64,000 nt of DNA from Candidatus Babeliales bacterium (GTDB taxonomy: Bacteria > Babelota > Babeliae > Babelales > JBFXEV01). The notes below the pieces were generated by a model. The model had not been told where the DNA came from and ran no database searches. It saw nothing but the letters and a program-made list of their open reading frames with translations. Of the stretch, positions 1 to 64,000 are shown in pieces. The position numbers and the translations under genes were made by a program. The DNA lies in contig JBFXEV010000001.1 in NCBI GenBank assembly GCA_050179755.1, positions 105,994 to 169,993 of the forward strand. The letters are read 5' to 3'. The stretch's first letter is position 1. Each line of letters begins with the position of its first letter.

Positions 1-960
1 CGCTCCACGTTGCCCAATGGCATTCTGCAAAACGTTCCTTTACATGATAAAAATTGGTTTGGCACCGGCGGGCCTGCGCTCTACTTTACTGAGCCAAAAA
101 CAACAGAGGCTTTTGCACAGGCGCTTTCATTTGCACATGAACATAAGCATGATATTTTTGTGCTTGGCTCTGGCGCCAATATTTTAATTGCTGATGAAGG
201 CTTTAATGGTTTGGTAATACGTCCGCAATTAACAGGCATATCTCATACACCATGCAAAGATGATCCTGATCATGTTGCAGTAACCGCAGAGGCTGGTGTA
301 ACCATTGAAAATTTAATTACTTATTGTTTAAAGAATCAACTTGGTGGGCTGGAGGAATTTAGTGGTATTCCAGGTACCGTTGGCGGCGCCATGTACATAA
401 ACCTGCATTACTTTAAACATTTGCTTGCTCACTTTGTACTTTCTGCCGAAATTATAGAACGATCAACAGGCACTAGAACAATGGTGGAACTGAATTGGTT
501 TGAGTTTGGCTATGATCACTCACGCCTTTTTGCACAACAAGAATATGTGCTTTCGGCTACTTTTAAGCTTAAAAAAATAACTGAACTTGAAGCTGCATAC
601 GCACAGGGCAGAGCAGATGAAATAACACGCCATCGCAAACACCGCTATCCTTACCAAGGAACATGTGGAAGCTTTTTCCGCAACTTTCACCCCCATGAAG
701 TAACGCTTGAAAAAAACGGCAAAAAGGCCATTTGGGTTGCTTTTTATCTTGATAAAATTGGCATTAAAGGCGAACTATCTTATGGTGATGCTGTTGTTTC
801 ACACCAACACGCAAATATGATTGTAAATCAAGGAAATGCCACAAGTACTAATATTGTGCAGCTCGCGCGGCGCATGCAAGAGCTTACCCGTGAAAACTTT
901 GGCATAACTCCACAACCTGAATGCCAACTTATTGGCTTTAGCTCCTATCCATTACATTAA
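1..960 (+). CDS. murB: UDP-N-acetylenolpyruvoylglucosamine reductase (5' end probably outside window)
   Basis: GGPA, LGSGANIL, GLEEFSGIPGTVGGA, FGYDHS, GSFFRN and HANMIVN motifs; frame is open to the window edge. Confidence 0.95.
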   Translation, partial: RSTLPNGILQNVPLHDKNWFGTGGPALYFTEPKTTEAFAQALSFAHEHKHDIFVLGSGANILIADEGFNGLVIRPQLTGISHTPCKDDPDHVAVTAEAGVTIENLITYCLKNQLGGLEEFSGIPGTVGGAMYINLHYFKHLLAHFVLSAEIIERSTGTRTMVELNWFEFGYDHSRLFAQQEYVLSATFKLKKITELEAAYAQGRADEITRHRKHRYPYQGTCGSFFRNFHPHEVTLEKNGKKAIWVAFYLDKIGIKGELSYGDAVVSHQHANMIVNQGNATSTNIVQLARRMQELTRENFGITPQPECQLIGFSSYPLH

Positions 961-976
961 TTTTTGATAGCAACGC

Positions 977-1648
977 ATGATAAACGAACTCTTATTTATT
1001 ATCCATATTGCGCTTATAAGCATTTGTTTATTAGGCGCATTACGCTTTGGCAAAGAAGCGCTTATTGCGCTCATAACGCTCTATTGCATCCTTGCAAATA
1101 GCTTTGTTCTCAAACAAATGACTATTTGTTCCTTCCAGGTTACCTGCACTGATGCATTTATGGTAGGTACCGTATTGGGCCTTAATTTGCTGCAAGAATA
1201 CTTTGGCAAACCAATTGCGCGTAAGGCAATCGCAATAAGCTTTGCAGCATCAATTCTTTATGCTCTGTTGGGGATACTCCATATTTGCTATGCACCCAGC
1301 GCATATGATATGTATCATGCATCGTATGTTGCATTGCTTACGCCAGTTCCCCGTATAGTACTTGCCTCACTTTTTGTATACTTGCTTGTGCAAATTACCG
1401 ATTATTATATTTTTGGAGCACTCAAAAAAATCTTTGGCTCTCGCTATTTGATAGCACGCTTATGGATCACCATAGCACTTACACAACTACTTGATACGGT
1501 ACTTTTTAGTTTTCTTGGGCTCTATGGCATTGTTGATAATATAAGCCAATTAATCATAGTCAGTTATACCATTAAAATGCTCGTACTTGTTGGTTCCACG
1601 CCCTTTATGGCATTAAGTAAAAAAATTGTTAAGGAACCAATCACGTGA
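977..1648 (+). CDS. yhhQ: Queuosine precursor transporter (VUT/YhhQ family)
   Basis: About 6 TM helices; LANSFVLK, LQEYFGK, PRIVLAS, Q.LDTVLF motifs; overlaps the tgt start. Confidence 0.85.
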   Translation: MINELLFIIHIALISICLLGALRFGKEALIALITLYCILANSFVLKQMTICSFQVTCTDAFMVGTVLGLNLLQEYFGKPIARKAIAISFAASILYALLGILHICYAPSAYDMYHASYVALLTPVPRIVLASLFVYLLVQITDYYIFGALKKIFGSRYLIARLWITIALTQLLDTVLFSFLGLYGIVDNISQLIIVSYTIKMLVLVGSTPFMALSKKIVKEPIT

Positions 1649-2775
1649 CATACTTTAAATTTGAAATACTCCATCAATCAAAAAAATCACGCGCACGTGT
1701 TGGCAAGATTCATACACCTCACGGCATCATTGATACGCCTAACTTTGTGCCTGTGGGCACCAATGGTTCATTAAAAGCTACTGATAGCACTCTTGCTGAT
1801 CAACTTGGCGTTCAGCTTATGTTTTGTAATACGTATCACTTAATGTTGCATCCAGGAACCGAAACAGTAAAAAATGCTGGCGGATTGCACAACTTTATTA
1901 ACCGTAAAAACCCAATCATTACCGATTCCGGTGGCTTTCAAGTATTTAGCTTGGCCTATGGTACAGTAAAAGATGAACTGAAAAGTAAGGGTAAAACACA
2001 GCACAATAACTCGGTATTAAAAATAACTGAAGACGGCGTGCTATTCCGCTCATACCGCGATGGTGCTCCTCTATTGCTAACCCCAGAAACTTCTGTGCAA
2101 GCACAAAAGGCACTGGGTGCCGATATTATTATTCCGTTTGATGAATTACCACCATATCATATTGACCCTAAAACACTGCAAAAATCTCTTGAACGCACAC
2201 ACCGTTGGGAAACACGCTCTCTAGAAGAACATAAACGTAACCCGCAGCAACAGGCCATGTATGCAGTAATTCATGGGGGTATTGATCCGGAAATGCGCGC
2301 AAAAAGCTGCGCTTATTTGAGCGGGCTTGATTTTGATGGCTATGCAATTGGTGGAAGCGTTGGCAAAAATCGCACTGAAATGATACACATGCTTGGCGAT
2401 CTTATGCCACGCATTGCTCCCGAAAAACCCACTCACTTGCTTGGCATTGGGGATTTGCCCTCATTAGAGGCAAGCGTGCCACTTGGTATTGATACGTTTG
2501 ATAGTTCACACCCTACACGTTGTGCGCGCCATGGTCATTTATTCACCAAACAAGGTACGGTTAATATTGTTCAAAGCAAATACAAACAAGCCTTTGAGCC
2601 CATTGAGCACGATTGCACGTGCCCCACATGCTCACACTATACCAAAGCATATATTCATCATTTATTTAAAGCTGGCGAATTAACAGGATATACTTTGGCA
2701 ACCATACATAACGTTCATTTTATGGTACAGCTCATGCAGCACTATCGCACACAGATTCTTAATAATGAAATTTAA
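1645..2775 (+). CDS. tgt: tRNA-guanine transglycosylase
   Basis: TPNFVPVGT, NTYHL, TDSGGFQVFSL, Zn site CTCPTC...HN; GTG start. Confidence 0.97.
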   Translation: MTYFKFEILHQSKKSRARVGKIHTPHGIIDTPNFVPVGTNGSLKATDSTLADQLGVQLMFCNTYHLMLHPGTETVKNAGGLHNFINRKNPIITDSGGFQVFSLAYGTVKDELKSKGKTQHNNSVLKITEDGVLFRSYRDGAPLLLTPETSVQAQKALGADIIIPFDELPPYHIDPKTLQKSLERTHRWETRSLEEHKRNPQQQAMYAVIHGGIDPEMRAKSCAYLSGLDFDGYAIGGSVGKNRTEMIHMLGDLMPRIAPEKPTHLLGIGDLPSLEASVPLGIDTFDSSHPTRCARHGHLFTKQGTVNIVQSKYKQAFEPIEHDCTCPTCSHYTKAYIHHLFKAGELTGYTLATIHNVHFMVQLMQHYRTQILNNEI

Positions 2776-2866
2776 ATATCCTTTTGTAAATTAGGGCGCG
2801 ATGCAGCATAAGATTGAATCAAATAAAACAAAACGTTAAACTCTTATTATTACTTGAGGTCTCATT

Positions 2867-4930
2867 TTGTTAAAACAACTCATTATAACCTTTTTTTTGG
2901 CTAACATTTGCTCATTATGGTGCATGGACCGATCGCTACAAAACCTTGCCCCGCATGATCCAGAACTTGCTGCACTACACGAAAAATCTTTAAAAGGGTT
3001 TAAGGGACCAACTACGCAAGATATGCATCTTTTACAAAATGCTATTACATATTTTGAATCAAGAGAACACCCTAAGCGAGAATTCTGGTTGCGCCAATGT
3101 GAAGCTGCCAAGACAATCATTGCTCATTATGAACCTGAAATAAAAACTGCATTTATAGCTCTACTCACTCAAGAACGAGAACAACCAGATAGTGCACATT
3201 GGGAACAAATTCAAAAAGTACTGCCCTTGGATAAATCCATTGAACTGCATCCTGATAAACGGCTGGTAAAAAAACTAATTGCTTTAGCCCATGACGAGAA
3301 ACAATCATATGCAAAATGGGTTGAAATCATCACACCAAAACCCGTTCAAAACCCAACTAAAGTTGTTTCTAAAAAAGGATCAGTTTTAAAAAAGGGGAGA
3401 ATAAATAGAATAAATAAAGGAACGAAAAAAAAGGAAAAGGTAGCAAAGCTCTCTCAGCAAAGCGATGCAAAAAAACAACAAGAGGAAGCCACTCAAAAAT
3501 TTTGGGCAGCAGTAACTAGTAAGCAAACTGGACAAGCAATTCAATTACTCCATGCCCACAAACTTAATGTAAATATGCGCCACAAACCGCTCAAGCATAC
3601 AGCTTTGCAAATGGCTGTAATGGGGGAAGATGCACCAACATGTGCAGCTTTGCTTACAGCTGGGGCAAACCCTGACGCACGCTGCCCTATGGTTCTTCCT
3701 ACAAGAAATACTCCCTTTGAAATGCCCACACTTGGCCTTGCAATACAAACAGGCTCTGTGGAAATTGTTGTGATGCTTCTTGAAGCAAAAGCAGATCCCA
3801 ATAACTTAATTATATATCAAACTAAACCAACACAGTACGAACATCTTCTCTGTCTTGCGGCAACACCAATAGGTGAAGGTGAAACCAAATATACGCCAGA
3901 AGCTCAAGAAAAAATAATCCGCTGTTTATTACTTTTTGGAGCTCTGACTCCGTGCAAAAAAATAATATTATATGATGATGTGGGCAAAAGATATACCCCC
4001 ATAGATTTAACAAATGAAAAACATAGAAAAGCTTTACCACTTATGCTACTTGCTACCAAAAAAATTAATTGCCTGAGCCAGGTTATTCAACTTATGGCAG
4101 AACCTGAAAAATTAAGTAGTCTGTTAGCTTTAGAAAGTAAAGATACTCCAACAACTGAACAAATTATCCATGCACTATGGCACGCACTACATGCAAATGA
4201 TGAAATAATCGTCCGCAGTTTACTAACACAAATAAAAGATCCTCGAGATTTAACTAGTTCAGCAAATAAAGCACCAGGCATGCTTCATTATTGTGTGACT
4301 GCTGGTAACAGGAATTTATGCAATTTATTGCTTGATCACGGAGCCGATCCAAATCGCGCGATTGAGCTACAAATGACCGATGAAGATAGCAAACCATATA
4401 CCATTTTAATCACACCACTTATGGCAGCCATTGTTCACGCAAATGTGGAGCTTGCAAAACAATTAATAGATCGTAATGCTGATCCCAACCTACTAATCGA
4501 ACAACCAGAGGGTGAAACGGAATATCCATTATGCGTTGCCGTAGGAGCTTTAGTAAAACAAACCACTAAATCCAGTGCAAAGCGCAAACGCATGCTTGCA
4601 ATGCTCTTAAGAAATGGTGCCACGTGCTTTAATGGCCAGATAGTGCTTGAAAATACCGCTATGAATACCAGCTACGTTCTTGACCCTAGTAATCCTGATG
4701 ATCAACAACGTATTCAATTACTGCTCAATGCTCCTGACGAAATTGTTGCTAACATGCTTGAATGCCAAGAAGACACTATAATTTTTAAAGTCTCTTTTTC
4801 GGAGCAGGAGTTAAACGATCTAAGTGACGATATTGAATTTAGTGACAGCGCTGAAAATAATGTTGATATTAGCAGCTCAGATCAAGAAGTTATTGTTACA
4901 CGAGATGAAGAAATTGAGGAACATGAATAA
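2867..4930 (+). CDS. Exported ankyrin-repeat protein
   Basis: Signal peptide; repeats such as TALQMAV..LLTAGANPD and TPLMAAI..LIDRNADPN; Lys-rich segment; acidic tail. Confidence 0.85.
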   Translation: MLKQLIITFFLANICSLWCMDRSLQNLAPHDPELAALHEKSLKGFKGPTTQDMHLLQNAITYFESREHPKREFWLRQCEAAKTIIAHYEPEIKTAFIALLTQEREQPDSAHWEQIQKVLPLDKSIELHPDKRLVKKLIALAHDEKQSYAKWVEIITPKPVQNPTKVVSKKGSVLKKGRINRINKGTKKKEKVAKLSQQSDAKKQQEEATQKFWAAVTSKQTGQAIQLLHAHKLNVNMRHKPLKHTALQMAVMGEDAPTCAALLTAGANPDARCPMVLPTRNTPFEMPTLGLAIQTGSVEIVVMLLEAKADPNNLIIYQTKPTQYEHLLCLAATPIGEGETKYTPEAQEKIIRCLLLFGALTPCKKIILYDDVGKRYTPIDLTNEKHRKALPLMLLATKKINCLSQVIQLMAEPEKLSSLLALESKDTPTTEQIIHALWHALHANDEIIVRSLLTQIKDPRDLTSSANKAPGMLHYCVTAGNRNLCNLLLDHGADPNRAIELQMTDEDSKPYTILITPLMAAIVHANVELAKQLIDRNADPNLLIEQPEGETEYPLCVAVGALVKQTTKSSAKRKRMLAMLLRNGATCFNGQIVLENTAMNTSYVLDPSNPDDQQRIQLLLNAPDEIVANMLECQEDTIIFKVSFSEQELNDLSDDIEFSDSAENNVDISSSDQEVIVTRDEEIEEHE

Positions 4931-5676
4931 TGCTTACATCTACTGCAAATCCTCTCATTAAACAAATTACTGCCTTACACAGTGCAAAAGGGCGACAAAA
5001 ACAACGGCGTTGTATAGCAGAAGGCATGCGCACACTTGAAACAATGATTCGTGCAGGATGGCGCGCAGACCATATCTATGCCACAAGTACACTCTATCAT
5101 GACGCCATTGATAAGTTTCAAAATATACCTATTACTGCAGTTTCTGACACGGTTATGAACAAGATAAGTGCGGCTACCACACCAAGTGGCATTCTTGGCG
5201 TGTTTCCATTGCCCGGCATTCCTGACCCTAAAAAGTTATCAGCAGGCATAGTACTTGCAGGCATTGCTGATCCTGGCAACATGGGCACACTCATACGCTC
5301 CTGTGCAGCGTTTGATAAACATTCGGTAGTAGTAATTGAGGGGTGTGACCCCTTTGCACCCAAAGTAATTCAATCTACTGCAGGCACCATTGCTCACGTA
5401 ACCATTTTTGAATGGACGTGGCAAGAACTTTTGCAACATAAAGGATCACTTGAACTTATTTGCTTGGTAAGCGCAGGAGGCATGCCGCCGGAACAACTCA
5501 AAATCACTGAAGGGCTGTTGGTGATTGGCAGCGAAGCCCATGGAGTTCCTCCCTTATGGCAAGCTGACTGCGAGCACAAGGTTACTATTCCTATGCCAGG
5601 GGGCACAGAGAGCCTTAATGCAGGAGTTGCAGGTTCGATAGGCCTCTATGCACTCTGGACTGGTAGAAAATATTAG
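4930..5676 (+). CDS. TrmH/SpoU-family RNA methyltransferase
   Basis: DPGNMGTLIRS, IGSEAHG and IPM.GGTESLNAGVA SPOUT motifs. Confidence 0.93.
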   Translation: MLTSTANPLIKQITALHSAKGRQKQRRCIAEGMRTLETMIRAGWRADHIYATSTLYHDAIDKFQNIPITAVSDTVMNKISAATTPSGILGVFPLPGIPDPKKLSAGIVLAGIADPGNMGTLIRSCAAFDKHSVVVIEGCDPFAPKVIQSTAGTIAHVTIFEWTWQELLQHKGSLELICLVSAGGMPPEQLKITEGLLVIGSEAHGVPPLWQADCEHKVTIPMPGGTESLNAGVAGSIGLYALWTGRKY

Positions 5677-5773
5677 TTAAAACTATTTATTTTTTAGTTA
5701 CAAATATGGTATTCTTTAAGTAGAGAAACCTGCCGTAAAAGCAGGGAAGTTAATACTAAAAAAAGGAAATATC

Positions 5774-6391
5774 ATGAAAAAACTATTACTTACTGGTTTA
5801 TTACTAGGAGTTGCCGGTGCTAACGCCAATTTGGATATCATGAATAAAACTGACCAACCACTCTATTTTGAGTTAGGTACCGAAGCAAATCCACCAACAG
5901 GTAAGAATCTTAAAGACTTAAAAGCTGCTAGTAAAGAAGATGCAAGCTTAGTGGGCCGCTTGAAATCAGCAGGCAAATACTTTGGTTCAAAAACAATCGG
6001 CTTAGAACAAGAAGGTTCGTTTTATGAAACAAACGTAGACACTAATAACAAAGTACTTATTTTACTTTCAACTACTAAGAACTTAATCCCTGGACATCCA
6101 GTTACACTTGTTACAGTAAACCCCGAGGGCAGAAATGTATTTCTTCGCATTAAAAGAGACCCATCGGGTATAGCTTTATTTGCAGGAAGCCCCAACAAAT
6201 ATTTAGTTGGCCCGCAAACTGGCCCTGTTGGTGGCTGGACTGGTTATACAGAGCGCGGCAAACCGCTTGCTAATATCATAAGGCAGGATGACATTACCGT
6301 TAATCCAAATTATGACGTAAATGCACCAGCGCAGCAGCAGCAACTTAAGGGAACATTGCAAGAACTTGGCATCGGTGCTGATATTGAATAA
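5774..6391 (+). CDS. Exported hypothetical protein (GPQTGP family, paralog 1)
   Basis: Signal peptide, AAGGAA SD; shares PLYFE.GTEANPP, KVLILLS, GIALFA and GPQTGP with the next gene. Confidence 0.8.
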   Translation: MKKLLLTGLLLGVAGANANLDIMNKTDQPLYFELGTEANPPTGKNLKDLKAASKEDASLVGRLKSAGKYFGSKTIGLEQEGSFYETNVDTNNKVLILLSTTKNLIPGHPVTLVTVNPEGRNVFLRIKRDPSGIALFAGSPNKYLVGPQTGPVGGWTGYTERGKPLANIIRQDDITVNPNYDVNAPAQQQQLKGTLQELGIGADIE

Positions 6392-6416
6392 CCACCATTA
6401 GTTATTGAAAATAACT

Positions 6417-6452
6417 CAAGAGGGGGAGAACAATACTCCCCTCTTGTATTTT
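6417..6452 (+). terminator. Intergenic hairpin (terminator or attenuator-like)
   Basis: CAAGAGGGGGAG...CTCCCCTCTTG followed by TATTTT. Confidence 0.5.
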
Positions 6453-6467
6453 AAAAAAGGAAACATC

Positions 6468-7118
6468 ATGAAAAAATCATTATTCATACTAGCACTCGTA
6501 AGCACTGCAAGCGCGTTTGCAACAGAAGACATAAACTTTGATATCGCAAACTACACCACCGAACCACTCTACTTTGAAGTTGGCACAGAAGCAAATCCGC
6601 CAAAGGGATGGGATCTTAAATTACTCAATGCATCAAAAAAACAAGGAATAGGCACATTAGGCCGTCTTTTTAACTTTGTTCGTTATAGCATCACCAAAGC
6701 ACCAAGCACTGAAGATAAAGGAACATTTTATCAAGGTCACGTAAACAATCAAAGCAAAGTACTTATTCTACTTTCCCGCACACCAAACATTAAAGAAGGA
6801 TCATCAGTAACAATGCTTACAATCAATCCTCAAAAGCATATTATTATACGGGTGAAAGAAGATCCTACAGGCATCGCATTATTTGCAAATGATAAGCGCA
6901 CCTATATAGCAGGGCCACAAACTGGGCCTCTGCAAGGTAAATTGGGCTATAATGATAGAATCTTGCCACTGGAAAAGAATGTACAAACAAGCGACATTCA
7001 AATTAACACTAACTACGTTATCAAAGATAAAGATTTAAGTCCAAAAGAAAAAGATCTGTTGCGCCATAAAGAATTCAAAGGCGTAACTGGCGAGCAAATT
7101 ACTGTTGAGCCTTTCTAA
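6468..7118 (+). CDS. Exported hypothetical protein (GPQTGP family, paralog 2)
   Basis: Start moved to MKKSLF (AAGGAA SD, signal peptide); homologous to 5774..6391. Confidence 0.8.
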   Translation: MKKSLFILALVSTASAFATEDINFDIANYTTEPLYFEVGTEANPPKGWDLKLLNASKKQGIGTLGRLFNFVRYSITKAPSTEDKGTFYQGHVNNQSKVLILLSRTPNIKEGSSVTMLTINPQKHIIIRVKEDPTGIALFANDKRTYIAGPQTGPLQGKLGYNDRILPLEKNVQTSDIQINTNYVIKDKDLSPKEKDLLRHKEFKGVTGEQITVEPF

Positions 7119-7149
7119 TTTTTTCTTAAAACCTCTTATCAAAAATACG

Positions 7150-7177
7150 TGTGGCTCATTTAAATGGGCCACATTTT
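7150..7177 (+). terminator. Rho-independent terminator
   Basis: TGTGGCTCATT-TA-AATGGGCCACA then TTTT. Confidence 0.6.
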
Positions 7178-7307
7178 ATTAAACTATTTAATTTAATAAT
7201 TCTATTATGATATTATGTAATTAGAATATGAATAAACAAACAGCCTTCGATGCACGTAATTAAGATCAAATAGAAAAATTACATCCAAACACCACAACCA
7301 ACCTACT

Positions 7308-7337
7308 AAGGGCCCTTTCACCACACGGGGCCCTTTT
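7308..7337. terminator. Hairpin just downstream of the minus-strand M48 gene
   Basis: AAGGGCCC...GGGCCCTT stem. Confidence 0.45.
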
Positions 7338-7340
7338 CAT

Positions 7341-8072
7341 TTATAGGGGCAGAGCCTTAGAACAAAATTGTAATTGTTCTTGCTCAATATGCATAGCAAG
7401 CATATCCTGCGCAATTTTCAGGCGGTCACTTGGACGCGGATGAGTAGCACACATATCGTCTCCATAACGCTCAATCAGCTCTTTAAAAAAACAAATCGCG
7501 CCTTTGGTATAATGTAGGCTCTTAAGCATAGCATTAATATCTGCTCTAAATTCTGTAGATCGAGCAAACATATGCATGCATTTTTTTTGGACTTTATCTT
7601 TATAATCCACTAAATTGCTCAAAGCGCTTTCAAGCGAATGATCTTTAAACTTACAATGAATTAATTCATGCGCAATAACAAATCGTTGCGCTTCTGGAGA
7701 AAAGCTAGTTAAATTCTCTTCATCAAGATATATAGTGTAATCATCCGCAGCAGCTGGCGAACCCTGCCCATTAAACGGCACCAGAGAAATTGAGTCTCGA
7801 TCAAGCGCAAAATCTTGCACTATTTCATGCACCAGCGCCATAGTTTCTTGGCTAATCGGCGCAAACTGTTTGGCCTTACGTTTATTACTTTTTTCGGCTG
7901 CAAGCTTAAATTTTGCACCAAATTCACCTAAAAATTCAGTGCAATCTGCAGGCGTGATCCCTGCATAAATCTCAAGCTGTTGCCACGTATCTGCCATGAG
8001 GAGCTCTGCGTAACAAGTAAAATAGTCAGGCGATAATGATTGGAATGCGATTTGCGGATTTGGGTAATTCAT
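7341..8072 (-). CDS. M48-family zinc metallopeptidase (no N-terminal anchor)
   Basis: IAHELIH, EFRAD, THPRPSDRL. Confidence 0.8.
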   Translation of the reverse strand: MNYPNPQIAFQSLSPDYFTCYAELLMADTWQQLEIYAGITPADCTEFLGEFGAKFKLAAEKSNKRKAKQFAPISQETMALVHEIVQDFALDRDSISLVPFNGQGSPAAADDYTIYLDEENLTSFSPEAQRFVIAHELIHCKFKDHSLESALSNLVDYKDKVQKKCMHMFARSTEFRADINAMLKSLHYTKGAICFFKELIERYGDDMCATHPRPSDRLKIAQDMLAMHIEQEQLQFCSKALPL

Positions 8073-8207
8073 ATGCTGCTGTGAGTGCTTATGTAGGTAT
8101 ATCTAGTATGAAATTGCCCTTCAGTGTAACCTATCCAATTAAAAAGTAAAATTTCAGCCCACAGCCCCTTCTAGATAGCCCTATTAATCAGCAAAATGCC
8201 ACAATTA

Positions 8208-8235
8208 TTGACAAATAGGATTTTGCAAGTATACT
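8208..8235 (+). promoter_or_regulatory. Sigma70-type promoter of the M48 operon
   Basis: TTGACA-N16-TATACT. Confidence 0.65.
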
Positions 8236-8270
8236 GTCTATAACTAATCTACATGCTATTGGAGGTGGCC

Positions 8271-9098
8271 ATGATTAATAAATTCAGAAATTACTTATTC
8301 TTAAGCTTGGGCGCTCTTGCGCTTGGAGCATTTCTATTTACTTTTAAATGCTTATTTTACTCAAGCAATGAGCCTCATCAAGCTAATGTTGCTACTGACG
8401 ATACTGCGCAAAAACTTTGCCCCGAGCAATTCCTTAAGCACGTAGACACACTCATGACAAATACCTGGGATCAATTTAAGAACACCAGCAATGTAACCAT
8501 GCAAGATTGCCATCATTTTTTAAAAGAACATGGGAACACCATTAAAGAAAATGCTGAAAAAGCAAGAGCAACTAAAGCAAAGATGTGTAAACCCCTGCAG
8601 CAAGACACGATTTCTTTAGTACAGGGAATTCTTAAAGATTTTAATATACAACCAAACAATATTAAAATAGTTCCCTATAATGGGAAAGGATCACCTGCCG
8701 CCGCAGATGATTACACCATGTACATTGATGAGGAACTTCTAGGCACATTCTCTCCTCAAGCACAACAATTTATTATTGCGCATGAAATATCTCACTATAC
8801 GCATAAAGATTATACAATGGAAAGCGCTCTTCTTAATCTGGTAGATGATAAATCTCAAAAAGACAAACATTGCCTGAATGCGTTTGCACAATTTACAGAA
8901 TCAAGAGCAGATATCGTAGCCATGCTCAAAGATAAAAAATACGCAACCGCTGGTATACATTTTTTTAATGAATTAATTGCACGTTATGGCAATGAACCAT
9001 GCCATAGCCATCCGCTCTCAAGCGATCGCCTAAAAATCGCACAAGAAATAACAGCTATGCACACAGCACAAGAACAAAACAAAGTACAAACGGCATAA
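8271..9098 (+). CDS. Membrane-anchored M48-family metallopeptidase
   Basis: GGAGGT SD before MINKF; N-terminal TM; IAHEISH, ESRAD, SHP.SSDRL. Confidence 0.85.
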   Translation: MINKFRNYLFLSLGALALGAFLFTFKCLFYSSNEPHQANVATDDTAQKLCPEQFLKHVDTLMTNTWDQFKNTSNVTMQDCHHFLKEHGNTIKENAEKARATKAKMCKPLQQDTISLVQGILKDFNIQPNNIKIVPYNGKGSPAAADDYTMYIDEELLGTFSPQAQQFIIAHEISHYTHKDYTMESALLNLVDDKSQKDKHCLNAFAQFTESRADIVAMLKDKKYATAGIHFFNELIARYGNEPCHSHPLSSDRLKIAQEITAMHTAQEQNKVQTA

Positions 9099-9112
9099 AA
9101 CGAGACTGCGCT

Positions 9113-9961
9113 ATGCTCTACAAGGTAAAAAATAATATATGCTACGCGTTAGGGCTACTTACCTTAGCGTCACTCATTACTTTGCTTATTGGCGTACGTT
9201 ACGGTCTTGATCCGCACTCACTAGAAACAACAGATTTTGTGCCAACAGCACAAGCCCCTTACGCATCGAGTGCCCAACCATTCCTAGATCGCATAGATAC
9301 GCTTATGACAACAACATGGCAGCAACTGGAACAAGACCTACATATTGATTACAGCACATGCAAAGCCTTTATTGACGAGTATGGCAACGAACTGAAAACT
9401 GATATACTGCGCGACAATCGACGCATTGCCAAAAAATCACCAAAAATCTCTGCAAGCATATTAGAAATAGTATATGAAATTTTAAATGATTTTGGCATTG
9501 ATCCGCGTTCAATTTCTATTATTTCTTATGATGGGCAAGGCTCACCGGCAGGCGCTGATGATTATACGTTGCATATAGATGAGAATGCATTTGCAAGTTA
9601 TAGTCCTGAAGCTCAACGATTTATCATTGCCCATGAAATTTCTCATATGAAAAATAGGGATCACACATTTGCGAGCGCGCTAGCAAGTTTGCTCGAATGT
9701 GAATCAAATTCCAGACCTGCAGCATTCCACGCATTTGAAAGAGCCACTGAATTACGCGCTGATATACATGCTATGCTTAAACACCCTGATTATGCACAAG
9801 GGGGCATTAGCTTTTTCCAAGCACTGCTGGACCGCAATGGTGATGGCAGAGGCATTACACATCCACGGCCCAGTGAGCGACTTAAAGTGGCGCACGACAT
9901 ACAAGCTATGCATGCAATGCAAGCACAAAAACTACCAATAACTGGCCTAATAACCGCTTGA
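9113..9961 (+). CDS. Membrane-anchored M48-family metallopeptidase
   Basis: N-terminal TM; IAHEISH, ELRAD, THPRPSERL. Confidence 0.85.
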   Translation: MLYKVKNNICYALGLLTLASLITLLIGVRYGLDPHSLETTDFVPTAQAPYASSAQPFLDRIDTLMTTTWQQLEQDLHIDYSTCKAFIDEYGNELKTDILRDNRRIAKKSPKISASILEIVYEILNDFGIDPRSISIISYDGQGSPAGADDYTLHIDENAFASYSPEAQRFIIAHEISHMKNRDHTFASALASLLECESNSRPAAFHAFERATELRADIHAMLKHPDYAQGGISFFQALLDRNGDGRGITHPRPSERLKVAHDIQAMHAMQAQKLPITGLITA

Positions 9962-9968
9962 GGATGTC

Positions 9969-10811
9969 ATGATGATCAACAAACTTAAAAATAATTTTTT
10001 TTCAGTATTGTCAGCATTATGTTTCAGCACAGCGCTTATCTTACTTATTTTTCTGGCTCTAGAAAATCGCCTTAAGCAAGTCATTGATTATTCATTTCTT
10101 ACTACTATTTCTTGCACACAAACCCCACAAGAATTTCATAATCATGTTGTCGATCATCTGGTGACTACCAGTTGGCACCACATTGAAGCCCAAATAAAAA
10201 TTACTTTCAATGATTGCCAAGACTATGTTACCGAACATGAGGCAATCATGAAATTTATGAAAGAAAAAAGTACAAGAGAAAAAAAGGCACAGACTTCACT
10301 AAGCCGGCAAACGGCAGCTTTGATAAAAGAAGTACTTGTCGATTTTAATATCAGTCCCAACTCAATTGATATTATTGCAGATAACGCTTTAGAGAGTAGT
10401 GCTGCTGCCGATGCCTATGCAATCTATATCAATGAAACTAATTTTAATCGCTATAGCTATGAAGCTCAGCGGTTTATTATTGCCCATGAAATTGCACATT
10501 TTAAAAATAAAGACTCATCACTTCATATAGCTCTGGGCGACTTATCACGTATGCATTTTGCATATTTTGATACCAAACCATGCGTAACGTATTTATGCCA
10601 TGCACATGAACATCGGGCTGATATGGACGCTATGCTCAAAAGCCTAGAATACACTAAAGCCGGCATTATGTTTTTTCACGAAGTACTCGACCGAAATGGC
10701 GATAATTATTGCGCCTCTCATCCACGGCCAAGCGATAGACTTAAAATTGCCAAGATGATGGAAGCTTTATATCTAAAACAACAAGCTTCTAGTGCTCGTG
10801 GTATGGCCTAA
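9969..10811 (+). CDS. Membrane-anchored M48-family metallopeptidase
   Basis: N-terminal TM; IAHEIAH, EHRAD, SHPRPSDRL. Confidence 0.85.
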   Translation: MMINKLKNNFFSVLSALCFSTALILLIFLALENRLKQVIDYSFLTTISCTQTPQEFHNHVVDHLVTTSWHHIEAQIKITFNDCQDYVTEHEAIMKFMKEKSTREKKAQTSLSRQTAALIKEVLVDFNISPNSIDIIADNALESSAAADAYAIYINETNFNRYSYEAQRFIIAHEIAHFKNKDSSLHIALGDLSRMHFAYFDTKPCVTYLCHAHEHRADMDAMLKSLEYTKAGIMFFHEVLDRNGDNYCASHPRPSDRLKIAKMMEALYLKQQASSARGMA

Positions 10812-10889
10812 TTGGCGCTAGCCGCCATTCCTGCTATACTCAGTTAATCATAACACCTCCACGACTCACATTTGTAATTAAAGGACATC

Positions 10890-12221
10890 ATGTCACACGC
10901 CAATAAACTTTCTTTAACCACCGCAATGCTCATTTGTATGAACGTCATGTTTGGCACCGGAGTATTTATTAATACCGTCCCACTTGCACGAGAAGCAGGC
11001 GCCCTCGGATTTTTTAGTTATTGTCTCATTGCACTGCTGGCCCTACCCCTTATGCTCTCTATGGCGGCAATTTTGGCCTATTACCCTTCCGGTGGTTTTT
11101 ATACATATGCTGCTGCTACCATTTCCCCTTTTGCAGGGTTTGTGAGCGCTTGGGCTTATTTTGTGGGCAAACTAGCTTCTGCTGCTCTCTTGGTAAACGT
11201 ATTTGTAACTTTATTAAAAAACATATTCCCTGCTCTTGCGATCAACAGCCTATTGTTAAATAGCGCCATACTCATTCTTTTTGCATGGCTTAATTTACAT
11301 AGAGCAGAAACTGGCCGAAAGATAATGTATTTGTTTATGGTTCTTAAACTTATGCCTATACTATTTGCTATTTTAAGTTGCTTGTATCTATTCAATTATT
11401 GGAGCATGCCGCCAGAAACATTCTTGTGGGAAGGCATACCCGCCACGTTGCCGTTAGTACTTTATGCGTTTATTGGTTTTGAAGTTGCAACGTCTATTAG
11501 CCGCAATATTGAAAATGCACGTGAAAATGCACCAAAAGTAATTCTTTATTCATATTTTACCGTGATTACTTTTACCATCGTCTATCAACTTTTTTTCTTT
11601 TTGGCTGTAGGTACCGATCTTATGGCACAAACAGATTTTTTAGGAGCATTTCCTGCTTTGCTACATAAACTCATGCCTACACGGCCGATTATTGCCATGC
11701 ACGCCAAAAACTTAATTCATTTGATTGCAGCAACCTCTGCACTTGGCGGTGCTTATGGCATCTTATTTAGTAATCATTGGAACTTATACGCGCTCGCACA
11801 ACACAAGCATACGTGGTTTTCAAAAGCTCTCACGCGCATGAATAAATACGAAATACCATTTTGGGGTGTTATTTTAGAAGCTGTTATTTGTATTAGCTAT
11901 TTGGCTCTTGCGCAAGGCAAAACTACGGTGTTACAACAAATTAGTGTGTTTGGATGCTTAATCTCTTATGCTTTTACCATTATTGCTTTACTGAAAGTGT
12001 ATCAACAGGAACAATGCAAAAACAAAGACACTGCGCATTCTACACTACTGCCGTGGCTTGCAATCCTGAGTTGCCTAGGGCTTTCAACTATGTGCGTACG
12101 CAACTTACTCATTCACGGACCTACCGCACTCTATGCTTTTTTTGGCTTAATCGCATTGGGCATTGTTATGTTCATAGCAACCAAAAAAGAACATGCCTTA
12201 TTGGACCTTCAAAAGCATTAA
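10890..12221 (+). CDS. APC-superfamily amino acid permease
   Basis: About 12 TM; MFGTGVF, PSGGFYTY, YAFIGFE motifs. Confidence 0.9.
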   Translation: MSHANKLSLTTAMLICMNVMFGTGVFINTVPLAREAGALGFFSYCLIALLALPLMLSMAAILAYYPSGGFYTYAAATISPFAGFVSAWAYFVGKLASAALLVNVFVTLLKNIFPALAINSLLLNSAILILFAWLNLHRAETGRKIMYLFMVLKLMPILFAILSCLYLFNYWSMPPETFLWEGIPATLPLVLYAFIGFEVATSISRNIENARENAPKVILYSYFTVITFTIVYQLFFFLAVGTDLMAQTDFLGAFPALLHKLMPTRPIIAMHAKNLIHLIAATSALGGAYGILFSNHWNLYALAQHKHTWFSKALTRMNKYEIPFWGVILEAVICISYLALAQGKTTVLQQISVFGCLISYAFTIIALLKVYQQEQCKNKDTAHSTLLPWLAILSCLGLSTMCVRNLLIHGPTALYAFFGLIALGIVMFIATKKEHALLDLQKH

Positions 12222-13259
12222 CGCTAGAATACATAAAATTAACGTAATAATGCTAAAGCGCGTTACTATTTTAGCTTCAGGCCAACCCAGTAATTCAAAA
12301 TGATGGTGAATGGGCGCCATCTTAAAAAGACGTTTACCAAAATATTTAAACGAAGCAACTTGCAAGATAACTGAAAGCACTTCAACCACAAAAAGACCTC
12401 CTGCAAGAGGTAATAATAATTCTTGTTTTGCCATGATGCCAATTAAAGCAAGCACGCTTCCCAATGCCAAAGAGCCAACGTCTCCCATAAAAATTTGCGC
12501 AGGATATGCGTTATACCACAAAAATCCTATTGATGCTCCCACCAAAGATGCTGCAAGCACGCTTACCTCTGAAGAAGCTGCAAGCGGCATATGTAAATAA
12601 GCAGCAATAGTTGCATGCCCTGCAAGATATGCGATGATCGCAAAAGTACAATAATTTATGATAAGTGAACCAATTGCAAGCCCATCAAGACCATCTGTTA
12701 AATTTACGGCGTTACTAAACGCTACCAGAATAAATATCACCCATGGAATAAACAATATGCCAAGCACCGGAGAAAAAGAAGTAAAAAGAGGCACGCTAAC
12801 CGCTGTTGAAATGCCAGAAATATACAATAAAATAGCCACTATTAGTGCCACTAAAATCTGAAGCCTTGATTTAAGTTTGGCAGAAATTCCCTTGCGATGA
12901 CTAATCTTTGACCAATCATCCCAAAATCCTATCGCACCAAAGCCTGAAATGCACAACAGTGCAATCCAAACGTAAGCAGATTGGAGGTTGCACCACAGCA
13001 AACAAGATGCAAAAACAGTGCCCAAAATAAACAAGCCCCCCATGGTTGGCATATTATCTTTTGCTCGATGAGAATCTGGAGTCCACTCACGAGCCTTGGA
13101 TCTAAAAAACTTGCCTGAAGCCTTTATATACCTATCACCAAATAAAAAAGAAAGGGACAAGGAGGTAAGTAAAGCTGCCATTGCCCTAAAGCTGACATAG
13201 TGAAAGGCGTTAGCCCAGGAAAGATAGTGCTTGAGAACAAGTGATACGTGGTAAATCAT
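12198..13259 (-). CDS. mraY: Phospho-N-acetylmuramoyl-pentapeptide transferase
   Basis: PTMGG, NAVNLTDGLDGL, FMGDVGSL, MAPIHHHFE. Confidence 0.97.
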   Translation of the reverse strand: MIYHVSLVLKHYLSWANAFHYVSFRAMAALLTSLSLSFLFGDRYIKASGKFFRSKAREWTPDSHRAKDNMPTMGGLFILGTVFASCLLWCNLQSAYVWIALLCISGFGAIGFWDDWSKISHRKGISAKLKSRLQILVALIVAILLYISGISTAVSVPLFTSFSPVLGILFIPWVIFILVAFSNAVNLTDGLDGLAIGSLIINYCTFAIIAYLAGHATIAAYLHMPLAASSEVSVLAASLVGASIGFLWYNAYPAQIFMGDVGSLALGSVLALIGIMAKQELLLPLAGGLFVVEVLSVILQVASFKYFGKRLFKMAPIHHHFELLGWPEAKIVTRFSIITLILCILALMLLKVQ

Positions 13260-13396
13260 AAAAATCTCATAAGGGTATAAAATTTTGGTCTAAATCCGGC
13301 ATATTACAGTGTAGCCGAGAGTTCATCACTCTACCAGGGCATATTTAAAAGGTTTTATACAAAAGCAGCCACCTAACCCTGCAAACCCCCCTTTTT

Positions 13397-13424
13397 TTGA
13401 CATAAAACTCAAAAATGGTACACT
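13397..13424 (+). promoter_or_regulatory. Sigma70-type promoter
   Basis: TTGACA-N16-TACACT with extended -10 TG. Confidence 0.6.
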
Positions 13425-13487
13425 GGGTATAGACAAAGAGAAATTGGCTAACCCAAAATCTCACAAATCTAACGGAAGGTATTAAAC

Positions 13488-14042
13488 ATGAAATTCGCTA
13501 TCTGGAATAACTCCTACAAGCTGGCAGTAGCCATCCTTGTATTGGCCACAACAGCAGTATGCAATCCGGCCGTTGCAGGATCATGGCGTGAAACATTCAC
13601 TGGTTTGGCTAAAAAAACCTTAATGTCTCTCCCTGTAAGTGCACAAAAACACATTGCAGGCACGCTTACTACTTATTCAACTCTATCCGAAGCCACTGAA
13701 TGGCGCTTAAAGCTCCTTGTGGATGACTTTTTGGATACCAACAATATGAGACCTTTTTCATATTACGTTGATGAATTTACGCAAATTATAGACGAAAATC
13801 CTGAGTTCTTTAAAGCGCTCTTATTTGAGCATGCACTCAGAGACGATACGCCAGATAAAGATGAAGTCATTATAGCACTTCGTGCCGCTTTAGAAAGAGC
13901 AAAGCACATGAGAAACGTTATTGTCATTAAAAGTATTGTCTATAAACCAATAAGCAAGTTTGTACGTAAAAACACCAAAATCCCTACTGATAAAGATGCG
14001 GAAGCAGCACTAAACTATCACGTAGGTCTTAATAAAGGTTAA
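13488..14042 (+). CDS. Exported hypothetical protein
   Basis: GGAAGG SD, signal peptide ending AVA, own promoter. Confidence 0.7.
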   Translation: MKFAIWNNSYKLAVAILVLATTAVCNPAVAGSWRETFTGLAKKTLMSLPVSAQKHIAGTLTTYSTLSEATEWRLKLLVDDFLDTNNMRPFSYYVDEFTQIIDENPEFFKALLFEHALRDDTPDKDEVIIALRAALERAKHMRNVIVIKSIVYKPISKFVRKNTKIPTDKDAEAALNYHVGLNKG

Positions 14043-14110
14043 GACGGGGATCTGGAGGTCTTTTTCGCGATATTTAATTGCGATACGTTTTATTACACGG
14101 TAAACTAGTC

Positions 14111-14142
14111 CCTAGGGAAGATTTTCTTCCTTAGGGATTTTT
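14111..14142 (+). terminator. Terminator-like hairpin
   Basis: CCTAGGGAAG-ATTTT-CTTCCTTAGG then GATTTTT. Confidence 0.45.
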
Positions 14143-14242
14143 ATATGCGCCATAAAAAAATACCCAAGAATTTATGTAAGACAATTGGCGAATATAATCA
14201 TTCTTAACTTTAGCGTAGTAGGATCGAGCCAGCAAAGTAATC

Positions 14243-16078
14243 ATGAACAAAAACATACAAGTAGACGTTATCGTAGTAGGTGGTGGGCACGCAGGCATAG
14301 AAGCTGCAAGCGCTGCCGCTCGCATGGGCTCACGCACTGTTCTCATCTCACTTAAAATTGATAAAATTGGCCACATGCCTTGCAACCCAGCGGTGGGTGG
14401 CGTTGGCAAAGGCCATATAGTGTTTGAAATTAGCGCATTGGGCGGCATAATGCCCAAATTGTGCACTCAATCATATATTCAAGCGCGTATGCTCAATACA
14501 AGCAAAGGTGCCGCTGTTCACGGCTTACGACTTCAAATTGATAAATATAAATACAATAAGCTCAGCATTGAAATGCTCAAAAACATGGATAACCTTACGC
14601 TTGTTGAAGGCATGGTTGACCGCATTTTGCTTGATGATCAAAAAAACGTGACCGGCGTAGAGCTTGCTGATGGCACTAGTATTACTGCACCGAGCGTTAT
14701 ATTGACTACCGGCACGTTTTTAAATGGCCTCATTCACATTGGCAACGTGCAAAAAGCTGCAGGCCGCGTGGATGAGCAAACCGTGACCAAACTAGCGCAA
14801 TTTTTATATAGCCTCAATCTTGAAATGGGCAGACTAAAAACCGGTACGCCACCACGCCTTGCGCGTGAAAGTTTAGATTTTTCCAAAATGGAATATCAAG
14901 AACCTGATCAGCTTGAATATTTATTTGAATTTGAACCACATAAAGCTGTAAGCACTCATCCCTGTTATATTACGCGCACCAACGAAACAACACACCAAAT
15001 TATTCGTGATAATCTGCATCTTTCTGCCATGTATAATGGCAACATCACCGGCATAGGCCCGCGTTACTGCCCTTCCATAGAAGATAAAATTGGCAGATTC
15101 CCTGATAAAACTTCACACCAAGTTTTTGTGGAACCCGAGGGTGCCGATACTAATGAAATTTACCCGAATGGACTTTCAACATCATTACCTGCATCAGTAC
15201 AAGAAGCATACATTCGTTCTATTAAAGGGTTTGAAAACGCTCAAATCATTCGCCCTGGCTATGCGGTGGAATATGATTTTGTATTGCCACATCAATTACA
15301 CCATACGCTTGAATTAAAACCAATACCAGGCCTCTTTTTGGCAGGCCAAATTAATGGCACAACTGGCTATGAAGAAGCTGCAGGTCAAGGAATTATAGCG
15401 GGAATTAATGCATCATTAAAAAGCAGAAACTTACCTCCTTTTGTATTAAGCCGGCAAGAGAGTTATATTGGCGTAATGATTGATGATTTGGTAACCATGG
15501 GTGTCGATGAACCATATCGTATGTTTACGTCACGCGCGGAACGGCGTTTATTATTGCGTCAGGACAACGTGTTTGCGCGTCTTGGCAAAAAAAGTTATGA
15601 ATTAGGTTTAATATCCAAAGAGCTCTTTGATGCCATTGAAGCAGAAAATACGCTCGTACAAGAAATTATTGCAAACGTACGCAAAAAATGCAATAAACAG
15701 AATTTACTTGAGTTACTCACCAATGATATGGGCAATCTTTCAAAACTGCGCGAGCTTATTGGCATGCGAGTCGGCGAACGCGTGCTCCACACCGTATGGT
15801 CAGAAATTAGATATGCACCCTACATTGTGCGAGAACTTGAAGAAGTAAAGCGTTCTGAGCAATATCAAGAACTTATTATTCCAAGTAATATTGAATATAC
15901 CAACATGCAAGGTCTTTCCAAAGAATTACAAGGCAAGCTCAACAAAGTGCGACCAGCAACCATTGCGCAAGCTGCGTTAATTCCTGGCATGACCCCCGCT
16001 GCAATCTCATTATTAATCTTTAAAGTGCGCAAAAAAAGTTATAATTGCATAGAAAACACAGACAGCGGTTGTAGCTAA
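14243..16078 (+). CDS. mnmG: tRNA uridine-5-carboxymethylaminomethyl modification enzyme
   Basis: GGGHAGIEA, CNPAVGG, RLKTGTPPR, GPRYCPSIEDK, GQINGTTGYEEAAGQG. Confidence 0.98.
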   Translation: MNKNIQVDVIVVGGGHAGIEAASAAARMGSRTVLISLKIDKIGHMPCNPAVGGVGKGHIVFEISALGGIMPKLCTQSYIQARMLNTSKGAAVHGLRLQIDKYKYNKLSIEMLKNMDNLTLVEGMVDRILLDDQKNVTGVELADGTSITAPSVILTTGTFLNGLIHIGNVQKAAGRVDEQTVTKLAQFLYSLNLEMGRLKTGTPPRLARESLDFSKMEYQEPDQLEYLFEFEPHKAVSTHPCYITRTNETTHQIIRDNLHLSAMYNGNITGIGPRYCPSIEDKIGRFPDKTSHQVFVEPEGADTNEIYPNGLSTSLPASVQEAYIRSIKGFENAQIIRPGYAVEYDFVLPHQLHHTLELKPIPGLFLAGQINGTTGYEEAAGQGIIAGINASLKSRNLPPFVLSRQESYIGVMIDDLVTMGVDEPYRMFTSRAERRLLLRQDNVFARLGKKSYELGLISKELFDAIEAENTLVQEIIANVRKKCNKQNLLELLTNDMGNLSKLRELIGMRVGERVLHTVWSEIRYAPYIVRELEEVKRSEQYQELIIPSNIEYTNMQGLSKELQGKLNKVRPATIAQAALIPGMTPAAISLLIFKVRKKSYNCIENTDSGCS

Positions 16079-16196
16079 GCTCGTTGCTCTTACGTGCACT
16101 TTACAATCACTTATTGCTCCAATCATCTTATATTCGGTATACTAAAAGGGTCTACAAATAACTCCACGATTTTTTCGCATAAAAAGGAAGTATACC

Positions 16197-16535
16197 ATGT
16201 ATACATATTTATTATTTGCTCTCTTGAGCGTAAGTTACTCAACAATTGCCATGCATCTTCAGCCAGGGCAATCAATCACCTGGCATACCAGACAATATCA
16301 AGTCACGGAACGTATTGAAAAAAATAATCAAATTACTATTGTAATGGCTCGTGACACGCACCATCTAGGCAACGTTCCCTTACGCACTGAATCTATTACC
16401 CGAATATTTACGCTCGACAACAATGATCCAACAATAACAAGCGGTACCTCTGCCTTCTCTCCTCAGGCCGTAAACACTCTTAAAGTGATTTCCTTTGTTG
16501 GTATACTTGCAGCTTGCACACTTCTTGCAAAATGA
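16197..16535 (+). CDS. Small exported protein with C-terminal TM
   Basis: AAGGAA SD, signal peptide STIA-M, hydrophobic C-terminus. Confidence 0.6.
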   Translation: MYTYLLFALLSVSYSTIAMHLQPGQSITWHTRQYQVTERIEKNNQITIVMARDTHHLGNVPLRTESITRIFTLDNNDPTITSGTSAFSPQAVNTLKVISFVGILAACTLLAK

Positions 16536-16676
16536 ACAATCAGAACATTCATGATTGAATTTTTATTGATACTGTAAGTCAAATTTATACCACAACTCAA
16601 TATCATATTGCATTTAATCACAAGAATTAGGTATACTTTTACTATCTAATCTCATTATTTAAAATTAAGGTCTTTA

Positions 16677-17165
16677 ATGCAGAAAAAATGTATAACTTTT
16701 ACGTTGTTCTTTTTTACGTCTCTTTTAAAAGGTGCAACAGCTGAACCTAAATCAAATAAACTTATAAATGCTCTCACTGCACAACCTACTCAAACAACTA
16801 GTGCTGAAATAAAACCATCTTCACCAAAAAGAACGATCACTATTAAAAATACTATCGAACCAAAAATGCTGACGTATAAACATTGGAGTGGCAATAAAGT
16901 GCCTGATCCTTTTAAAATTGTCATTGATGGCAAAGAAATCGCACCAGGCAAATCAATCACTGTTGCCATAGAAAATGATACGCTACCAGTACAATTTAGT
17001 TATTCATTTATGATGGGTTATAAAAAAGGAACTAATGAGGTCACTTTTCAAGTCCCTGAGCATAAAGATAATCTTAATCTTACTTTTTCATGGGATAATG
17101 ATTACCGCGTAATACTTGAACACGCAAAAGCTATTAAAAAGCAAGCTGTTCTTTCTCAGAGCTAG
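16677..17165 (+). CDS. Exported hypothetical protein
   Basis: Signal peptide, beta-rich mature region. Confidence 0.7.
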   Translation: MQKKCITFTLFFFTSLLKGATAEPKSNKLINALTAQPTQTTSAEIKPSSPKRTITIKNTIEPKMLTYKHWSGNKVPDPFKIVIDGKEIAPGKSITVAIENDTLPVQFSYSFMMGYKKGTNEVTFQVPEHKDNLNLTFSWDNDYRVILEHAKAIKKQAVLSQS

Positions 17166-17922
17166 GGGTAGCTTTAGTTGCTGATGCTCGCAAATGTAAA
17201 AGGCGCTCATTATATTGTTCTGGTGTTAGTGAAGGCGATAAGCGTTGAGATGTTGTCAAATACTCAGCTGCTCTCTCATATTCACCACTTGTTTCTAACA
17301 ATACAGAAGAATTCAAGCACGCGCGCCCTAAAAATTTATTTAAAAATGCACGCTTTCTTTCAACATTAACCTCTTTTTTTGGTAATGCCTTTATTGCTTT
17401 GTCTGCTGTTTCAATAATCCGCTGCCAACAAGCTCGTGCGTTATCCATGTCGCGCAAACAATAATAGGCAACTCCCAAGCCGTTCTGCACATGATAAAAA
17501 TAATTTTCACTTAATCTATGTTCTGAAAATAACAATAACTCTTTTGCGGCCTCATACTGGGCTTCACTCAAGGATATATACCCAAGTTGAAGAGCTGCCC
17601 ATCCGCGAGCAAAAGGCAGCCCTTGTTTGTGGTTATATGCTGCCATATACGCCTCTTTAGCAGGGACAATCCTCTGTTCGTCCCTAAAGACATCTCCTAA
17701 ACGTGCTTGCGAGGCCGACCATAATATAGTACCAGGATTATCCTTTATATATGCCTGCAATTTCTCTCTAAACCTTATGCGTGGTTCACCGTGTGCTTGA
17801 TAATCATACACTAATAATTCGCGTGCAATTCTACCCTGTTCTTGCACTTTTTTTTCTGCTCTATCCATGGAAATAAGGGGAAAAGATGAGTATAAAATAT
17901 ATATAAATATTAGACGCTTCAT
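17134..17922 (-). CDS. Exported TPR-like protein
   Basis: Signal peptide LIS-MD; TPR-like helices (ARLGDVF, LQLGYI, NGLGVAYY..AR..WQR). Confidence 0.65.
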   Translation of the reverse strand: MKRLIFIYILYSSFPLISMDRAEKKVQEQGRIARELLVYDYQAHGEPRIRFREKLQAYIKDNPGTILWSASQARLGDVFRDEQRIVPAKEAYMAAYNHKQGLPFARGWAALQLGYISLSEAQYEAAKELLLFSEHRLSENYFYHVQNGLGVAYYCLRDMDNARACWQRIIETADKAIKALPKKEVNVERKRAFLNKFLGRACLNSSVLLETSGEYERAAEYLTTSQRLSPSLTPEQYNERLLHLRASATKATPSSEKEQLAF

Positions 17923-18017
17923 AATAAGAGTCTCCGCTAAAAAACACCATTACGCATTCTACTCTACACCAGATCATATAAAATATGCAAGAAATCATAT
18001 ATCATACACCTTTTTAC

Positions 18018-18026
18018 TGATATACT
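18018..18026 (+). promoter_or_regulatory. Extended -10 element, probably giving a leaderless transcript
   Basis: TGA-TATACT ends 7 nt before ATG 18034; no SD. Confidence 0.5.
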
Positions 18027-18033
18027 AAAATAT

Positions 18034-19923
18034 ATGATACAGATACGCAATGCTTCGTTATCATACGGCTCTCAGACCGTTTTTGACGATATAAACCTTA
18101 CTTTTAATGAAACTGATCGAATTGGCTTGGTTGGCCTAAACGGCTCGGGCAAATCAACGCTTTTAAAAGCTGTTGGAGGACATACTGCCCTTGATGAAGG
18201 TTCAATAACTATTATTGGGTCAAAATCGTTTGCGTATTTACCACAGCATGTAGTCCTTGAATCCTCTAAAAATGTGCTCGATGAAGCTCATACTGCGCAT
18301 AAGGAAATATGGCCGCTTGAAGAAGAGCGGCGCGCCCTTGAAAAAAAAGAGGGAAATATAACCCCAGAAGAAGGCCTTCGTTTTTCAGAACTTGTGGAGC
18401 AACTTCTTGCGCTTGAAGCCCATAAAGCATTTGCTACCTCACAAGAAACACTGCTTGGCCTTGGTTTTACACCAGAGCATCTTAAAGCTCCGGTAAGTGC
18501 ATTAAGTGTAGGATGGAAAATGCGCTTGGTTCTTGCCAAGTTGCTCCTGCAAAAAGCAGATTTTTATTTATTCGATGAGCCAACAAACCACTTGGATATT
18601 GTTGCCAAAGATTGGTTTTTATCATTTCTTAAACAAGCCAATTTTGGTTTTGTTTTAGTGTGCCACGAGCGATATTTTTTAAATCAATTGTGTTCTGAGA
18701 TTGTTGAGCTTGAATTTGGTAATGCAACGCGTTACAAAGGCAATTACTCTCACTATGAAGAACAAAAAGAACATAATCTCATTGAGCTTGAACAAGCTGC
18801 AAAATTGCAACAAAAAGAAATTGATCGCAAAAAAGATACTATCGCCCGTTTTCGTGCCAAAGCAAACAAAGCACGCATGGCAAAGAGTATGGAGAAAGCA
18901 CTTGATCGCATAGAAATAATTGAATTACCGCCTTCACCTAAAAAAATTTCTATCAATTTACCAGCGCCAAAAGTACGTGCTGGCCAAATAATACTCACGG
19001 TCAAAAATGTGGGGCATTCATTTGGGCAAAAGCAAATTTTTAAAAATGCTTCATTTATGATACAACGCGGGCAACGAGTTGCTCTTATTGCTCCTAATGG
19101 TGTAGGCAAAACAACATTGTTTAATATCATAACCAAACATTACGAATTGCAAACTGGCTCTATTGAAATGGGTCATAACGTTGATGCTACCATTTTTCAT
19201 CAAGACCAAGACGCATGGCTTGATAAACACAACACCATTTTTGAAGAAGTGCTCAATAATGCGCCTACTAATAAAACTCCTGAGCAAGCACGCACGTTAC
19301 TTGGCTGCTTTTTATTTGGGCATGAAGATATTAGCAAAAAAATTGGTGTATTGAGTGGTGGTGAAAAGAATCGTGTGAGCATGGTAAAAGTATTGTTGCA
19401 AGATGCCAACTTTTTATTGCTTGATGAACCTACCAACCATTTGGATATTCCTTCAAAAGATATTTTGGTGAAAGCACTTAAAAATTATCAAGGCACACTT
19501 TTATTTGTCTCACATGACCATGACTTTATTAATGATCTTGCAACACATATTATTGCACTTGATGCACATGGCACTAAAAATTACCATGGCAATTACCATG
19601 ATTATTTAGCGCAAGTTAACGCATTCAATGCACAAGCAAGCGCAACACTACCGGTGGTACAACCACAAGATAAACAGCAGAAGAAAGTACATAAAGAACC
19701 TCTCGTTCATAAAAATATCTACGAGCTTCAAAAATTATCAAAGAAACTTGAACGTCAAATCACTCAACTTGAGCAGAACATTGAAAAAACACAACAAAGT
19801 TTCCTTGACCTAGCATATGGCACGCCAGAATTTGATACTAACCACAGAAAACTCATTCAACTTGAAGAGGAACTTAAAAAGACCTTTATTGAATGGGAAT
19901 CAATTCAACTGCAACTTGAGTAA
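18034..19923 (+). CDS. ABC-F family ATPase
   Basis: Two ABC cassettes (GLNGSGKS, APNGVGKT, LSGGE, DEPTNHLD twice), no TM, coiled-coil tail. Confidence 0.93.
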   Translation: MIQIRNASLSYGSQTVFDDINLTFNETDRIGLVGLNGSGKSTLLKAVGGHTALDEGSITIIGSKSFAYLPQHVVLESSKNVLDEAHTAHKEIWPLEEERRALEKKEGNITPEEGLRFSELVEQLLALEAHKAFATSQETLLGLGFTPEHLKAPVSALSVGWKMRLVLAKLLLQKADFYLFDEPTNHLDIVAKDWFLSFLKQANFGFVLVCHERYFLNQLCSEIVELEFGNATRYKGNYSHYEEQKEHNLIELEQAAKLQQKEIDRKKDTIARFRAKANKARMAKSMEKALDRIEIIELPPSPKKISINLPAPKVRAGQIILTVKNVGHSFGQKQIFKNASFMIQRGQRVALIAPNGVGKTTLFNIITKHYELQTGSIEMGHNVDATIFHQDQDAWLDKHNTIFEEVLNNAPTNKTPEQARTLLGCFLFGHEDISKKIGVLSGGEKNRVSMVKVLLQDANFLLLDEPTNHLDIPSKDILVKALKNYQGTLLFVSHDHDFINDLATHIIALDAHGTKNYHGNYHDYLAQVNAFNAQASATLPVVQPQDKQQKKVHKEPLVHKNIYELQKLSKKLERQITQLEQNIEKTQQSFLDLAYGTPEFDTNHRKLIQLEEELKKTFIEWESIQLQLE

Positions 19924-19925
19924 CT

Positions 19926-20699
19926 ATGCAACCAAAACTATTTCATGTATATGGCCCATTGTTTATTAATAGTTATGGTATTGCAATTGCCATTGGCTTA
20001 ATAATACTTGTTTTACAAACAAGTAAAGACAAGACTCTTAAAAAATATCTGAATGCCGATCAACTCTATGCTCTTATTATGCTTGGTATTTGTAGCGGCA
20101 TTGTGGGGGGGCGAGCATTATATTTGGTTACTAACTGGAGCGATCTTACTCATTGGTATGAAGTTTTTGCAGTCTGGCAAGGTGGCCTTTCTATTACTGG
20201 CGTTATTTTGAGCGTATTTATCAGCGCATGGCTCTACCTTTCTGCACATAGTATTCCCCTATTGCCTGTTACTGATCGGTTTGCAATCTATGCTCCGCTT
20301 GCTCAAGCATTTGGAAGACTGGGCTGTTTTATAGCAGGCTGTTGTTATGGCACGTTCTGCCAGCATTCGTGGGCTATTACCTATACGCATCGTGACGTAT
20401 TTGCGCCACTCTATGTTCCACTGCACCCCACGCAATTATATAGCGCATGCATACTTTTTTGTATTTTTATTTTTCTCTTGGTGCTATCCCGCAAATGTAC
20501 CATTAAGACCGGGCAATTAACGTTCCTTTACCTTCTTTTTGTAGGCCTTGAACGATTTATCGTTGATTTTTGGCGTGGTGATCGCACCTTTTTAGCAACA
20601 GACGTAGGAGGGCTCTCTGTACATCAACTGCTTTCTGGTGGTATAGTGATTATGGCACTCATTGCACTTATTGCAAATAAGCTGATAAAAAAGCGATAG
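19926..20699 (+). CDS. lgt: Prolipoprotein diacylglyceryl transferase
   Basis: GGR.LY, WQGGLS, AQAFGRLGCF, HPTQLY, ERFIVDFWRGD. Confidence 0.92.
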   Translation: MQPKLFHVYGPLFINSYGIAIAIGLIILVLQTSKDKTLKKYLNADQLYALIMLGICSGIVGGRALYLVTNWSDLTHWYEVFAVWQGGLSITGVILSVFISAWLYLSAHSIPLLPVTDRFAIYAPLAQAFGRLGCFIAGCCYGTFCQHSWAITYTHRDVFAPLYVPLHPTQLYSACILFCIFIFLLVLSRKCTIKTGQLTFLYLLFVGLERFIVDFWRGDRTFLATDVGGLSVHQLLSGGIVIMALIALIANKLIKKR

Positions 20700-20731
20700 C
20701 AATATTTATTCTAAAATATAAACAGATAAAC

Positions 20732-20778
20732 TCGTTCGTTCTGAGTGAAACGCAGTGAACGAAGCAAGAAACGAACGA
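20732..20778. repeat. Degenerate palindromic REP-like element
   Basis: TCGTTCGTT-CTGAGTG...CGAAG...AACGAACGA; shares CTGAGTG and CGAAG cores with 63166..63271. Confidence 0.55.
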
Positions 20779-20785
20779 TATAAAT

Positions 20786-22591
20786 ATGACTCTATTTAGT
20801 TATATAAAAAATCATCTTTCAATCCTGGACGTGGTGCAAGATTTTGTTGCACTCAAAAAAGCAGGCCTCTATTATAAAGGCCAATGCCCTTTTCATAAAG
20901 AGCGCACAGCCTCATTTACCGTTAGCCCACACAAAGAAATTTATTATTGTTTTGGGTGTCATTCGGGTGGTGACGTAATCTCATTTATTAGCACCATTGA
21001 ACGCTGCTCGCAACTTGAAGCTGCTCATTTTGCAATTGATCGCTATAAACTAAACGTGCCCGCAGAACTGCTTGAGCGAAACAAAACTAATACTACAGCC
21101 CACACTGATGAACGCAAACTCTATTGGGCTATTTGCAAACTAGTGGCAAATTGGTGCCATACCAATGCACTGAAAAATCCCGCCGTGTTATCCTATTTAC
21201 GCAGCCGAAATATTTCAGAAAGCAGCACTACTCAATTTACTATTGGCTATTTTCCGTCAGGGGCACATGCCTTACAACCGCTCCTTAAAAAAGCAGCCGA
21301 TGAAAATATATTGCTCACCGATCTTATTTCTGCCAATATTCTTGCACAAGGCAAACAACAGCATATATATTCCCCCTTTGAAGATCGCATCCTGTTCCCT
21401 ATCAAAGATTATATGGGTAACATATGTGGTTTTGGTGGCAGAATATTCAAGAAAGATGATGAACGGCCAAAATATTATAACTCACGTGAGCATACTCATT
21501 TTGATAAAGGCTCACTCCTATTTGGCCTTGATAGCGCAAAAAAACCTATTAGCGACTCTGGCTCAGTGTTTTTAGTGGAGGGTTATACCGATTGCATAGC
21601 AATGGTACAGCATGGCTATCCCAATACGGTGGCAACGCTAGGAACAGCTTGCTCAATGACACAAGTAAAAGTGCTTGCACGCTACGCCCAAACTCTATAT
21701 TTAGTGTATGATGGGGATGCTGCAGGGCAGCAAGCAATGCTGCGCTTAGCGCAAAATTGCTGGCATGCCGATATGGAGCTCATGCAAATACCACTCCCCC
21801 AAGGAATGGATCCTGCAAGCTACCTCAATCAATTCCGCACGCTTGATGCATTATTACCGCAAGCTCAAGATATTTTTAGCTATTACATTAATTCAGTAAC
21901 AGCCAATTTTGCAGGGCAACCGCTACAGCAAAAGATGAAAATAGCCCGAAAATTAATAGGCCTTATTGGGGAACTTAATGACCAGTTAAAGCAAGATATA
22001 TTACTGCAAAAAGCTGCAAAAACTCTCAATATGCCTTTTGAGTCGGTAAAAAATGAGCTTGCGCGTTCTCGAGAACACCCAAAATTGCACGCTGAACCTG
22101 TGTTTCAAGAAGCCGACGAAGCGGTAGCACTAGTGCTTGAGCCCCAAAATAACCAGCCATTGAAAGAAATTCCAGAGTTGGAAAAAAAGTTATTTTCTGT
22201 TATAATAAATAACGTTGATCAATTGCGGGATGAAGAGGTGGCATATCTTACTGCTTATTTAACTGAGCCATTACCCAACTTGCTGAATTTACTTTTGAGC
22301 TGCAAACGTGATAATGAAACCACCTACTTTAATGATTTTTTCTCACGATTAACCGCACAAGAAAAACAGCTTATTAGCCAGCTTACTATTGAATTTCACC
22401 CGTATGAACATCAACATAATTTGCAGCATTTATTTGTACAGTTTCAAAAAAACCATTGGAAAAAGTTTGTCACTGACGTAAAGCACAAGTTAGAAAGCGC
22501 CAATCAACAGAATAACACACAAGAAATTGCAACGATTTTAGCGCGCTTTCAAGCATTGAAAAAAAAGTTACTTCATAAGGGGTTGATATGA
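20786..22591 (+). CDS. dnaG: DNA primase
   Basis: CPFH..CFGC Zn ribbon, GFGGR, PKYYNS, TOPRIM VEGYTD and YDGDAAG. Confidence 0.97.
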
Positions 22592-24609
22592 TTAAAAAAT
22601 TAGTTCAAAAAAAAACGACTACAAAAAAAGCAAGCACGTCTAAAACAACTCCTAAAAAATCTACTCCCGCAAAACGTGTAGCGAAGAAAAAAATCAAAGT
22701 TGAAGCCGCTGAAACAGCTGCGTTAGTTGCCGCCCCTACTGATGAATTAAGCCAAACTATTGTTGATGCCTTTATTGATAAAGCCCAACGCGCTGGCGTT
22801 GTAACATTTGAAGAAGTCAAAGATTTTGTACAGCAATACGGGCTTACCAAAAATGAAACACGCCTTATCATCCGACAGCTTGAAAAAGAAAATATTGAGC
22901 TTATCAACGAAAGCGAACTTGATAGCAGTATTGGCAGTAGCGGCGATGAAGATGCCAGCGCAGGCGCACAAAGCCTAATAGGCTCATTTTCTTCTGAAGA
23001 AGAAGATGAAGAGCTGAGCGAAGATGAAGAAGAAGGGGCAGAAGAAGATGACGATGAATCAATGTTGCGTGTTACTTCTGAATCTTCTGGGCTTGCTGAC
23101 GGCGTAAAAAGCTATTTACGTGATATTGGTAAAATCCCACTTCTTAATAAAAAAACCGAGCAAGTTATTTCAGACAACATAGCAAAAGGTAAATTTAAAA
23201 GTACTCAAGCTATTGCTCTCTTTCCATTAGTGCATAAAGAACTTTTTAGCGTTGCTGAACGGTTGCAAAAAGATCCACTCATTTTAAAGGATGTTATTCA
23301 ATTCTCTGACTTCGATCAGGAAAACCTGCCTAAGCTGGAAGCTGAGCGCGATGCGCTTATTAAAACTATTGCAGTACTTAAAGAACAAACTGGGGAAGTT
23401 GAAAAATTACAACAAGCGCTCAATGAAGCTTCTGATGCCAAATCAAAAAAAGAGCTCACAAAAAAAATAGAAACGCATCAAGCAGAGGTTTTTGCTACTA
23501 TTCAAAGTATTAAATTTGCAAATAAGTTTATTAAAAGAATGGCAAAACGAATCCAAAAAGCGCTCTCAAAACTGCAGGAAAAAGAACAAGAAATTGTTGA
23601 GGTAACCACAGAGTTAAAAAAATTGCAAAAAAGCAAAACTCTTGAAGAACAAGAACAAGAAGCTCTTGAATTTTATGAACGCACATTGCGCATTGCCCAA
23701 AAAACAGTGAGCACTCTTGAAGCAGAAATTGGATTGCCCATTGAGGAAGCCCAAAAACTATTTGCACAACTTCAAGAAGGTATTACCATCGATAAGCTTG
23801 CAAAAGATGACCTGGCCAGAGCAAACTTAAGGCTTGTAGTTAACATTGCCAAAAAGTATGTAAACCGTGGCCTTCACTTTCTTGATTTAATTCAAGAAGG
23901 CAATATTGGGCTTATGAAAGCTGTTGAAAAGTTTGAATTTGAACGTGGGTATAAATTTTCAACGTATGCAACATGGTGGATTAGACAAGCAATCACACGT
24001 GCTATTGCCGATCAGTCACGCACTATCCGTGTGCCAGTTCATATGGTAGAAACACTTAATAAAATTAACAAAATTAAGCGCACCTTTATGCAAGAGCATG
24101 GGCGAGAACCATCTAATCAAGAACTTTCTAAAGAATTAAATCTTGATGAAAAGAAAATAAAGAATATCATTAAGATCTCTAAAGAACCAATTTCACTTGA
24201 AACACCGGTTGGTGATAGCGAAGATGCGTATATTAAAGATTTTATTGAAAATGAAGATGAATACTCACCTGCCGACTCTGTTGCAAGCAACGATTTGAAA
24301 GAACGAGTGCGCGAATTGCTCAAAGGGCTTACCCCACGCGAAGAAAAAGTACTCAAAATGCGTTTTGGTATAGATGTAGCCTCTGAACATACCTTGGAAG
24401 AAGTGGGTAAAGATTTTGGCGTAACACGAGAGCGAATTCGCCAAATTGAAGTAAAAGCTATTCGCAAGTTACGGCATCCATCCAAAAGTGACGGCCTGCG
24501 TGAATTCTTTAATAAAAATGAGCAACCAAATGCTTCTAAAAAAAGCAAAGATGAAGCATACGAAGATAACGATAACGATGATAATTTAGACTCAGATTCT
24601 AGTGATTAA
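22588..24609 (+). CDS. rpoD: Primary sigma70 factor, copy 1
   Basis: Regions 1.2 (YLRDIG), 2 ([29 protein letters not shown]), 3 and 4 ([15 protein letters not shown]); long NCR. Confidence 0.95.
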
Positions 24610-24636
24610 AAATTAACCCCTAAAGTAATAACATCT

Positions 24637-26547
24637 ATGCAGAAGAAAAAACTTGAATCAAAAGTAGTAGCAGAAGTAACCGAACTCAGTGCAAACGACC
24701 CTAAAGTAAGTATCATCAACAATTTTGTAGACAAAGCGCAACGCGCTGGCGTTGTGACCTATGAAGAAGTAATTGATTTTGTTAAACAATATGGTTTTAA
24801 CAAAGCCGATACTCGCATTCTTATTAAACAACTTGAAAAAGAAAACATTGAATTAATCATCGAAAGTGAACTTGAAAGTTCTATAGGCAGCAGCAGCGAT
24901 GAAGATGGTAGCCAAGCAGCACAACAAATGTTTGGTGAACTTGATAGCGAAGAAGAAGCCGATGAAGAAGATGGTCTTGATGACGGAGGCGACGACGAAG
25001 AAGATGATGACGACCAATCAATGCTGCGCGTTACTTCTGAATCAAGCGGCCTTGCCGATGGCGTAAAAAGCTACCTGCGCGACATTGGTAAAATTCCACT
25101 TCTCAATAAACAAACTGAAAAAGTTATTGCAGATAATATCATTCGGGGCCGCTTTAAAAGTACTCATGCAATATCATTAATGCCTTTTGTACAAAAAGAA
25201 CTCTATGCTATGGCTGAGCGGCTTGAGAAAGACTCTAATGCACTTAAAGATATTATTCAGTTTTCCGATTTTGACCAAGAAAATTTACCAAAAATTGAGA
25301 GCGAGCGAGATGCGCTTATTGCAACGATTAAATCTATTAAAGATTTAGCTGCCCAAGAAGAAAAAATTTATCATGAATATCGTGGCAAACTTGAAGATCC
25401 TAAGCTCAAAAAGGAAATGCTCCAGCGAGTTCAAGATAATAAAGCTAAAATCAGCGAGACTATTCAAAGTATAAAATTTGCTAATAAATTCATTAAACGC
25501 ATAGCCAAACTTGTTGATCGTATTATCAGTAAGATCAATGAGAAAGAACGTGAAATAGAAGAAGCAAACAAAGAACTTAAAAAATTACAAAAAAATAAAT
25601 TAGGCAGCCCAGAAGAACACACCGAAGCCGTTGAGTTCTATGAACGCATAGTGCGTGCCAACCAAAAAAATATTAAAAATATTGAAGGCGAAGTTGGGTT
25701 ACCATTCAAAGACACGTTGCGGCTTCTTGAACAACTAAAAGAAGGCATTCGTATTGATAAATTAGCCAAGGATGATTTGGCTCGCGCCAATCTAAGGCTT
25801 GTGGTAAATAATGCTAAAAAGTATATCAATCGCGGCCTTCATTTTCTTGATCTTATTCAAGAAGGCAATATTGGCTTAATGAAAGCTGTTGAAAAATTTG
25901 AATTTGAACGAGGTTATAAATTCTCAACTTACGCTTCTTGGTGGATTCGCCAAGCTATTACACGTGCTATAGCCGATCAATCACGCACTATTCGCGTGCC
26001 GGTACATATTGTTGAAACCATCAACAAAATGAACAAAATTAAACGCACGTTTATGCAAGAGCACGGCAGAGAACCTAATAACCAAGAACTTTCAAAAGAA
26101 CTTAATCTTGATGAAAAGAAAATAAAAAGCATTATTAAGATCTCAAAAGAACCTATTTCACTTGAAACACCGGTTGGTGATGGTGAAGATGCGTATATTA
26201 AAGACTTTATTGAAAGCGAAAACGATTTTTCTCCCGCTGAATCAGTTGCAAGTAACGACTTGAAAGAACGTGTACGTGAAGTGCTTAAAGATCTGTCTCC
26301 ACGAGAAGAAAAAGTTCTCAAAATGCGATTTGGCATTGATGTTGCTTCTGAACACACTTTGGAAGAAGTTGGTAAAGATTTTGGTGTTACACGTGAACGA
26401 ATTCGTCAAATTGAAGTCAAAGCAATACGTAAGTTACGCCATCCATCAAAGAGCGATAAATTGCGCTCGTTTTTCCAAAAAGAATATGATACGCTAGCAG
26501 CAGATACTATAATAGCCGATGACATGGAAGCAGATGAACTAGAATAA
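24637..26547 (+). CDS. rpoD: Primary sigma70 factor, copy 2
   Basis: Same complete domain set; [12 protein letters not shown]. Confidence 0.95.
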
Positions 26548-26629
26548 TTTACAAAAGAGTAAATTATAGAGTATAAAAAAGATAGTTGTAATAAAGCATG
26601 TACCCTAGTATAAGAAGTGAAAAACGATT

Positions 26630-27967
26630 ATGAATTGTGAACCTATTTCGTCTGGTGTGTTACTAGCCCTCGCTGTTGGGTTTATTGTTTCATTAGCAAT
26701 TAATGCAATCTATTCATTCTTGGAAACAAGTGTAACGGGAATACGACTTTTTAAGCTCAAAGAAATGTCGCACTCCACCACTAAATTTCAAAGGCTTTTT
26801 GCAACGCTGGAAGCAAGCCCACATGAAGTGCTTTTAAGTATTTTAATTGCAAGCAGTTTGGCAAGTACTAGTGCTGCCACTTTGCTTTCTGCTATTGTGG
26901 AGCCATTACTTGCTCAAGTGGAATTTTCTAAAACACTGGGAATTCTTATTAGCGTAGTTGCAAGTACTGCGTTCATATTAGTATTTGGAGAAGCCATCCC
27001 CAAAAGCATTGCCAAAGTGCACGGGGAAAAACTATTTAAATCAACACTCTGGATCACCAATCTAACCTTTCAAGTAATGCGTCCATTTGTGTATTTGCTT
27101 ATCAAACTTTCAGGATACACGGCAAGACTGTTTGGCACTCCAGAAGACCCTACCGAATCAGTAACCTCTGAACGAGAAATCAGATTCCTCATTGATTATA
27201 TTAATGAAAAAGGATTAATGGACAAAGAAAAAACATCTATGCTTCATGCAATCTTTGAGCTGGGCAATAAACAAGTAGAAGAAATCATGGTACCTACAGC
27301 TGAAGTGATACAGCTTGAGGTTTCTGAACCGCTGAGCAATGCAGTAGCTCTTTTTGCACGCTATCAATTCTCTCGTTTACCCGTTTTTGAAAAAACAAAA
27401 GATAACATTATTGGTATGATCCACCAAAAAGATGTTTTTGTATTGCTCGTGCAAAAAAAAGAAGCAACACTCAAACATCTTATGCGCCCAATTATGTTTG
27501 TACCAGAGACTATGCGCATTAATCAGCTTCTGAATGAATTTCGCAAACAAGGCATGCATATTGCCGTTGTGCTCAATGAATTTGGAAGTATTACCGGCAT
27601 AGTAACACTTGAAGACGTACTTGAAGAAATTGTAGGCGAAATTAATGATGAGCATGAGGAAGCGCCGGAAAAAGTAATTGCCATAGATCAAAGTAGCTGG
27701 CTTGTTGCTGCAAGCATTGATCTTGATACGCTCGGCCATTTACTTGGTATAGAATTTCATGAAGAAGATGTAATCTCGTTGGGTGGTTTTCTTACTGAGC
27801 GGTTGCAACACGTCCCAAGAAAAGGCGAGCAAGTGTTCTATAAAAATTATTATTTTTATGTTCATAAAGCCTGCCATAGGCGTGTGCTCCAAGTGCTTGT
27901 AGCCAAAGATCTAAAATCGGCACTTAAATATATCAATTCGTTGCCAAAGAAAAAGCAGGAGAAGTAA
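26630..27967 (+). CDS. CNNM/CBS/CorC (hemolysin-family) membrane protein
   Basis: GEAIPKS, FSRLPV, EFGSITGIVTLEDVLEEIVGEI. Confidence 0.92.
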   Translation: MNCEPISSGVLLALAVGFIVSLAINAIYSFLETSVTGIRLFKLKEMSHSTTKFQRLFATLEASPHEVLLSILIASSLASTSAATLLSAIVEPLLAQVEFSKTLGILISVVASTAFILVFGEAIPKSIAKVHGEKLFKSTLWITNLTFQVMRPFVYLLIKLSGYTARLFGTPEDPTESVTSEREIRFLIDYINEKGLMDKEKTSMLHAIFELGNKQVEEIMVPTAEVIQLEVSEPLSNAVALFARYQFSRLPVFEKTKDNIIGMIHQKDVFVLLVQKKEATLKHLMRPIMFVPETMRINQLLNEFRKQGMHIAVVLNEFGSITGIVTLEDVLEEIVGEINDEHEEAPEKVIAIDQSSWLVAASIDLDTLGHLLGIEFHEEDVISLGGFLTERLQHVPRKGEQVFYKNYYFYVHKACHRRVLQVLVAKDLKSALKYINSLPKKKQEK

Positions 27968-27981
27968 AAAAAGGAAGGTAT

Positions 27982-28371
27982 ATGAAAAGCATCCTATGTG
28001 CATCGGCATGCTGCATGCTAATGCTCTCTACGCTCTACACACTTTCTCAGGAGCCAAAAGATACCCAAATAGTTATTCCAGAAGAAATAGTCTTTGTACC
28101 ATTAACAGCCATCAAACCTTCTAGCACCAGCAACCCTTTCTATACAAAGCTTATATTTGCAACGTTAGCACTTGCAGGCGCCTTTGGTAAAATATTAATT
28201 GATTCAGGCACTAGTATTTTACTAGTAGATAGCATTACAACCACCTTAAAATCGCTTCTTGGTGCAGAATATGATGCAGAAGAGCATCAACCCCTTATCA
28301 ACGAATGCATTCAATTCATTAAAAAACAAGCACAAACACTTGTGAGCACTCAAGAACAAAAAAATGATTAA
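27982..28371 (+). CDS. Hypothetical exported or membrane protein
   Basis: AAGGAAGG SD, signal peptide, one internal hydrophobic segment. Confidence 0.6.
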   Translation: MKSILCASACCMLMLSTLYTLSQEPKDTQIVIPEEIVFVPLTAIKPSSTSNPFYTKLIFATLALAGAFGKILIDSGTSILLVDSITTTLKSLLGAEYDAEEHQPLINECIQFIKKQAQTLVSTQEQKND

Positions 28372-28484
28372 GTGCTCATAACCCTTGAATCCTCTCATGC
28401 TCACATGCTACATTAAAGATAATAAAGCCCTTCTTGAAGAAACTACCGTTAAAAAAGAATCTATAAAAAAATGGAGACTTATTC

Positions 28485-28937
28485 ATGAACTACCTATATT
28501 TATTTTCTCTAACAATGCTCATAAATATTAATTGCTTAAGTATGCATCTTGATTTTAGCAACGCTGCCAAGGATATTGGTCAAGATCATGGCAAGTATGA
28601 AGCCAGAAGACTTACAGCACAGAACGTAAATAACACCGATCTTCTAAACCCTCTGTTTGAGCAATTGGATATTGCGGTTAAGTTCAAAAAAGACCACCCC
28701 GAATCCACAAGTCAGTTTAAAGGTTTTATTGTAGGCTTTGGCGCGACGATATTAGCACACAATGCAACTTGCCTAAAAACAAAAAAACCTGTAGTTACTT
28801 TGGATCACGCCATCTTTGAAGGACTTGTGACAAAACGCCAAGACGATGATGTAGCAACCAAAGAAAGTCGTGAAGAGCTTATTAAATTACTCAGGGATAC
28901 TTTAACATCCATGGATCTACTGACTTTAGATAAGTAA
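28485..28937 (+). CDS. Exported hypothetical protein (paralog A)
   Basis: GGAGA SD, signal peptide CLS-M; similar to the next gene. Confidence 0.7.
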   Translation: MNYLYLFSLTMLININCLSMHLDFSNAAKDIGQDHGKYEARRLTAQNVNNTDLLNPLFEQLDIAVKFKKDHPESTSQFKGFIVGFGATILAHNATCLKTKKPVVTLDHAIFEGLVTKRQDDDVATKESREELIKLLRDTLTSMDLLTLDK

Positions 28938-29031
28938 ATGGCTAATTCCCTCAAAATGATTTTACTCTAGAATAAAAAATGGGGCATGCCAGTACATTAA
29001 ACTATCAATAAACATCTTTATGGAAGGTCTT

Positions 29032-29454
29032 ATGAAGTACAACATTCTCCTTTTATCATTTTTTTTGCTAACAACAAACGGTAATGCCATGGATACAGAG
29101 TATGGCTTAAGCAATGTCAGTCATTTTATAAGCAAAGAAAAAGGAGAATTTGCCGCTCAAGAGGTATTTAAACGTGGTGCAGATTGCAATGAACTTTTAA
29201 TATCAATTCGCACCCAGCTTGAAGTAACCGTACCTTTGCACAATATCCCTGAAGCACACACTCAATTCCATAGTTTTGTATATGGTATAGTGTGGGCGTT
29301 GAAGAAACGTAATCTTACATTTACAAGACAACAATATACTGAGCACATTGTAAATCAAACAGGCAGTGATAAAGATCCTCAAACGCAAAAAAGCCGTAAG
29401 GAGTTGGTTGAACTCCTTACGGCTGATTTAACAAGAGCTGAAATGCTTACTTAA
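29032..29454 (+). CDS. Exported hypothetical protein (paralog B)
   Basis: Start at MKYNILL, GNA-MD; PE..TQF.SF..G and SRKELVELL match paralog A. Confidence 0.7.
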   Translation: MKYNILLLSFFLLTTNGNAMDTEYGLSNVSHFISKEKGEFAAQEVFKRGADCNELLISIRTQLEVTVPLHNIPEAHTQFHSFVYGIVWALKKRNLTFTRQQYTEHIVNQTGSDKDPQTQKSRKELVELLTADLTRAEMLT

Positions 29455-30433
29455 GATTAGTAAAGATTTGTTGCATAGATGCAAGTGATCCAACAAGCGA
29501 TCCCATTTCATAAGGAATCACCACCGTTTTTCCTTCTGTACCTTTTGTCATATCAGGCAATGCTTTAATATACTGCATTGCAACCAAATATGGCATAGGA
29601 TCACCATTAGGTACTTGGGCTTTAATCATTTGTATTGCTTTAGCTTCCGCTTCTACAATCTTAAAGCGAGCTTCTGCCTCACCTTGTGCGTTAATCACAC
29701 GGGCTTCAGCAGCACCTTGCGCACGAAGAACTTGTGATTCTTGTTCACCTTCTGCCTCTAAAATCGCAGCGCGTTTTTTACCTTCTGATTCAAGAATGGT
29801 TGCTCGGCGATCACGCTCTGCGCGCATTTGCTTTTCCATAGCATGGCGAATATCAATTGGTGGATTCACTTCTTGTAATTCCACACGGTTGATCTTCACA
29901 CCCCATTTATCGGTGGCTTCATCAAGAATCAAACGCAATTTCTCATTGATAAGATCTCGAGATACAAGCGTTTCGTCTAAATCCATAGAACCAATAACGT
30001 TACGCAGCGTTGTTTGTGTGAGTTTTTCAATTGCTTCAGGCAAATTACTCACTTCATACACAGCAGCTTTAGGGTCGGTAATTTGATAAAATAACACGGC
30101 ATTAATTTCCATAGTTACGTTATCTTTTGTTATCACGTTTTGCTTGGGAAAATCGTACACCGATTCACGTAAATCAAGACGATCAATTGTACGCGAAATA
30201 CGATAATAACGCTTACCATCTTCTGATATCACGTACGACCATAATACGCTGTGAGGCCGCGCAACAAATGGTGTTACAAAGTGCATGCCTGGCCCCAGTA
30301 TGCGATCAAATCGACCAAATCGTTCAATAACAACGGCTTCTGCTTGCCGCACCATGTATATGGAGGACAAAATAAACCAAGCCATCACTATAAAAGCAGT
30401 GAGTAAAAATACCCCAATTCCAAATATGATCAT
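29447..30433 (-). CDS. SPFH/stomatin (QmcA-like) membrane protein
   Basis: IERFGRF, ITKDNV, TTLRNVIG, AMEKQMRAERDRRA. Confidence 0.93.
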   Translation of the reverse strand: MIIFGIGVFLLTAFIVMAWFILSSIYMVRQAEAVVIERFGRFDRILGPGMHFVTPFVARPHSVLWSYVISEDGKRYYRISRTIDRLDLRESVYDFPKQNVITKDNVTMEINAVLFYQITDPKAAVYEVSNLPEAIEKLTQTTLRNVIGSMDLDETLVSRDLINEKLRLILDEATDKWGVKINRVELQEVNPPIDIRHAMEKQMRAERDRRATILESEGKKRAAILEAEGEQESQVLRAQGAAEARVINAQGEAEARFKIVEAEAKAIQMIKAQVPNGDPMPYLVAMQYIKALPDMTKGTEGKTVVIPYEMGSLVGSLASMQQIFTNLK

Positions 30434-30474
30434 GAGAATATCCTTTCTAAGTTGTTTTTTAATTTAACTACAAG

Positions 30475-30930
30475 TTATCTGCTAGCAGCAAGCTCTTTTA
30501 CCACTACGTGAGCACCACGCTGATAAACCACCTCAACCAAAGTGCCATGAGGTATATGCTGATTATGGTCTGAACGCGCTGACCAAATTTCACCATTGAT
30601 TTTGACCTGCCCAAATTGATCAGGAACAATCGCTTTGGTAACTACAGCACGTTTACCTGGCAATGCATATACACCAGAAGGGTGTGATCCATGACCCGGG
30701 CCCGCATAGCCGGTTAAGCGTATCCATGAATAGAGAGCCAAAAACCCTAAGAGCGTTCCTATAAGGGCCACACTAGTTTGTACTACTAAATTATAGTCCA
30801 AATAGCTGGCTATTGCTGCAAGGCAAGCGCCTACGGCAAACGAAAGGCATAAGAACAAACCAGGATGCGCAATCTCAAATAGCACAAAAGTGAGTGCGAT
30901 AACTAGCCAAAAGAATATGAATTGATTCAT
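30475..30930 (-). CDS. Short NfeD (YbbJ-like) protein
   Basis: TM segments plus GQVKINGEIWSAR OB-fold; adjacent to the SPFH gene. Confidence 0.9.
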   Translation of the reverse strand: MNQFIFFWLVIALTFVLFEIAHPGLFLCLSFAVGACLAAIASYLDYNLVVQTSVALIGTLLGFLALYSWIRLTGYAGPGHGSHPSGVYALPGKRAVVTKAIVPDQFGQVKINGEIWSARSDHNQHIPHGTLVEVVYQRGAHVVVKELAASR

Positions 30931-31020
30931 GAGCTCGCCCTTTCATGCCGCAAAATTGAGCGTTATAGGAGCCAAGAGAGGTACCATTGAAGTTTTTTAC
31001 TTATTCTATTCTACACTAAT

Positions 31021-31049
31021 TTGACAAAAACTCAATATCATAGCATACT
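31021..31049 (+). promoter_or_regulatory. Sigma70-type promoter, probably leaderless
   Basis: TTGACA-N17-CATACT ends 7 nt before ATG 31057. Confidence 0.55.
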
Positions 31050-31056
31050 ATTTGTA

Positions 31057-31944
31057 ATGAAATATTTACAACATTCGTTGCTACTCATTACCCTGTTAAT
31101 AAGTACAACCCTTAAACCTCAAACACTTATGAGCAGCAAAAAAACTGTTCAACAAACAACTATCAAATTGGACCAACAAAACCAAACGTCGAGTCATTGG
31201 ATCAACGTCTGGGTTCATGGTACACGTTTAACCCCCAAAATATTTTTTAAAAAATTCTTTCATGTAACACGTGGGCTTCATAAAGCAACAAATCTCGAGC
31301 CTTCGTATCATCACCGAGCCATTGCCGAATGCTTACATACTATTGATCAAGATAAATTTAATCTCAACAATTTTTATTTATTTGGCTGGTCAGGAAAGCT
31401 CAGTTTTGAAAAACGCAAGCAAGCAGCGCAAGAACTTTGTAAAGAGCTTAATCAGTTAATAACAGACTATACGCTTGAACATGGCGTGCGACCCAAAGTG
31501 CGCGTTATCACCCATAGCCATGGCGGCAACGTGGCGCTCAACATGGCACTTTTTGCACAGAATAATGAATTATCGCTTGATGAACTGGTGTTATTGGCAT
31601 GCCCAGTACAAGAGGCAACACAAAACCTAATTAAACATTCTTGCTTTAAAGCAATCTACTCACTATATTCAACACGAGACGTGCTTCAAGTAATTGACCC
31701 GCAAGGCATCTATTTTGGGGAATACGAATCCATCGATTTTGATAATTTGTTCTCTAAACGGCAATTCCCGCAGCATCCAAAACTTAAACAAGCTGAAATA
31801 CAATATAATAACCGCGGCATTTTGCACGTTGAGTTTTTGCTCATTGAGAAATTATCTGGCTTTATTCAACATTTGCCACATATTCTTTGCATGCTTGCCT
31901 CGCACCATGAAGCAGACCAAAAAATTACTTTGCAAGATAATTAA
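31057..31944 (+). CDS. Exported alpha/beta-hydrolase-fold protein
   Basis: WVHGT, FGWSG, nucleophile elbow THSHGGNV, LLACP, signal peptide. Confidence 0.8.
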   Translation: MKYLQHSLLLITLLISTTLKPQTLMSSKKTVQQTTIKLDQQNQTSSHWINVWVHGTRLTPKIFFKKFFHVTRGLHKATNLEPSYHHRAIAECLHTIDQDKFNLNNFYLFGWSGKLSFEKRKQAAQELCKELNQLITDYTLEHGVRPKVRVITHSHGGNVALNMALFAQNNELSLDELVLLACPVQEATQNLIKHSCFKAIYSLYSTRDVLQVIDPQGIYFGEYESIDFDNLFSKRQFPQHPKLKQAEIQYNNRGILHVEFLLIEKLSGFIQHLPHILCMLASHHEADQKITLQDN

Positions 31945-33566
31945 ACGGGCAGCTTTCCTTGCGCACGTGATTTACCTAATATAACTCGTGCCGCTTCATA
32001 TTGTGCATCAATGTCATCTTCATAAGCAACAATAACAGTATCTATATCATCAAATAATGCTACGGCATACGGCGTACCAAAAATCGCTAGCACTACTTTT
32101 TTGCCTTGTTTTTGCAAACGTTTTATAAAGTCTTGATTTGCTGGTGAAATGCCAAATCTTTTATGCATATATTTATTCATACCAAATAAACACACCACCA
32201 CTGAATCAAATGCGGCAAGTTCATTTTCAATAGCAAAAATGTCTACGTTAGTTGCATCAGGCTTCAATGAAAAAGTAACCAACGAAGTATCATCGGCGTG
32301 TTTATGAATCGCTACTTTTTGTTGCTCGATAAATAATGCTGCAGTTTTTGGTGAGTGTTTGAGAGGCAATAGTCCTTCTCTATCACGAACAAGAGTTATT
32401 GCTTGGCTATAAAGTTGACCTTTTAAATAGTACGCTTCTTTGGTGTGAAATTGATCATGGCTTGGCACAGCCTGTTCCTGATATGCATCAAGACCCATTG
32501 ATTGCTTCATGCGCAATATTTTATAAACACTTTCATTAAGGCGTTCTTCACTAATTATGCCAACGCGCACTGCTTGTAAAACCGCGTCAATAGCCTCAAT
32601 TGGATCTTTACTATCGATGAGCAAATCATTACCTGCAAGAACTGCCATCACTGCAGCATCTCCCGAATTAAAATGATCGCTTACCCCTTGCATAGCAAGG
32701 CCATCAGTAACGATAACGCCTTGATACCCAAGTTCTTTTTTAAGCAAATCAGTAACAGCTGCTTTACTTAAACTTGCAGGCATATTTTGCATATCGTCTA
32801 GCACAGGAATATGTAAATGAGCTGTCATAATCATAGGAACGTTGTGTTCAATCATTTTTTGAAACGGATATAACTCACGCCCAATCAAAAGCTCCTTTGA
32901 ATGGCGTAATACGGGCAATGCGTAATGAGAATCTACATCCGTATCTCCGTGCCCTGGAAAATGTTTGGCGCAGCTTAGTATTCCTGCATCATGCATACCT
33001 TGCATATAAAGAAGCGCACGTTCGGTGACTTCCTCTATATTACTTCCAAAAGAACGATCATGTATTACGGGATTTTTTGGATTAGAATTAACATCTACCA
33101 CTGGCGCAAAATTAATATGCACACCCAATAACTTACATTGACGGCCAATTTCTTTGCCAAGTTCGTATATAAGCTGTTTATTTTCTAGGGCACCAAGGGT
33201 CATATTATGAGGAAATCGGATTACCTGTTTAAGGCACTGCGATAAACCCCATTCAAAATCTTGTGAAATGAGTAATGCCGTATCTGCATGCCTTTGCAGT
33301 TCATTGATAAGCATGGCTTCTTGAACGGGCGAATGGCGTTCATCCAATTGTAATGTGCCACGAAGCAACAAAATGCCTCCCACTTGATAGTCACTGATCA
33401 GTTTAATCATGAGCTCATAATCACCAACTTTGCCCACTCTAAAGCTTGGCATAAAAACTTGTCCTACTTTTTGTTCTAAGCTCATGTTTGCAAGTTGATC
33501 ATCTGCCCAGTCAGCACGCATACATGCTGTTACAAGCAACATGGTCATGAATATTATTTTCTGCAT
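31941..33566 (-). CDS. nagZ: GH3 beta-N-acetylhexosaminidase
   Basis: APVVDVN, DRSF, KHFPGHGDTDVDSH, MTAH, VTDGLAM; AGGAG SD before MQKIIF; signal peptide. Confidence 0.88.
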   Translation of the reverse strand: MQKIIFMTMLLVTACMRADWADDQLANMSLEQKVGQVFMPSFRVGKVGDYELMIKLISDYQVGGILLLRGTLQLDERHSPVQEAMLINELQRHADTALLISQDFEWGLSQCLKQVIRFPHNMTLGALENKQLIYELGKEIGRQCKLLGVHINFAPVVDVNSNPKNPVIHDRSFGSNIEEVTERALLYMQGMHDAGILSCAKHFPGHGDTDVDSHYALPVLRHSKELLIGRELYPFQKMIEHNVPMIMTAHLHIPVLDDMQNMPASLSKAAVTDLLKKELGYQGVIVTDGLAMQGVSDHFNSGDAAVMAVLAGNDLLIDSKDPIEAIDAVLQAVRVGIISEERLNESVYKILRMKQSMGLDAYQEQAVPSHDQFHTKEAYYLKGQLYSQAITLVRDREGLLPLKHSPKTAALFIEQQKVAIHKHADDTSLVTFSLKPDATNVDIFAIENELAAFDSVVVCLFGMNKYMHKRFGISPANQDFIKRLQKQGKKVVLAIFGTPYAVALFDDIDTVIVAYEDDIDAQYEAARVILGKSRAQGKLPV

Positions 33567-33680
33567 AAAAACTCCTTGTGTTATAGGTTGTTGCAAAAAG
33601 AGTAACACTCATTTTATCAAAAGACGAGTCTTCTTGCGTTGCACGTTAGTGTTTTGGTACGATGAAAATAAGGAGCTGCA

Positions 33681-34880
33681 ATGAAGAAAAAAGTATTATT
33701 CTTACTGTTATTTACAAGCACTCTAGTAATTTCTTGTTTGTTGCTCAAAACACCTTCCTCGGATCCTTATGCTTCTTTTAGAAAATACCCAGACATTGCT
33801 GAATTTTTAGCAAAATGTGAACAAACGCAAAGTCCAGTGACAAGAAATTGCTCACCAAAAGAAATAAAAAAATACTCAGATTTAGCAAAGGAACTTTTCA
33901 ATTTTCAAGGTATTATGAGTCAATCAGATGGTCATCTACAACAAAATGCCTGTGTTGCATGGGATAATATCATGACTATTGTAGGTAATCCTGCATACAA
34001 AAAGGTTTTTGATAGTGCACTTGCTCACGAACGATATGTTGCTAATGAAAGCGCAGTCTTTTACCATGCACAACAAAACATCTATTATTGGTTAGAACTA
34101 CTTTATACCAAGTTATGGGAACGCAAATATAATCAACCGCTCAGCAATTATTTGTTTTTACGTTTTCCCGATGAACAAAATCAAGATACTATTGTAAAAG
34201 AATTACAGAATGGAGAACAAACAAGAAAACGGTGGCTTGTACAGGGCCGCCAAAAAAATCATACTGCTGAGGATATAAGCCCTATAGTACTTGGTACTAA
34301 CTATGCTCTCTTTGCCAATTCAAAAAACCATTTATGTAGCACGGTTCAATATTTTGTGCATAAGTTTAATGATTTTGATCCAAAAATAACAACTTCTGAT
34401 ATTTTGGCAAAATTCAGCACTCAAGATTTATATCATAGGTATAAGCCATTACTTGATGATATTGAGCATGAATTTAAGAAAGTTGTCCCTCAGAGCGTAT
34501 TATTACAGATCATGATTCCATTTCACTTACTTAAAGAGCATGTCTATCTTTCTACGCAAGGCAGTTGGAAAACAAGTATCTATATACACGATAAGGTAAC
34601 AGATGATGTCTATACTATACTACATACCTTAAAAACTGCCCCTGCAGCATTTCCAGAATCTGATACTCCTGTATTTAGAATAATAGTCACACCAGATTCA
34701 CTTCATATATTGCGTATACAGGGAGCCCACATTCTTATTTATGGCGCTTTTGATAAAGAAAAACTGCAACAGATAATTACTAAACTTGAACAGCTTATTG
34801 AGCGCATAGCTCAAGAAAATCCAGAGCTATTTGAAAACAAAGTTGACCATAAAATTTCTCACTCTTTTTTAGGAGAGTAA
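33681..34880 (+). CDS. Exported or anchored hypothetical protein
   Basis: AAGGAG SD, N-terminal hydrophobic segment, 399-aa ORF. Confidence 0.75.
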   Translation: MKKKVLFLLLFTSTLVISCLLLKTPSSDPYASFRKYPDIAEFLAKCEQTQSPVTRNCSPKEIKKYSDLAKELFNFQGIMSQSDGHLQQNACVAWDNIMTIVGNPAYKKVFDSALAHERYVANESAVFYHAQQNIYYWLELLYTKLWERKYNQPLSNYLFLRFPDEQNQDTIVKELQNGEQTRKRWLVQGRQKNHTAEDISPIVLGTNYALFANSKNHLCSTVQYFVHKFNDFDPKITTSDILAKFSTQDLYHRYKPLLDDIEHEFKKVVPQSVLLQIMIPFHLLKEHVYLSTQGSWKTSIYIHDKVTDDVYTILHTLKTAPAAFPESDTPVFRIIVTPDSLHILRIQGAHILIYGAFDKEKLQQIITKLEQLIERIAQENPELFENKVDHKISHSFLGE

Positions 34881-35527
34881 GCATTAATATAACGCAGAAT
34901 AATAGTTTTTCCTAAAAGGCTTGTAATCAGTGCAGGATTAGCTTGAAAATACTTTTGCCATTCCAGAGAATCTTCTTTTACACAATCTAAAGGAATTTGG
35001 CCCTCATTATCTTGCATCAATAAAACGCGCACAAGGCCTGCTACATGCCATTTCATAAACAAGGAATACGTTTTACCTGGCAGAGAAATTTTACGCACTG
35101 TTTCAATCACCTGCCCGCGCGGCGTGCATAATAAAACAAATAAGGTACTTTTAGCTTGCGTGTCTGCTGCTGCAAGATGATGAAACACCGTTTTGCCACT
35201 TGCATCCCGTTCTTGCAGAGAAGCACCCCCTTGCAAACAATCTACTACACGTTTATCATTACCAGTTAAAACTGCTTGATAAAATGAAACTTCTTGCTCA
35301 TTTTCTGTTGGCCGCACTACAGAAATTGCCAAGCCTTGGGAAAGAGAATCGGCTACTTCACTAAGCTCTTCTACATCATCTTGCAGCAAAGCAGCAGCAC
35401 TTACCTGCTGTCCTGGTAATAAAGACGATTGCAAGCCAACTGAATCCATTGCATATACGTAACAGTTACCTAACCCCAAGAATATTAAAAAAAATACAGC
35501 ACATACAGCTACTCTTGAAAACTTCAT
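34859..35527 (-). CDS. Exported ankyrin-like protein
   Basis: Signal peptide VYA-MD; DASGKTVFHHLA; C-terminus resembles the upstream ankyrin gene. Confidence 0.7.
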   Translation of the reverse strand: MKFSRVAVCAVFFLIFLGLGNCYVYAMDSVGLQSSLLPGQQVSAAALLQDDVEELSEVADSLSQGLAISVVRPTENEQEVSFYQAVLTGNDKRVVDCLQGGASLQERDASGKTVFHHLAAADTQAKSTLFVLLCTPRGQVIETVRKISLPGKTYSLFMKWHVAGLVRVLLMQDNEGQIPLDCVKEDSLEWQKYFQANPALITSLLGKTIILRYINAYSPKKE

Positions 35528-35552
35528 AATAACGCTCCATTTTTACTATTTA

Positions 35553-36995
35553 TTACTGCTCCTTTACACACTCCAATAATTTTAAATACTTGGCATCTCT
35601 TAGTCGCTGATATGCATCACAAGATAAAGCACGATCTAACTTCATCCCAAAAATAGTATTGCCTTCATTTGTCTCAAGCGCACAGACTTCCCTTAACATT
35701 TTTGTATGGCGACCTATCAACGCTTCCACTATCTTCTGCTGCAAAATTTCTCCCTCATATTGCAATAGCTGTGCAAGTTGTTTAAAACTCAATTGAGTAA
35801 TCATTTCAGCAGTGCTTCGTGTCTTTTGATAGGTACCAAGCGGTAGAGCGCTCATATCGTGTGCAATATACTTTGCTAATAGGGCATGAACCACATTATG
35901 AGGTATTGCTATGTTATGATCTTTACGTAGCTGATACAACCCACAAAGAAACGCAAAGACTCTGCAAGAAACGTCCTTACATGTGATTCCGCCACATTCT
36001 TTTATAGTGCCCATTGGGCATGCAAGAAATTCAAAGAATTTCTCACGCAATATCTCATTTACTTCCCAATTGCGCAATGCAGTATTAAGTATAGAAAGTG
36101 GCGTTGCGTCTTGATCATCCAATATGGTAAGCTTTGCGCCATACAACATTAATTGTTGCCACCTTGCAAAACAGGGAATTTGCCCAACCCAATGCAATGG
36201 TGTAGTGTTTGCAAGATCCTGTACATTCAAACATTCAGTAAGCGTTTTTTCAGCTAATGATCGCTCACTGCGCCATGCCACATGTTTAAGTAATTGGGGC
36301 ATTACAACCTCAAATTTTTCCGAAATAATTGCCCAATGCATAGGAGTACCACCTTGAGTTTTAAAAAACAAATTTACGCCTTGTTTTAAAAATCTTTCTA
36401 TTTCTTGAACTTCTCCTGAACATAAAGCCGATGCAAATGGCGCATAGCAAATATCAAACATGCATGAAGCATTAATATGCTCAGGAAGCTGACCTCTTTG
36501 ATTTTGAATACCAACATTACTGCCACGATCAATAAGCAATCTTGCAACAGGTTTATGATGAAATGCTAGTGCTCGATGCAACGCAGTGCACCCTTCGTCA
36601 TCAAGCGCATCAATAAAGGCACCATGATCAAGAAGAAATGTGGCCACGCTAGATGTATTGTGCAATAGCGCGGTAATATGCAAAGCAGTAAGATCGTTAG
36701 CTGTCGCCGCATCCACTTGAGCTCCATAGTGCAATAAATGCGTAAGCAAATCAAAATTTTGCCTGCCTGTAGCATAATGAAAAGCTGTAGCCTTAAACTC
36801 ATCACGCGCATCAGGGTTTGCCTTTAGCAGAAGGCAAACTTTTGCACGCAATGTATTGCCTTCTTTTGCAGCCTCAATAAGGCCCCGCTCCAAAAATGTT
36901 AATGGCTTAGACGCTACACGATCTGATGATGAATCCATAGGAAGCATCGAACATGCTTTACATAAAGTTACCCATAGCAGTACTTTAAGCTTCAT
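35553..36995 (-). CDS. Exported ankyrin-repeat protein
   Basis: At least 6 ankyrin repeats (TAFHYA, TALHITA, TALHRA, TPMHWA, TPLHWV); signal peptide. Confidence 0.9.
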   Translation of the reverse strand: MKLKVLLWVTLCKACSMLPMDSSSDRVASKPLTFLERGLIEAAKEGNTLRAKVCLLLKANPDARDEFKATAFHYATGRQNFDLLTHLLHYGAQVDAATANDLTALHITALLHNTSSVATFLLDHGAFIDALDDEGCTALHRALAFHHKPVARLLIDRGSNVGIQNQRGQLPEHINASCMFDICYAPFASALCSGEVQEIERFLKQGVNLFFKTQGGTPMHWAIISEKFEVVMPQLLKHVAWRSERSLAEKTLTECLNVQDLANTTPLHWVGQIPCFARWQQLMLYGAKLTILDDQDATPLSILNTALRNWEVNEILREKFFEFLACPMGTIKECGGITCKDVSCRVFAFLCGLYQLRKDHNIAIPHNVVHALLAKYIAHDMSALPLGTYQKTRSTAEMITQLSFKQLAQLLQYEGEILQQKIVEALIGRHTKMLREVCALETNEGNTIFGMKLDRALSCDAYQRLRDAKYLKLLECVKEQ

Positions 36996-37127
36996 GCTGA
37001 TTCCTTTTTAATCTCGGCTCTTTTCTATTACCAGATTACAAGAATTCACATAGAAATTGCAATGATGCAAGATCATATGCGCAAATAAAAGCTTTATAGA
37101 ATGTTTTTTGCTATTTGTTATGAAAAA

Positions 37128-38987
37128 TCAAAAGAGTTCTTTCACTGCTCTAACTATTGCTGCAGCATCAAGCTCTTCATAAGCAAAAAGCTCTTCCGGC
37201 GTTCCAGAGCGCGGCATATGATCGACTGCAAGGCTCTTTACCTGCACATTCTCATTAATTAATGCACTGGCAACAGCTTCACCCAGTCCGCCTGCTCTAT
37301 AATGATCTTCCACAGTCACCACACGTTTGCACGATTTTTTTACTACTCGCTCTATAACATCCTGCGCTAGTGGCTTAATAGAATAAGCATCAATAACTGC
37401 TACATGAATCTTTTGTGCATGCAAGATATCATAGGCTTTGAGCGCTTCAAAGAGCGTAATCCCTGCTGCTATGATACAAGCTTTATCACTACCTGATTGA
37501 CGTACTATATGACAACCACCCACACTAAATTGTTGATCATTATCATACATAACGGGTGTTGCAGCGCGCGTAGTACGCATATAACTAATGCCTGCAGTAT
37601 AATTTGCCATTAGTCCTAACATTTTATACGTACCCACAGCATCGGCCGGATATAAAATAATTGAATTAGGAATCGCACGCATCATTGCAATATCTTCCAG
37701 CCCCATTTGAGACGGGCCGTCTTCACCAATAGAAACTCCTGCATGAGAACCAACAATGCGTAATGGTGCCTGACCAATAGCAGCCATGCGAATTTGATCA
37801 TACGCTCTTGTTAAAAAGCAAGCAAACGTAGATATAAACGGAATTTTCCCACGAGATGCAAAACCAACACCCATAGAAACCATATTTTGTTCCGCAATAA
37901 AGCATTGTACAAATCGATCCGGAAACTGTTTTTCAAAAAGCTCTGCAAAGGTTGAATTTTTCACCTCAGCATCTAAGCTTATTACCATTTCAATCATTTT
38001 GCCAAGCTCAACAAGCCCTAAACCATACGCTTTACGCGTGGCAATGAGTTCCCCCTTTTTAAAATGAGGAATGAGCACCATAGGTTTATGTTGCTTGACC
38101 GGTTGTTCATCTTTTGGATATTGAGCCTTCCACGTATACGCAATCTGAGCATCTGCAATCTTGCCAAATCGATCATGTAGCTCTTGAAGCACACCAGGTA
38201 ATTCTTCTTTTGAAAAAGCTTTGCCATGATAGCCTTGCTTACCCTCAATAGACTTTATGCCATATCCTTTGATCGTTTTTGCAATAATAATGATAGGCTT
38301 TCCCGTAAGTTTTTTTGCTTGATCAAATGCTTTTGCAATATCAACAATATTATGACCATCAACCACTAAAGCATGCCACCCGAACGAGGCAAACATTGCT
38401 TGATAATGCTCAAGATGATAGCCTTCCATAGTTTCAGTGCTTTGCCCCAATTTATTAACATCCAAAATTGCAATAAGATTATCCAACTTATAATGAGCCG
38501 CAATCATTGCAGCCTCCCATACTGAACCTTCTGCAACTTCACTATCACCCATAAGCACGTAGGTTCTAAAACTACGCTTATCCATTTTGGCGCTTAAAGC
38601 AATGCCAGCCCCAATAGAAAGGCCCTGACCAAGAGATCCGGTTGCAGCCTCTGAATAACTAAACCGCGCTGTGGGATGCCCCTCAAGAACAGAATTAAAC
38701 TTACGCAAGCTCAGCAACTCTTTCTCGCTTAGAAGCCCTAATTCTTTATATATTGCATACAATAATGGAGCTGCATGACCTTTTGATAAAATAAAACGAT
38801 CGTTATTCGGATTTGCATGCGCTTCCGGATCAAATTGCATGGTATAAAAAAAGAGAACAGCTACCAAGTCAGCCGCTGAAAGACAAGTAGTAGGGTGACC
38901 AGAGCCAGCTTGCGTAGTAGAAAGAATAGACGAAACACGAGTATTATAAGCTGTACGTTCCAAAAAATCTTTTTGTGCAAAGTCCAT
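37128..38987 (-). CDS. tkt: Transketolase
   Basis: GSGHPT, DRFILSKGHA, ATGSLGQG, TPP motif GDSE..N, IAEQNM, GEDGPSQM. Confidence 0.95.
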   Translation of the reverse strand: MDFAQKDFLERTAYNTRVSSILSTTQAGSGHPTTCLSAADLVAVLFFYTMQFDPEAHANPNNDRFILSKGHAAPLLYAIYKELGLLSEKELLSLRKFNSVLEGHPTARFSYSEAATGSLGQGLSIGAGIALSAKMDKRSFRTYVLMGDSEVAEGSVWEAAMIAAHYKLDNLIAILDVNKLGQSTETMEGYHLEHYQAMFASFGWHALVVDGHNIVDIAKAFDQAKKLTGKPIIIIAKTIKGYGIKSIEGKQGYHGKAFSKEELPGVLQELHDRFGKIADAQIAYTWKAQYPKDEQPVKQHKPMVLIPHFKKGELIATRKAYGLGLVELGKMIEMVISLDAEVKNSTFAELFEKQFPDRFVQCFIAEQNMVSMGVGFASRGKIPFISTFACFLTRAYDQIRMAAIGQAPLRIVGSHAGVSIGEDGPSQMGLEDIAMMRAIPNSIILYPADAVGTYKMLGLMANYTAGISYMRTTRAATPVMYDNDQQFSVGGCHIVRQSGSDKACIIAAGITLFEALKAYDILHAQKIHVAVIDAYSIKPLAQDVIERVVKKSCKRVVTVEDHYRAGGLGEAVASALINENVQVKSLAVDHMPRSGTPEELFAYEELDAAAIVRAVKELF

Positions 38988-39063
38988 TGAGTACTCTCCT
39001 TAGATATAATAATTATTCTAGATGTAGTCTACTAAGAATTTAAAAGGAGAGCGAGAGTTCAAC

Positions 39064-39094
39064 AAAAAAGGGTTACCTTTCAGTAACCCTTTTT
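39064..39094. terminator. Bidirectional Rho-independent terminator
   Basis: AAAAAAGGGTTAC-CTTTCA-GTAACCCTTTTT. Confidence 0.85.
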
Positions 39095-39125
39095 ATCTTT
39101 ACGTTTAATTACTTAAACGAACTAT

Positions 39126-39356
39126 TTAAAAGAATGAAGCTCGTGAACGATTAGTTTGAGTTCTTCTTTGTGTTGCAGTTTGCTGTGTTGTAGTTCCTTT
39201 ACGCGGTTCAACTTGAGCCTGTCTTGCAGGAGTTGTTCGCTGTGCTGACCGAGTTGTTGTTGTTCGCGCAGTTGTGCTGCTTGTACGATCCATAGCTTGG
39301 AGGCCAAATGCAACCAATGCTACAAACACTGAAGTTAAGATTAATTTGATATTCAT
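39126..39356 (-). CDS. Small exported Thr/Arg-rich disordered protein
   Basis: AAAGGAGAT SD, signal peptide LQA-MD, ends RSRASFF. Confidence 0.8.
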   Translation of the reverse strand: MNIKLILTSVFVALVAFGLQAMDRTSSTTARTTTTRSAQRTTPARQAQVEPRKGTTTQQTATQRRTQTNRSRASFF

Positions 39357-39488
39357 GATATCTCCTTTTGTTTATTGTACAATAACATTTTTATTCAATT
39401 TCCAATTTTATATCCCTTAAAAAATGCTCTTCCGGAACGTTGCGTTGCAGCAGGCTTGTTGCACGGCTGTTGTCTTGCTGACGCGGAT

Positions 39489-40208
39489 CTAAAATCTAAA
39501 TACAGCAGTTTTTTCAGGCGTTTGCGTTCTTGTTACTTCAGGCTGTGCAGTTTTTGCAGGCTGTGGCGCTGCTGTTGCTCGTGCTGGTGCAGATCTAAAC
39601 GCAGCAGCTTTTGCAGGCGTTTGCCTTGCTATTACACGCGGTGCAGCAGTAGCTGGTCTTGTTGCTGGTTGCGCAGGACGTTTAAAAGCAGCAGCTCGTG
39701 TAGTTGCAGGCTGTACTGTTGTAGGTCTTACGGTACTTGTAGTATGTGACCTTGCAATAGCTCTTTGCGCTGCAGACGAAGAAGCTGCAGAACGTTGAGC
39801 AGATGTTTGCGCTGTCATGGGTTGTACAATCGATGCAGTTGTAGCTGTTGAAAGCGGTCTAGCACCAACCATTGTAGGGCGCGATACTGCCGGTCGTGTT
39901 ATTGGTTGCGCAACGGGTCTTGCTGCCACAGTTGAAACTGGCGCTTGAGCTACCGGTCTTACAAACGTTGAAGTTGGAGCCTGTGTTACCATTGGCTGTG
40001 CAAACGTTGGTGCTGGAGCTGTAGTCATTGTTGGTTGTGTAATCGTTGATGAGGAAGTTTGTGTAATAATGGGCTGAGCTACCGTTGATGATGGCGCAGC
40101 ACCAATTGGCGCTTGTGGCGCGCTAAGTGCAGATGTCTGTGCTTGTAATTTTAATGACCCACAAAGTATACTAACCATCACTAAGTTCATTATTATTTGT
40201 TTTTTCAT
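39489..40208 (-). CDS. Exported Ala/Thr/Pro/Arg-rich low-complexity protein (C-terminus truncated by a 7-bp duplication)
   Basis: AAAAGGAGAT SD, signal peptide, internal repeats (AQP, ARP, AAFRSA). Confidence 0.8.
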   Translation of the reverse strand: MKKQIIMNLVMVSILCGSLKLQAQTSALSAPQAPIGAAPSSTVAQPIITQTSSSTITQPTMTTAPAPTFAQPMVTQAPTSTFVRPVAQAPVSTVAARPVAQPITRPAVSRPTMVGARPLSTATTASIVQPMTAQTSAQRSAASSSAAQRAIARSHTTSTVRPTTVQPATTRAAAFKRPAQPATRPATAAPRVIARQTPAKAAAFRSAPARATAAPQPAKTAQPEVTRTQTPEKTAVFRF

Positions 40209-40228
40209 ATTATCTCCTTTTTAATTTT

Positions 40229-40765
40229 TTATTTATTGAAAAAACCTCTTGCGCGCTGTGCTGGTGCACTTTGCATTACATTTTGAGCTGCAGCTGGCGC
40301 AGTTGAGCCAGTTGTTTGCCCTAAACCTCTAAACGTATCTGCTGATGACATACCTTCAGATACTGTTGAAACACCCTGCTCGGGCAATGCCGCAGAAGCA
40401 CCCGGCGCTGTACTTATTGATGAAAACGCTTCTTGTGATTGTGCAAATGAGAATCTACTTTGCCTTGGTGTTGCTATAGTAGTTGTAGCTGGTGTTGCAG
40501 TGACCACACTTCTTGCACCTGACGGTTGTACTGGTAATCGCTCTGGTGCTCCTTGCACACGCCCCGCAGGCAATCTACCTGTTGGCAATGTGGCAGCAGT
40601 AGCTGCTGGACTTACAGTAGGTCGAGGAGCAGAAGTAAATTTGCTTACACTTGCAGGCCTAATTCCTTGAGTGCCACGTACCGCATCAAATTTTTGAAAC
40701 ATACCATACGCGCCCGTGGTATAACCACTTACACATGCAAGCATTATAAGTAATTGCTTTTTCAT
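40229..40765 (-). CDS. Exported Ala/Thr/Ser/Pro-rich low-complexity protein
   Basis: GGAGA SD before MKKQLL; AYG-M; ends QRARGFFNK. Confidence 0.8.
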   Translation of the reverse strand: MKKQLLIMLACVSGYTTGAYGMFQKFDAVRGTQGIRPASVSKFTSAPRPTVSPAATAATLPTGRLPAGRVQGAPERLPVQPSGARSVVTATPATTTIATPRQSRFSFAQSQEAFSSISTAPGASAALPEQGVSTVSEGMSSADTFRGLGQTTGSTAPAAAQNVMQSAPAQRARGFFNK

Positions 40766-40789
40766 ACTATTCTCCATTTTTCTAGTATC

Positions 40790-41290
40790 TTAAAAAAATT
40801 TACCGCCACCAAAACGACCTGTTACTGCTCGTGGTTCTGCTGATACAACTGCAGGAGCAGTTTGTACAGCAGGCAGTGGTGTAGCTTCAACTGATTGCGT
40901 AAGTTCAGGCGTTTCTGTAATAATTGGCGACACTTTCTCAAGTTCCATTATTTTTTCTTCTTCAAGTTTAAACAATGGTGTCTGCTCAGTTATTTTAGCT
41001 TCGATTTCTTCTTTCACTAATAAATCATCATCTAGCGGCATTTGATCCACTGGAATTACACATGCTTCAGGAAGGATTGTTTCTTCTGCAAGATCTGCCT
41101 CTCTCTCAATTTTTACTTCGCCTTCTTGCATTAATTGTCTAAGAGGACTCTCTGTTTGCACAAATTCAACTGCATCTATTGTTATTTCTCGTGGATCTTG
41201 TACTTGCTCGGGCTTAACTTTATGCACTACAATAGCGCCAATTAAACCTGCAAGGGCAATAGCCATTACTATTCTTCTTTTCATTTCCAT
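40790..41290 (-). CDS. Anchored or exported Glu-rich protein
   Basis: AAAGGAGAT SD (start 41290 or 41284), hydrophobic N-terminus, ends RFGGGKFF. Confidence 0.78.
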   Translation of the reverse strand: MEMKRRIVMAIALAGLIGAIVVHKVKPEQVQDPREITIDAVEFVQTESPLRQLMQEGEVKIEREADLAEETILPEACVIPVDQMPLDDDLLVKEEIEAKITEQTPLFKLEEEKIMELEKVSPIITETPELTQSVEATPLPAVQTAPAVVSAEPRAVTGRFGGGKFF

Positions 41291-41331
41291 CTCCTTTGGT
41301 TTGGGGTTTTCTCTGTTACAAGAATTTTCAT
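41281..41331 (-). CDS. Possible 16-aa leader peptide MKILVTEKTPNQRRWK
   Basis: GGGGAGGGGGGAG SD-like run; TGA overlaps the downstream ATG. Confidence 0.3.
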   Translation of the reverse strand: MKILVTEKTPNQRRWK

Positions 41332-41539
41332 AGCTCCCCCCTCCCCTACTAGACTAAGACAGAGTAACTTAACCAGGTATAACCCTTTAGTTTAGGCCCT
41401 TCTATCATCTTTAGCATACAAAAAAACGGACCAAAAAAGCAATAGTTTTAAGAACAATTTTGAAGCTGGAATCATGATCTAGTCTTGCTTTAGAAAAGAA
41501 ACATATCGCCAAAAAATCGCAAACGTCTATACTAGAGGG

Positions 41540-42523
41540 ATGATTCATAGATTCTTAAGCTGGTTTTACCTTAAACTGCTCTCATTTATACATATTCAAT
41601 TATTCGTTTCAATTGTTTCTTTGCCAATATTAATATCGTGGGGACTTCCTGTTTCCACGCTCGCACCACTTGGCAACTTTATATTTGGTCCTTTTCTAAC
41701 ATTATTTTTGGGTATTTCGTGCATTATTTTTTTTACAGAACTTTGTTATATACCTAATGGCATCTTTATATGGTGTTTAGAACAGATTACTCAACTCTGG
41801 CTTTATTTATTATCCCATGCCAGCAGCACGTGGCTTTTAAGTTTTAAAACGCCATCACCTTGGTTTTTTGTAGCGTTACTTCTAGCAACGATTGCCATTG
41901 TTTATCACAAAAAGCTCCAATCCTTGCACACAAGCTCCTTCTGCTTTGCCTTCTTGCTCGGCATTGCATATCTTTATTTAGTCTTTTTAAATGTACCAAA
42001 ATATGCTATCGCACCAATTCCCTGCAACAATGCGCACATAACCATTATTAAAACACCAAAATCATTTTCTATTATCGATCCAGGCATTATTGGCAGGCGC
42101 ATTTCAGCTCCCTCTTGGATAGAATACTCTTTGCTTCCTACACTTCGATCACAGTACGGCATACAAACAATTGATAACATAGTACTTCTTGCACCGGGCA
42201 TAGTACTATTTGATGCAATCACAGAACTGATTCGTATTATGCCAATCAAAAATATCTATGTGCCGTTGTGGCAAGGTGAAAGTCCGCTAGGCCTTACTAG
42301 TGCTTACAAAAAAATGAAAGATGCCGCAACACGTCATGGCATTAAAATTCATCGCATAGGAAAAAAATCTCAAGAACTAATTCTTGATAATGAAAGTACC
42401 CTTTCTATTATGCCGCTCGACGCGCAGTGCACTTACCGTACAATAAAATATTCTGCCATTAAAATTATAGGGCAGTTGCCAGAAGATACTATTACGCTGT
42501 ATTCTAGTAAGTACATAACTTAA
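41540..42523 (+). CDS. Truncated ComEC-like protein
   Basis: LPILI..S.LAPLGN..F.P membrane motif, then IIDPG and GIQTIDNIVL of the MBL-like domain without the metal motif. Confidence 0.55.
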   Translation: MIHRFLSWFYLKLLSFIHIQLFVSIVSLPILISWGLPVSTLAPLGNFIFGPFLTLFLGISCIIFFTELCYIPNGIFIWCLEQITQLWLYLLSHASSTWLLSFKTPSPWFFVALLLATIAIVYHKKLQSLHTSSFCFAFLLGIAYLYLVFLNVPKYAIAPIPCNNAHITIIKTPKSFSIIDPGIIGRRISAPSWIEYSLLPTLRSQYGIQTIDNIVLLAPGIVLFDAITELIRIMPIKNIYVPLWQGESPLGLTSAYKKMKDAATRHGIKIHRIGKKSQELILDNESTLSIMPLDAQCTYRTIKYSAIKIIGQLPEDTITLYSSKYIT

Positions 42524-42536
42524 AAAGGATATTACC

Positions 42537-43097
42537 ATGGCTGGATCATTATCTGGTAAAAAAATAGTATTGGTGATCGCAAGTGAAGGTTATCACCCCG
42601 TAGAATATGGCGTAACAAAAGAGAACTTGCGCAAAGAAGGCGCTATAATTACTACCGCAAGTGATAAACCAGGCGGTGCAGTGGCAAAAGATAATTCCAC
42701 AACGCCAGTTGATATAACTCTTGATGCACTAGATGCCAAAAACTACGATGGAATCTTTTTTATTGGTGGCCCTGGCACACTCAAATGCCTTGATAATCCA
42801 ACAAGCTATCATATTATAAGCCAAGCCAAAAAACATAACGTGCCCTATGGCGCCATTTGTATTGCCACACGAATTCTTGCAAAAGCTTACGGCCTCCAAG
42901 ATAAACGCGCCACTGGCTGGAACGAAGATCTTGAACTTAACGTACTCTACCCAAGCTTTGGTGCTACCTTAGTAGAAAGACATCCGGTTATCATCGATGA
43001 ACGCGTGGTAACTGCGGTGGGCCCCGCAGCCGCAGATGAATTTGCAAAAGCAATACGTCAAGTTGTTATTGAAAAGGAATTATCTTCTGAAGAATAA
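42537..43097 (+). CDS. DJ-1/PfpI family protein
   Basis: VEY, YDGIFFIGGPG, GAIC, VTAVGP. Confidence 0.92.
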   Translation: MAGSLSGKKIVLVIASEGYHPVEYGVTKENLRKEGAIITTASDKPGGAVAKDNSTTPVDITLDALDAKNYDGIFFIGGPGTLKCLDNPTSYHIISQAKKHNVPYGAICIATRILAKAYGLQDKRATGWNEDLELNVLYPSFGATLVERHPVIIDERVVTAVGPAAADEFAKAIRQVVIEKELSSEE

Positions 43098-43129
43098 AAA
43101 GGGTTTTTAGTTCTCAAGAAAGGAACGCA

Positions 43130-43426
43130 ATGCCTACTGTTATAAGCATTAGAAAAATTAATCAAGCAAACACTAAACATGTGTATGAAGTCACAGCTGA
43201 GCAAGTAAAGCCATTTTACATCACCATTGATCCTGAACCACGGCACATTAGCTATTATACCGATAAAAAATTAAATAAGCTGGTCACTATCATTGATTTA
43301 AACGAAGAGAACAAATTACTCTTTAAAAGCATTCATAAGCATACTGCGCTACTAACACTTTGCTGCGCACGTAAAGCCATAAAAAATAATCTATTTCCAG
43401 AAGTTTTAGACTACTGTTCCGGATAA
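43130..43426 (+). CDS. Hypothetical protein
   Basis: AAGGAA SD, operon-like spacing. Confidence 0.6.
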   Translation: MPTVISIRKINQANTKHVYEVTAEQVKPFYITIDPEPRHISYYTDKKLNKLVTIIDLNEENKLLFKSIHKHTALLTLCCARKAIKNNLFPEVLDYCSG

Positions 43427-43433
43427 AAATACT

Positions 43434-43829
43434 ATGAAAATAAAAATATCTCGTATTCTCTGGATTGCTAGTATGCTAATTGTGAGCAACGTATGCTATA
43501 CAATGAATCAAGAACCAGTAGCCGCAGCTCCTCTTGGCGCACTCTTAAGAAATGGTGCTCGTGCTCGTCTAGATACAATAGTTTTCACCCACCTCAATGT
43601 AGTCCTAGCATTACGCGGCAATGATGGCAAAGGAGGCTTTGCCATCATTGAATTAGTGCAAAACTGCAGAAACGAAGCATCGCCTATCTCTCAAAAATCT
43701 GGGGAACATTTGCTACTTTATGGACTTGTTGATGCAACTCATAAACCATTACCAGAGCTCAAAGATATAATTGTATCAATGGCTATTGGTAACGGCTTAG
43801 AAATGAAAATTGTATCTCCTATCAAGTAA
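43434..43829 (+). CDS. Exported hypothetical protein
   Basis: Signal peptide CYT-MN. Confidence 0.7.
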   Translation: MKIKISRILWIASMLIVSNVCYTMNQEPVAAAPLGALLRNGARARLDTIVFTHLNVVLALRGNDGKGGFAIIELVQNCRNEASPISQKSGEHLLLYGLVDATHKPLPELKDIIVSMAIGNGLEMKIVSPIK

Positions 43830-43835
43830 AGCGCT

Positions 43836-43988
43836 ATGCCCGCAGGGCGTAGTATTGTGCGAATAAGACATGGCCTGCTTAATCAAAATCAAGTTCCTTA
43901 TGAAGAACAAAGAAATATCATACTTTCTATGATCCGCAAACAAAACGGTAAAATGCTTATAAGCACTTCTATCAAAACAGAAAACTAA
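43836..43988 (+). pseudogene. 3' remnant of a paralog of 43434..43829
   Basis: HGLLNQNQVPYEEQRNIILSMIRKQNGKMLISTSIK aligns without gaps to YGLVDATHKPLPELKDIIVSMAIGNGLEMKIVSPIK. Confidence 0.65.
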
Positions 43989-44609
43989 TTAAACAATCAG
44001 CGCTGCTCGTGCAGGCACACCATCAATGCCAAGAACATTCAATGGCAAACAGCAAAGTTCATAATAACCAGGCGGCACATGCGCAAGCCGTAATCCTTCA
44101 ATAATTACCACATTACCTTCAAGCAACAAAATATGCGTTTCATGCTCTGGCTGGTTACGTTCAATGCCCAAATAATCAATACCAATGCAAGCAATTTTAA
44201 GATCAGCAAGATAACGTGCTGCATCTTTATGCACACATATAAATTGAGGGTCAAAAGGATCAGTGGGAGATCGCAGACTATTTTTTGTTTTTACAAGAAT
44301 GCGCTCACTAGCTTTTATCTCACACTGTTTAAGATCATTTTGTGTAATGCATTCTGTCACGTGAGTAAGATCAAGCACCCTGCACGGCCCTATGAGTGCT
44401 TCTAACGATAGTGTCTCGCTTGAGCCACCATTCATGACAAAGTGAGAAGGCGCATCAACATGCGTGCCGGTATGATTATGCATCGAGAGCATAGTTTCTC
44501 GCACACCATCACAATCAAATTGTTTTAAAGACTCGATTTTGACTGTTCTACGATCTTTATATTCGGTCATCTGTGGCGTAATTGGCCAACTTATATCGAT
44601 AATGTTCAT
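43989..44609 (-). CDS. Cyclase-family metal-dependent hydrolase (KynB-like)
   Basis: HTGTHVDAPSHF, IGIDYLGI, IIEGL, DGVPARA. Confidence 0.9.
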   Translation of the reverse strand: MNIIDISWPITPQMTEYKDRRTVKIESLKQFDCDGVRETMLSMHNHTGTHVDAPSHFVMNGGSSETLSLEALIGPCRVLDLTHVTECITQNDLKQCEIKASERILVKTKNSLRSPTDPFDPQFICVHKDAARYLADLKIACIGIDYLGIERNQPEHETHILLLEGNVVIIEGLRLAHVPPGYYELCCLPLNVLGIDGVPARAALIV

Positions 44610-44640
44610 TACTCAATCTTCTTGATTGCGTGTCCACCAC

Positions 44641-44666
44641 CCGCCTTCGCTAAAGCTATGGCGTGG
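44641..44666. repeat. REP-like palindrome
   Basis: CCGCCTTCGCTAAAGCTATGGCGTGG; related to 62063..62090. Confidence 0.5.
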
Positions 44667-44670
44667 TTTA

Positions 44671-45573
44671 TTACTCTGATTTCTCAAACTTAACACTATG
44701 CCCTCCAAATTGATTGCGCAACATCGCAACCACTTTAGTCCCAAAATTACCACCAGTTTCTCTTGATTGCTTGCGAATGTCTAAAGCGTCTTCAATTAGT
44801 TTTACTGAAATATGTTGCTTATGTGCCTCTTGCACTGTCCATAATCCCATGCCACTTTCTGCAACTTCACCACTAATACCCTCAAGATTTTGATCTTCTT
44901 TAAAAATGTTTTCAATAAGTTCAAGCAAATATGATCTAATTACGCCACCATTGTTCCAAACTCTGCAAATTTTTGCAAGATCCAACTCTTTATACTCACC
45001 ATTTTTTAATAGATCAAAACCTTCACCATACGCTTGCATGAGTGCATACTCTATGCCATTATGCACCATTTTTACGTAATGCCCTGCACCAGATTCGCCC
45101 ATATACCCATAACCGTCTTTATGGGCAATCGCTTTAAAAAGTGGTTCATACAATTTAAACACCGATTCTTGACCACCAATCATAAGAGAAAAGCCAATCT
45201 CGCGCCCTTTAAGGCCGCCCGAAGTGCCGCAATCCAAAAAATGCATACCATGTTCTTGTAGTGATCGAGATCGGCACACCGTATCATGAAAATTACTATT
45301 ACCGCCATCAATAATAGTGTCGCCTTTGTGCATATCAGGTAACATTGATTCAATTACTTGATCAATCGGCGCACCAGCTGGAATCATTAACCACGTAACA
45401 CGCACGTGCTCAGGTAACTGACTTGCCGTTAGTACCGTGCGTGCGCCAAGTTGCTCAGCTTCTTTGCGCAATGTTTCATTTCTATCAAAAGCAACCACGT
45501 CATAACCTGCTTTTAAAACGCGCTCGGTAATTGCCATGCCCATTCTACCCAAACCTACAATACCCAATTTCAC
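44671..45573 (-). CDS. gnd: 6-phosphogluconate dehydrogenase, short type
   Basis: GLGRMG, DGGNS, GTSGG, GHYVKMVHNGIEY, RNQFGGH; GTG start with GAGGTG SD overlapping the zwf stop. Confidence 0.95.
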   Translation of the reverse strand: MKLGIVGLGRMGMAITERVLKAGYDVVAFDRNETLRKEAEQLGARTVLTASQLPEHVRVTWLMIPAGAPIDQVIESMLPDMHKGDTIIDGGNSNFHDTVCRSRSLQEHGMHFLDCGTSGGLKGREIGFSLMIGGQESVFKLYEPLFKAIAHKDGYGYMGESGAGHYVKMVHNGIEYALMQAYGEGFDLLKNGEYKELDLAKICRVWNNGGVIRSYLLELIENIFKEDQNLEGISGEVAESGMGLWTVQEAHKQHISVKLIEDALDIRKQSRETGGNFGTKVVAMLRNQFGGHSVKFEKSE

Positions 45574-46964
45574 TGCAACCACCTCACATTATTTTGTTTT
45601 AAAAATGCTAACGCTTCTTTGGGGCCAGTACTGCCCTGCTCATATTCATAAACTGGCAAATTAAGTGCTTCCACGCATTCAATTATGCGCCAAGATTGTT
45701 CAATTTCATCAAAGCGCACTGATATTGCCTGATCGCCATTAAAAATTGATTCTAACAAAATTTCATAAGCTTCTGGCGTTTTTGAACCAAATTCCTCTAT
45801 ATGAGAAAATTTCATTTTCACCGGCACCACTCCCGGCGCGCGTCCTCGCGGTTTTACATTAAGATCAAGTGCAAATGATGCCTCTGGTTCCACACGAATA
45901 ACCAAACAATTGGAAGGACATTCTTTGCCCGCAATAAGCGGGCATACGATATCTTTAAACTTGATAGTAATAATCGTTATTTTTTCTTGCAATCGTTTGC
46001 CGCTCTCAATATAAAAAGGTACACCTTTCCACCGATTAGTATCTACAAACATACGCAATAACGCAAACGTAGCCGTTTTGGAATTGGGAGCTACTTCATT
46101 TTCAGTTTTATACCCTGCATATTGCCCGAGAACGCCCGTATCGCAACGCACTTTTTGAAGTACTTCTTCTTTTTTATCGCGAATATATTCGCCGGTTAAT
46201 TCAAAAGGACTTTCCATAGCAATAAGTGCAAGTAATTGAAGTATATGATTTTGCACTACGTCTTTTAATACGCCATAACTATCATAATATCTACCACGCC
46301 CTTCAAGACCAAGCGATTCACACAACCTAATCTGCACGCTGTCTACATATTTGGCATTCCAAAGCGGCTCAAAGATAATATTAGTAAAGCGCACTAATGC
46401 AATATTACTCACCAGCTCTTTGGTTAAATAATGGTCTATGCGAAATACTTGGCGCTCATTAAGATACTTGGCAATGCAAGCATTGATCTCTTGAGCTGAT
46501 TGCATACTTTTGCCAAACGGTTTTTCATATACCACTCTATGCCATACTTTGGCATCTGGCGCATCTTTAACAATTATTTTTGCGTTCCCTAAGCTATGTG
46601 TGATAGTACAAAAAAAATCGGCAGGCGTTGCCAAATATACCAGCCTATTACCAGAAAGACCGTGTTTTTTTTCAGAAAGCTCAACAAGCTGTTTCAGTTT
46701 TGCATAACCAGACGGCTCATTAAAATCTAATGATTGATAATAGGTATGATCCATTAGCTGCTGCCACAATTTTTGATCAAAGTTATCAATAAACTCCCGC
46801 GCTGCATCAAGCATTTTTGCTGGTGTAACATCAGAAGATGCCGCACCAACAAGCACAAAGTTGCTCAGCTTTTTATCTTCAAGCAATTTATATATGGCAG
46901 GAATTAATTTTCGCTTGGCTAAATCACCGGTAGCACCAAGCACCAACAGTGTACAATTATTCAT
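45570..46964 (-). CDS. zwf: Glucose-6-phosphate 1-dehydrogenase
   Basis: GATGDLAKRKL, EKPFG, RIDHYL.KE, DVVQNH. Confidence 0.95.
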   Translation of the reverse strand: MNNCTLLVLGATGDLAKRKLIPAIYKLLEDKKLSNFVLVGAASSDVTPAKMLDAAREFIDNFDQKLWQQLMDHTYYQSLDFNEPSGYAKLKQLVELSEKKHGLSGNRLVYLATPADFFCTITHSLGNAKIIVKDAPDAKVWHRVVYEKPFGKSMQSAQEINACIAKYLNERQVFRIDHYLTKELVSNIALVRFTNIIFEPLWNAKYVDSVQIRLCESLGLEGRGRYYDSYGVLKDVVQNHILQLLALIAMESPFELTGEYIRDKKEEVLQKVRCDTGVLGQYAGYKTENEVAPNSKTATFALLRMFVDTNRWKGVPFYIESGKRLQEKITIITIKFKDIVCPLIAGKECPSNCLVIRVEPEASFALDLNVKPRGRAPGVVPVKMKFSHIEEFGSKTPEAYEILLESIFNGDQAISVRFDEIEQSWRIIECVEALNLPVYEYEQGSTGPKEALAFLKQNNVRWLQ

Positions 46965-48276
46965 GAGCAAGAATCTTTCTTGTTTGTTCTTTATACAATT
47001 CTACATGTGGCTGATCAAAAGGATTGACATGTAGTAAAAAGCCAAGATACATCATTTCAATCATATACATTTCAAGCACTTGACCTACATAATACGCACT
47101 TAATTGCGGAATTACTAATTCCAGATATGGCCGCGCCTCTTTAGCATATGCTGCAAGCACGCCATCAAACATAGCTGCCATAAGTGTTGAAAACTTTTTA
47201 TTCTGAATATGCGGCACTAATTTCTCATATTCTGGCAATGCTGGCACACAAACTGCGTGTGCAGAATCGGTAGCACGTGCAAAAGTAATAAGTCTGTCTG
47301 ATGGACCTCCAAGATATAATTGCCCTACCGAATGCAAATCAGTAGTGCCACAAGATGCCGTTGGCGTGATGCCCACATGCACTTCTTTGCCACCATGCGT
47401 CGCTGTTTTGCCTAAGCTTTCCCCCATTAATTGGCGATACCATTGCGCTATGCCGTAGAGTGATTGCCCAAACACAAAAAAATCATGCTGCCTAATGCCC
47501 TGCTCGTAATACAGATATTTTATTATAGCGCTCAATGCCGCCTGATTTTCATGAACATTTTCTTGTGTTGCTGTATCAACCATATCGCGCGCACCGCGCA
47601 TGAGTGCAGCAGTATCAATGCCTAGTAAACCCAAGGGGAACAAGCCCACGCTTGAAAGCACTGAATATCTGCCTCCTACTTTTTCTGGAATTTCAAGGCA
47701 AGTAAATCCTTCTTGCTGTGCCACGTGCCATAATTTTGATTGATAATTTGTGGTGACTACAATAGATTTTTTATATTCAAAAGGATTAAACTTTTTAAGC
47801 AATTCTAGAAACAGCATAAAATTAGCTATAGTTTCTGTGGTAGTCCCGGACTTGGTTACTACATTCAAAATAATTTGTTCTTTGCATTGTAATGCATTTT
47901 TGACCAGTTCTTGCAAGGTATAGACATACTCACTATCAACCGATTCCAAGAAATATACTTTGAGTTCCGGACTTGTTTGATTATAGAGCACACCTTGCAA
48001 TGCTTGATGCACAGCGAGCGTACCTAAATTTGAGCCCCCAATGCCAATCACCACAAGTATTGTTGGTTTTAATGCTTTCTTTTCGTTGATAACGCGATGG
48101 ATAGCATCATAACGTTCTTGATCAGAAGGAAGGTTAATTGACGAATAATCAGTAGTATACTGCGTTGTACGCGCTGCTTGGATGCGCTTTATTTCTGGGT
48201 GAAGCTTTCTTGCTATACGCTCGATATCAGTTTCTTTAACACGCGAGCCTTTGATGTTAATTGAAAGTTGTTTCAT
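46957..48276 (-). CDS. pgi: Glucose-6-phosphate isomerase
   Basis: GIGGSNLG, KSGTTTET, VGGRYS, QLMGESLGK, DLHS.GQ, NPFDQP.VE.YK. Confidence 0.95.
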   Translation of the reverse strand: MKQLSINIKGSRVKETDIERIARKLHPEIKRIQAARTTQYTTDYSSINLPSDQERYDAIHRVINEKKALKPTILVVIGIGGSNLGTLAVHQALQGVLYNQTSPELKVYFLESVDSEYVYTLQELVKNALQCKEQIILNVVTKSGTTTETIANFMLFLELLKKFNPFEYKKSIVVTTNYQSKLWHVAQQEGFTCLEIPEKVGGRYSVLSSVGLFPLGLLGIDTAALMRGARDMVDTATQENVHENQAALSAIIKYLYYEQGIRQHDFFVFGQSLYGIAQWYRQLMGESLGKTATHGGKEVHVGITPTASCGTTDLHSVGQLYLGGPSDRLITFARATDSAHAVCVPALPEYEKLVPHIQNKKFSTLMAAMFDGVLAAYAKEARPYLELVIPQLSAYYVGQVLEMYMIEMMYLGFLLHVNPFDQPHVELYKEQTRKILAHE

Positions 48277-48496
48277 TAAAGACTAACTCCCTTTTAATGA
48301 TTATTACTATGAATGTATCCATTGTAGCACGTAATAACTTTAAAACGGAATAGGGATGTAAAATAAACCTAACTTTAAAATATTTATGGGAAATTGACAG
48401 AAAAGCATAAACAACCATTTGACATATACAAATTGCTCATTAGTTTAAGAGTTAAAACAGTATCAAGTAACCTGTTCAATATCTTAAGGAGAATAC

Positions 48497-50788
48497 ATGA
48501 GCAAATATTTCAAACCACAACACATATTACTCGGTCTTATTGCGTCTTTTGCATCAACCATCAAAAGCGAGCACGCATGCGCACCCTTAGTTTGTGCAAG
48601 TGTAGTAAAGGCAGGTAAAGTAATAACTGACCAACTGATTGTCACTAATCCTACCATTGATGGCTGTGCAGTGCATACAATCACTCAGGCTGATTTTTTG
48701 CAAAATGGCACCTTAAGTAAAACCCTAATAATAACTGAACCAGGCTACTATAAATTTTGTGAAAACATAGATTTTGTAGCGCTTACACAATTTGGTGCAG
48801 CGGTTATCATTGACACTGACGATATGGTTCTTGATTTGAATGGAAAGGTATTAAACCAAGCAAATAGTCCTACTATTAGTACTAGAACCTCACACAGAGT
48901 TCCTGGTGTTCCTAGTTCAATTACGGGCATTATAGTCAACACTGGTCATAATAATGTAACAATCCTAGGCAACTATGGAGCAGTAACTAACTTCTCACAA
49001 CGTGGCATTTACGTGCAAGGTGGCAATAATAATATAACTATTGGAAATGACACACAACTGCTTATTACCGGTTGCGGCCATGGCACCCCCGTGAGCTTTG
49101 TTGATCAGACTAATAGTGGCGAGCAAGCAGTATTACAAGCTGGCTTACAAGTAGGAGAAATGCAATTCTTAACACCGTTCGGCTTTGAACCATCAAATGG
49201 TTTACTTAAAGGGCTCTCAGTAAGAAATGTTATTTTATCCGAGAACAATGCAGGATGTGCATTGGGTGATGGTTCAAACTACTTCTTTAACGATTGCACT
49301 ATGTCATTCAATAGAGATACGCGACCAGTATGGCCAACTATCGGATATGGCTATTTTGGTTCAACTTTGGGAGCTGTCGTTTGCTACGGATTGGCTTATT
49401 TTTCTAATCCCGATGGTTTGGGAATTGAAACACTTCAATTTGATAACTGTGACTTCAACTCAAATGTAGCTGATGCATCGATTGATCCTGAAACTTTTTC
49501 TGCGTATTGCGATAGCTTTAACGTTGCCGTCAATTTTTCTAACTTAAAAATATCCAATTGCCGTTTTAATAATAACAATGCAAAATTACAGCAAAGAACG
49601 GATGTTACTCAATTCAATCAAACACGTGGTTGTGTAATCGGGGGTGGCACGGACATACTTCTGCAAGATTCAGAATTCTCAAACAACCTAGGTGGTGGCT
49701 TAGTTGATGGATTAAACATCAGCGGTAAAATTCCTGTAAATAGCACCGCACAAGTCATTTCTCAACCAAAATCATTCACTATTAGAAACTGCATATTCTC
49801 AAACAATAAAGCAAGCACCAATGGTGCCGTTATTGCAAATCCGGGAACTGCTGGATCAGGCAGCCAGGGAGCAATTGGCCAAAAAGCACTTGATGTCGTA
49901 GGTTGCGTTATCAGATTCCCTCATGGCCTTTCTATGATTGATTGTGTAATTGAAGATAACACTGCCGAAATTCTTTCTACAGAAACTGATTACTTAGTAT
50001 ATACTGATGGAATCTTACTATTTGCAGATAATAATTTCCCTGATAGCCCAACAAACAACGTGGAAATTCGTGGCGCTAAAATATCCCGTAACAGAAATAA
50101 TGGGGTACAAGGCACCTCCGCAGGGATAACTACATTAGATGGTCTTTGTGAAAATATTACTATCGTCGATTCGGTAATTACTGAAAACAGCTTCCCTAAT
50201 TATCAACCAAATTTCTTTGCGGCTGGTATTGATATTACTGGGATGACGCGAACACGCCCATCATTAGTATCAGTTATTAATTGTATTATTAATAATCATG
50301 CATCGGCAGGTATCTTCACCTCATTACAACAAACCAATATTCAAGGCAATACCATTTCATTTAATACGTGGGGTGTAATATTAGGCTCATTCCAAGAAGA
50401 AGATGGTGGACCTATCGGTTATCCAATCGGCTCAAGCGTTCTTAATAATACGTTTTTAGGTAATGGCACAGCAGTTGAGGATCAACCAAGCCAAGCACTA
50501 CCACCAGTATATAGCACCTCTCTTGTATCTAACAATCTAGCCTTTAATAATGAGCTAGGATACTTGGTGACCTATGAAGGCGATGTTTCTGTGCCAGTTG
50601 AATTTGGTACATTATCAGCATTTCCACCATACCCGCCATCAGTATTAGCTTCAAACATTGAAATTGTTCCAAATCCTGCAAACCAATTCATTAGTGCAAT
50701 TAGTTCACAAGATGCTTGTAAGGCTAAAAACGAAATTCAAGCATGCACTGGTACAAATAAAACCAAGAAAGCAAGAAGAAGCAAATAA
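48497..50788 (+). CDS. Exported right-handed beta-helix (pectin-lyase-like) repeat protein
   Basis: AGGAG SD; IITEPGYY, LDLNG, recurring NC.FSNN / I.NC repeats; Asn/Gly-rich. Confidence 0.8.
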   Translation: MSKYFKPQHILLGLIASFASTIKSEHACAPLVCASVVKAGKVITDQLIVTNPTIDGCAVHTITQADFLQNGTLSKTLIITEPGYYKFCENIDFVALTQFGAAVIIDTDDMVLDLNGKVLNQANSPTISTRTSHRVPGVPSSITGIIVNTGHNNVTILGNYGAVTNFSQRGIYVQGGNNNITIGNDTQLLITGCGHGTPVSFVDQTNSGEQAVLQAGLQVGEMQFLTPFGFEPSNGLLKGLSVRNVILSENNAGCALGDGSNYFFNDCTMSFNRDTRPVWPTIGYGYFGSTLGAVVCYGLAYFSNPDGLGIETLQFDNCDFNSNVADASIDPETFSAYCDSFNVAVNFSNLKISNCRFNNNNAKLQQRTDVTQFNQTRGCVIGGGTDILLQDSEFSNNLGGGLVDGLNISGKIPVNSTAQVISQPKSFTIRNCIFSNNKASTNGAVIANPGTAGSGSQGAIGQKALDVVGCVIRFPHGLSMIDCVIEDNTAEILSTETDYLVYTDGILLFADNNFPDSPTNNVEIRGAKISRNRNNGVQGTSAGITTLDGLCENITIVDSVITENSFPNYQPNFFAAGIDITGMTRTRPSLVSVINCIINNHASAGIFTSLQQTNIQGNTISFNTWGVILGSFQEEDGGPIGYPIGSSVLNNTFLGNGTAVEDQPSQALPPVYSTSLVSNNLAFNNELGYLVTYEGDVSVPVEFGTLSAFPPYPPSVLASNIEIVPNPANQFISAISSQDACKAKNEIQACTGTNKTKKARRSK

Positions 50789-50811
50789 TTTAATAACGTA
50801 ATAATGGCAAA

Positions 50812-50853
50812 AATGTGGTAGGTGGAGCGCAATCGCACTGCACCTACCACATT
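50812..50853. terminator. Strong stem-loop after the beta-helix gene
   Basis: Perfect 13-bp stem AATGTGGTAGGTG / CACCTACCACATT; no U-tract. Confidence 0.55.
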
Positions 50854-50898
50854 AGCTACGCGATTCACACTGCCAATAGCATAAAGGGTCCTTAGGAA

Positions 50899-51145
50899 GT
50901 GAATAAGAATACGCAAGCAATACTCTTCTTGGCTGCAGTTTCTTTTTACGCACACAGCATGAATCAGCCTAATCATATAGAACCTCAAGCAGCTATCTAC
51001 AAAAAATGGTCAACCTCCAAACGAGTTACTCCACACGTATAAAATGTCCTAACGGTAACTATGTGATTGAGGAGACAGTAATCCTCTATATAAACCTATA
51101 CCGTGCTTGGCGAGCGGAAATTATACAAACTAGCAGAGCCAGGTA
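50899..51145 (+). pseudogene. Decayed exported-protein gene
   Basis: AGGAA SD + GTG, signal peptide MNKNTQAILFLAAVSFYAHS-MNQ, stop at 51042, open reading continues in a shifted frame. Confidence 0.5.
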
Positions 51146-51194
51146 AATATTGGCTATTCATCAAGGAGATATGACTATTAGGGTGACTAAATAA

Positions 51195-51761
51195 TTATCT
51201 TACAAGCTCATGGCACGGGCAATCAACATTCACAAGATCAACGGCTTTTTGGCCAAACGCATTTTCCATGTGACGATCTGCACCGGCCTTTAATAATCTC
51301 TCCACCACCGCCTGTAATCCAAAATTAGCTGCAAGCATAAGCGCTGATTGGCCACCAATATTTTGCGCATTCACGTTGGCGCCTTTTTCAATTAAAAGGT
51401 AAACCATTTGTTCAACTTGTGCAGCATCTTGATTATTTGCATACGATAATATTGCAGCGATGAGTGGCGTCATTTTTTGACGATCAGCAGCATTAGGATC
51501 AGCTCCTTTTTCAAGAAGTAACACAAAAAGTTCTATATGTGATTGAAGTGCTGCATTAATGAGAGGGGTTTTGCCCCCTACATCAATGCTATTTACCCCA
51601 ACTCCTTGAGATAGAAGTTCTTCAATTTTCTGTACATCACCTTTAAAAGCAGCATGCACAATAGCCGACGACTCATTGATCATCAAATCGCTTCGCTCAT
51701 TAACAGCCCCTGCAGAAGCTGGGATAATAAACCCAAGTAGTACTCCATAATGCTTCTTCAT
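51195..51761 (-). CDS. Exported ankyrin-repeat protein
   Basis: AGGAG SD before MKKHYG; GKTPLINAA, MTPLIAA, GQSALMLAA. Confidence 0.9.
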   Translation of the reverse strand: MKKHYGVLLGFIIPASAGAVNERSDLMINESSAIVHAAFKGDVQKIEELLSQGVGVNSIDVGGKTPLINAALQSHIELFVLLLEKGADPNAADRQKMTPLIAAILSYANNQDAAQVEQMVYLLIEKGANVNAQNIGGQSALMLAANFGLQAVVERLLKAGADRHMENAFGQKAVDLVNVDCPCHELVR

Positions 51762-51943
51762 ATTCACTCCTTTATTTAATGCCAAGCTGAATTGTCATAA
51801 CAAAAAATAATGTAATAACACAACGCATCTTGCCATTTACATATTATCAAATAGTGAAGAGCTATAGCAATATTCCCACATTTTAGATACATTAAAAAGA
51901 GGCGAATGCCAATTTCATAAATTCCTTTTTCAGTCAAAAAATT

Positions 51944-53641
51944 ATGCGCCAAGGATTTTACTTGTTTAATTATTTCTTTTTCTTCTGTAGCATACTCTGC
52001 ACTACCACCAATCTATGGTGCATGCGAACCCAGCCATTTTTTAAAGTTGTTACAACTAATGATGGCAAAGAATATATGGCCCATCCTAAATTATTTGCAG
52101 CTTGTAACTCTGTTGTTCCTATCGACCCTACTGAACATATTTTTCCACTGAAAACGGTTTCAAGTACAGAATGGGAACCATTCGAGGCTTGTTTACAAGC
52201 ATTATTTAAAGAAGAAAGGACTATGCAACCTGCACAACAGCGCTCCTTAGGCGTGATTATAGGAGAGCAAGCTACCAATAAAAAAAGAGCTCGCGATATA
52301 CTTGCAGTAGCGCATTTATTTGGTCATGATCAACTTGTAGATGCCACCATGCAACTATGGGCAGATCGCAATTATGGCATGCCAGAGCAAATTTCTAGTG
52401 ATTCGCTACCGCATGAACTGGTCTACGATTTGCCAGCTGATGCACAAGAAGGGATAGCTCAAAAGGTACTTTATAGTACGCCTTTAGACCAAAAGTTACC
52501 AAAATGGGTAATAAAAATGAACATAAAACCGCGCACCATAAAACTTACACAGAGTTTATGGTCATGCGCAGCAAATAAACATTCTCAAGTTGCTGTAGGC
52601 TGCGTGGATGGTACAATTACCATTCTTGCTGATGAAACTGTTCAACGAAATTTTCCGGCGCATACCAAAGAAGTAAGCGATCTTCACTTTTGCCCCGATG
52701 GCAACTTTTTATTTTCTGCAGCGCAAGACAGCGTAATCAAAGTGTGGAATGCACAACAAGAATTTGCATTCGTTCGTGAATTTCAATTAAACAAACCGAC
52801 ACTTCCTTTTTCTATAGCGCTTAATACTCAAAATACGTTAATTGCAACACCACTTGACCAGGGTATACGCGTATTTGATGCCAACACCGATGATATTAAC
52901 TTTATACTAAATCCAAATAGTAAATCAGCCACCGTTATTTTTGACCAAACAGGTGCGCGCTTGATTGCAGATGCGCAACAAAGTACTATTGCAATTTTCA
53001 ATGTACAAACAGGAATACAGGAAGCAGCACTTGAAATCCAACAAAATATACCTCAGCGATTGCAATGTAATGCGCAAAATTCTTTGCTTGCAGCCGGTAT
53101 GAAATCTGGCCTTATATTTTTATGGAACCTTTCTGATTTTAGCTTACAAGCAACCTTTAATGCGCATGCAAATAAAATTTGGGCGATCGAATTTAGCCCT
53201 TGTAGTAGATTTTTATTCACGGCTTCTACAGATAAAACCGTTAAGATTTGGGATCTAGTCACCGTTAAATGTATAAAAACCTTTAACGTTAACACCGCCG
53301 TACATGATATGCGCCTTACCCCAGATTTAGAACTTATTATAGCGTGCAAAAACCGTGCCCTAAAATTCATTCCCATTAAAGACTTTCTTAAACAATATCA
53401 AAAACACTGCCATTATTTTAAAAACAAGACTACACTTGCACAGGCTCTTTTAATTCAAGAAGCTTTTACCAGAAAACAAGATAACCCGCTTGTGTTGACA
53501 CCCGAAGCTAGAGCAACATTAAGCACATTTGATCCAATTATTAAGGCTTTACTTCAAAAAGAATTACCATTCCAAAAAGCAACAAAGAAAAAAAGGAAAA
53601 CAGAAGATGAAAAAGATGCAGATTACGTTCCAGACAATTAA
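51944..53641 (+). CDS. Exported Skp1/BTB-like + WD40 protein with C-terminal basic NLS-like tail (copy 1)
   Basis: Signal peptide LWC-M; KVVTTNDG, IFPLKTV, ILAVAHLFGHDQLVD; WD40 repeats (AHTKEV..IKVWN, AHANKI..VKIWD); KKKRK. Confidence 0.85.
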   Translation: MRQGFYLFNYFFFFCSILCTTTNLWCMRTQPFFKVVTTNDGKEYMAHPKLFAACNSVVPIDPTEHIFPLKTVSSTEWEPFEACLQALFKEERTMQPAQQRSLGVIIGEQATNKKRARDILAVAHLFGHDQLVDATMQLWADRNYGMPEQISSDSLPHELVYDLPADAQEGIAQKVLYSTPLDQKLPKWVIKMNIKPRTIKLTQSLWSCAANKHSQVAVGCVDGTITILADETVQRNFPAHTKEVSDLHFCPDGNFLFSAAQDSVIKVWNAQQEFAFVREFQLNKPTLPFSIALNTQNTLIATPLDQGIRVFDANTDDINFILNPNSKSATVIFDQTGARLIADAQQSTIAIFNVQTGIQEAALEIQQNIPQRLQCNAQNSLLAAGMKSGLIFLWNLSDFSLQATFNAHANKIWAIEFSPCSRFLFTASTDKTVKIWDLVTVKCIKTFNVNTAVHDMRLTPDLELIIACKNRALKFIPIKDFLKQYQKHCHYFKNKTTLAQALLIQEAFTRKQDNPLVLTPEARATLSTFDPIIKALLQKELPFQKATKKKRKTEDEKDADYVPDN

Positions 53642-55376
53642 ACAAAATCTACTGGGCATACTATTCATCATTTCTTGCACAACAATGCCCTTGCACCAAG
53701 TTGATGGCACAATCACATGCTTTAGTAACGGCAAGCCAGTTTCACACCTTAAAACCACGTTGCAAACAGGACAACAACAAGTCATTGTAAAAACTAAAAT
53801 ATTAATGCCTTGTCTTGCACTAGCAGTACATATTGAAGAAGGGCAGGAGGTCATTCCATTACCCAACATACCACCATTTGAGCTTCTTCATGTAGCAGCA
53901 TGCCTGCAAGCGCATTATGAACTTATGCACGCTCGTTCAAAAGAAGAATATCAAGGAAAACGCCAACAACTTGATGCACAGCTTAATTCAGAAGAAAAAG
54001 TTCACACAGCGCTTATGGCAGCAAATTATTTAGATCATAAAGATCTGCGTGCTCGATGCGCATCCCTTTGGGCCACTAAAAATTACTCGCGCTCATTTAT
54101 GCAAGCTACGCCTGACGAAGTTGAATTTGAAATTGCACAGCGAAAACTTGAACAAACATCACTCCATGACGATATTGCCTATTGGATGGCTCAAAAAACT
54201 TGGATCAACCCCACAAGGACACTTAATCATAAGAACCGGTCAGTTTGGTCACTGGCTTCCAATAGCTCTGGCACGCAAGTTGCCGTTGGCGATTACTTGG
54301 GAAAAATTAGAGTATATGAGCAGGATCAAAAAGAACCTAGTATTAGCATACAAGCACATGCTACTGCCATCACTGATATAGCATTTAACGAAGATGATAC
54401 TTTGGTAGCCACTTGTGCAAGAGATGGCTCACTTCGTTTTTGGGATATTGAAACTAAAGCACAAAAATCGCAACTTGACAGCGACCATCCGCTTGCCCCC
54501 TATGCCTTTAAAACGCATTACAACACAGAGCAAATTGCCTATGATGAAGGATCTAACATTATAGTCGTAAACCCCGCCAATGACACAGAAAAAGTACTTG
54601 AAGGCCATAGTGATTATATTTGCTCTCTTGCTTTTAATAGTGAAGGCACCATGCTTGCATCAGGGGGGGAAGACTGCTCCATAAAACTCTGGGATCTTTC
54701 CACTGGTGCGTGCATGGCAACATTAATTTCTCATACAGAATCGGTGGCTTGCGTACAATTTAGCCCTGATGACAGTTTACTTGCAGCAGGATCTATGGAT
54801 GCTAGTATTTCTCTCTATGATGTTTCAACGCAAGAATTAGTTACAAAACTTGAAGGCCATAAGAACAAAGTTTGGTCGGTAATTATTTCAAACGATAATC
54901 AATTTTTATATTCTGCCTCAGTTGATGGCTCGATTAAAATCTGGCATTTGCCTACTGCGCGCTTGATTAAAAATTTAGTGACTTTTCCACGTACCCAGCT
55001 GCATGCAATGGTTTTGCAACCCAATGGCAGATTAGTTACTGCAGCATTAAATGGAGATATACAATTTTGGGATATCCCTACAATAATCCATCCCATACAA
55101 GCGCTGCAAAAGTATATGCAAAGCGACAGAAGTTTTGATCAAGCCCAATTGATTGTTGATGCTTATGATGCACCTCAAAAAGAGCCTCTTGATTGTTCAA
55201 CAAAGCGTGAACGAGCAAGAGCTTTTGAAACACTTAGACCTGAAATGCAAGACTTACTTATACACAACTTGCATGTAAAGCCCCCAAAGAAAAGAGTAAA
55301 ATCAAGAAAGAAAGGTTCACAAAATAGTTCATCACGCAAACGCGCTACCGCTGATGCAATTGAGCCATTCAAGTAA
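53607..55376 (+). CDS. Exported Skp1-like + 7-bladed WD40 protein with C-terminal NLS-like tail (copy 2)
   Basis: Start 53607 or 53616; IPLPNI and LMAANYLDHKDL..C; seven WD40 repeats; PPKKRVKSRKK...RKR. Confidence 0.88.
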   Translation: MKKMQITFQTIKQNLLGILFIISCTTMPLHQVDGTITCFSNGKPVSHLKTTLQTGQQQVIVKTKILMPCLALAVHIEEGQEVIPLPNIPPFELLHVAACLQAHYELMHARSKEEYQGKRQQLDAQLNSEEKVHTALMAANYLDHKDLRARCASLWATKNYSRSFMQATPDEVEFEIAQRKLEQTSLHDDIAYWMAQKTWINPTRTLNHKNRSVWSLASNSSGTQVAVGDYLGKIRVYEQDQKEPSISIQAHATAITDIAFNEDDTLVATCARDGSLRFWDIETKAQKSQLDSDHPLAPYAFKTHYNTEQIAYDEGSNIIVVNPANDTEKVLEGHSDYICSLAFNSEGTMLASGGEDCSIKLWDLSTGACMATLISHTESVACVQFSPDDSLLAAGSMDASISLYDVSTQELVTKLEGHKNKVWSVIISNDNQFLYSASVDGSIKIWHLPTARLIKNLVTFPRTQLHAMVLQPNGRLVTAALNGDIQFWDIPTIIHPIQALQKYMQSDRSFDQAQLIVDAYDAPQKEPLDCSTKRERARAFETLRPEMQDLLIHNLHVKPPKKRVKSRKKGSQNSSSRKRATADAIEPFK

Positions 55377-56204
55377 TTCTTTGTAACCAAATTTTAAAGC
55401 CCACATATACGCTGTGTGGCCTAAGTTATTTGGCACATCAATCAATTCACTGAATGCCTGTTTATTATTTGTTGCCTCATAGACGTCGTTAAGTAGAGTA
55501 AGTATATATCGTTCTTTATGTTCTAATTGCATATCATAAGGCAATGCACATGAATACATAATAAGGCCATGCACAATCGTATTACCCAGCTGATCACGTA
55601 AACTAAACAATTGTTCTTCTTGCATGTATTTGAGTAGATTACTCACCATGCTGAAACTACCATTCCTTAAATTGCGCCACAGGTTGTGAGGATCTTTAAG
55701 CATTTCATACGTTTCCCATTCATATCCAAGTAATATTTGGCGAAAGGCTTTATCTTCTACGTAATCTCGTGCAGTTTTACCATATATATCTTTTATGCGT
55801 GGATCGGCACCAAACATATAGAGATATGCAGCAATATCCTGATATCCTTTTTGTACTGCATGAGTAAACACTGTTTGCCAATGAACATCTCGGCTAGTAA
55901 CGTAATACTTATCAAAATCTACTTTCTTTAAAATCGTATCAATTGTTTGTTCAATACCTTCTTTTTTTTCTTTTGGAGTATGTGTAGCATCAAGGGTATC
56001 AGCATGGTGCACTGCTGCAATTAACAATGTATATTCATGTTCATCTTTTGCTTTTTTTACATCATAATATTTTGATGCGTTAATAAGTTCACATGCCTCT
56101 TTGTAATGCCCTTCTTGAAAAAGCGTAAACGCCGTATGTACTTCTATTTTTGGGTTCATTATACCAAGGGATACTAAAAGGGAAATTAATAATTCATGCA
56201 ACAT
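55332..56204 (-). CDS. Ankyrin-repeat protein
   Basis: QTVFTHAVQKGY..FGADPRIKDIYGKTA, GNTIVH, GHTAYMWA; AAGGAG SD. Confidence 0.8.
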   Translation of the reverse strand: MLHELLISLLVSLGIMNPKIEVHTAFTLFQEGHYKEACELINASKYYDVKKAKDEHEYTLLIAAVHHADTLDATHTPKEKKEGIEQTIDTILKKVDFDKYYVTSRDVHWQTVFTHAVQKGYQDIAAYLYMFGADPRIKDIYGKTARDYVEDKAFRQILLGYEWETYEMLKDPHNLWRNLRNGSFSMVSNLLKYMQEEQLFSLRDQLGNTIVHGLIMYSCALPYDMQLEHKERYILTLLNDVYEATNNKQAFSELIDVPNNLGHTAYMWALKFGYKELLEWLNCISGSAFA

Positions 56205-56336
56205 TTTTTAACTCCTTATTATCGTTATTTACACTCTTATTTTAACAAATGAAGGTTTTATTGGACAATAATTAAATTATGTTTGATTGTTTTATGTTTT
56301 GATGCCAACAACGGTTACGTAGAAGTGCACCCGTTC

Positions 56337-56455
56337 ATATACAATAGTTTATTGCTGGGCCACTACGCGTGGCAGCGCGCCCATCTTTTGGGTTGCCAAA
56401 AGATGGCGGAGAAAAACAAACTAGGAGGCATGCTATCCTCCTAGTTACCTCCCAT
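56337..56455 (+). repeat. Three-hairpin structured element, copy 1
   Basis: GCCAC-tacgc-GTGGC; CCATCTTTTGG-gttg-CCAAAAGATGG; AACTAGGAGG-catgctat-CCTCCTAGTT. Confidence 0.75.
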
Positions 56456-56647
56456 AAGGTCTTTGCCGATTACTACTGTTATATTCTCTCTTGTTACTTT
56501 TTTCTTTGGATGTTCATTGTCAATATAACTTCCTAATTATTTGTGAGCCAGTTGACATCCATCCACCCACACAGAAATATGCATAGAAATTAAAATTAAG
56601 CGACGGCGAGATTTAACCAAGATGATTTAATAATCTAGTTGATAAGG

Positions 56648-56764
56648 TATGGGGAGCAGCGAGGGATAGCATGCCCTCGCTTGCTTTTTGCACCCTTTTT
56701 GGCACCAAAAAGGCGTGCGCCCGCCGCGGCGTAAGCGGCACCAGCGAAAAACAATTGTACAGAT
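56648..56764 (-). repeat. Three-hairpin structured element, copy 2 (inverted)
   Basis: Reverse complement reads GCCGC-ttacgcc-GCGGC; CCTTTTTGG-tg-CCAAAAAGG; AGCGAGGG-catgctat-CCCTCGCT. Confidence 0.75.
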
Positions 56765-56951
56765 AAAGACTTTTTCTAAATACAGAATAAAACAGAATGC
56801 TTCTATGCCCTTCTTATGCTGATCGATACCGCCCAAAACAAACACTAAGAGCATAAGTGTCCAGGTTGTTCAAATCTATTTCACCATTATACCATTGCCC
56901 CTAAAACACTGATTCCTATATACTAAAAGTAAAGGGGAAAAGGAGATTATA

Positions 56952-57986
56952 ATGGCACAAAATTCTATAAAAAATATCATTATTGGCATAATCGCTCTCA
57001 ATCTCGTTGTAATCATCCACGAATTTGGCCATTTTGCAGCATGCAAACTTTTTGGCGTAAAAGTAAACACCTTTTCTATAGGCTTTCCACCAGTTATTGC
57101 TTCCACAAAAATAGGCGACACAACATATCAACTTGGCGCATTGCCCCTAGGCGGTTTTGTATCCCCTGATCCTCAAGGTGTACAAAAACTGCCATATATA
57201 AAGAAAATGATCATGGTACTTGCAGGTATTTTTATGAACTTTTTACTTGCATTCCTTATTTTATTTGCTCTCGCCCGCAGAACTAATCGAAAACCAATTC
57301 CCGTCATTGACACCGTGCTTCCGGATTCACCAGCAGCTCATGCTGGCCTGCAACCTGGCGATCGCTTTATAGCGATTAATAGCATTCCCTTTGATCAAGA
57401 AAACATAACTGAGCTATTGCAAACCATCTATAATTCAGGTGGTAAGCAAGTAACTTTTATTATTGAGCGTGATGGCAGAGAACTTACTGTTCCCGTACAT
57501 ATTACTAATCATAATCCATTGCTTGGTGATGGAGTTGGTACAGTTGGTGTATCGTTCCAGACTGAAAAAGTGCCTACTCCCACGCTCTGGGAATCAATCA
57601 CCCATACAAGAAAAAGTTTTTCTGCCCTCTTTGCAAGCATGGGGCCTACAGTTGCAAAAATGTTGCGTTCTAAAGGGAAAAACAATGGCGGCGTTATAGG
57701 GCCAATTGGTATTATGTCGTTACTTGGCAAAAGCTTGAGTTACGGACTTGCTACCTTTTTATATTTTATGGCAATCATAAGCTTTAATATAGGCGCTTTT
57801 AACCTGCTCCCCATCCCATTTCTTGATGGCGGAGTTGCAGCACAATATACCTTAGAAGCGCTCACCGGCACTCATCTGCCTCCAGCCATTGTAACGATTA
57901 TCTATATTATTTTTATAATGTTACTCGTTTTCATGATGATCCGTTTGACTGTCGGAGACGTGCGGCAATTACGCAGAAAAAGTTAG
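56952..57986 (+). CDS. rseP: RIP metalloprotease (M50) with PDZ domain
   Basis: HEFGH, FSIGF, PLGGFV, DSPAAHAGLQPGD, NLLPIPFLDGG. Confidence 0.93.
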   Translation: MAQNSIKNIIIGIIALNLVVIIHEFGHFAACKLFGVKVNTFSIGFPPVIASTKIGDTTYQLGALPLGGFVSPDPQGVQKLPYIKKMIMVLAGIFMNFLLAFLILFALARRTNRKPIPVIDTVLPDSPAAHAGLQPGDRFIAINSIPFDQENITELLQTIYNSGGKQVTFIIERDGRELTVPVHITNHNPLLGDGVGTVGVSFQTEKVPTPTLWESITHTRKSFSALFASMGPTVAKMLRSKGKNNGGVIGPIGIMSLLGKSLSYGLATFLYFMAIISFNIGAFNLLPIPFLDGGVAAQYTLEALTGTHLPPAIVTIIYIIFIMLLVFMMIRLTVGDVRQLRRKS

Positions 57987-58065
57987 CCCTGTTGCACGGG
58001 ACTTAAAGCTCCACTACACTTTTAGGTAAAAGAGCTTTTTAACCTTCACCTCAGTAAAGGATTTT

Positions 58066-58560
58066 ATGAAGAAACTTGCCATTGCTCTATTATTTTGCGT
58101 ATGCCCACCCCTGTATAGCGCGTCTAACATTATTCCCTTGGAAAAATTAATGTTCTATTCCATAGTTGCTGATAATGCCAAAGAAAAACTAGCGCACGAA
58201 TATCCGGAATATACTGCTTGGCTTTCTGATACTAACGCTCTTTTGCTCCTTAACTTTATTACTACAACAGATAAGCCTGTGATTATTAAATTCGGTGCTG
58301 ACTGGTGCATGCCCTGCAAGAGCCTTGCACCCATTGTGCACGAAGCCGCTTTTGAATGCAGTAATGACGTCCTTATTATTGACATTAATATTGATGATGC
58401 GCCTACGATCCGCCAAATGTTTGATATTCAAACTATCCCTACCTTAATTTATTTTAAAAATGGCAAACAAAAGGATCGCACCCACTCTGTTAGTAAAGCA
58501 ACCCTACTTACTAAAATCAAACATTTAATTGACCTAAAAAGTCCTTTATTTACCCCGTAA
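58066..58560 (+). CDS. Exported thioredoxin-family protein
   Basis: Signal peptide, WCMPC, IPTL. Confidence 0.88.
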   Translation: MKKLAIALLFCVCPPLYSASNIIPLEKLMFYSIVADNAKEKLAHEYPEYTAWLSDTNALLLLNFITTTDKPVIIKFGADWCMPCKSLAPIVHEAAFECSNDVLIIDINIDDAPTIRQMFDIQTIPTLIYFKNGKQKDRTHSVSKATLLTKIKHLIDLKSPLFTP

Positions 58561-58677
58561 AAATAGAAGACTTGTCCTGTATTAAAGCATTATTTCCGAC
58601 GCAAGATTTGCCCAGATAACAATAAAAAGGTATAGTAAAAAGTAGATAGTAACGTAGTAAAAAAGTAGGAATATCTA

Positions 58678-59187
58678 ATGAATAAAAATAGTATTTTTGC
58701 CCTTACCATGCTGGCAGCTACTTGGGGCTTAACATTAAATGTATGTGCAGGGCAAGCGGCTAACGTACAAGACATCAAACAATTAAGCGATGCTGGCATT
58801 CAGCCGCAAGACCTTAAAGTATATTTGCAAAAAAATGCACCCGATTTAGTAAAATTTGTGGGCACAACGCCTAGTAAGCTTGAAGTACAATTATTTACCA
58901 CTATTGCGCAATCAAAAAAGCCTGTAGTAGTTAAATTCTATATAAATGGATGTGGCCCCTGCAAGCAAATGGGTAGAATAGTGGAACAAGTTGCAAAAGA
59001 ACTTGGTGAAAGCATATTGGTAATTAATATAGAATCAACCGAAGCTACCCGCAATCTTATGCGCGTTTTGAATGCAAATGGAGTTCCTACGCTTGTTTTC
59101 TTTAAAGATGGCAAAAAAGTAGATCAATTTACCGGCACGCTCAGCGCACAAGAATTAACAGGTAAGCTTAAAAAGTTAGTGAACTAA
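58678..59187 (+). CDS. Exported thioredoxin-family protein
   Basis: Signal peptide, GCGPC, VPTL. Confidence 0.88.
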   Translation: MNKNSIFALTMLAATWGLTLNVCAGQAANVQDIKQLSDAGIQPQDLKVYLQKNAPDLVKFVGTTPSKLEVQLFTTIAQSKKPVVVKFYINGCGPCKQMGRIVEQVAKELGESILVINIESTEATRNLMRVLNANGVPTLVFFKDGKKVDQFTGTLSAQELTGKLKKLVN

Positions 59188-59193
59188 ACTTTT

Positions 59194-59733
59194 ATGATAC
59201 ATCCCTGGCATACGCTCTCTCACGGCAAAGATGCACCTAAAATAGTTAATAGCATTATAGAAATTGCGCGTGAATCAAAAGCAAAATATGAACTAGATAA
59301 AGAAACGGGTTTCTTGCGCCTTGACCGTGTATTGCACACAGACTTGCGCTACCCGTTTCATTACGGTTTTATTCCTCAAACATATTGTGAAGATAAAGAC
59401 CCTCTTGATGTCATTGTGTTATGCTCTGAACCATTACTGCCTTTAAGCATAGTAGAAACCACGGTAGTAGGCGCTATTCACATGATAGATGGTGGTGAAC
59501 TAGATTATAAAATCATTGGCATTGCAACGCATGACCCATATGTGCAACGCATAAAGGATTTAAGCGATATTAACGCTGAACGCCTTGCCACCTTTAAATT
59601 CTTTTTTGAGCATTACAAGCAACAAGAAGCCAAAGAAGTTGTTATCAAAGGTTTTTTTAATAAAGAAGAAGCGCAACAGTTAGTACTTGATAGCATTCAA
59701 ATGTATAAAGATAAATTTCCCGCGCAACATTAA
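59194..59733 (+). CDS. ppa: Inorganic pyrophosphatase (family I)
   Basis: KYELDK, YGFIPQT, DPLDV, FFEHYK. Confidence 0.95.
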   Translation: MIHPWHTLSHGKDAPKIVNSIIEIARESKAKYELDKETGFLRLDRVLHTDLRYPFHYGFIPQTYCEDKDPLDVIVLCSEPLLPLSIVETTVVGAIHMIDGGELDYKIIGIATHDPYVQRIKDLSDINAERLATFKFFFEHYKQQEAKEVVIKGFFNKEEAQQLVLDSIQMYKDKFPAQH

Positions 59734-59753
59734 TTCAACACCTAGGAATATAC

Positions 59754-60278
59754 ATGAAGAAAATACTAACCTGTCTTGCCCTTATTGCAACGCTTAACGT
59801 ACACAATGTATACAGCATGCAGGAAGAAGTTTCTGAATCTACTTTAGCTTTAGCCCAGGCACTCTATACAAAACCATCTGAATCATTCGAACTTATCCAC
59901 GCATTTGTTGCAGCGCGTAGAAGCAATATAGATCACGCAGATGCTTCTACCGGCAATACGTGGTTACATGTAGAAATTATAAATCTTTGTTGGGGGCAGG
60001 CACCCGCTCGTCTTATTACTATCGCAGCACTTCTTGCACATGGTGCTGATCGCACGAGGCAAAACAGCGAAGAATTAACGCCAGCAGCATGTGCCAACGA
60101 TGCACTTTATGAAAGTACATTAGGTACAAGTTCTGTGTTTACCGCTCACGCGCAGGCTGCACTTGATTTACTGCAAGAAGAAAAACCCACTAAGCAAACA
60201 CTCATTAATTTAGCCAAAAAGCACAAACTTACCACATTAATGCCATTGTTAACAGGTCAACATTCTAACTTTGTATAG
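59754..60278 (+). CDS. Exported ankyrin-like protein
   Basis: Signal peptide VYS-MQ; TGNTWLH, LLAHGAD..NSEELTP. Confidence 0.65.
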   Translation: MKKILTCLALIATLNVHNVYSMQEEVSESTLALAQALYTKPSESFELIHAFVAARRSNIDHADASTGNTWLHVEIINLCWGQAPARLITIAALLAHGADRTRQNSEELTPAACANDALYESTLGTSSVFTAHAQAALDLLQEEKPTKQTLINLAKKHKLTTLMPLLTGQHSNFV

Positions 60279-60283
60279 TGACT

Positions 60284-60567
60284 ATGCAATATCTTAATAC
60301 TATTTTACTCTCTGTTATTGCTAGTACCTTTAATTGCAGAGCAATGGATAATGATAATAATAATATTCTCCGCTCTCACCCAAATCTACGCATGCTGCTG
60401 AACGCTGATTATCAAACGACTTGAGAGAATCTCGAGCATTGTTAGATGGCATAGAGAGAGAACGCTTATTAGATGCATTAGGAAGAACTCCACATTCGCC
60501 ACGCGAATCTTATGCAGCTATTGCCATATTTAATACAATAGTTACGCTTTACCTTCCAAATGTTTAA
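60284..60567 (+). pseudogene. Frameshifted exported-protein gene
   Basis: MQYLNTILLSVIASTFNCRA-MDN stops at 60424; a shifted frame is open from about 60409 to 60567. Confidence 0.45.
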
Positions 60568-61894
60568 TAAGGGTCGCAATTATTGGATTATTCAAACGAT
60601 CAGCATTGCCTCCAGAATCAGTAATAATATATTGGGTTTTGCCTTGTTGCTTATTAAGCACGAGCGAAATCCAATGTTCCTCACCCTGAGGGTAGCCGGG
60701 AATTCCTGCCATAAGGCCGACCACAAAACCATGCACAAATGTATCAGCGCGTGCGTACCGATCAGCAATTTCACGAATTTTTTCATTTTCTCCAAATCCG
60801 CGAGGATCATCGAGCAATGGCACATTCTCAATAATGGTAATTCCATCAAAAGTTACTGGCATTGCATAAAGTAACCCGCCCGCCTTTTGCTCAACGTCTA
60901 TTATTTGCTGTATTTGGTTTTCTTTAATCCAATCACCGTAATAATCTACTTGATTCATTACATTACTTATATTATACGATAATGCTGCACTAATCTGGGC
61001 AATGCCCTTATACTTTACCGGCTTGTTATCTACCGGAACATGCGTACCAAATTCTATTGTATCTTTCAACCGAGGCAAATACTGCGCAATAGCTTCATCT
61101 GATCTTACATATTCATTAAAATTAAAGTGTTCAAGACCCTCAATATCCCCGGAAATAGTCTGTTTGGAATTCTTAATAGCATCTATAAGTTCCCTTTTTG
61201 TGACAGGCTTTTTATAAAATCTATCATGTTCGGGAAAATCTGATGGCGCTTGCATGGTATTTGCCTGTATCTCAGTCATAATCTTTTGCATTAAATCTGG
61301 GCTAAATTTGTTTGTGAGAACACTTTGATAAAAACCTCGCATTTTTTCGCGAAACCTATCTTGCAACCCTTGATTTAATTGTTGTGCTGCCCGCGGCAAA
61401 GATGGCAGGTTTTCTTTATCTCTTGGATCATACAATAATTGCAATAACCTTTCATCGACTACCCATTTAATGACTCGTCGATACATACTTTGCAAAACTA
61501 GAACCCGCCAACGCCCCAACGGATTTTGTTTACTAAATAATTCTTGCGCAAGAGAAAGGCTCGTCAAATCGGCTAACGCTGCTTTGCCAAATATAATTCG
61601 AGGAATAAAAATTGCATTTTTGAGAGCCTGATAACCGCAACTTGCTCCACCACCATATTCTGGCCCTGCAAACTGATTAAGAACTGGCAATTGAACAATT
61701 TCTTGACCCCATACAATACTTTTTTGAGGACTATCAAAAAAATGCTGTGCTCGCGCTTGTCCACTAGTTTTTAAGTGTTGCTCAAGGCTATAAAGTGAGC
61801 GTGATAAATTTTGTAATTGTTCAGAAATTTGCGCACAAACGGTGTAAGGCACTATTAAGAATAAACTCAATGTGCTGATAAAAATTACTTGCAT
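60542..61894 (-). CDS. Exported putative papain-fold cysteine protease (Josephin-like)
   Basis: Signal peptide; Q74, SC86GYQALKN, EH407W, TD426S. Confidence 0.6.
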   Translation of the reverse strand: MQVIFISTLSLFLIVPYTVCAQISEQLQNLSRSLYSLEQHLKTSGQARAQHFFDSPQKSIVWGQEIVQLPVLNQFAGPEYGGGASCGYQALKNAIFIPRIIFGKAALADLTSLSLAQELFSKQNPLGRWRVLVLQSMYRRVIKWVVDERLLQLLYDPRDKENLPSLPRAAQQLNQGLQDRFREKMRGFYQSVLTNKFSPDLMQKIMTEIQANTMQAPSDFPEHDRFYKKPVTKRELIDAIKNSKQTISGDIEGLEHFNFNEYVRSDEAIAQYLPRLKDTIEFGTHVPVDNKPVKYKGIAQISAALSYNISNVMNQVDYYGDWIKENQIQQIIDVEQKAGGLLYAMPVTFDGITIIENVPLLDDPRGFGENEKIREIADRYARADTFVHGFVVGLMAGIPGYPQGEEHWISLVLNKQQGKTQYIITDSGGNADRLNNPIIATLIKHLEGKA

Positions 61895-62009
61895 ACACTT
61901 CCTTAAAAATATTAAGTTACCATTAACTTTAACATTATAACAAATAGTATCAACGAATAACTATTTCTTTTCCGCAACAGATATTTTTTCACTAGTATAT
62001 TCCTAACAA

Positions 62010-62043
62010 CAAAAGGGGCGCTTTGTGCGCCCCTTTTGCTTTT
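62010..62043. terminator. Rho-independent terminator of nrdAB
   Basis: CAAAAGGGGCGC-TTTGT-GCGCCCCTTTTG. Confidence 0.85.
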
Positions 62044-62062
62044 TAATCGCAGTCCAGTGAAC

Positions 62063-62090
62063 CCGCCCTCTACGCCAAGGCTACGCCGGG
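62063..62090. repeat. REP-like palindrome
   Basis: CCCGCCCTCTACGCCAAGGCTACGCCGG; related to 44641..44666. Confidence 0.45.
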
Positions 62091-62127
62091 CTTGAATTGA
62101 TAAACACTGAGGGCGCTATCTTTTCTA

Positions 62128-63135
62128 TCAATCCCAATCTAATGAGCCAGCAGTTTGATACTCAGTCACCCGAGTTTCAAAGAAATTCTTTTCTTTATTC
62201 AAATCAGTTGATTGAGACATCCAAGGAAATGGATTTTCTTTAAAATACAATTTAGGTAATCCAATGCGTTCTAATCTACGATCAGTCACATGTTCTACAT
62301 AATCACAAAATTGATCTGCATTAATACCCAAAAGACCTTCTGGGCACGCGTCATGTGCATATCGAGATTCAAGTATTACTGCTTTTTTAATAAGCTCTAC
62401 TACTTCCTCCTGAAATTGCTCAGTCCACACTTCTGGATTTTCAGCTTTAATCGCATTGATTAAATCGCAACCAAATGCCAAATGAATACTTTCATCGCGC
62501 ATGATATATTCAAATTGCTCACCAGTACCCACCATTTTACCTTGGCGCTTTAATGCAAGCATCATGGCAAAACCTGCATAAAAGAAAATACCTTCCATAA
62601 TTACATAAAACCCAATAAGGTCATGCAAAAATTTCTGCGTGTTTTCAACACCTTGCGTGGTAAATCCAGGCTCAAAAATAGATTTGGTTAATTCAATAAC
62701 AAATGAATCCTTTTGTGCAATAGAAGGAATCGTATTATACATATTATAAATTTCATCTGGATCAAGACCCAAACTATCGCAACAATAAATAAACGTATCA
62801 GTGTGCACAGCTTCTTCAAATGCCTGCCGCAATAAGTATTGGCGGCATTCTGGGTTGGTTACATGCTGATAGACTGCAAGCACTAGGTTATTTGCAGTCA
62901 GAGATTCTGCGGTTGCAAAGAAGCCCAAATTCCACAAAATAAGTCTACGTTCTTTATCACTGAGCGCATCTTTTGAACGCCATTGCTCAATGTCCATTTG
63001 CATAGATACTTCTTCGGGCGTCCAGTTGTTTGCAATGCCATTTTTATAATGTTCACGCGCCCATAAATAGGTCATAGGCAATATTTTATTGGGATCAACT
63101 TGAGAATTGTTTATAATGCTTTTTCGTTTTTGCAT
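62128..63135 (-). CDS. nrdB: Ribonucleotide reductase beta subunit, class Ic (Mn/Fe) type
   Basis: E77, EEAVH111, F115, E181, DESIH218, C-terminal FFETRVTEY. Confidence 0.93.
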   Translation of the reverse strand: MQKRKSIINNSQVDPNKILPMTYLWAREHYKNGIANNWTPEEVSMQMDIEQWRSKDALSDKERRLILWNLGFFATAESLTANNLVLAVYQHVTNPECRQYLLRQAFEEAVHTDTFIYCCDSLGLDPDEIYNMYNTIPSIAQKDSFVIELTKSIFEPGFTTQGVENTQKFLHDLIGFYVIMEGIFFYAGFAMMLALKRQGKMVGTGEQFEYIMRDESIHLAFGCDLINAIKAENPEVWTEQFQEEVVELIKKAVILESRYAHDACPEGLLGINADQFCDYVEHVTDRRLERIGLPKLYFKENPFPWMSQSTDLNKEKNFFETRVTEYQTAGSLDWD

Positions 63136-63165
63136 TGTCTTTCCTTATCGGAATTTTCACCTTCC

Positions 63166-63271
63166 CTTCGATACAATTCGCTTCGCGAACACTCAGGGCG
63201 AGCGGTGAAAAAATAATTTATTTTAAACCGCTCATACTGAGTGTTTTTTCGACAGAAAAAATGTATCGAAG
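63166..63271. repeat. Inverted pair of REP-like palindromes (REPIN-like)
   Basis: CTTCGATACA..CACTCAGGGCGAGCGGT (63166-63206) and an inverted copy at 63227-63271, each with an internal variable hairpin. Confidence 0.75.
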
Positions 63272-63289
63272 TATAAAGCGTATTTTGCG

Positions 63290-64000
63290 CTATTGGCAAC
63301 TTTCACAGCTTAAATCATCAGGATTACATGCAGCACCTTTTTGCATAGCTACTGGTGCTACAACTTCATCTTTCTCTACCGTACCAAAATCACGTTTTTG
63401 CGTAAAGCCATATTTACTTGCATCCAGCGTAGATTTCTCAATTTGGGATGCACCAAGTGTACGTAGATAATACGTGGTTTTTAAGCCGCATTTCCATGCT
63501 GTTGTATAAATCTCATCAAGCTTTTTGCCAGAAACACCTTTCATAAACACGTTATGTGATTGACTTTGGTCTATCCATTTACCACGCGCTGCAGTGATTT
63601 TAATCAAATGTACTGGGTCAAGTTCAAATGATCCTTTGTAAAGATCTTTAATATGCTGCGGAATACGTGCAATGTTTTGCAATTCACCATCATGGAATTT
63701 AATATCCTCAAGCATATGTTGATCCCAAAGCCCAAGCTTTTTCAAATCGCGAAGTAAGAATCTATTAATAATCGTAAATTCACCGGCAATATTTGATTTT
63801 ACATACAAGTTTCGGTACGCAGGTTCAATACACGGGTATGATCCTGCAATATTAGAAATGGTTGCGGTTGGTGCAATAGAAAGAACATTTGAATTGCGCA
63901 TACCATGTTGTTTTACAAATGCACGCACTGGTGCCCAATCTAACCTGCTTGTACGAGAAACATCAATCTTCATACCACGTTCTTGCTCAAGAAGTGCAAT
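63290..64000 (-). CDS. nrdA: Ribonucleotide reductase alpha subunit, 3' part (gene starts beyond the window)
   Basis: GMRNS..IAPTATIS, WIDQSQS, LKTTYYLR, C-terminal CESCQ. Confidence 0.96.
   Translation of the reverse strand: MALLEQERGMKIDVSRTSRLDWAPVRAFVKQHGMRNSNVLSIAPTATISNIAGSYPCIEPAYRNLYVKSNIAGEFTIINRFLLRDLKKLGLWDQHMLEDIKFHDGELQNIARIPQHIKDLYKGSFELDPVHLIKITAARGKWIDQSQSHNVFMKGVSGKKLDEIYTTAWKCGLKTTYYLRTLGASQIEKSTLDASKYGFTQKRDFGTVEKDEVVAPVAMQKGAACNPDDLSCESCQ

Follow-up and report, generated by a model that had tools for sequence, protein, structure and literature searches.

Results

Organisation of the locus

The 64,000-nucleotide stretch of DNA analysed here (the window) is part of the genome of a Babeliales (Dependentiae) bacterium; its MnmG shares 88% identity with the copy in a Candidatus Babeliales MAG and 57-65% with those in other Dependentiae/TM6 MAGs. 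Two genes, ORF1 and ORF2, follow each other on the forward strand, the 3' end of ORF1 overlapping ORF2 by 35 nt (Table 1). For ORF2 the longest frame opens at TTG 53529 and the best start is ATG 53607, in agreement with the public prediction P0001, while the public prediction P0002 corresponds to ORF1 read from TTG 51962 (559 aa). The two proteins have a common layout, i.e. a signal-peptide-like N-terminus, a domain of about 150 aa, a seven-bladed WD40 propeller, four helices and a basic tail. Pairwise alignment gives 26% identity over 520 residues (E 4e-41), and judged by their sequences ORF1 and ORF2 are old paralogues. A first-pass annotation had described both genes as Skp1-type domains joined to a WD40 propeller in one chain, with signal-peptide-like N-termini and NLS-like tails. 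Both reading frames are present as it described, all the motifs that it quoted were found in place when their positions were re-checked, and the assignments themselves are borne out by the evidence given below; its N-terminal domain of about 110 aa likewise exists, with a length nearer to 150 aa when the two subsequent helices are included. Ankyrin genes lie on both sides of the pair, in what appears to be an effector-rich neighbourhood.

Table 1. Features of the ORF1/ORF2 locus, in window coordinates.
Feature	Position	Strand	Basis or remark
Flanking ankyrin-repeat protein, signal-peptide-like N-terminus	51195..51785	-	Ankyrin match and hydropathy heuristic
ORF1, Skp1-like/WD40 fusion, clade A paralogue	51944..53641	+	565 aa
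ORF1 signal-peptide-like hydrophobic N-terminus, then Met-Arg-Thr	51944..52021	+	Hydropathy heuristic, KD10 2.3
ORF1 Skp1-like POZ domain, residues 32-192	52037..52519	+	Mapped from ORF2 model by alignment; Atlas match
ORF1 KVVTTNDG	52043-52066	+	Motif
ORF1 IFPLKTV, degenerate PxPN (FPLKTV)	52139-52159	+	Motif
ORF1 ILAVAHLFGHDQL	52298-52336	+	Motif
ORF1 DLPADAQEGIAQKVL, earlier called F-box-like	52427-52471	+	Motif
ORF1 WD40 propeller	52529..53371	+	Pfam; boundaries mapped from ORF2 model by alignment
ORF1 conserved C-terminal helical region	53378..53566	+	Family alignment
ORF1 KKKRK cluster, then acidic stretch and D-Y-V-P-D end	53585..53599	+	Motif
ORF2, Skp1-like/WD40 fusion, clade B paralogue	53607..55376	+	589 aa from ATG
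ORF2 signal-peptide-like N-terminus	53607..53687	+	Hydropathy heuristic, KD10 2.9
ORF2 Skp1-like domain, residues 46-197	53742..54197	+	Profile, model, Atlas match, motifs
ORF2 IPLPNI, strand B3	53853-53870	+	Motif
ORF2 AANYLD, helix A4	54018-54035	+	Motif
ORF2 ATPDEVEFEIAQRKL, earlier called F-box-like	54105-54149	+	Motif
ORF2 seven-bladed WD40 propeller, 28 strands, residues 202-488	54210..55070	+	Pfam, model and Foldseek
ORF2 conserved C-terminal four-helix region, residues 491-555	55077..55271	+	Model, pLDDT ~88-93
ORF2 PPKKRVKSRKK basic cluster, further RKR downstream	55281..55313	+	Motif; tail disordered in model
Flanking ankyrin-repeat protein, convergent with ORF2	55332..56204	-	3' ends overlap by 45 nt

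The N-terminal domain is of the Skp1 type

Taken singly, the N-terminal domains of ORF1 and ORF2 match neither Pfam Skp1/BTB nor any PDB Skp1. A profile built from the N-terminal domains of 16 family members reaches solved Skp1 chains at E-values from 1.9e-9 (6v88_A, the best) to about 1e-5; for Elongin C the E-values lie at about 1e-3 to 8e-3, and the best BTB zinc-finger chain comes at E 1.4. Pfam Skp1_POZ (PF03931) is matched by four of the 16 members (best E 1.4e-5), and Pfam BTB (PF00651) by three at E<=1, neither window copy among them and the best value, 0.015, falling short of any curated cut-off. Pfam Skp1 (PF01466) has no match at E<=1 in any of the 16, and the profile alignments to Skp1 stop at helix A5. 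As far as sequence comparison goes, the likeness to Skp1 is beyond chance, at the level of the family only.

The AlphaFold2 model of ORF2 (16 sequences; pLDDT 86.7, pTM 0.78) runs in the order strand, strand, two helices, strand, six long helices with a short one of 6 residues, and then 28 strands. Judged by the order of its elements (E49-54, E57-62, H63-66/H70-77, E82-84, H90-107, H112-125, H129-141 and H145-158), it holds the core BTB fold (B1-B3, A1-A5) and the extra alpha4-type helix that is specific to Skp1. Skp1 is described as B1-B3/A1-A5 together with alpha4 and with alpha7/alpha8, the latter two forming the surface that binds the F-box (Stogios 2005, PMC1257465). Between the core fold and the propeller the model places exactly two helices (170-182 and 186-197) and the one of 6 residues; we read the two as the equivalents of alpha7/alpha8, which they fit better than an F-box, and the elements of the predicted structure follow one another as in a complete Skp1. 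These C-terminal helices of the domain have no detectable sequence similarity to Skp1. Both proteins match SKP1-like clusters of the Atlas, ORF2 at TM 0.60/0.62 and ORF1 (SKP1-like 1A) at TM 0.55/0.68, and the alignments to a 163-aa SKP1-like cluster reach residue 179 in ORF2 and residue 194 in ORF1.

It had been suggested that the Skp1 similarity does not extend to the F-box-binding helices and that an F-box comes next, located in DLPADAQEGIAQKVL of ORF1 and ATPDEVEFEIAQRKL of ORF2. The F-box reading of these stretches is not supported. F-box families matched none of the 16 N-terminal domains at E<=1 and neither of two linker-only queries at E<=10, no F-box protein occurs among the 60 PDB sequences that the 16-member profile matched at E<=10, and the model has only two helices, which stand at the place of alpha7/alpha8. 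In Fbw7, Cdc4 and beta-TrCP, a helical linker lies between the F-box and the propeller. Such an FBXW-type linker is absent ahead of the propeller in the ORF2 model, in which the last helix (186-197) is followed about 5 residues later by the first strand (202); an F-box and a linker would not fit in between.

The WD40 assignment of the propeller is strong in both proteins (Pfam E 1.2e-26 in ORF1 and 2.7e-51 in ORF2), and the modelled ORF2 propeller superimposes on 5yzv in Foldseek with TM 0.92 and rmsd 1.8. It is a generic propeller, with PkwA of an actinomycete (the best PDB match), WDR61 and WDR5 as its best matches and no pointer to a target; no FBXW protein occurs among the best 60 PDB sequence matches listed for it. 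The helical region that follows has no Pfam match in either protein.

Putative cullin-contact motifs, candidate export signals and basic tails

ORF2 keeps two motifs of Skp1, PxPN in strand B3 and the N-Y pair in helix A4, as do the Skp1 chains aligned to the 16-member profile, which carry PxPN in B3 and A-N-Y-L in A4. ORF1 has neither; H-L stands for N-Y, a substitution that the first-pass annotation had pointed out, and PxPN is missing too. Within the family the strict PxPN is found in 3/16 members, P-x-P in 10/16 and N-Y in 10/16. The N-Y pair of Skp1 is reportedly in contact with Cul1, a result ascribed to Zheng et al. 2002. The PxPN of strand B3 is described as distinctive of Skp1 and is said to take part in the interaction with Cul1 (PMC1257465). 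Having lost both signature motifs, ORF1 may depend on a different cullin or on none.

Putative signal peptides were called with a hydropathy heuristic, by which a hydrophobic N-terminus is present in 13 of the 16 family members and absent from three, and which 35 of the 52 window ORFs also pass. Small residues precede the conserved Met in most family members, and the ORF2 model has a low-confidence helix at residues 2-23. Dependentiae are parasites of protists, and their effectors typically carry Sec signal peptides. In Chromulinavorax, a Babeliales parasite whose cell sits in the host cytoplasm, signal peptides are reported on 44% of CDS and on 78% of the ankyrin proteins (PMC6561590).

The two tails are disordered in the model and match the classical monopartite NLS consensus, K-K/R-x-K/R. 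Within the last 45 aa this pattern (K[KR]x[KR]) is found in five of the 52 window ORFs, ORF1 and ORF2 included, i.e. in 3/50 of the others, as against eight of the 14 full-length family members, the remaining six being without an NLS-like cluster. Of the 52 window ORFs with a length of 150 aa or more, ORF1 alone has a run of at least four K/R in the same interval. On these counts, composition does not account for the basic tails.

Discussion

BTB-Kelch, MATH-BTB, viral BTB-WD and chlamydial BTB-LRR proteins combine a BTB fold at the N-terminus with a repeat domain on a single polypeptide, and ORF1 and ORF2 share this plan. The top whole-length Foldseek matches in BFVD are giant-virus BTB/POZ and WD-repeat proteins (E 2e-19 to 1e-13, 470-545 aligned columns), such as Mimivirus R739, R731 and R786 and those of Megavirus and Moumouvirus, which come from parasites of amoebae and follow the same two-domain plan in about 470-520 aa. 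At 10-14% identity and TM 0.32-0.41, with a large rmsd, only the domain plan appears to be common to the viral proteins and our pair. The viral proteins are annotated as generic BTB rather than Skp1-type, and no signal peptide is expected of a viral protein; to our knowledge, they are functionally uncharacterised. A further close design is that of the bacterial, amoeba-associated Protochlamydia, for which 73 BTB-LRR proteins are reported and whose PEX1 proteins (BTB + LRR) likewise have an N-terminal BTB fold and C-terminal repeats in one chain, were expanded by duplication that includes tandem copies, and have been suggested to take over cullin ligases of the host (Domman et al. 2014, PMC4209131). 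PEX1 differs from our pair in having LRR instead of WD40, a generic BTB domain instead of a Skp1-type one and type III secretion signals instead of putative Sec signal peptides, and in its phylum; the same report gives the Parachlamydiaceae as the only prokaryotes then known with a BTB domain. The vaccinia BTB-Kelch protein A55 is a pathogen-encoded adaptor and propeller in a single chain that binds Cul3 directly and, in the literature consulted, is the only example of this design with a solved cullin complex (PMC6484134). Poxvirus BTB-Kelch proteins differ from our pair in being viral and dimeric, with a Kelch propeller instead of WD40 and BTB-BACK instead of a Skp1-type domain. The general idea has thus been described before, in the one-chain proteins of a BTB fold and repeats known from amoeba-associated chlamydiae, giant viruses and poxviruses; no published bacterial example of the Skp1 type was found.

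This company raises the question of whether the domain is a Cul3-type BTB adaptor, which would dimerise and bind Cul3 instead of Cul1, as BTB-Kelch, MATH-BTB and giant-virus BTB-WD proteins would. Adaptor and receptor in one chain is the design of Cul3 ligases (PMC1257465), the whole-length structural neighbours are the giant-virus proteins, the Atlas rows for residues 30-200 hold many BTB-BACK-Kelch clusters (TM 0.50-0.55), and the best feature match of ORF1 is a BTB/POZ cluster (0.83, to be read as a lead only). We nevertheless consider Cul3-type binding unlikely: any BTB zinc-finger chain scores about nine orders of magnitude worse than Skp1 with the 16-member profile, ORF2 has the Skp1-specific PxPN, the model shows the extra alpha4-type helix, and the N-terminal extension through which BTB domains dimerise is not evident, residues 19-40 being of low confidence in the model.

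If the domain is a Skp1, it could also be a decoy that competes with host Skp1, either by using its last two helices to sequester F-box proteins of the host or by capping Cul1. SCF ligases would then be inhibited or rewired and no new one built, with the WD40 propeller and tail serving for localisation. The modelled domain has the full helix complement of Skp1, including two helices at the position of alpha7/alpha8, which in Skp1 bind the F-box (PMC1257465). The F-box groove may, however, be occupied, since the last of them leads into the propeller within some 5 residues and the model packs four conserved C-terminal helices with high confidence; Pfam Skp1 is matched by none of the 16 members at E<=1 and the Skp1 profile alignments end at A5. 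A decoy is, in our estimate, a minor possibility.

A covalent Skp1/F-box-WD40 chain, in which a Skp1 truncated before its F-box-binding helices precedes a degenerate F-box folded back onto it, with the WD40 propeller last, appears improbable. Past helix A5 the family consensus is LPxExxxxIAxKM...L....PxW, which by eye we take to resemble the start of the F-box motif, but the F-box searches described above were negative throughout (0/16, 0/2 and none of 60 PDB sequences at E<=10), the model has two long helices instead of alpha7/alpha8 plus three F-box helices and shows no helical linker, and the WD40 propeller is not specifically FBXW-like. Least probable of all are periplasmic or envelope WD40 scaffolds that have no host role and whose POZ-like oligomerisation domain merely resembles Skp1: a Sec-type N-terminus by itself takes a protein to the periplasm only, hydrophobic N-termini are found on 35/52 window ORFs and bacterial WD40 proteins such as PkwA exist, but homology to Skp1/Elongin C with a conserved Cul1-contact motif serves no known purpose in a cell that lacks cullins, the family has a basic tail pattern of its own, and the lineage is that of an obligate parasite with many eukaryote-like repeat proteins.

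The reading that we prefer, and to which we give about even chances, is that each protein is a secreted one-chain mimic of a cullin-RING adaptor and its substrate receptor, and a host-directed effector of the obligate intracellular Babeliales bacterium. Each would consist of a diverged but complete Skp1-type POZ domain, almost no linker and a seven-bladed WD40 propeller, no F-box being involved. The Sec signal peptide would take the protein out of the bacterial cytoplasm, from where it would cross the outer membrane into the host cytoplasm. There the Skp1-like domain would bind a host cullin at its N-terminal repeat; for ORF2, which keeps PxPN and N-Y, this cullin may be of the Cul1 type. The propeller, in the place that an F-box protein occupies on Skp1, would recruit host proteins for ubiquitination. 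The K/R cluster of the disordered tail could send a fraction of the molecules into the host nucleus. Skp1 itself has a homologous POZ domain with the same order of secondary structure as the ORF2 model, including the alpha4-type helix and the two terminal helices, but stands alone, with a length of about 160 aa that is almost only the fold, and needs a separate F-box protein (PMC1257465); ORF1 and ORF2 are unlike it in being bacterial genes with a signal-peptide-like N-terminus and in having the domain fused to a WD40 propeller and a helical tail. Bacterial F-box effectors, such as Legionella AnkB, target the same SCF machinery in the same amoebal setting (PMC2790608, PMC4209131). They supply the F-box only and rely on host Skp1, whereas our pair supplies the Skp1-like part and has no detectable F-box.

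A further-reaching version of this mimic, which we put forward tentatively and regard as possible rather than likely, is that ORF1 and ORF2 are the first bacterial homologues of Skp1 itself, in which a complete Skp1 is welded to a WD40 propeller to make a self-contained SCF-type receptor without an F-box, exported by Sec and imported into the host nucleus through its NLS. Two ancient paralogue lineages would then stand side by side, one with the Cul1-contact motifs and the other switched to a different cullin or independent of cullins, and the giant-virus BTB/WD proteins of amoebae would represent the same invention, made independently or exchanged. For the bacterium, the pair is probably a tool for redirecting the protein-degradation machinery of its host.

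Organisation of the gene pair and its family

ORF1 (public prediction P0002, clade A) and ORF2 (P0001, clade B), the tandem Skp1-like/WD40 genes of the window, are paralogues that share 26% identity over 520 aligned residues (E 4e-41). The longest frame of ORF2 starts at a TTG at 53529; the ATG at 53607, preceded at a distance of 10 nt by an AGGA, is the start also used in the public prediction, and from this start the two genes, which lie on the same strand, overlap by 35 nt at the 3' end of ORF1. The 3' end of ORF2 itself overlaps a convergent ankyrin gene by 45 nt. Promoter-like and terminator-like sites near the pair were not commoner than in shuffled sequence. The motifs quoted in the first-pass annotation were all located in their places on the sequence, and its central observation, that both proteins run from a Skp1-like domain into a WD40 propeller within one chain, was borne out.

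Features of the Skp1-like/WD40 pair and of the genes discussed with it (window coordinates)
Feature	Coordinates	Strand	Remarks
ORF1	51944-53641	+	565 aa; small residue-Met-polar/charged N-terminus
ORF2	53607-55376	+	589 aa; small residue-Met-polar/charged N-terminus
F-box-like stretch, ORF1	52427-52471
F-box-like stretch, ORF2	54105-54149
C-terminal end of ORF1	53585-53641		KKKRK, Thr, acidic run, D-[YF]-x-P-[ED]
Convergent ankyrin gene	55332-56204	-
Overlap of ORF2 with ankyrin gene	55332-55376
Gene of 763-aa protein	48497-50788		just upstream of the pair
RpoD-type gene, first	22588-24609		NCBIfam PRK05658, E 3e-164
RpoD-type gene, second	24637-26547		NCBIfam PRK05658, E 9e-160
M48-like paralogue, first	8253-9098		about 281 aa
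M48-like paralogue, second	9113-9961		about 281 aa
M48-like paralogue, third	9969-10811		about 281 aa
M48-like gene, fourth	7341-8072	-
Window gene	2867-4930		small residue-Met-polar/charged N-terminus
Window gene	17134-17922	-	small residue-Met-polar/charged N-terminus
Window gene	28485-28937		small residue-Met-polar/charged N-terminus
Window gene	34859-35527	-	small residue-Met-polar/charged N-terminus
Window gene	35553-36995	-	small residue-Met-polar/charged N-terminus
Window gene	59754-60278		small residue-Met-polar/charged N-terminus

An exhaustive profile search of 1.84 billion representatives with the two N-domains as query (E<=1e-3) returned 17 proteins: ORF1, ORF2, 12 proteins of the same plan (523-593 aa), the fragments P0012 and P0017, and P0016. 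The last (2286 aa, E 4e-4 over six short stretches) was dropped as unrelated, its sole match being the SMN YG-box model, and the aligned N-terminal parts of the remaining 16 members form the alignment A2. Other searches added no members. A word-indexed homology search with ORF2 residues 30-200 returned nothing besides ORF2 itself, and a longer word-indexed search with the A2 profile returned P0001, P0002 and P0015 only. Among 1331 near candidates the profile matched none at E<=1e-3, and neither a free-standing bacterial Skp1-like protein nor a eukaryotic Skp1 was found that way. A pattern from a 5-sequence alignment gave 8 matches in representative-genome contigs, none of them confirmed; although ORF2 itself satisfies the pattern, neither the family nor the window's own genome was found in that set.

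The N-terminal domain is homologous to Skp1

Queried singly, the N-domains of ORF1 and ORF2 matched no Pfam Skp1 or BTB model and no Skp1 in the PDB; their matches to ULD_2, DUF4937, CCDC39 and aspartate-semialdehyde dehydrogenase (Pfam, PDB) were at chance level and were set aside. The Skp1 likeness proposed in the first-pass annotation emerged from the 16-member profile, which matched Skp1 chains in the PDB (best 6v88_A, E 1.9e-9), with plant SKP1-like proteins at 3e-9 to 5e-8, human and yeast Skp1 near 1e-5, Elongin C at about 1e-3 to 8e-3 and the best BTB zinc-finger chain at E 1.4. In the profile alignments, I-P-L-P-N-I and A-A-N-Y-L-D of the family fall on the equivalent Skp1 motifs. Pfam Skp1_POZ was matched by 4 of the 16 family N-domains and BTB by 3, and SKP1-like clusters were the best structural neighbours of the ESM Atlas models of both window proteins (TM 0.60/0.62 for ORF2, 0.55/0.68 for ORF1). 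The N-terminal domain is homologous to Skp1; Elongin C and ordinary BTB domains are less close to it.

The two copies differ in their Skp1 motifs. ORF2 has kept both the PxPN motif (strand B3 of Skp1) and the N-Y pair (helix A4), whereas in ORF1 these are replaced by P-L-K-T and H-L; the clade mates of ORF1 mostly retain P-x-P and N-Y. Across the family, strict PxPN occurs in 3/16 members, P-x-P in 10/16 and N-Y in 10/16. Stogios et al. (PMC1257465) describe PxPN of Skp1 as involved in the interaction with Cul1. For a contact of the N-Y pair with Cul1, which the first-pass annotation had taken as established, a literature search found no supporting source. A tree built from the 14 full-length proteins, without the fragments P0012 and P0017, groups ORF2 with P0008 and P0013 (support 94/91) and places ORF1 in another clade, together with P0003, P0004 and P0006 (100/99); therefore the duplication is old.

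Predicted structure of ORF2 and the supposed F-box

A single-sequence AlphaFold model was unusable (pLDDT 38.7); the AlphaFold2 model of ORF2 built from the full-length alignment A4 (16 full-length sequences) was confident, with pLDDT 86.7 and pTM 0.78. It opens with a low-confidence N-terminus, two strands, two short helices and a strand at the PLPN motif, continues with helices at 90-107, 112-125, 129-141 (A-N-Y-L) and 145-158, a 6-residue helix, and helices at 170-182 and 186-197, and from residue 202 consists of 28 strands, or seven blades. Skp1 is described by Stogios et al. (PMC1257465) as a core BTB fold (B1-B3/A1-A5) with a family-specific alpha4 and C-terminal, F-box-binding alpha7 and alpha8, and the elements predicted for ORF2 agree in count and order with such a complete Skp1.

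The first-pass annotation had placed an F-box-like stretch after the Skp1 part and read the proteins as Skp1 plus F-box fusions. In the model this stretch forms the leading helix of the terminal pair. F-box models matched none of the 16 family N-domains and neither of two linker-only queries, no F-box protein was among the 60 PDB sequences that the A2 profile matched at E<=10, and three extra helices and a linker would not fit before the propeller. When aligned in the Atlas with an SKP1-like cluster of 163 aa, ORF2 is covered up to residue 179 and ORF1 up to residue 194; Pfam PF01466 was matched by none of the 16 members, and the alignments of the A2 profile to Skp1 end at A5. Because there is no F-box match, too little room, and an extension of the Atlas alignments into the stretch, we infer that it represents Skp1's own terminal helices, diverged past sequence recognition. 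The F-box part of the earlier reading is thus not supported, and the fusion of a Skp1-like domain to WD40 stands without it.

Propeller, C-terminal helices and termini

The propeller is a generic WD40; 5yzv is its best PDB fold match (TM 0.92, rmsd 1.8), and WDR61 and WDR5 come next. Foldseek with the whole, uncropped ORF2 model gave nothing but WD40 propellers among the 50 PDB matches listed, and a whole-length profile matched generic WD40 proteins, with no FBXW among the best 60 listed; the WD40 matches provide no clue to the target. Behind the propeller lie four conserved helices (ORF2 residues 491-555, pLDDT about 88-93), which matched no family.

The NLS-like tails noted earlier were confirmed in that the K/R clusters are present: K[KR]x[KR] occurs within the last 45 aa in 8 of the 14 full-length members and in 3 of the remaining 50 window ORFs of at least 150 aa, and a run of at least four K/R in that interval is found in ORF1 alone among the 52. 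The clusters fit the classical monopartite NLS consensus. The end of ORF1 is shared with P0003, P0004 and P0006: after KKKRK come a Thr and an acidic run, and the chain closes with a conserved D-[YF]-x-P-[ED]; to judge from the sequences, this clade A ending looks like a short linear motif in its own right.

By hydropathy alone, the N-terminus of 13 of the 16 members is hydrophobic; it starts basic and has small residues ahead of a conserved Met. The same crude hydropathy test was passed by 35 of the 52 window ORFs. A hydrophobic N-terminus that closes with a small residue, next to which stand Met and a polar or charged residue, recurs in many putative secreted proteins (ankyrin, TPR, WD40 and unknowns), both in the window (see table) and in the relatives P0003, P0006-P0011, P0013, P0014 and P0017, and in the Skp1/WD40 family that Met is a conserved column. 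P0004, P0005 and P0015 are without the hydrophobic segment, and P0004 starts at the conserved Met. This residue could belong to a cleavage or sorting motif peculiar to the lineage; alternatively, it could mark a second start codon, from which a form lacking the signal peptide would be made.

Organism and genomic neighbourhood

The gene content of the window (tgt, mraY, mnmG, dnaG, two rpoD, tkt, zwf, gnd, pgi, rseP, nrdAB; GC about 39%) is that of a bacterial chromosome; no tRNA genes were found in the 64 kb. Its MnmG returned 69 loci, with 88% identity to the nearest, a Candidatus Babeliales MAG, 57-65% to other MAGs, several of them Dependentiae/TM6, and at most 53% to the rest; therefore the organism belongs to Dependentiae. 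This is a large, almost uncultured phylum of protist parasites. They are rich in eukaryote-like repeat proteins, according to PMC4776705, and two of the four ankyrin-repeat genes of the window flank the pair. For the cultured Chromulinavorax, PMC6561590 gives a signal peptide for 44% of all CDS and for 78% of the ankyrin proteins, and a cell that lies free within the host cytoplasm.

Several other genes of the window deserve mention. The two full-length RpoD-type sigma-70 genes stand in tandem, which is unusual at a genome size of about 1.5 Mb; the contig that carries the public protein measures 1.53 Mb. Three tandem paralogues with weak Peptidase_M48 matches lie close to a fourth M48-like gene, and all four proteins have a hydrophobic N-terminal segment. 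The 763-aa protein matches nothing in Pfam or NCBIfam. Its start resembles a signal peptide, its sequence is repetitive and rich in N/G/S/T, and its C-terminus is basic (5 K/R in 7); it may be a beta-helix-type protein, either at the surface or secreted.

Proposed role and significance

In each protein of the pair, a domain homologous to Skp1 runs straight into a WD40 propeller; the N-termini are of export type, the tails are basic, and the bacterium is a parasite of eukaryotic cells. We propose that the proteins would be exported from the bacterium and enter the host cytoplasm, where the Skp1-like domain would dock on a host cullin, of Cul1 type in the case of ORF2, and the propeller would recruit host proteins for ubiquitination, with partial targeting to the nucleus. 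Among the rival readings, the pair may act as Cul3-type BTB adaptors; the giant-virus BTB/POZ and WD-repeat proteins among the structural neighbours speak for this, the closer sequence match to Skp1 against it. A Skp1 decoy would trap F-box proteins or cap Cul1; it would accord with a complete set of Skp1 helices, and the propeller and tail would then serve for localisation. A scaffold of purely bacterial role would sit with the widely passed hydropathy test, less readily with the basic tails.

Pathogens are known to hijack cullin-RING ligases either through an F-box, dependent on host Skp1, or through a BTB-repeat protein that binds to Cul3. Domman et al. (PMC4209131) report 73 BTB-LRR proteins in Protochlamydia, name the Parachlamydiaceae as the sole prokaryotes with BTB known at that time, and mention many F-box and BTB proteins in giant viruses infecting amoebae; PMC6484134 describes direct Cul3 binding by vaccinia A55 (BTB-Kelch). 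The whole-length viral structural neighbours of the ORF2 model are giant-virus 'BTB/POZ domain and WD-repeat' proteins (Mimivirus R739, R731 and R786; Megavirus, Moumouvirus), which align over 470-545 columns (E 2e-19 to 1e-13), but with identity of just 10-14% and TM of just 0.32-0.41. Therefore, given Protochlamydia BTB-LRR, giant-virus BTB/WD and vaccinia A55 proteins, the one-chain design of adaptor and receptor is already known in parasites. The literature search turned up neither a Skp1-type domain from a bacterium nor proteins of this kind from Dependentiae, a weak negative, as it lay mostly outside subscription journals.

The likeness in plan to the BTB/WD proteins of Mimiviridae is relevant to whether parasites of amoebae share genes or converge, and the pair itself, ORF2 with PxPN and N-Y and ORF1 with neither, is a natural experiment on the Skp1 residues that choose the cullin. 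If the proposed role is true, a bacterial Skp1 module fused to a receptor would open a third way into SCF-type ligases, one that bypasses host Skp1 together with the regulated exchange of F-box proteins, and for the first time Dependentiae would have an effector family whose target is concrete and testable.
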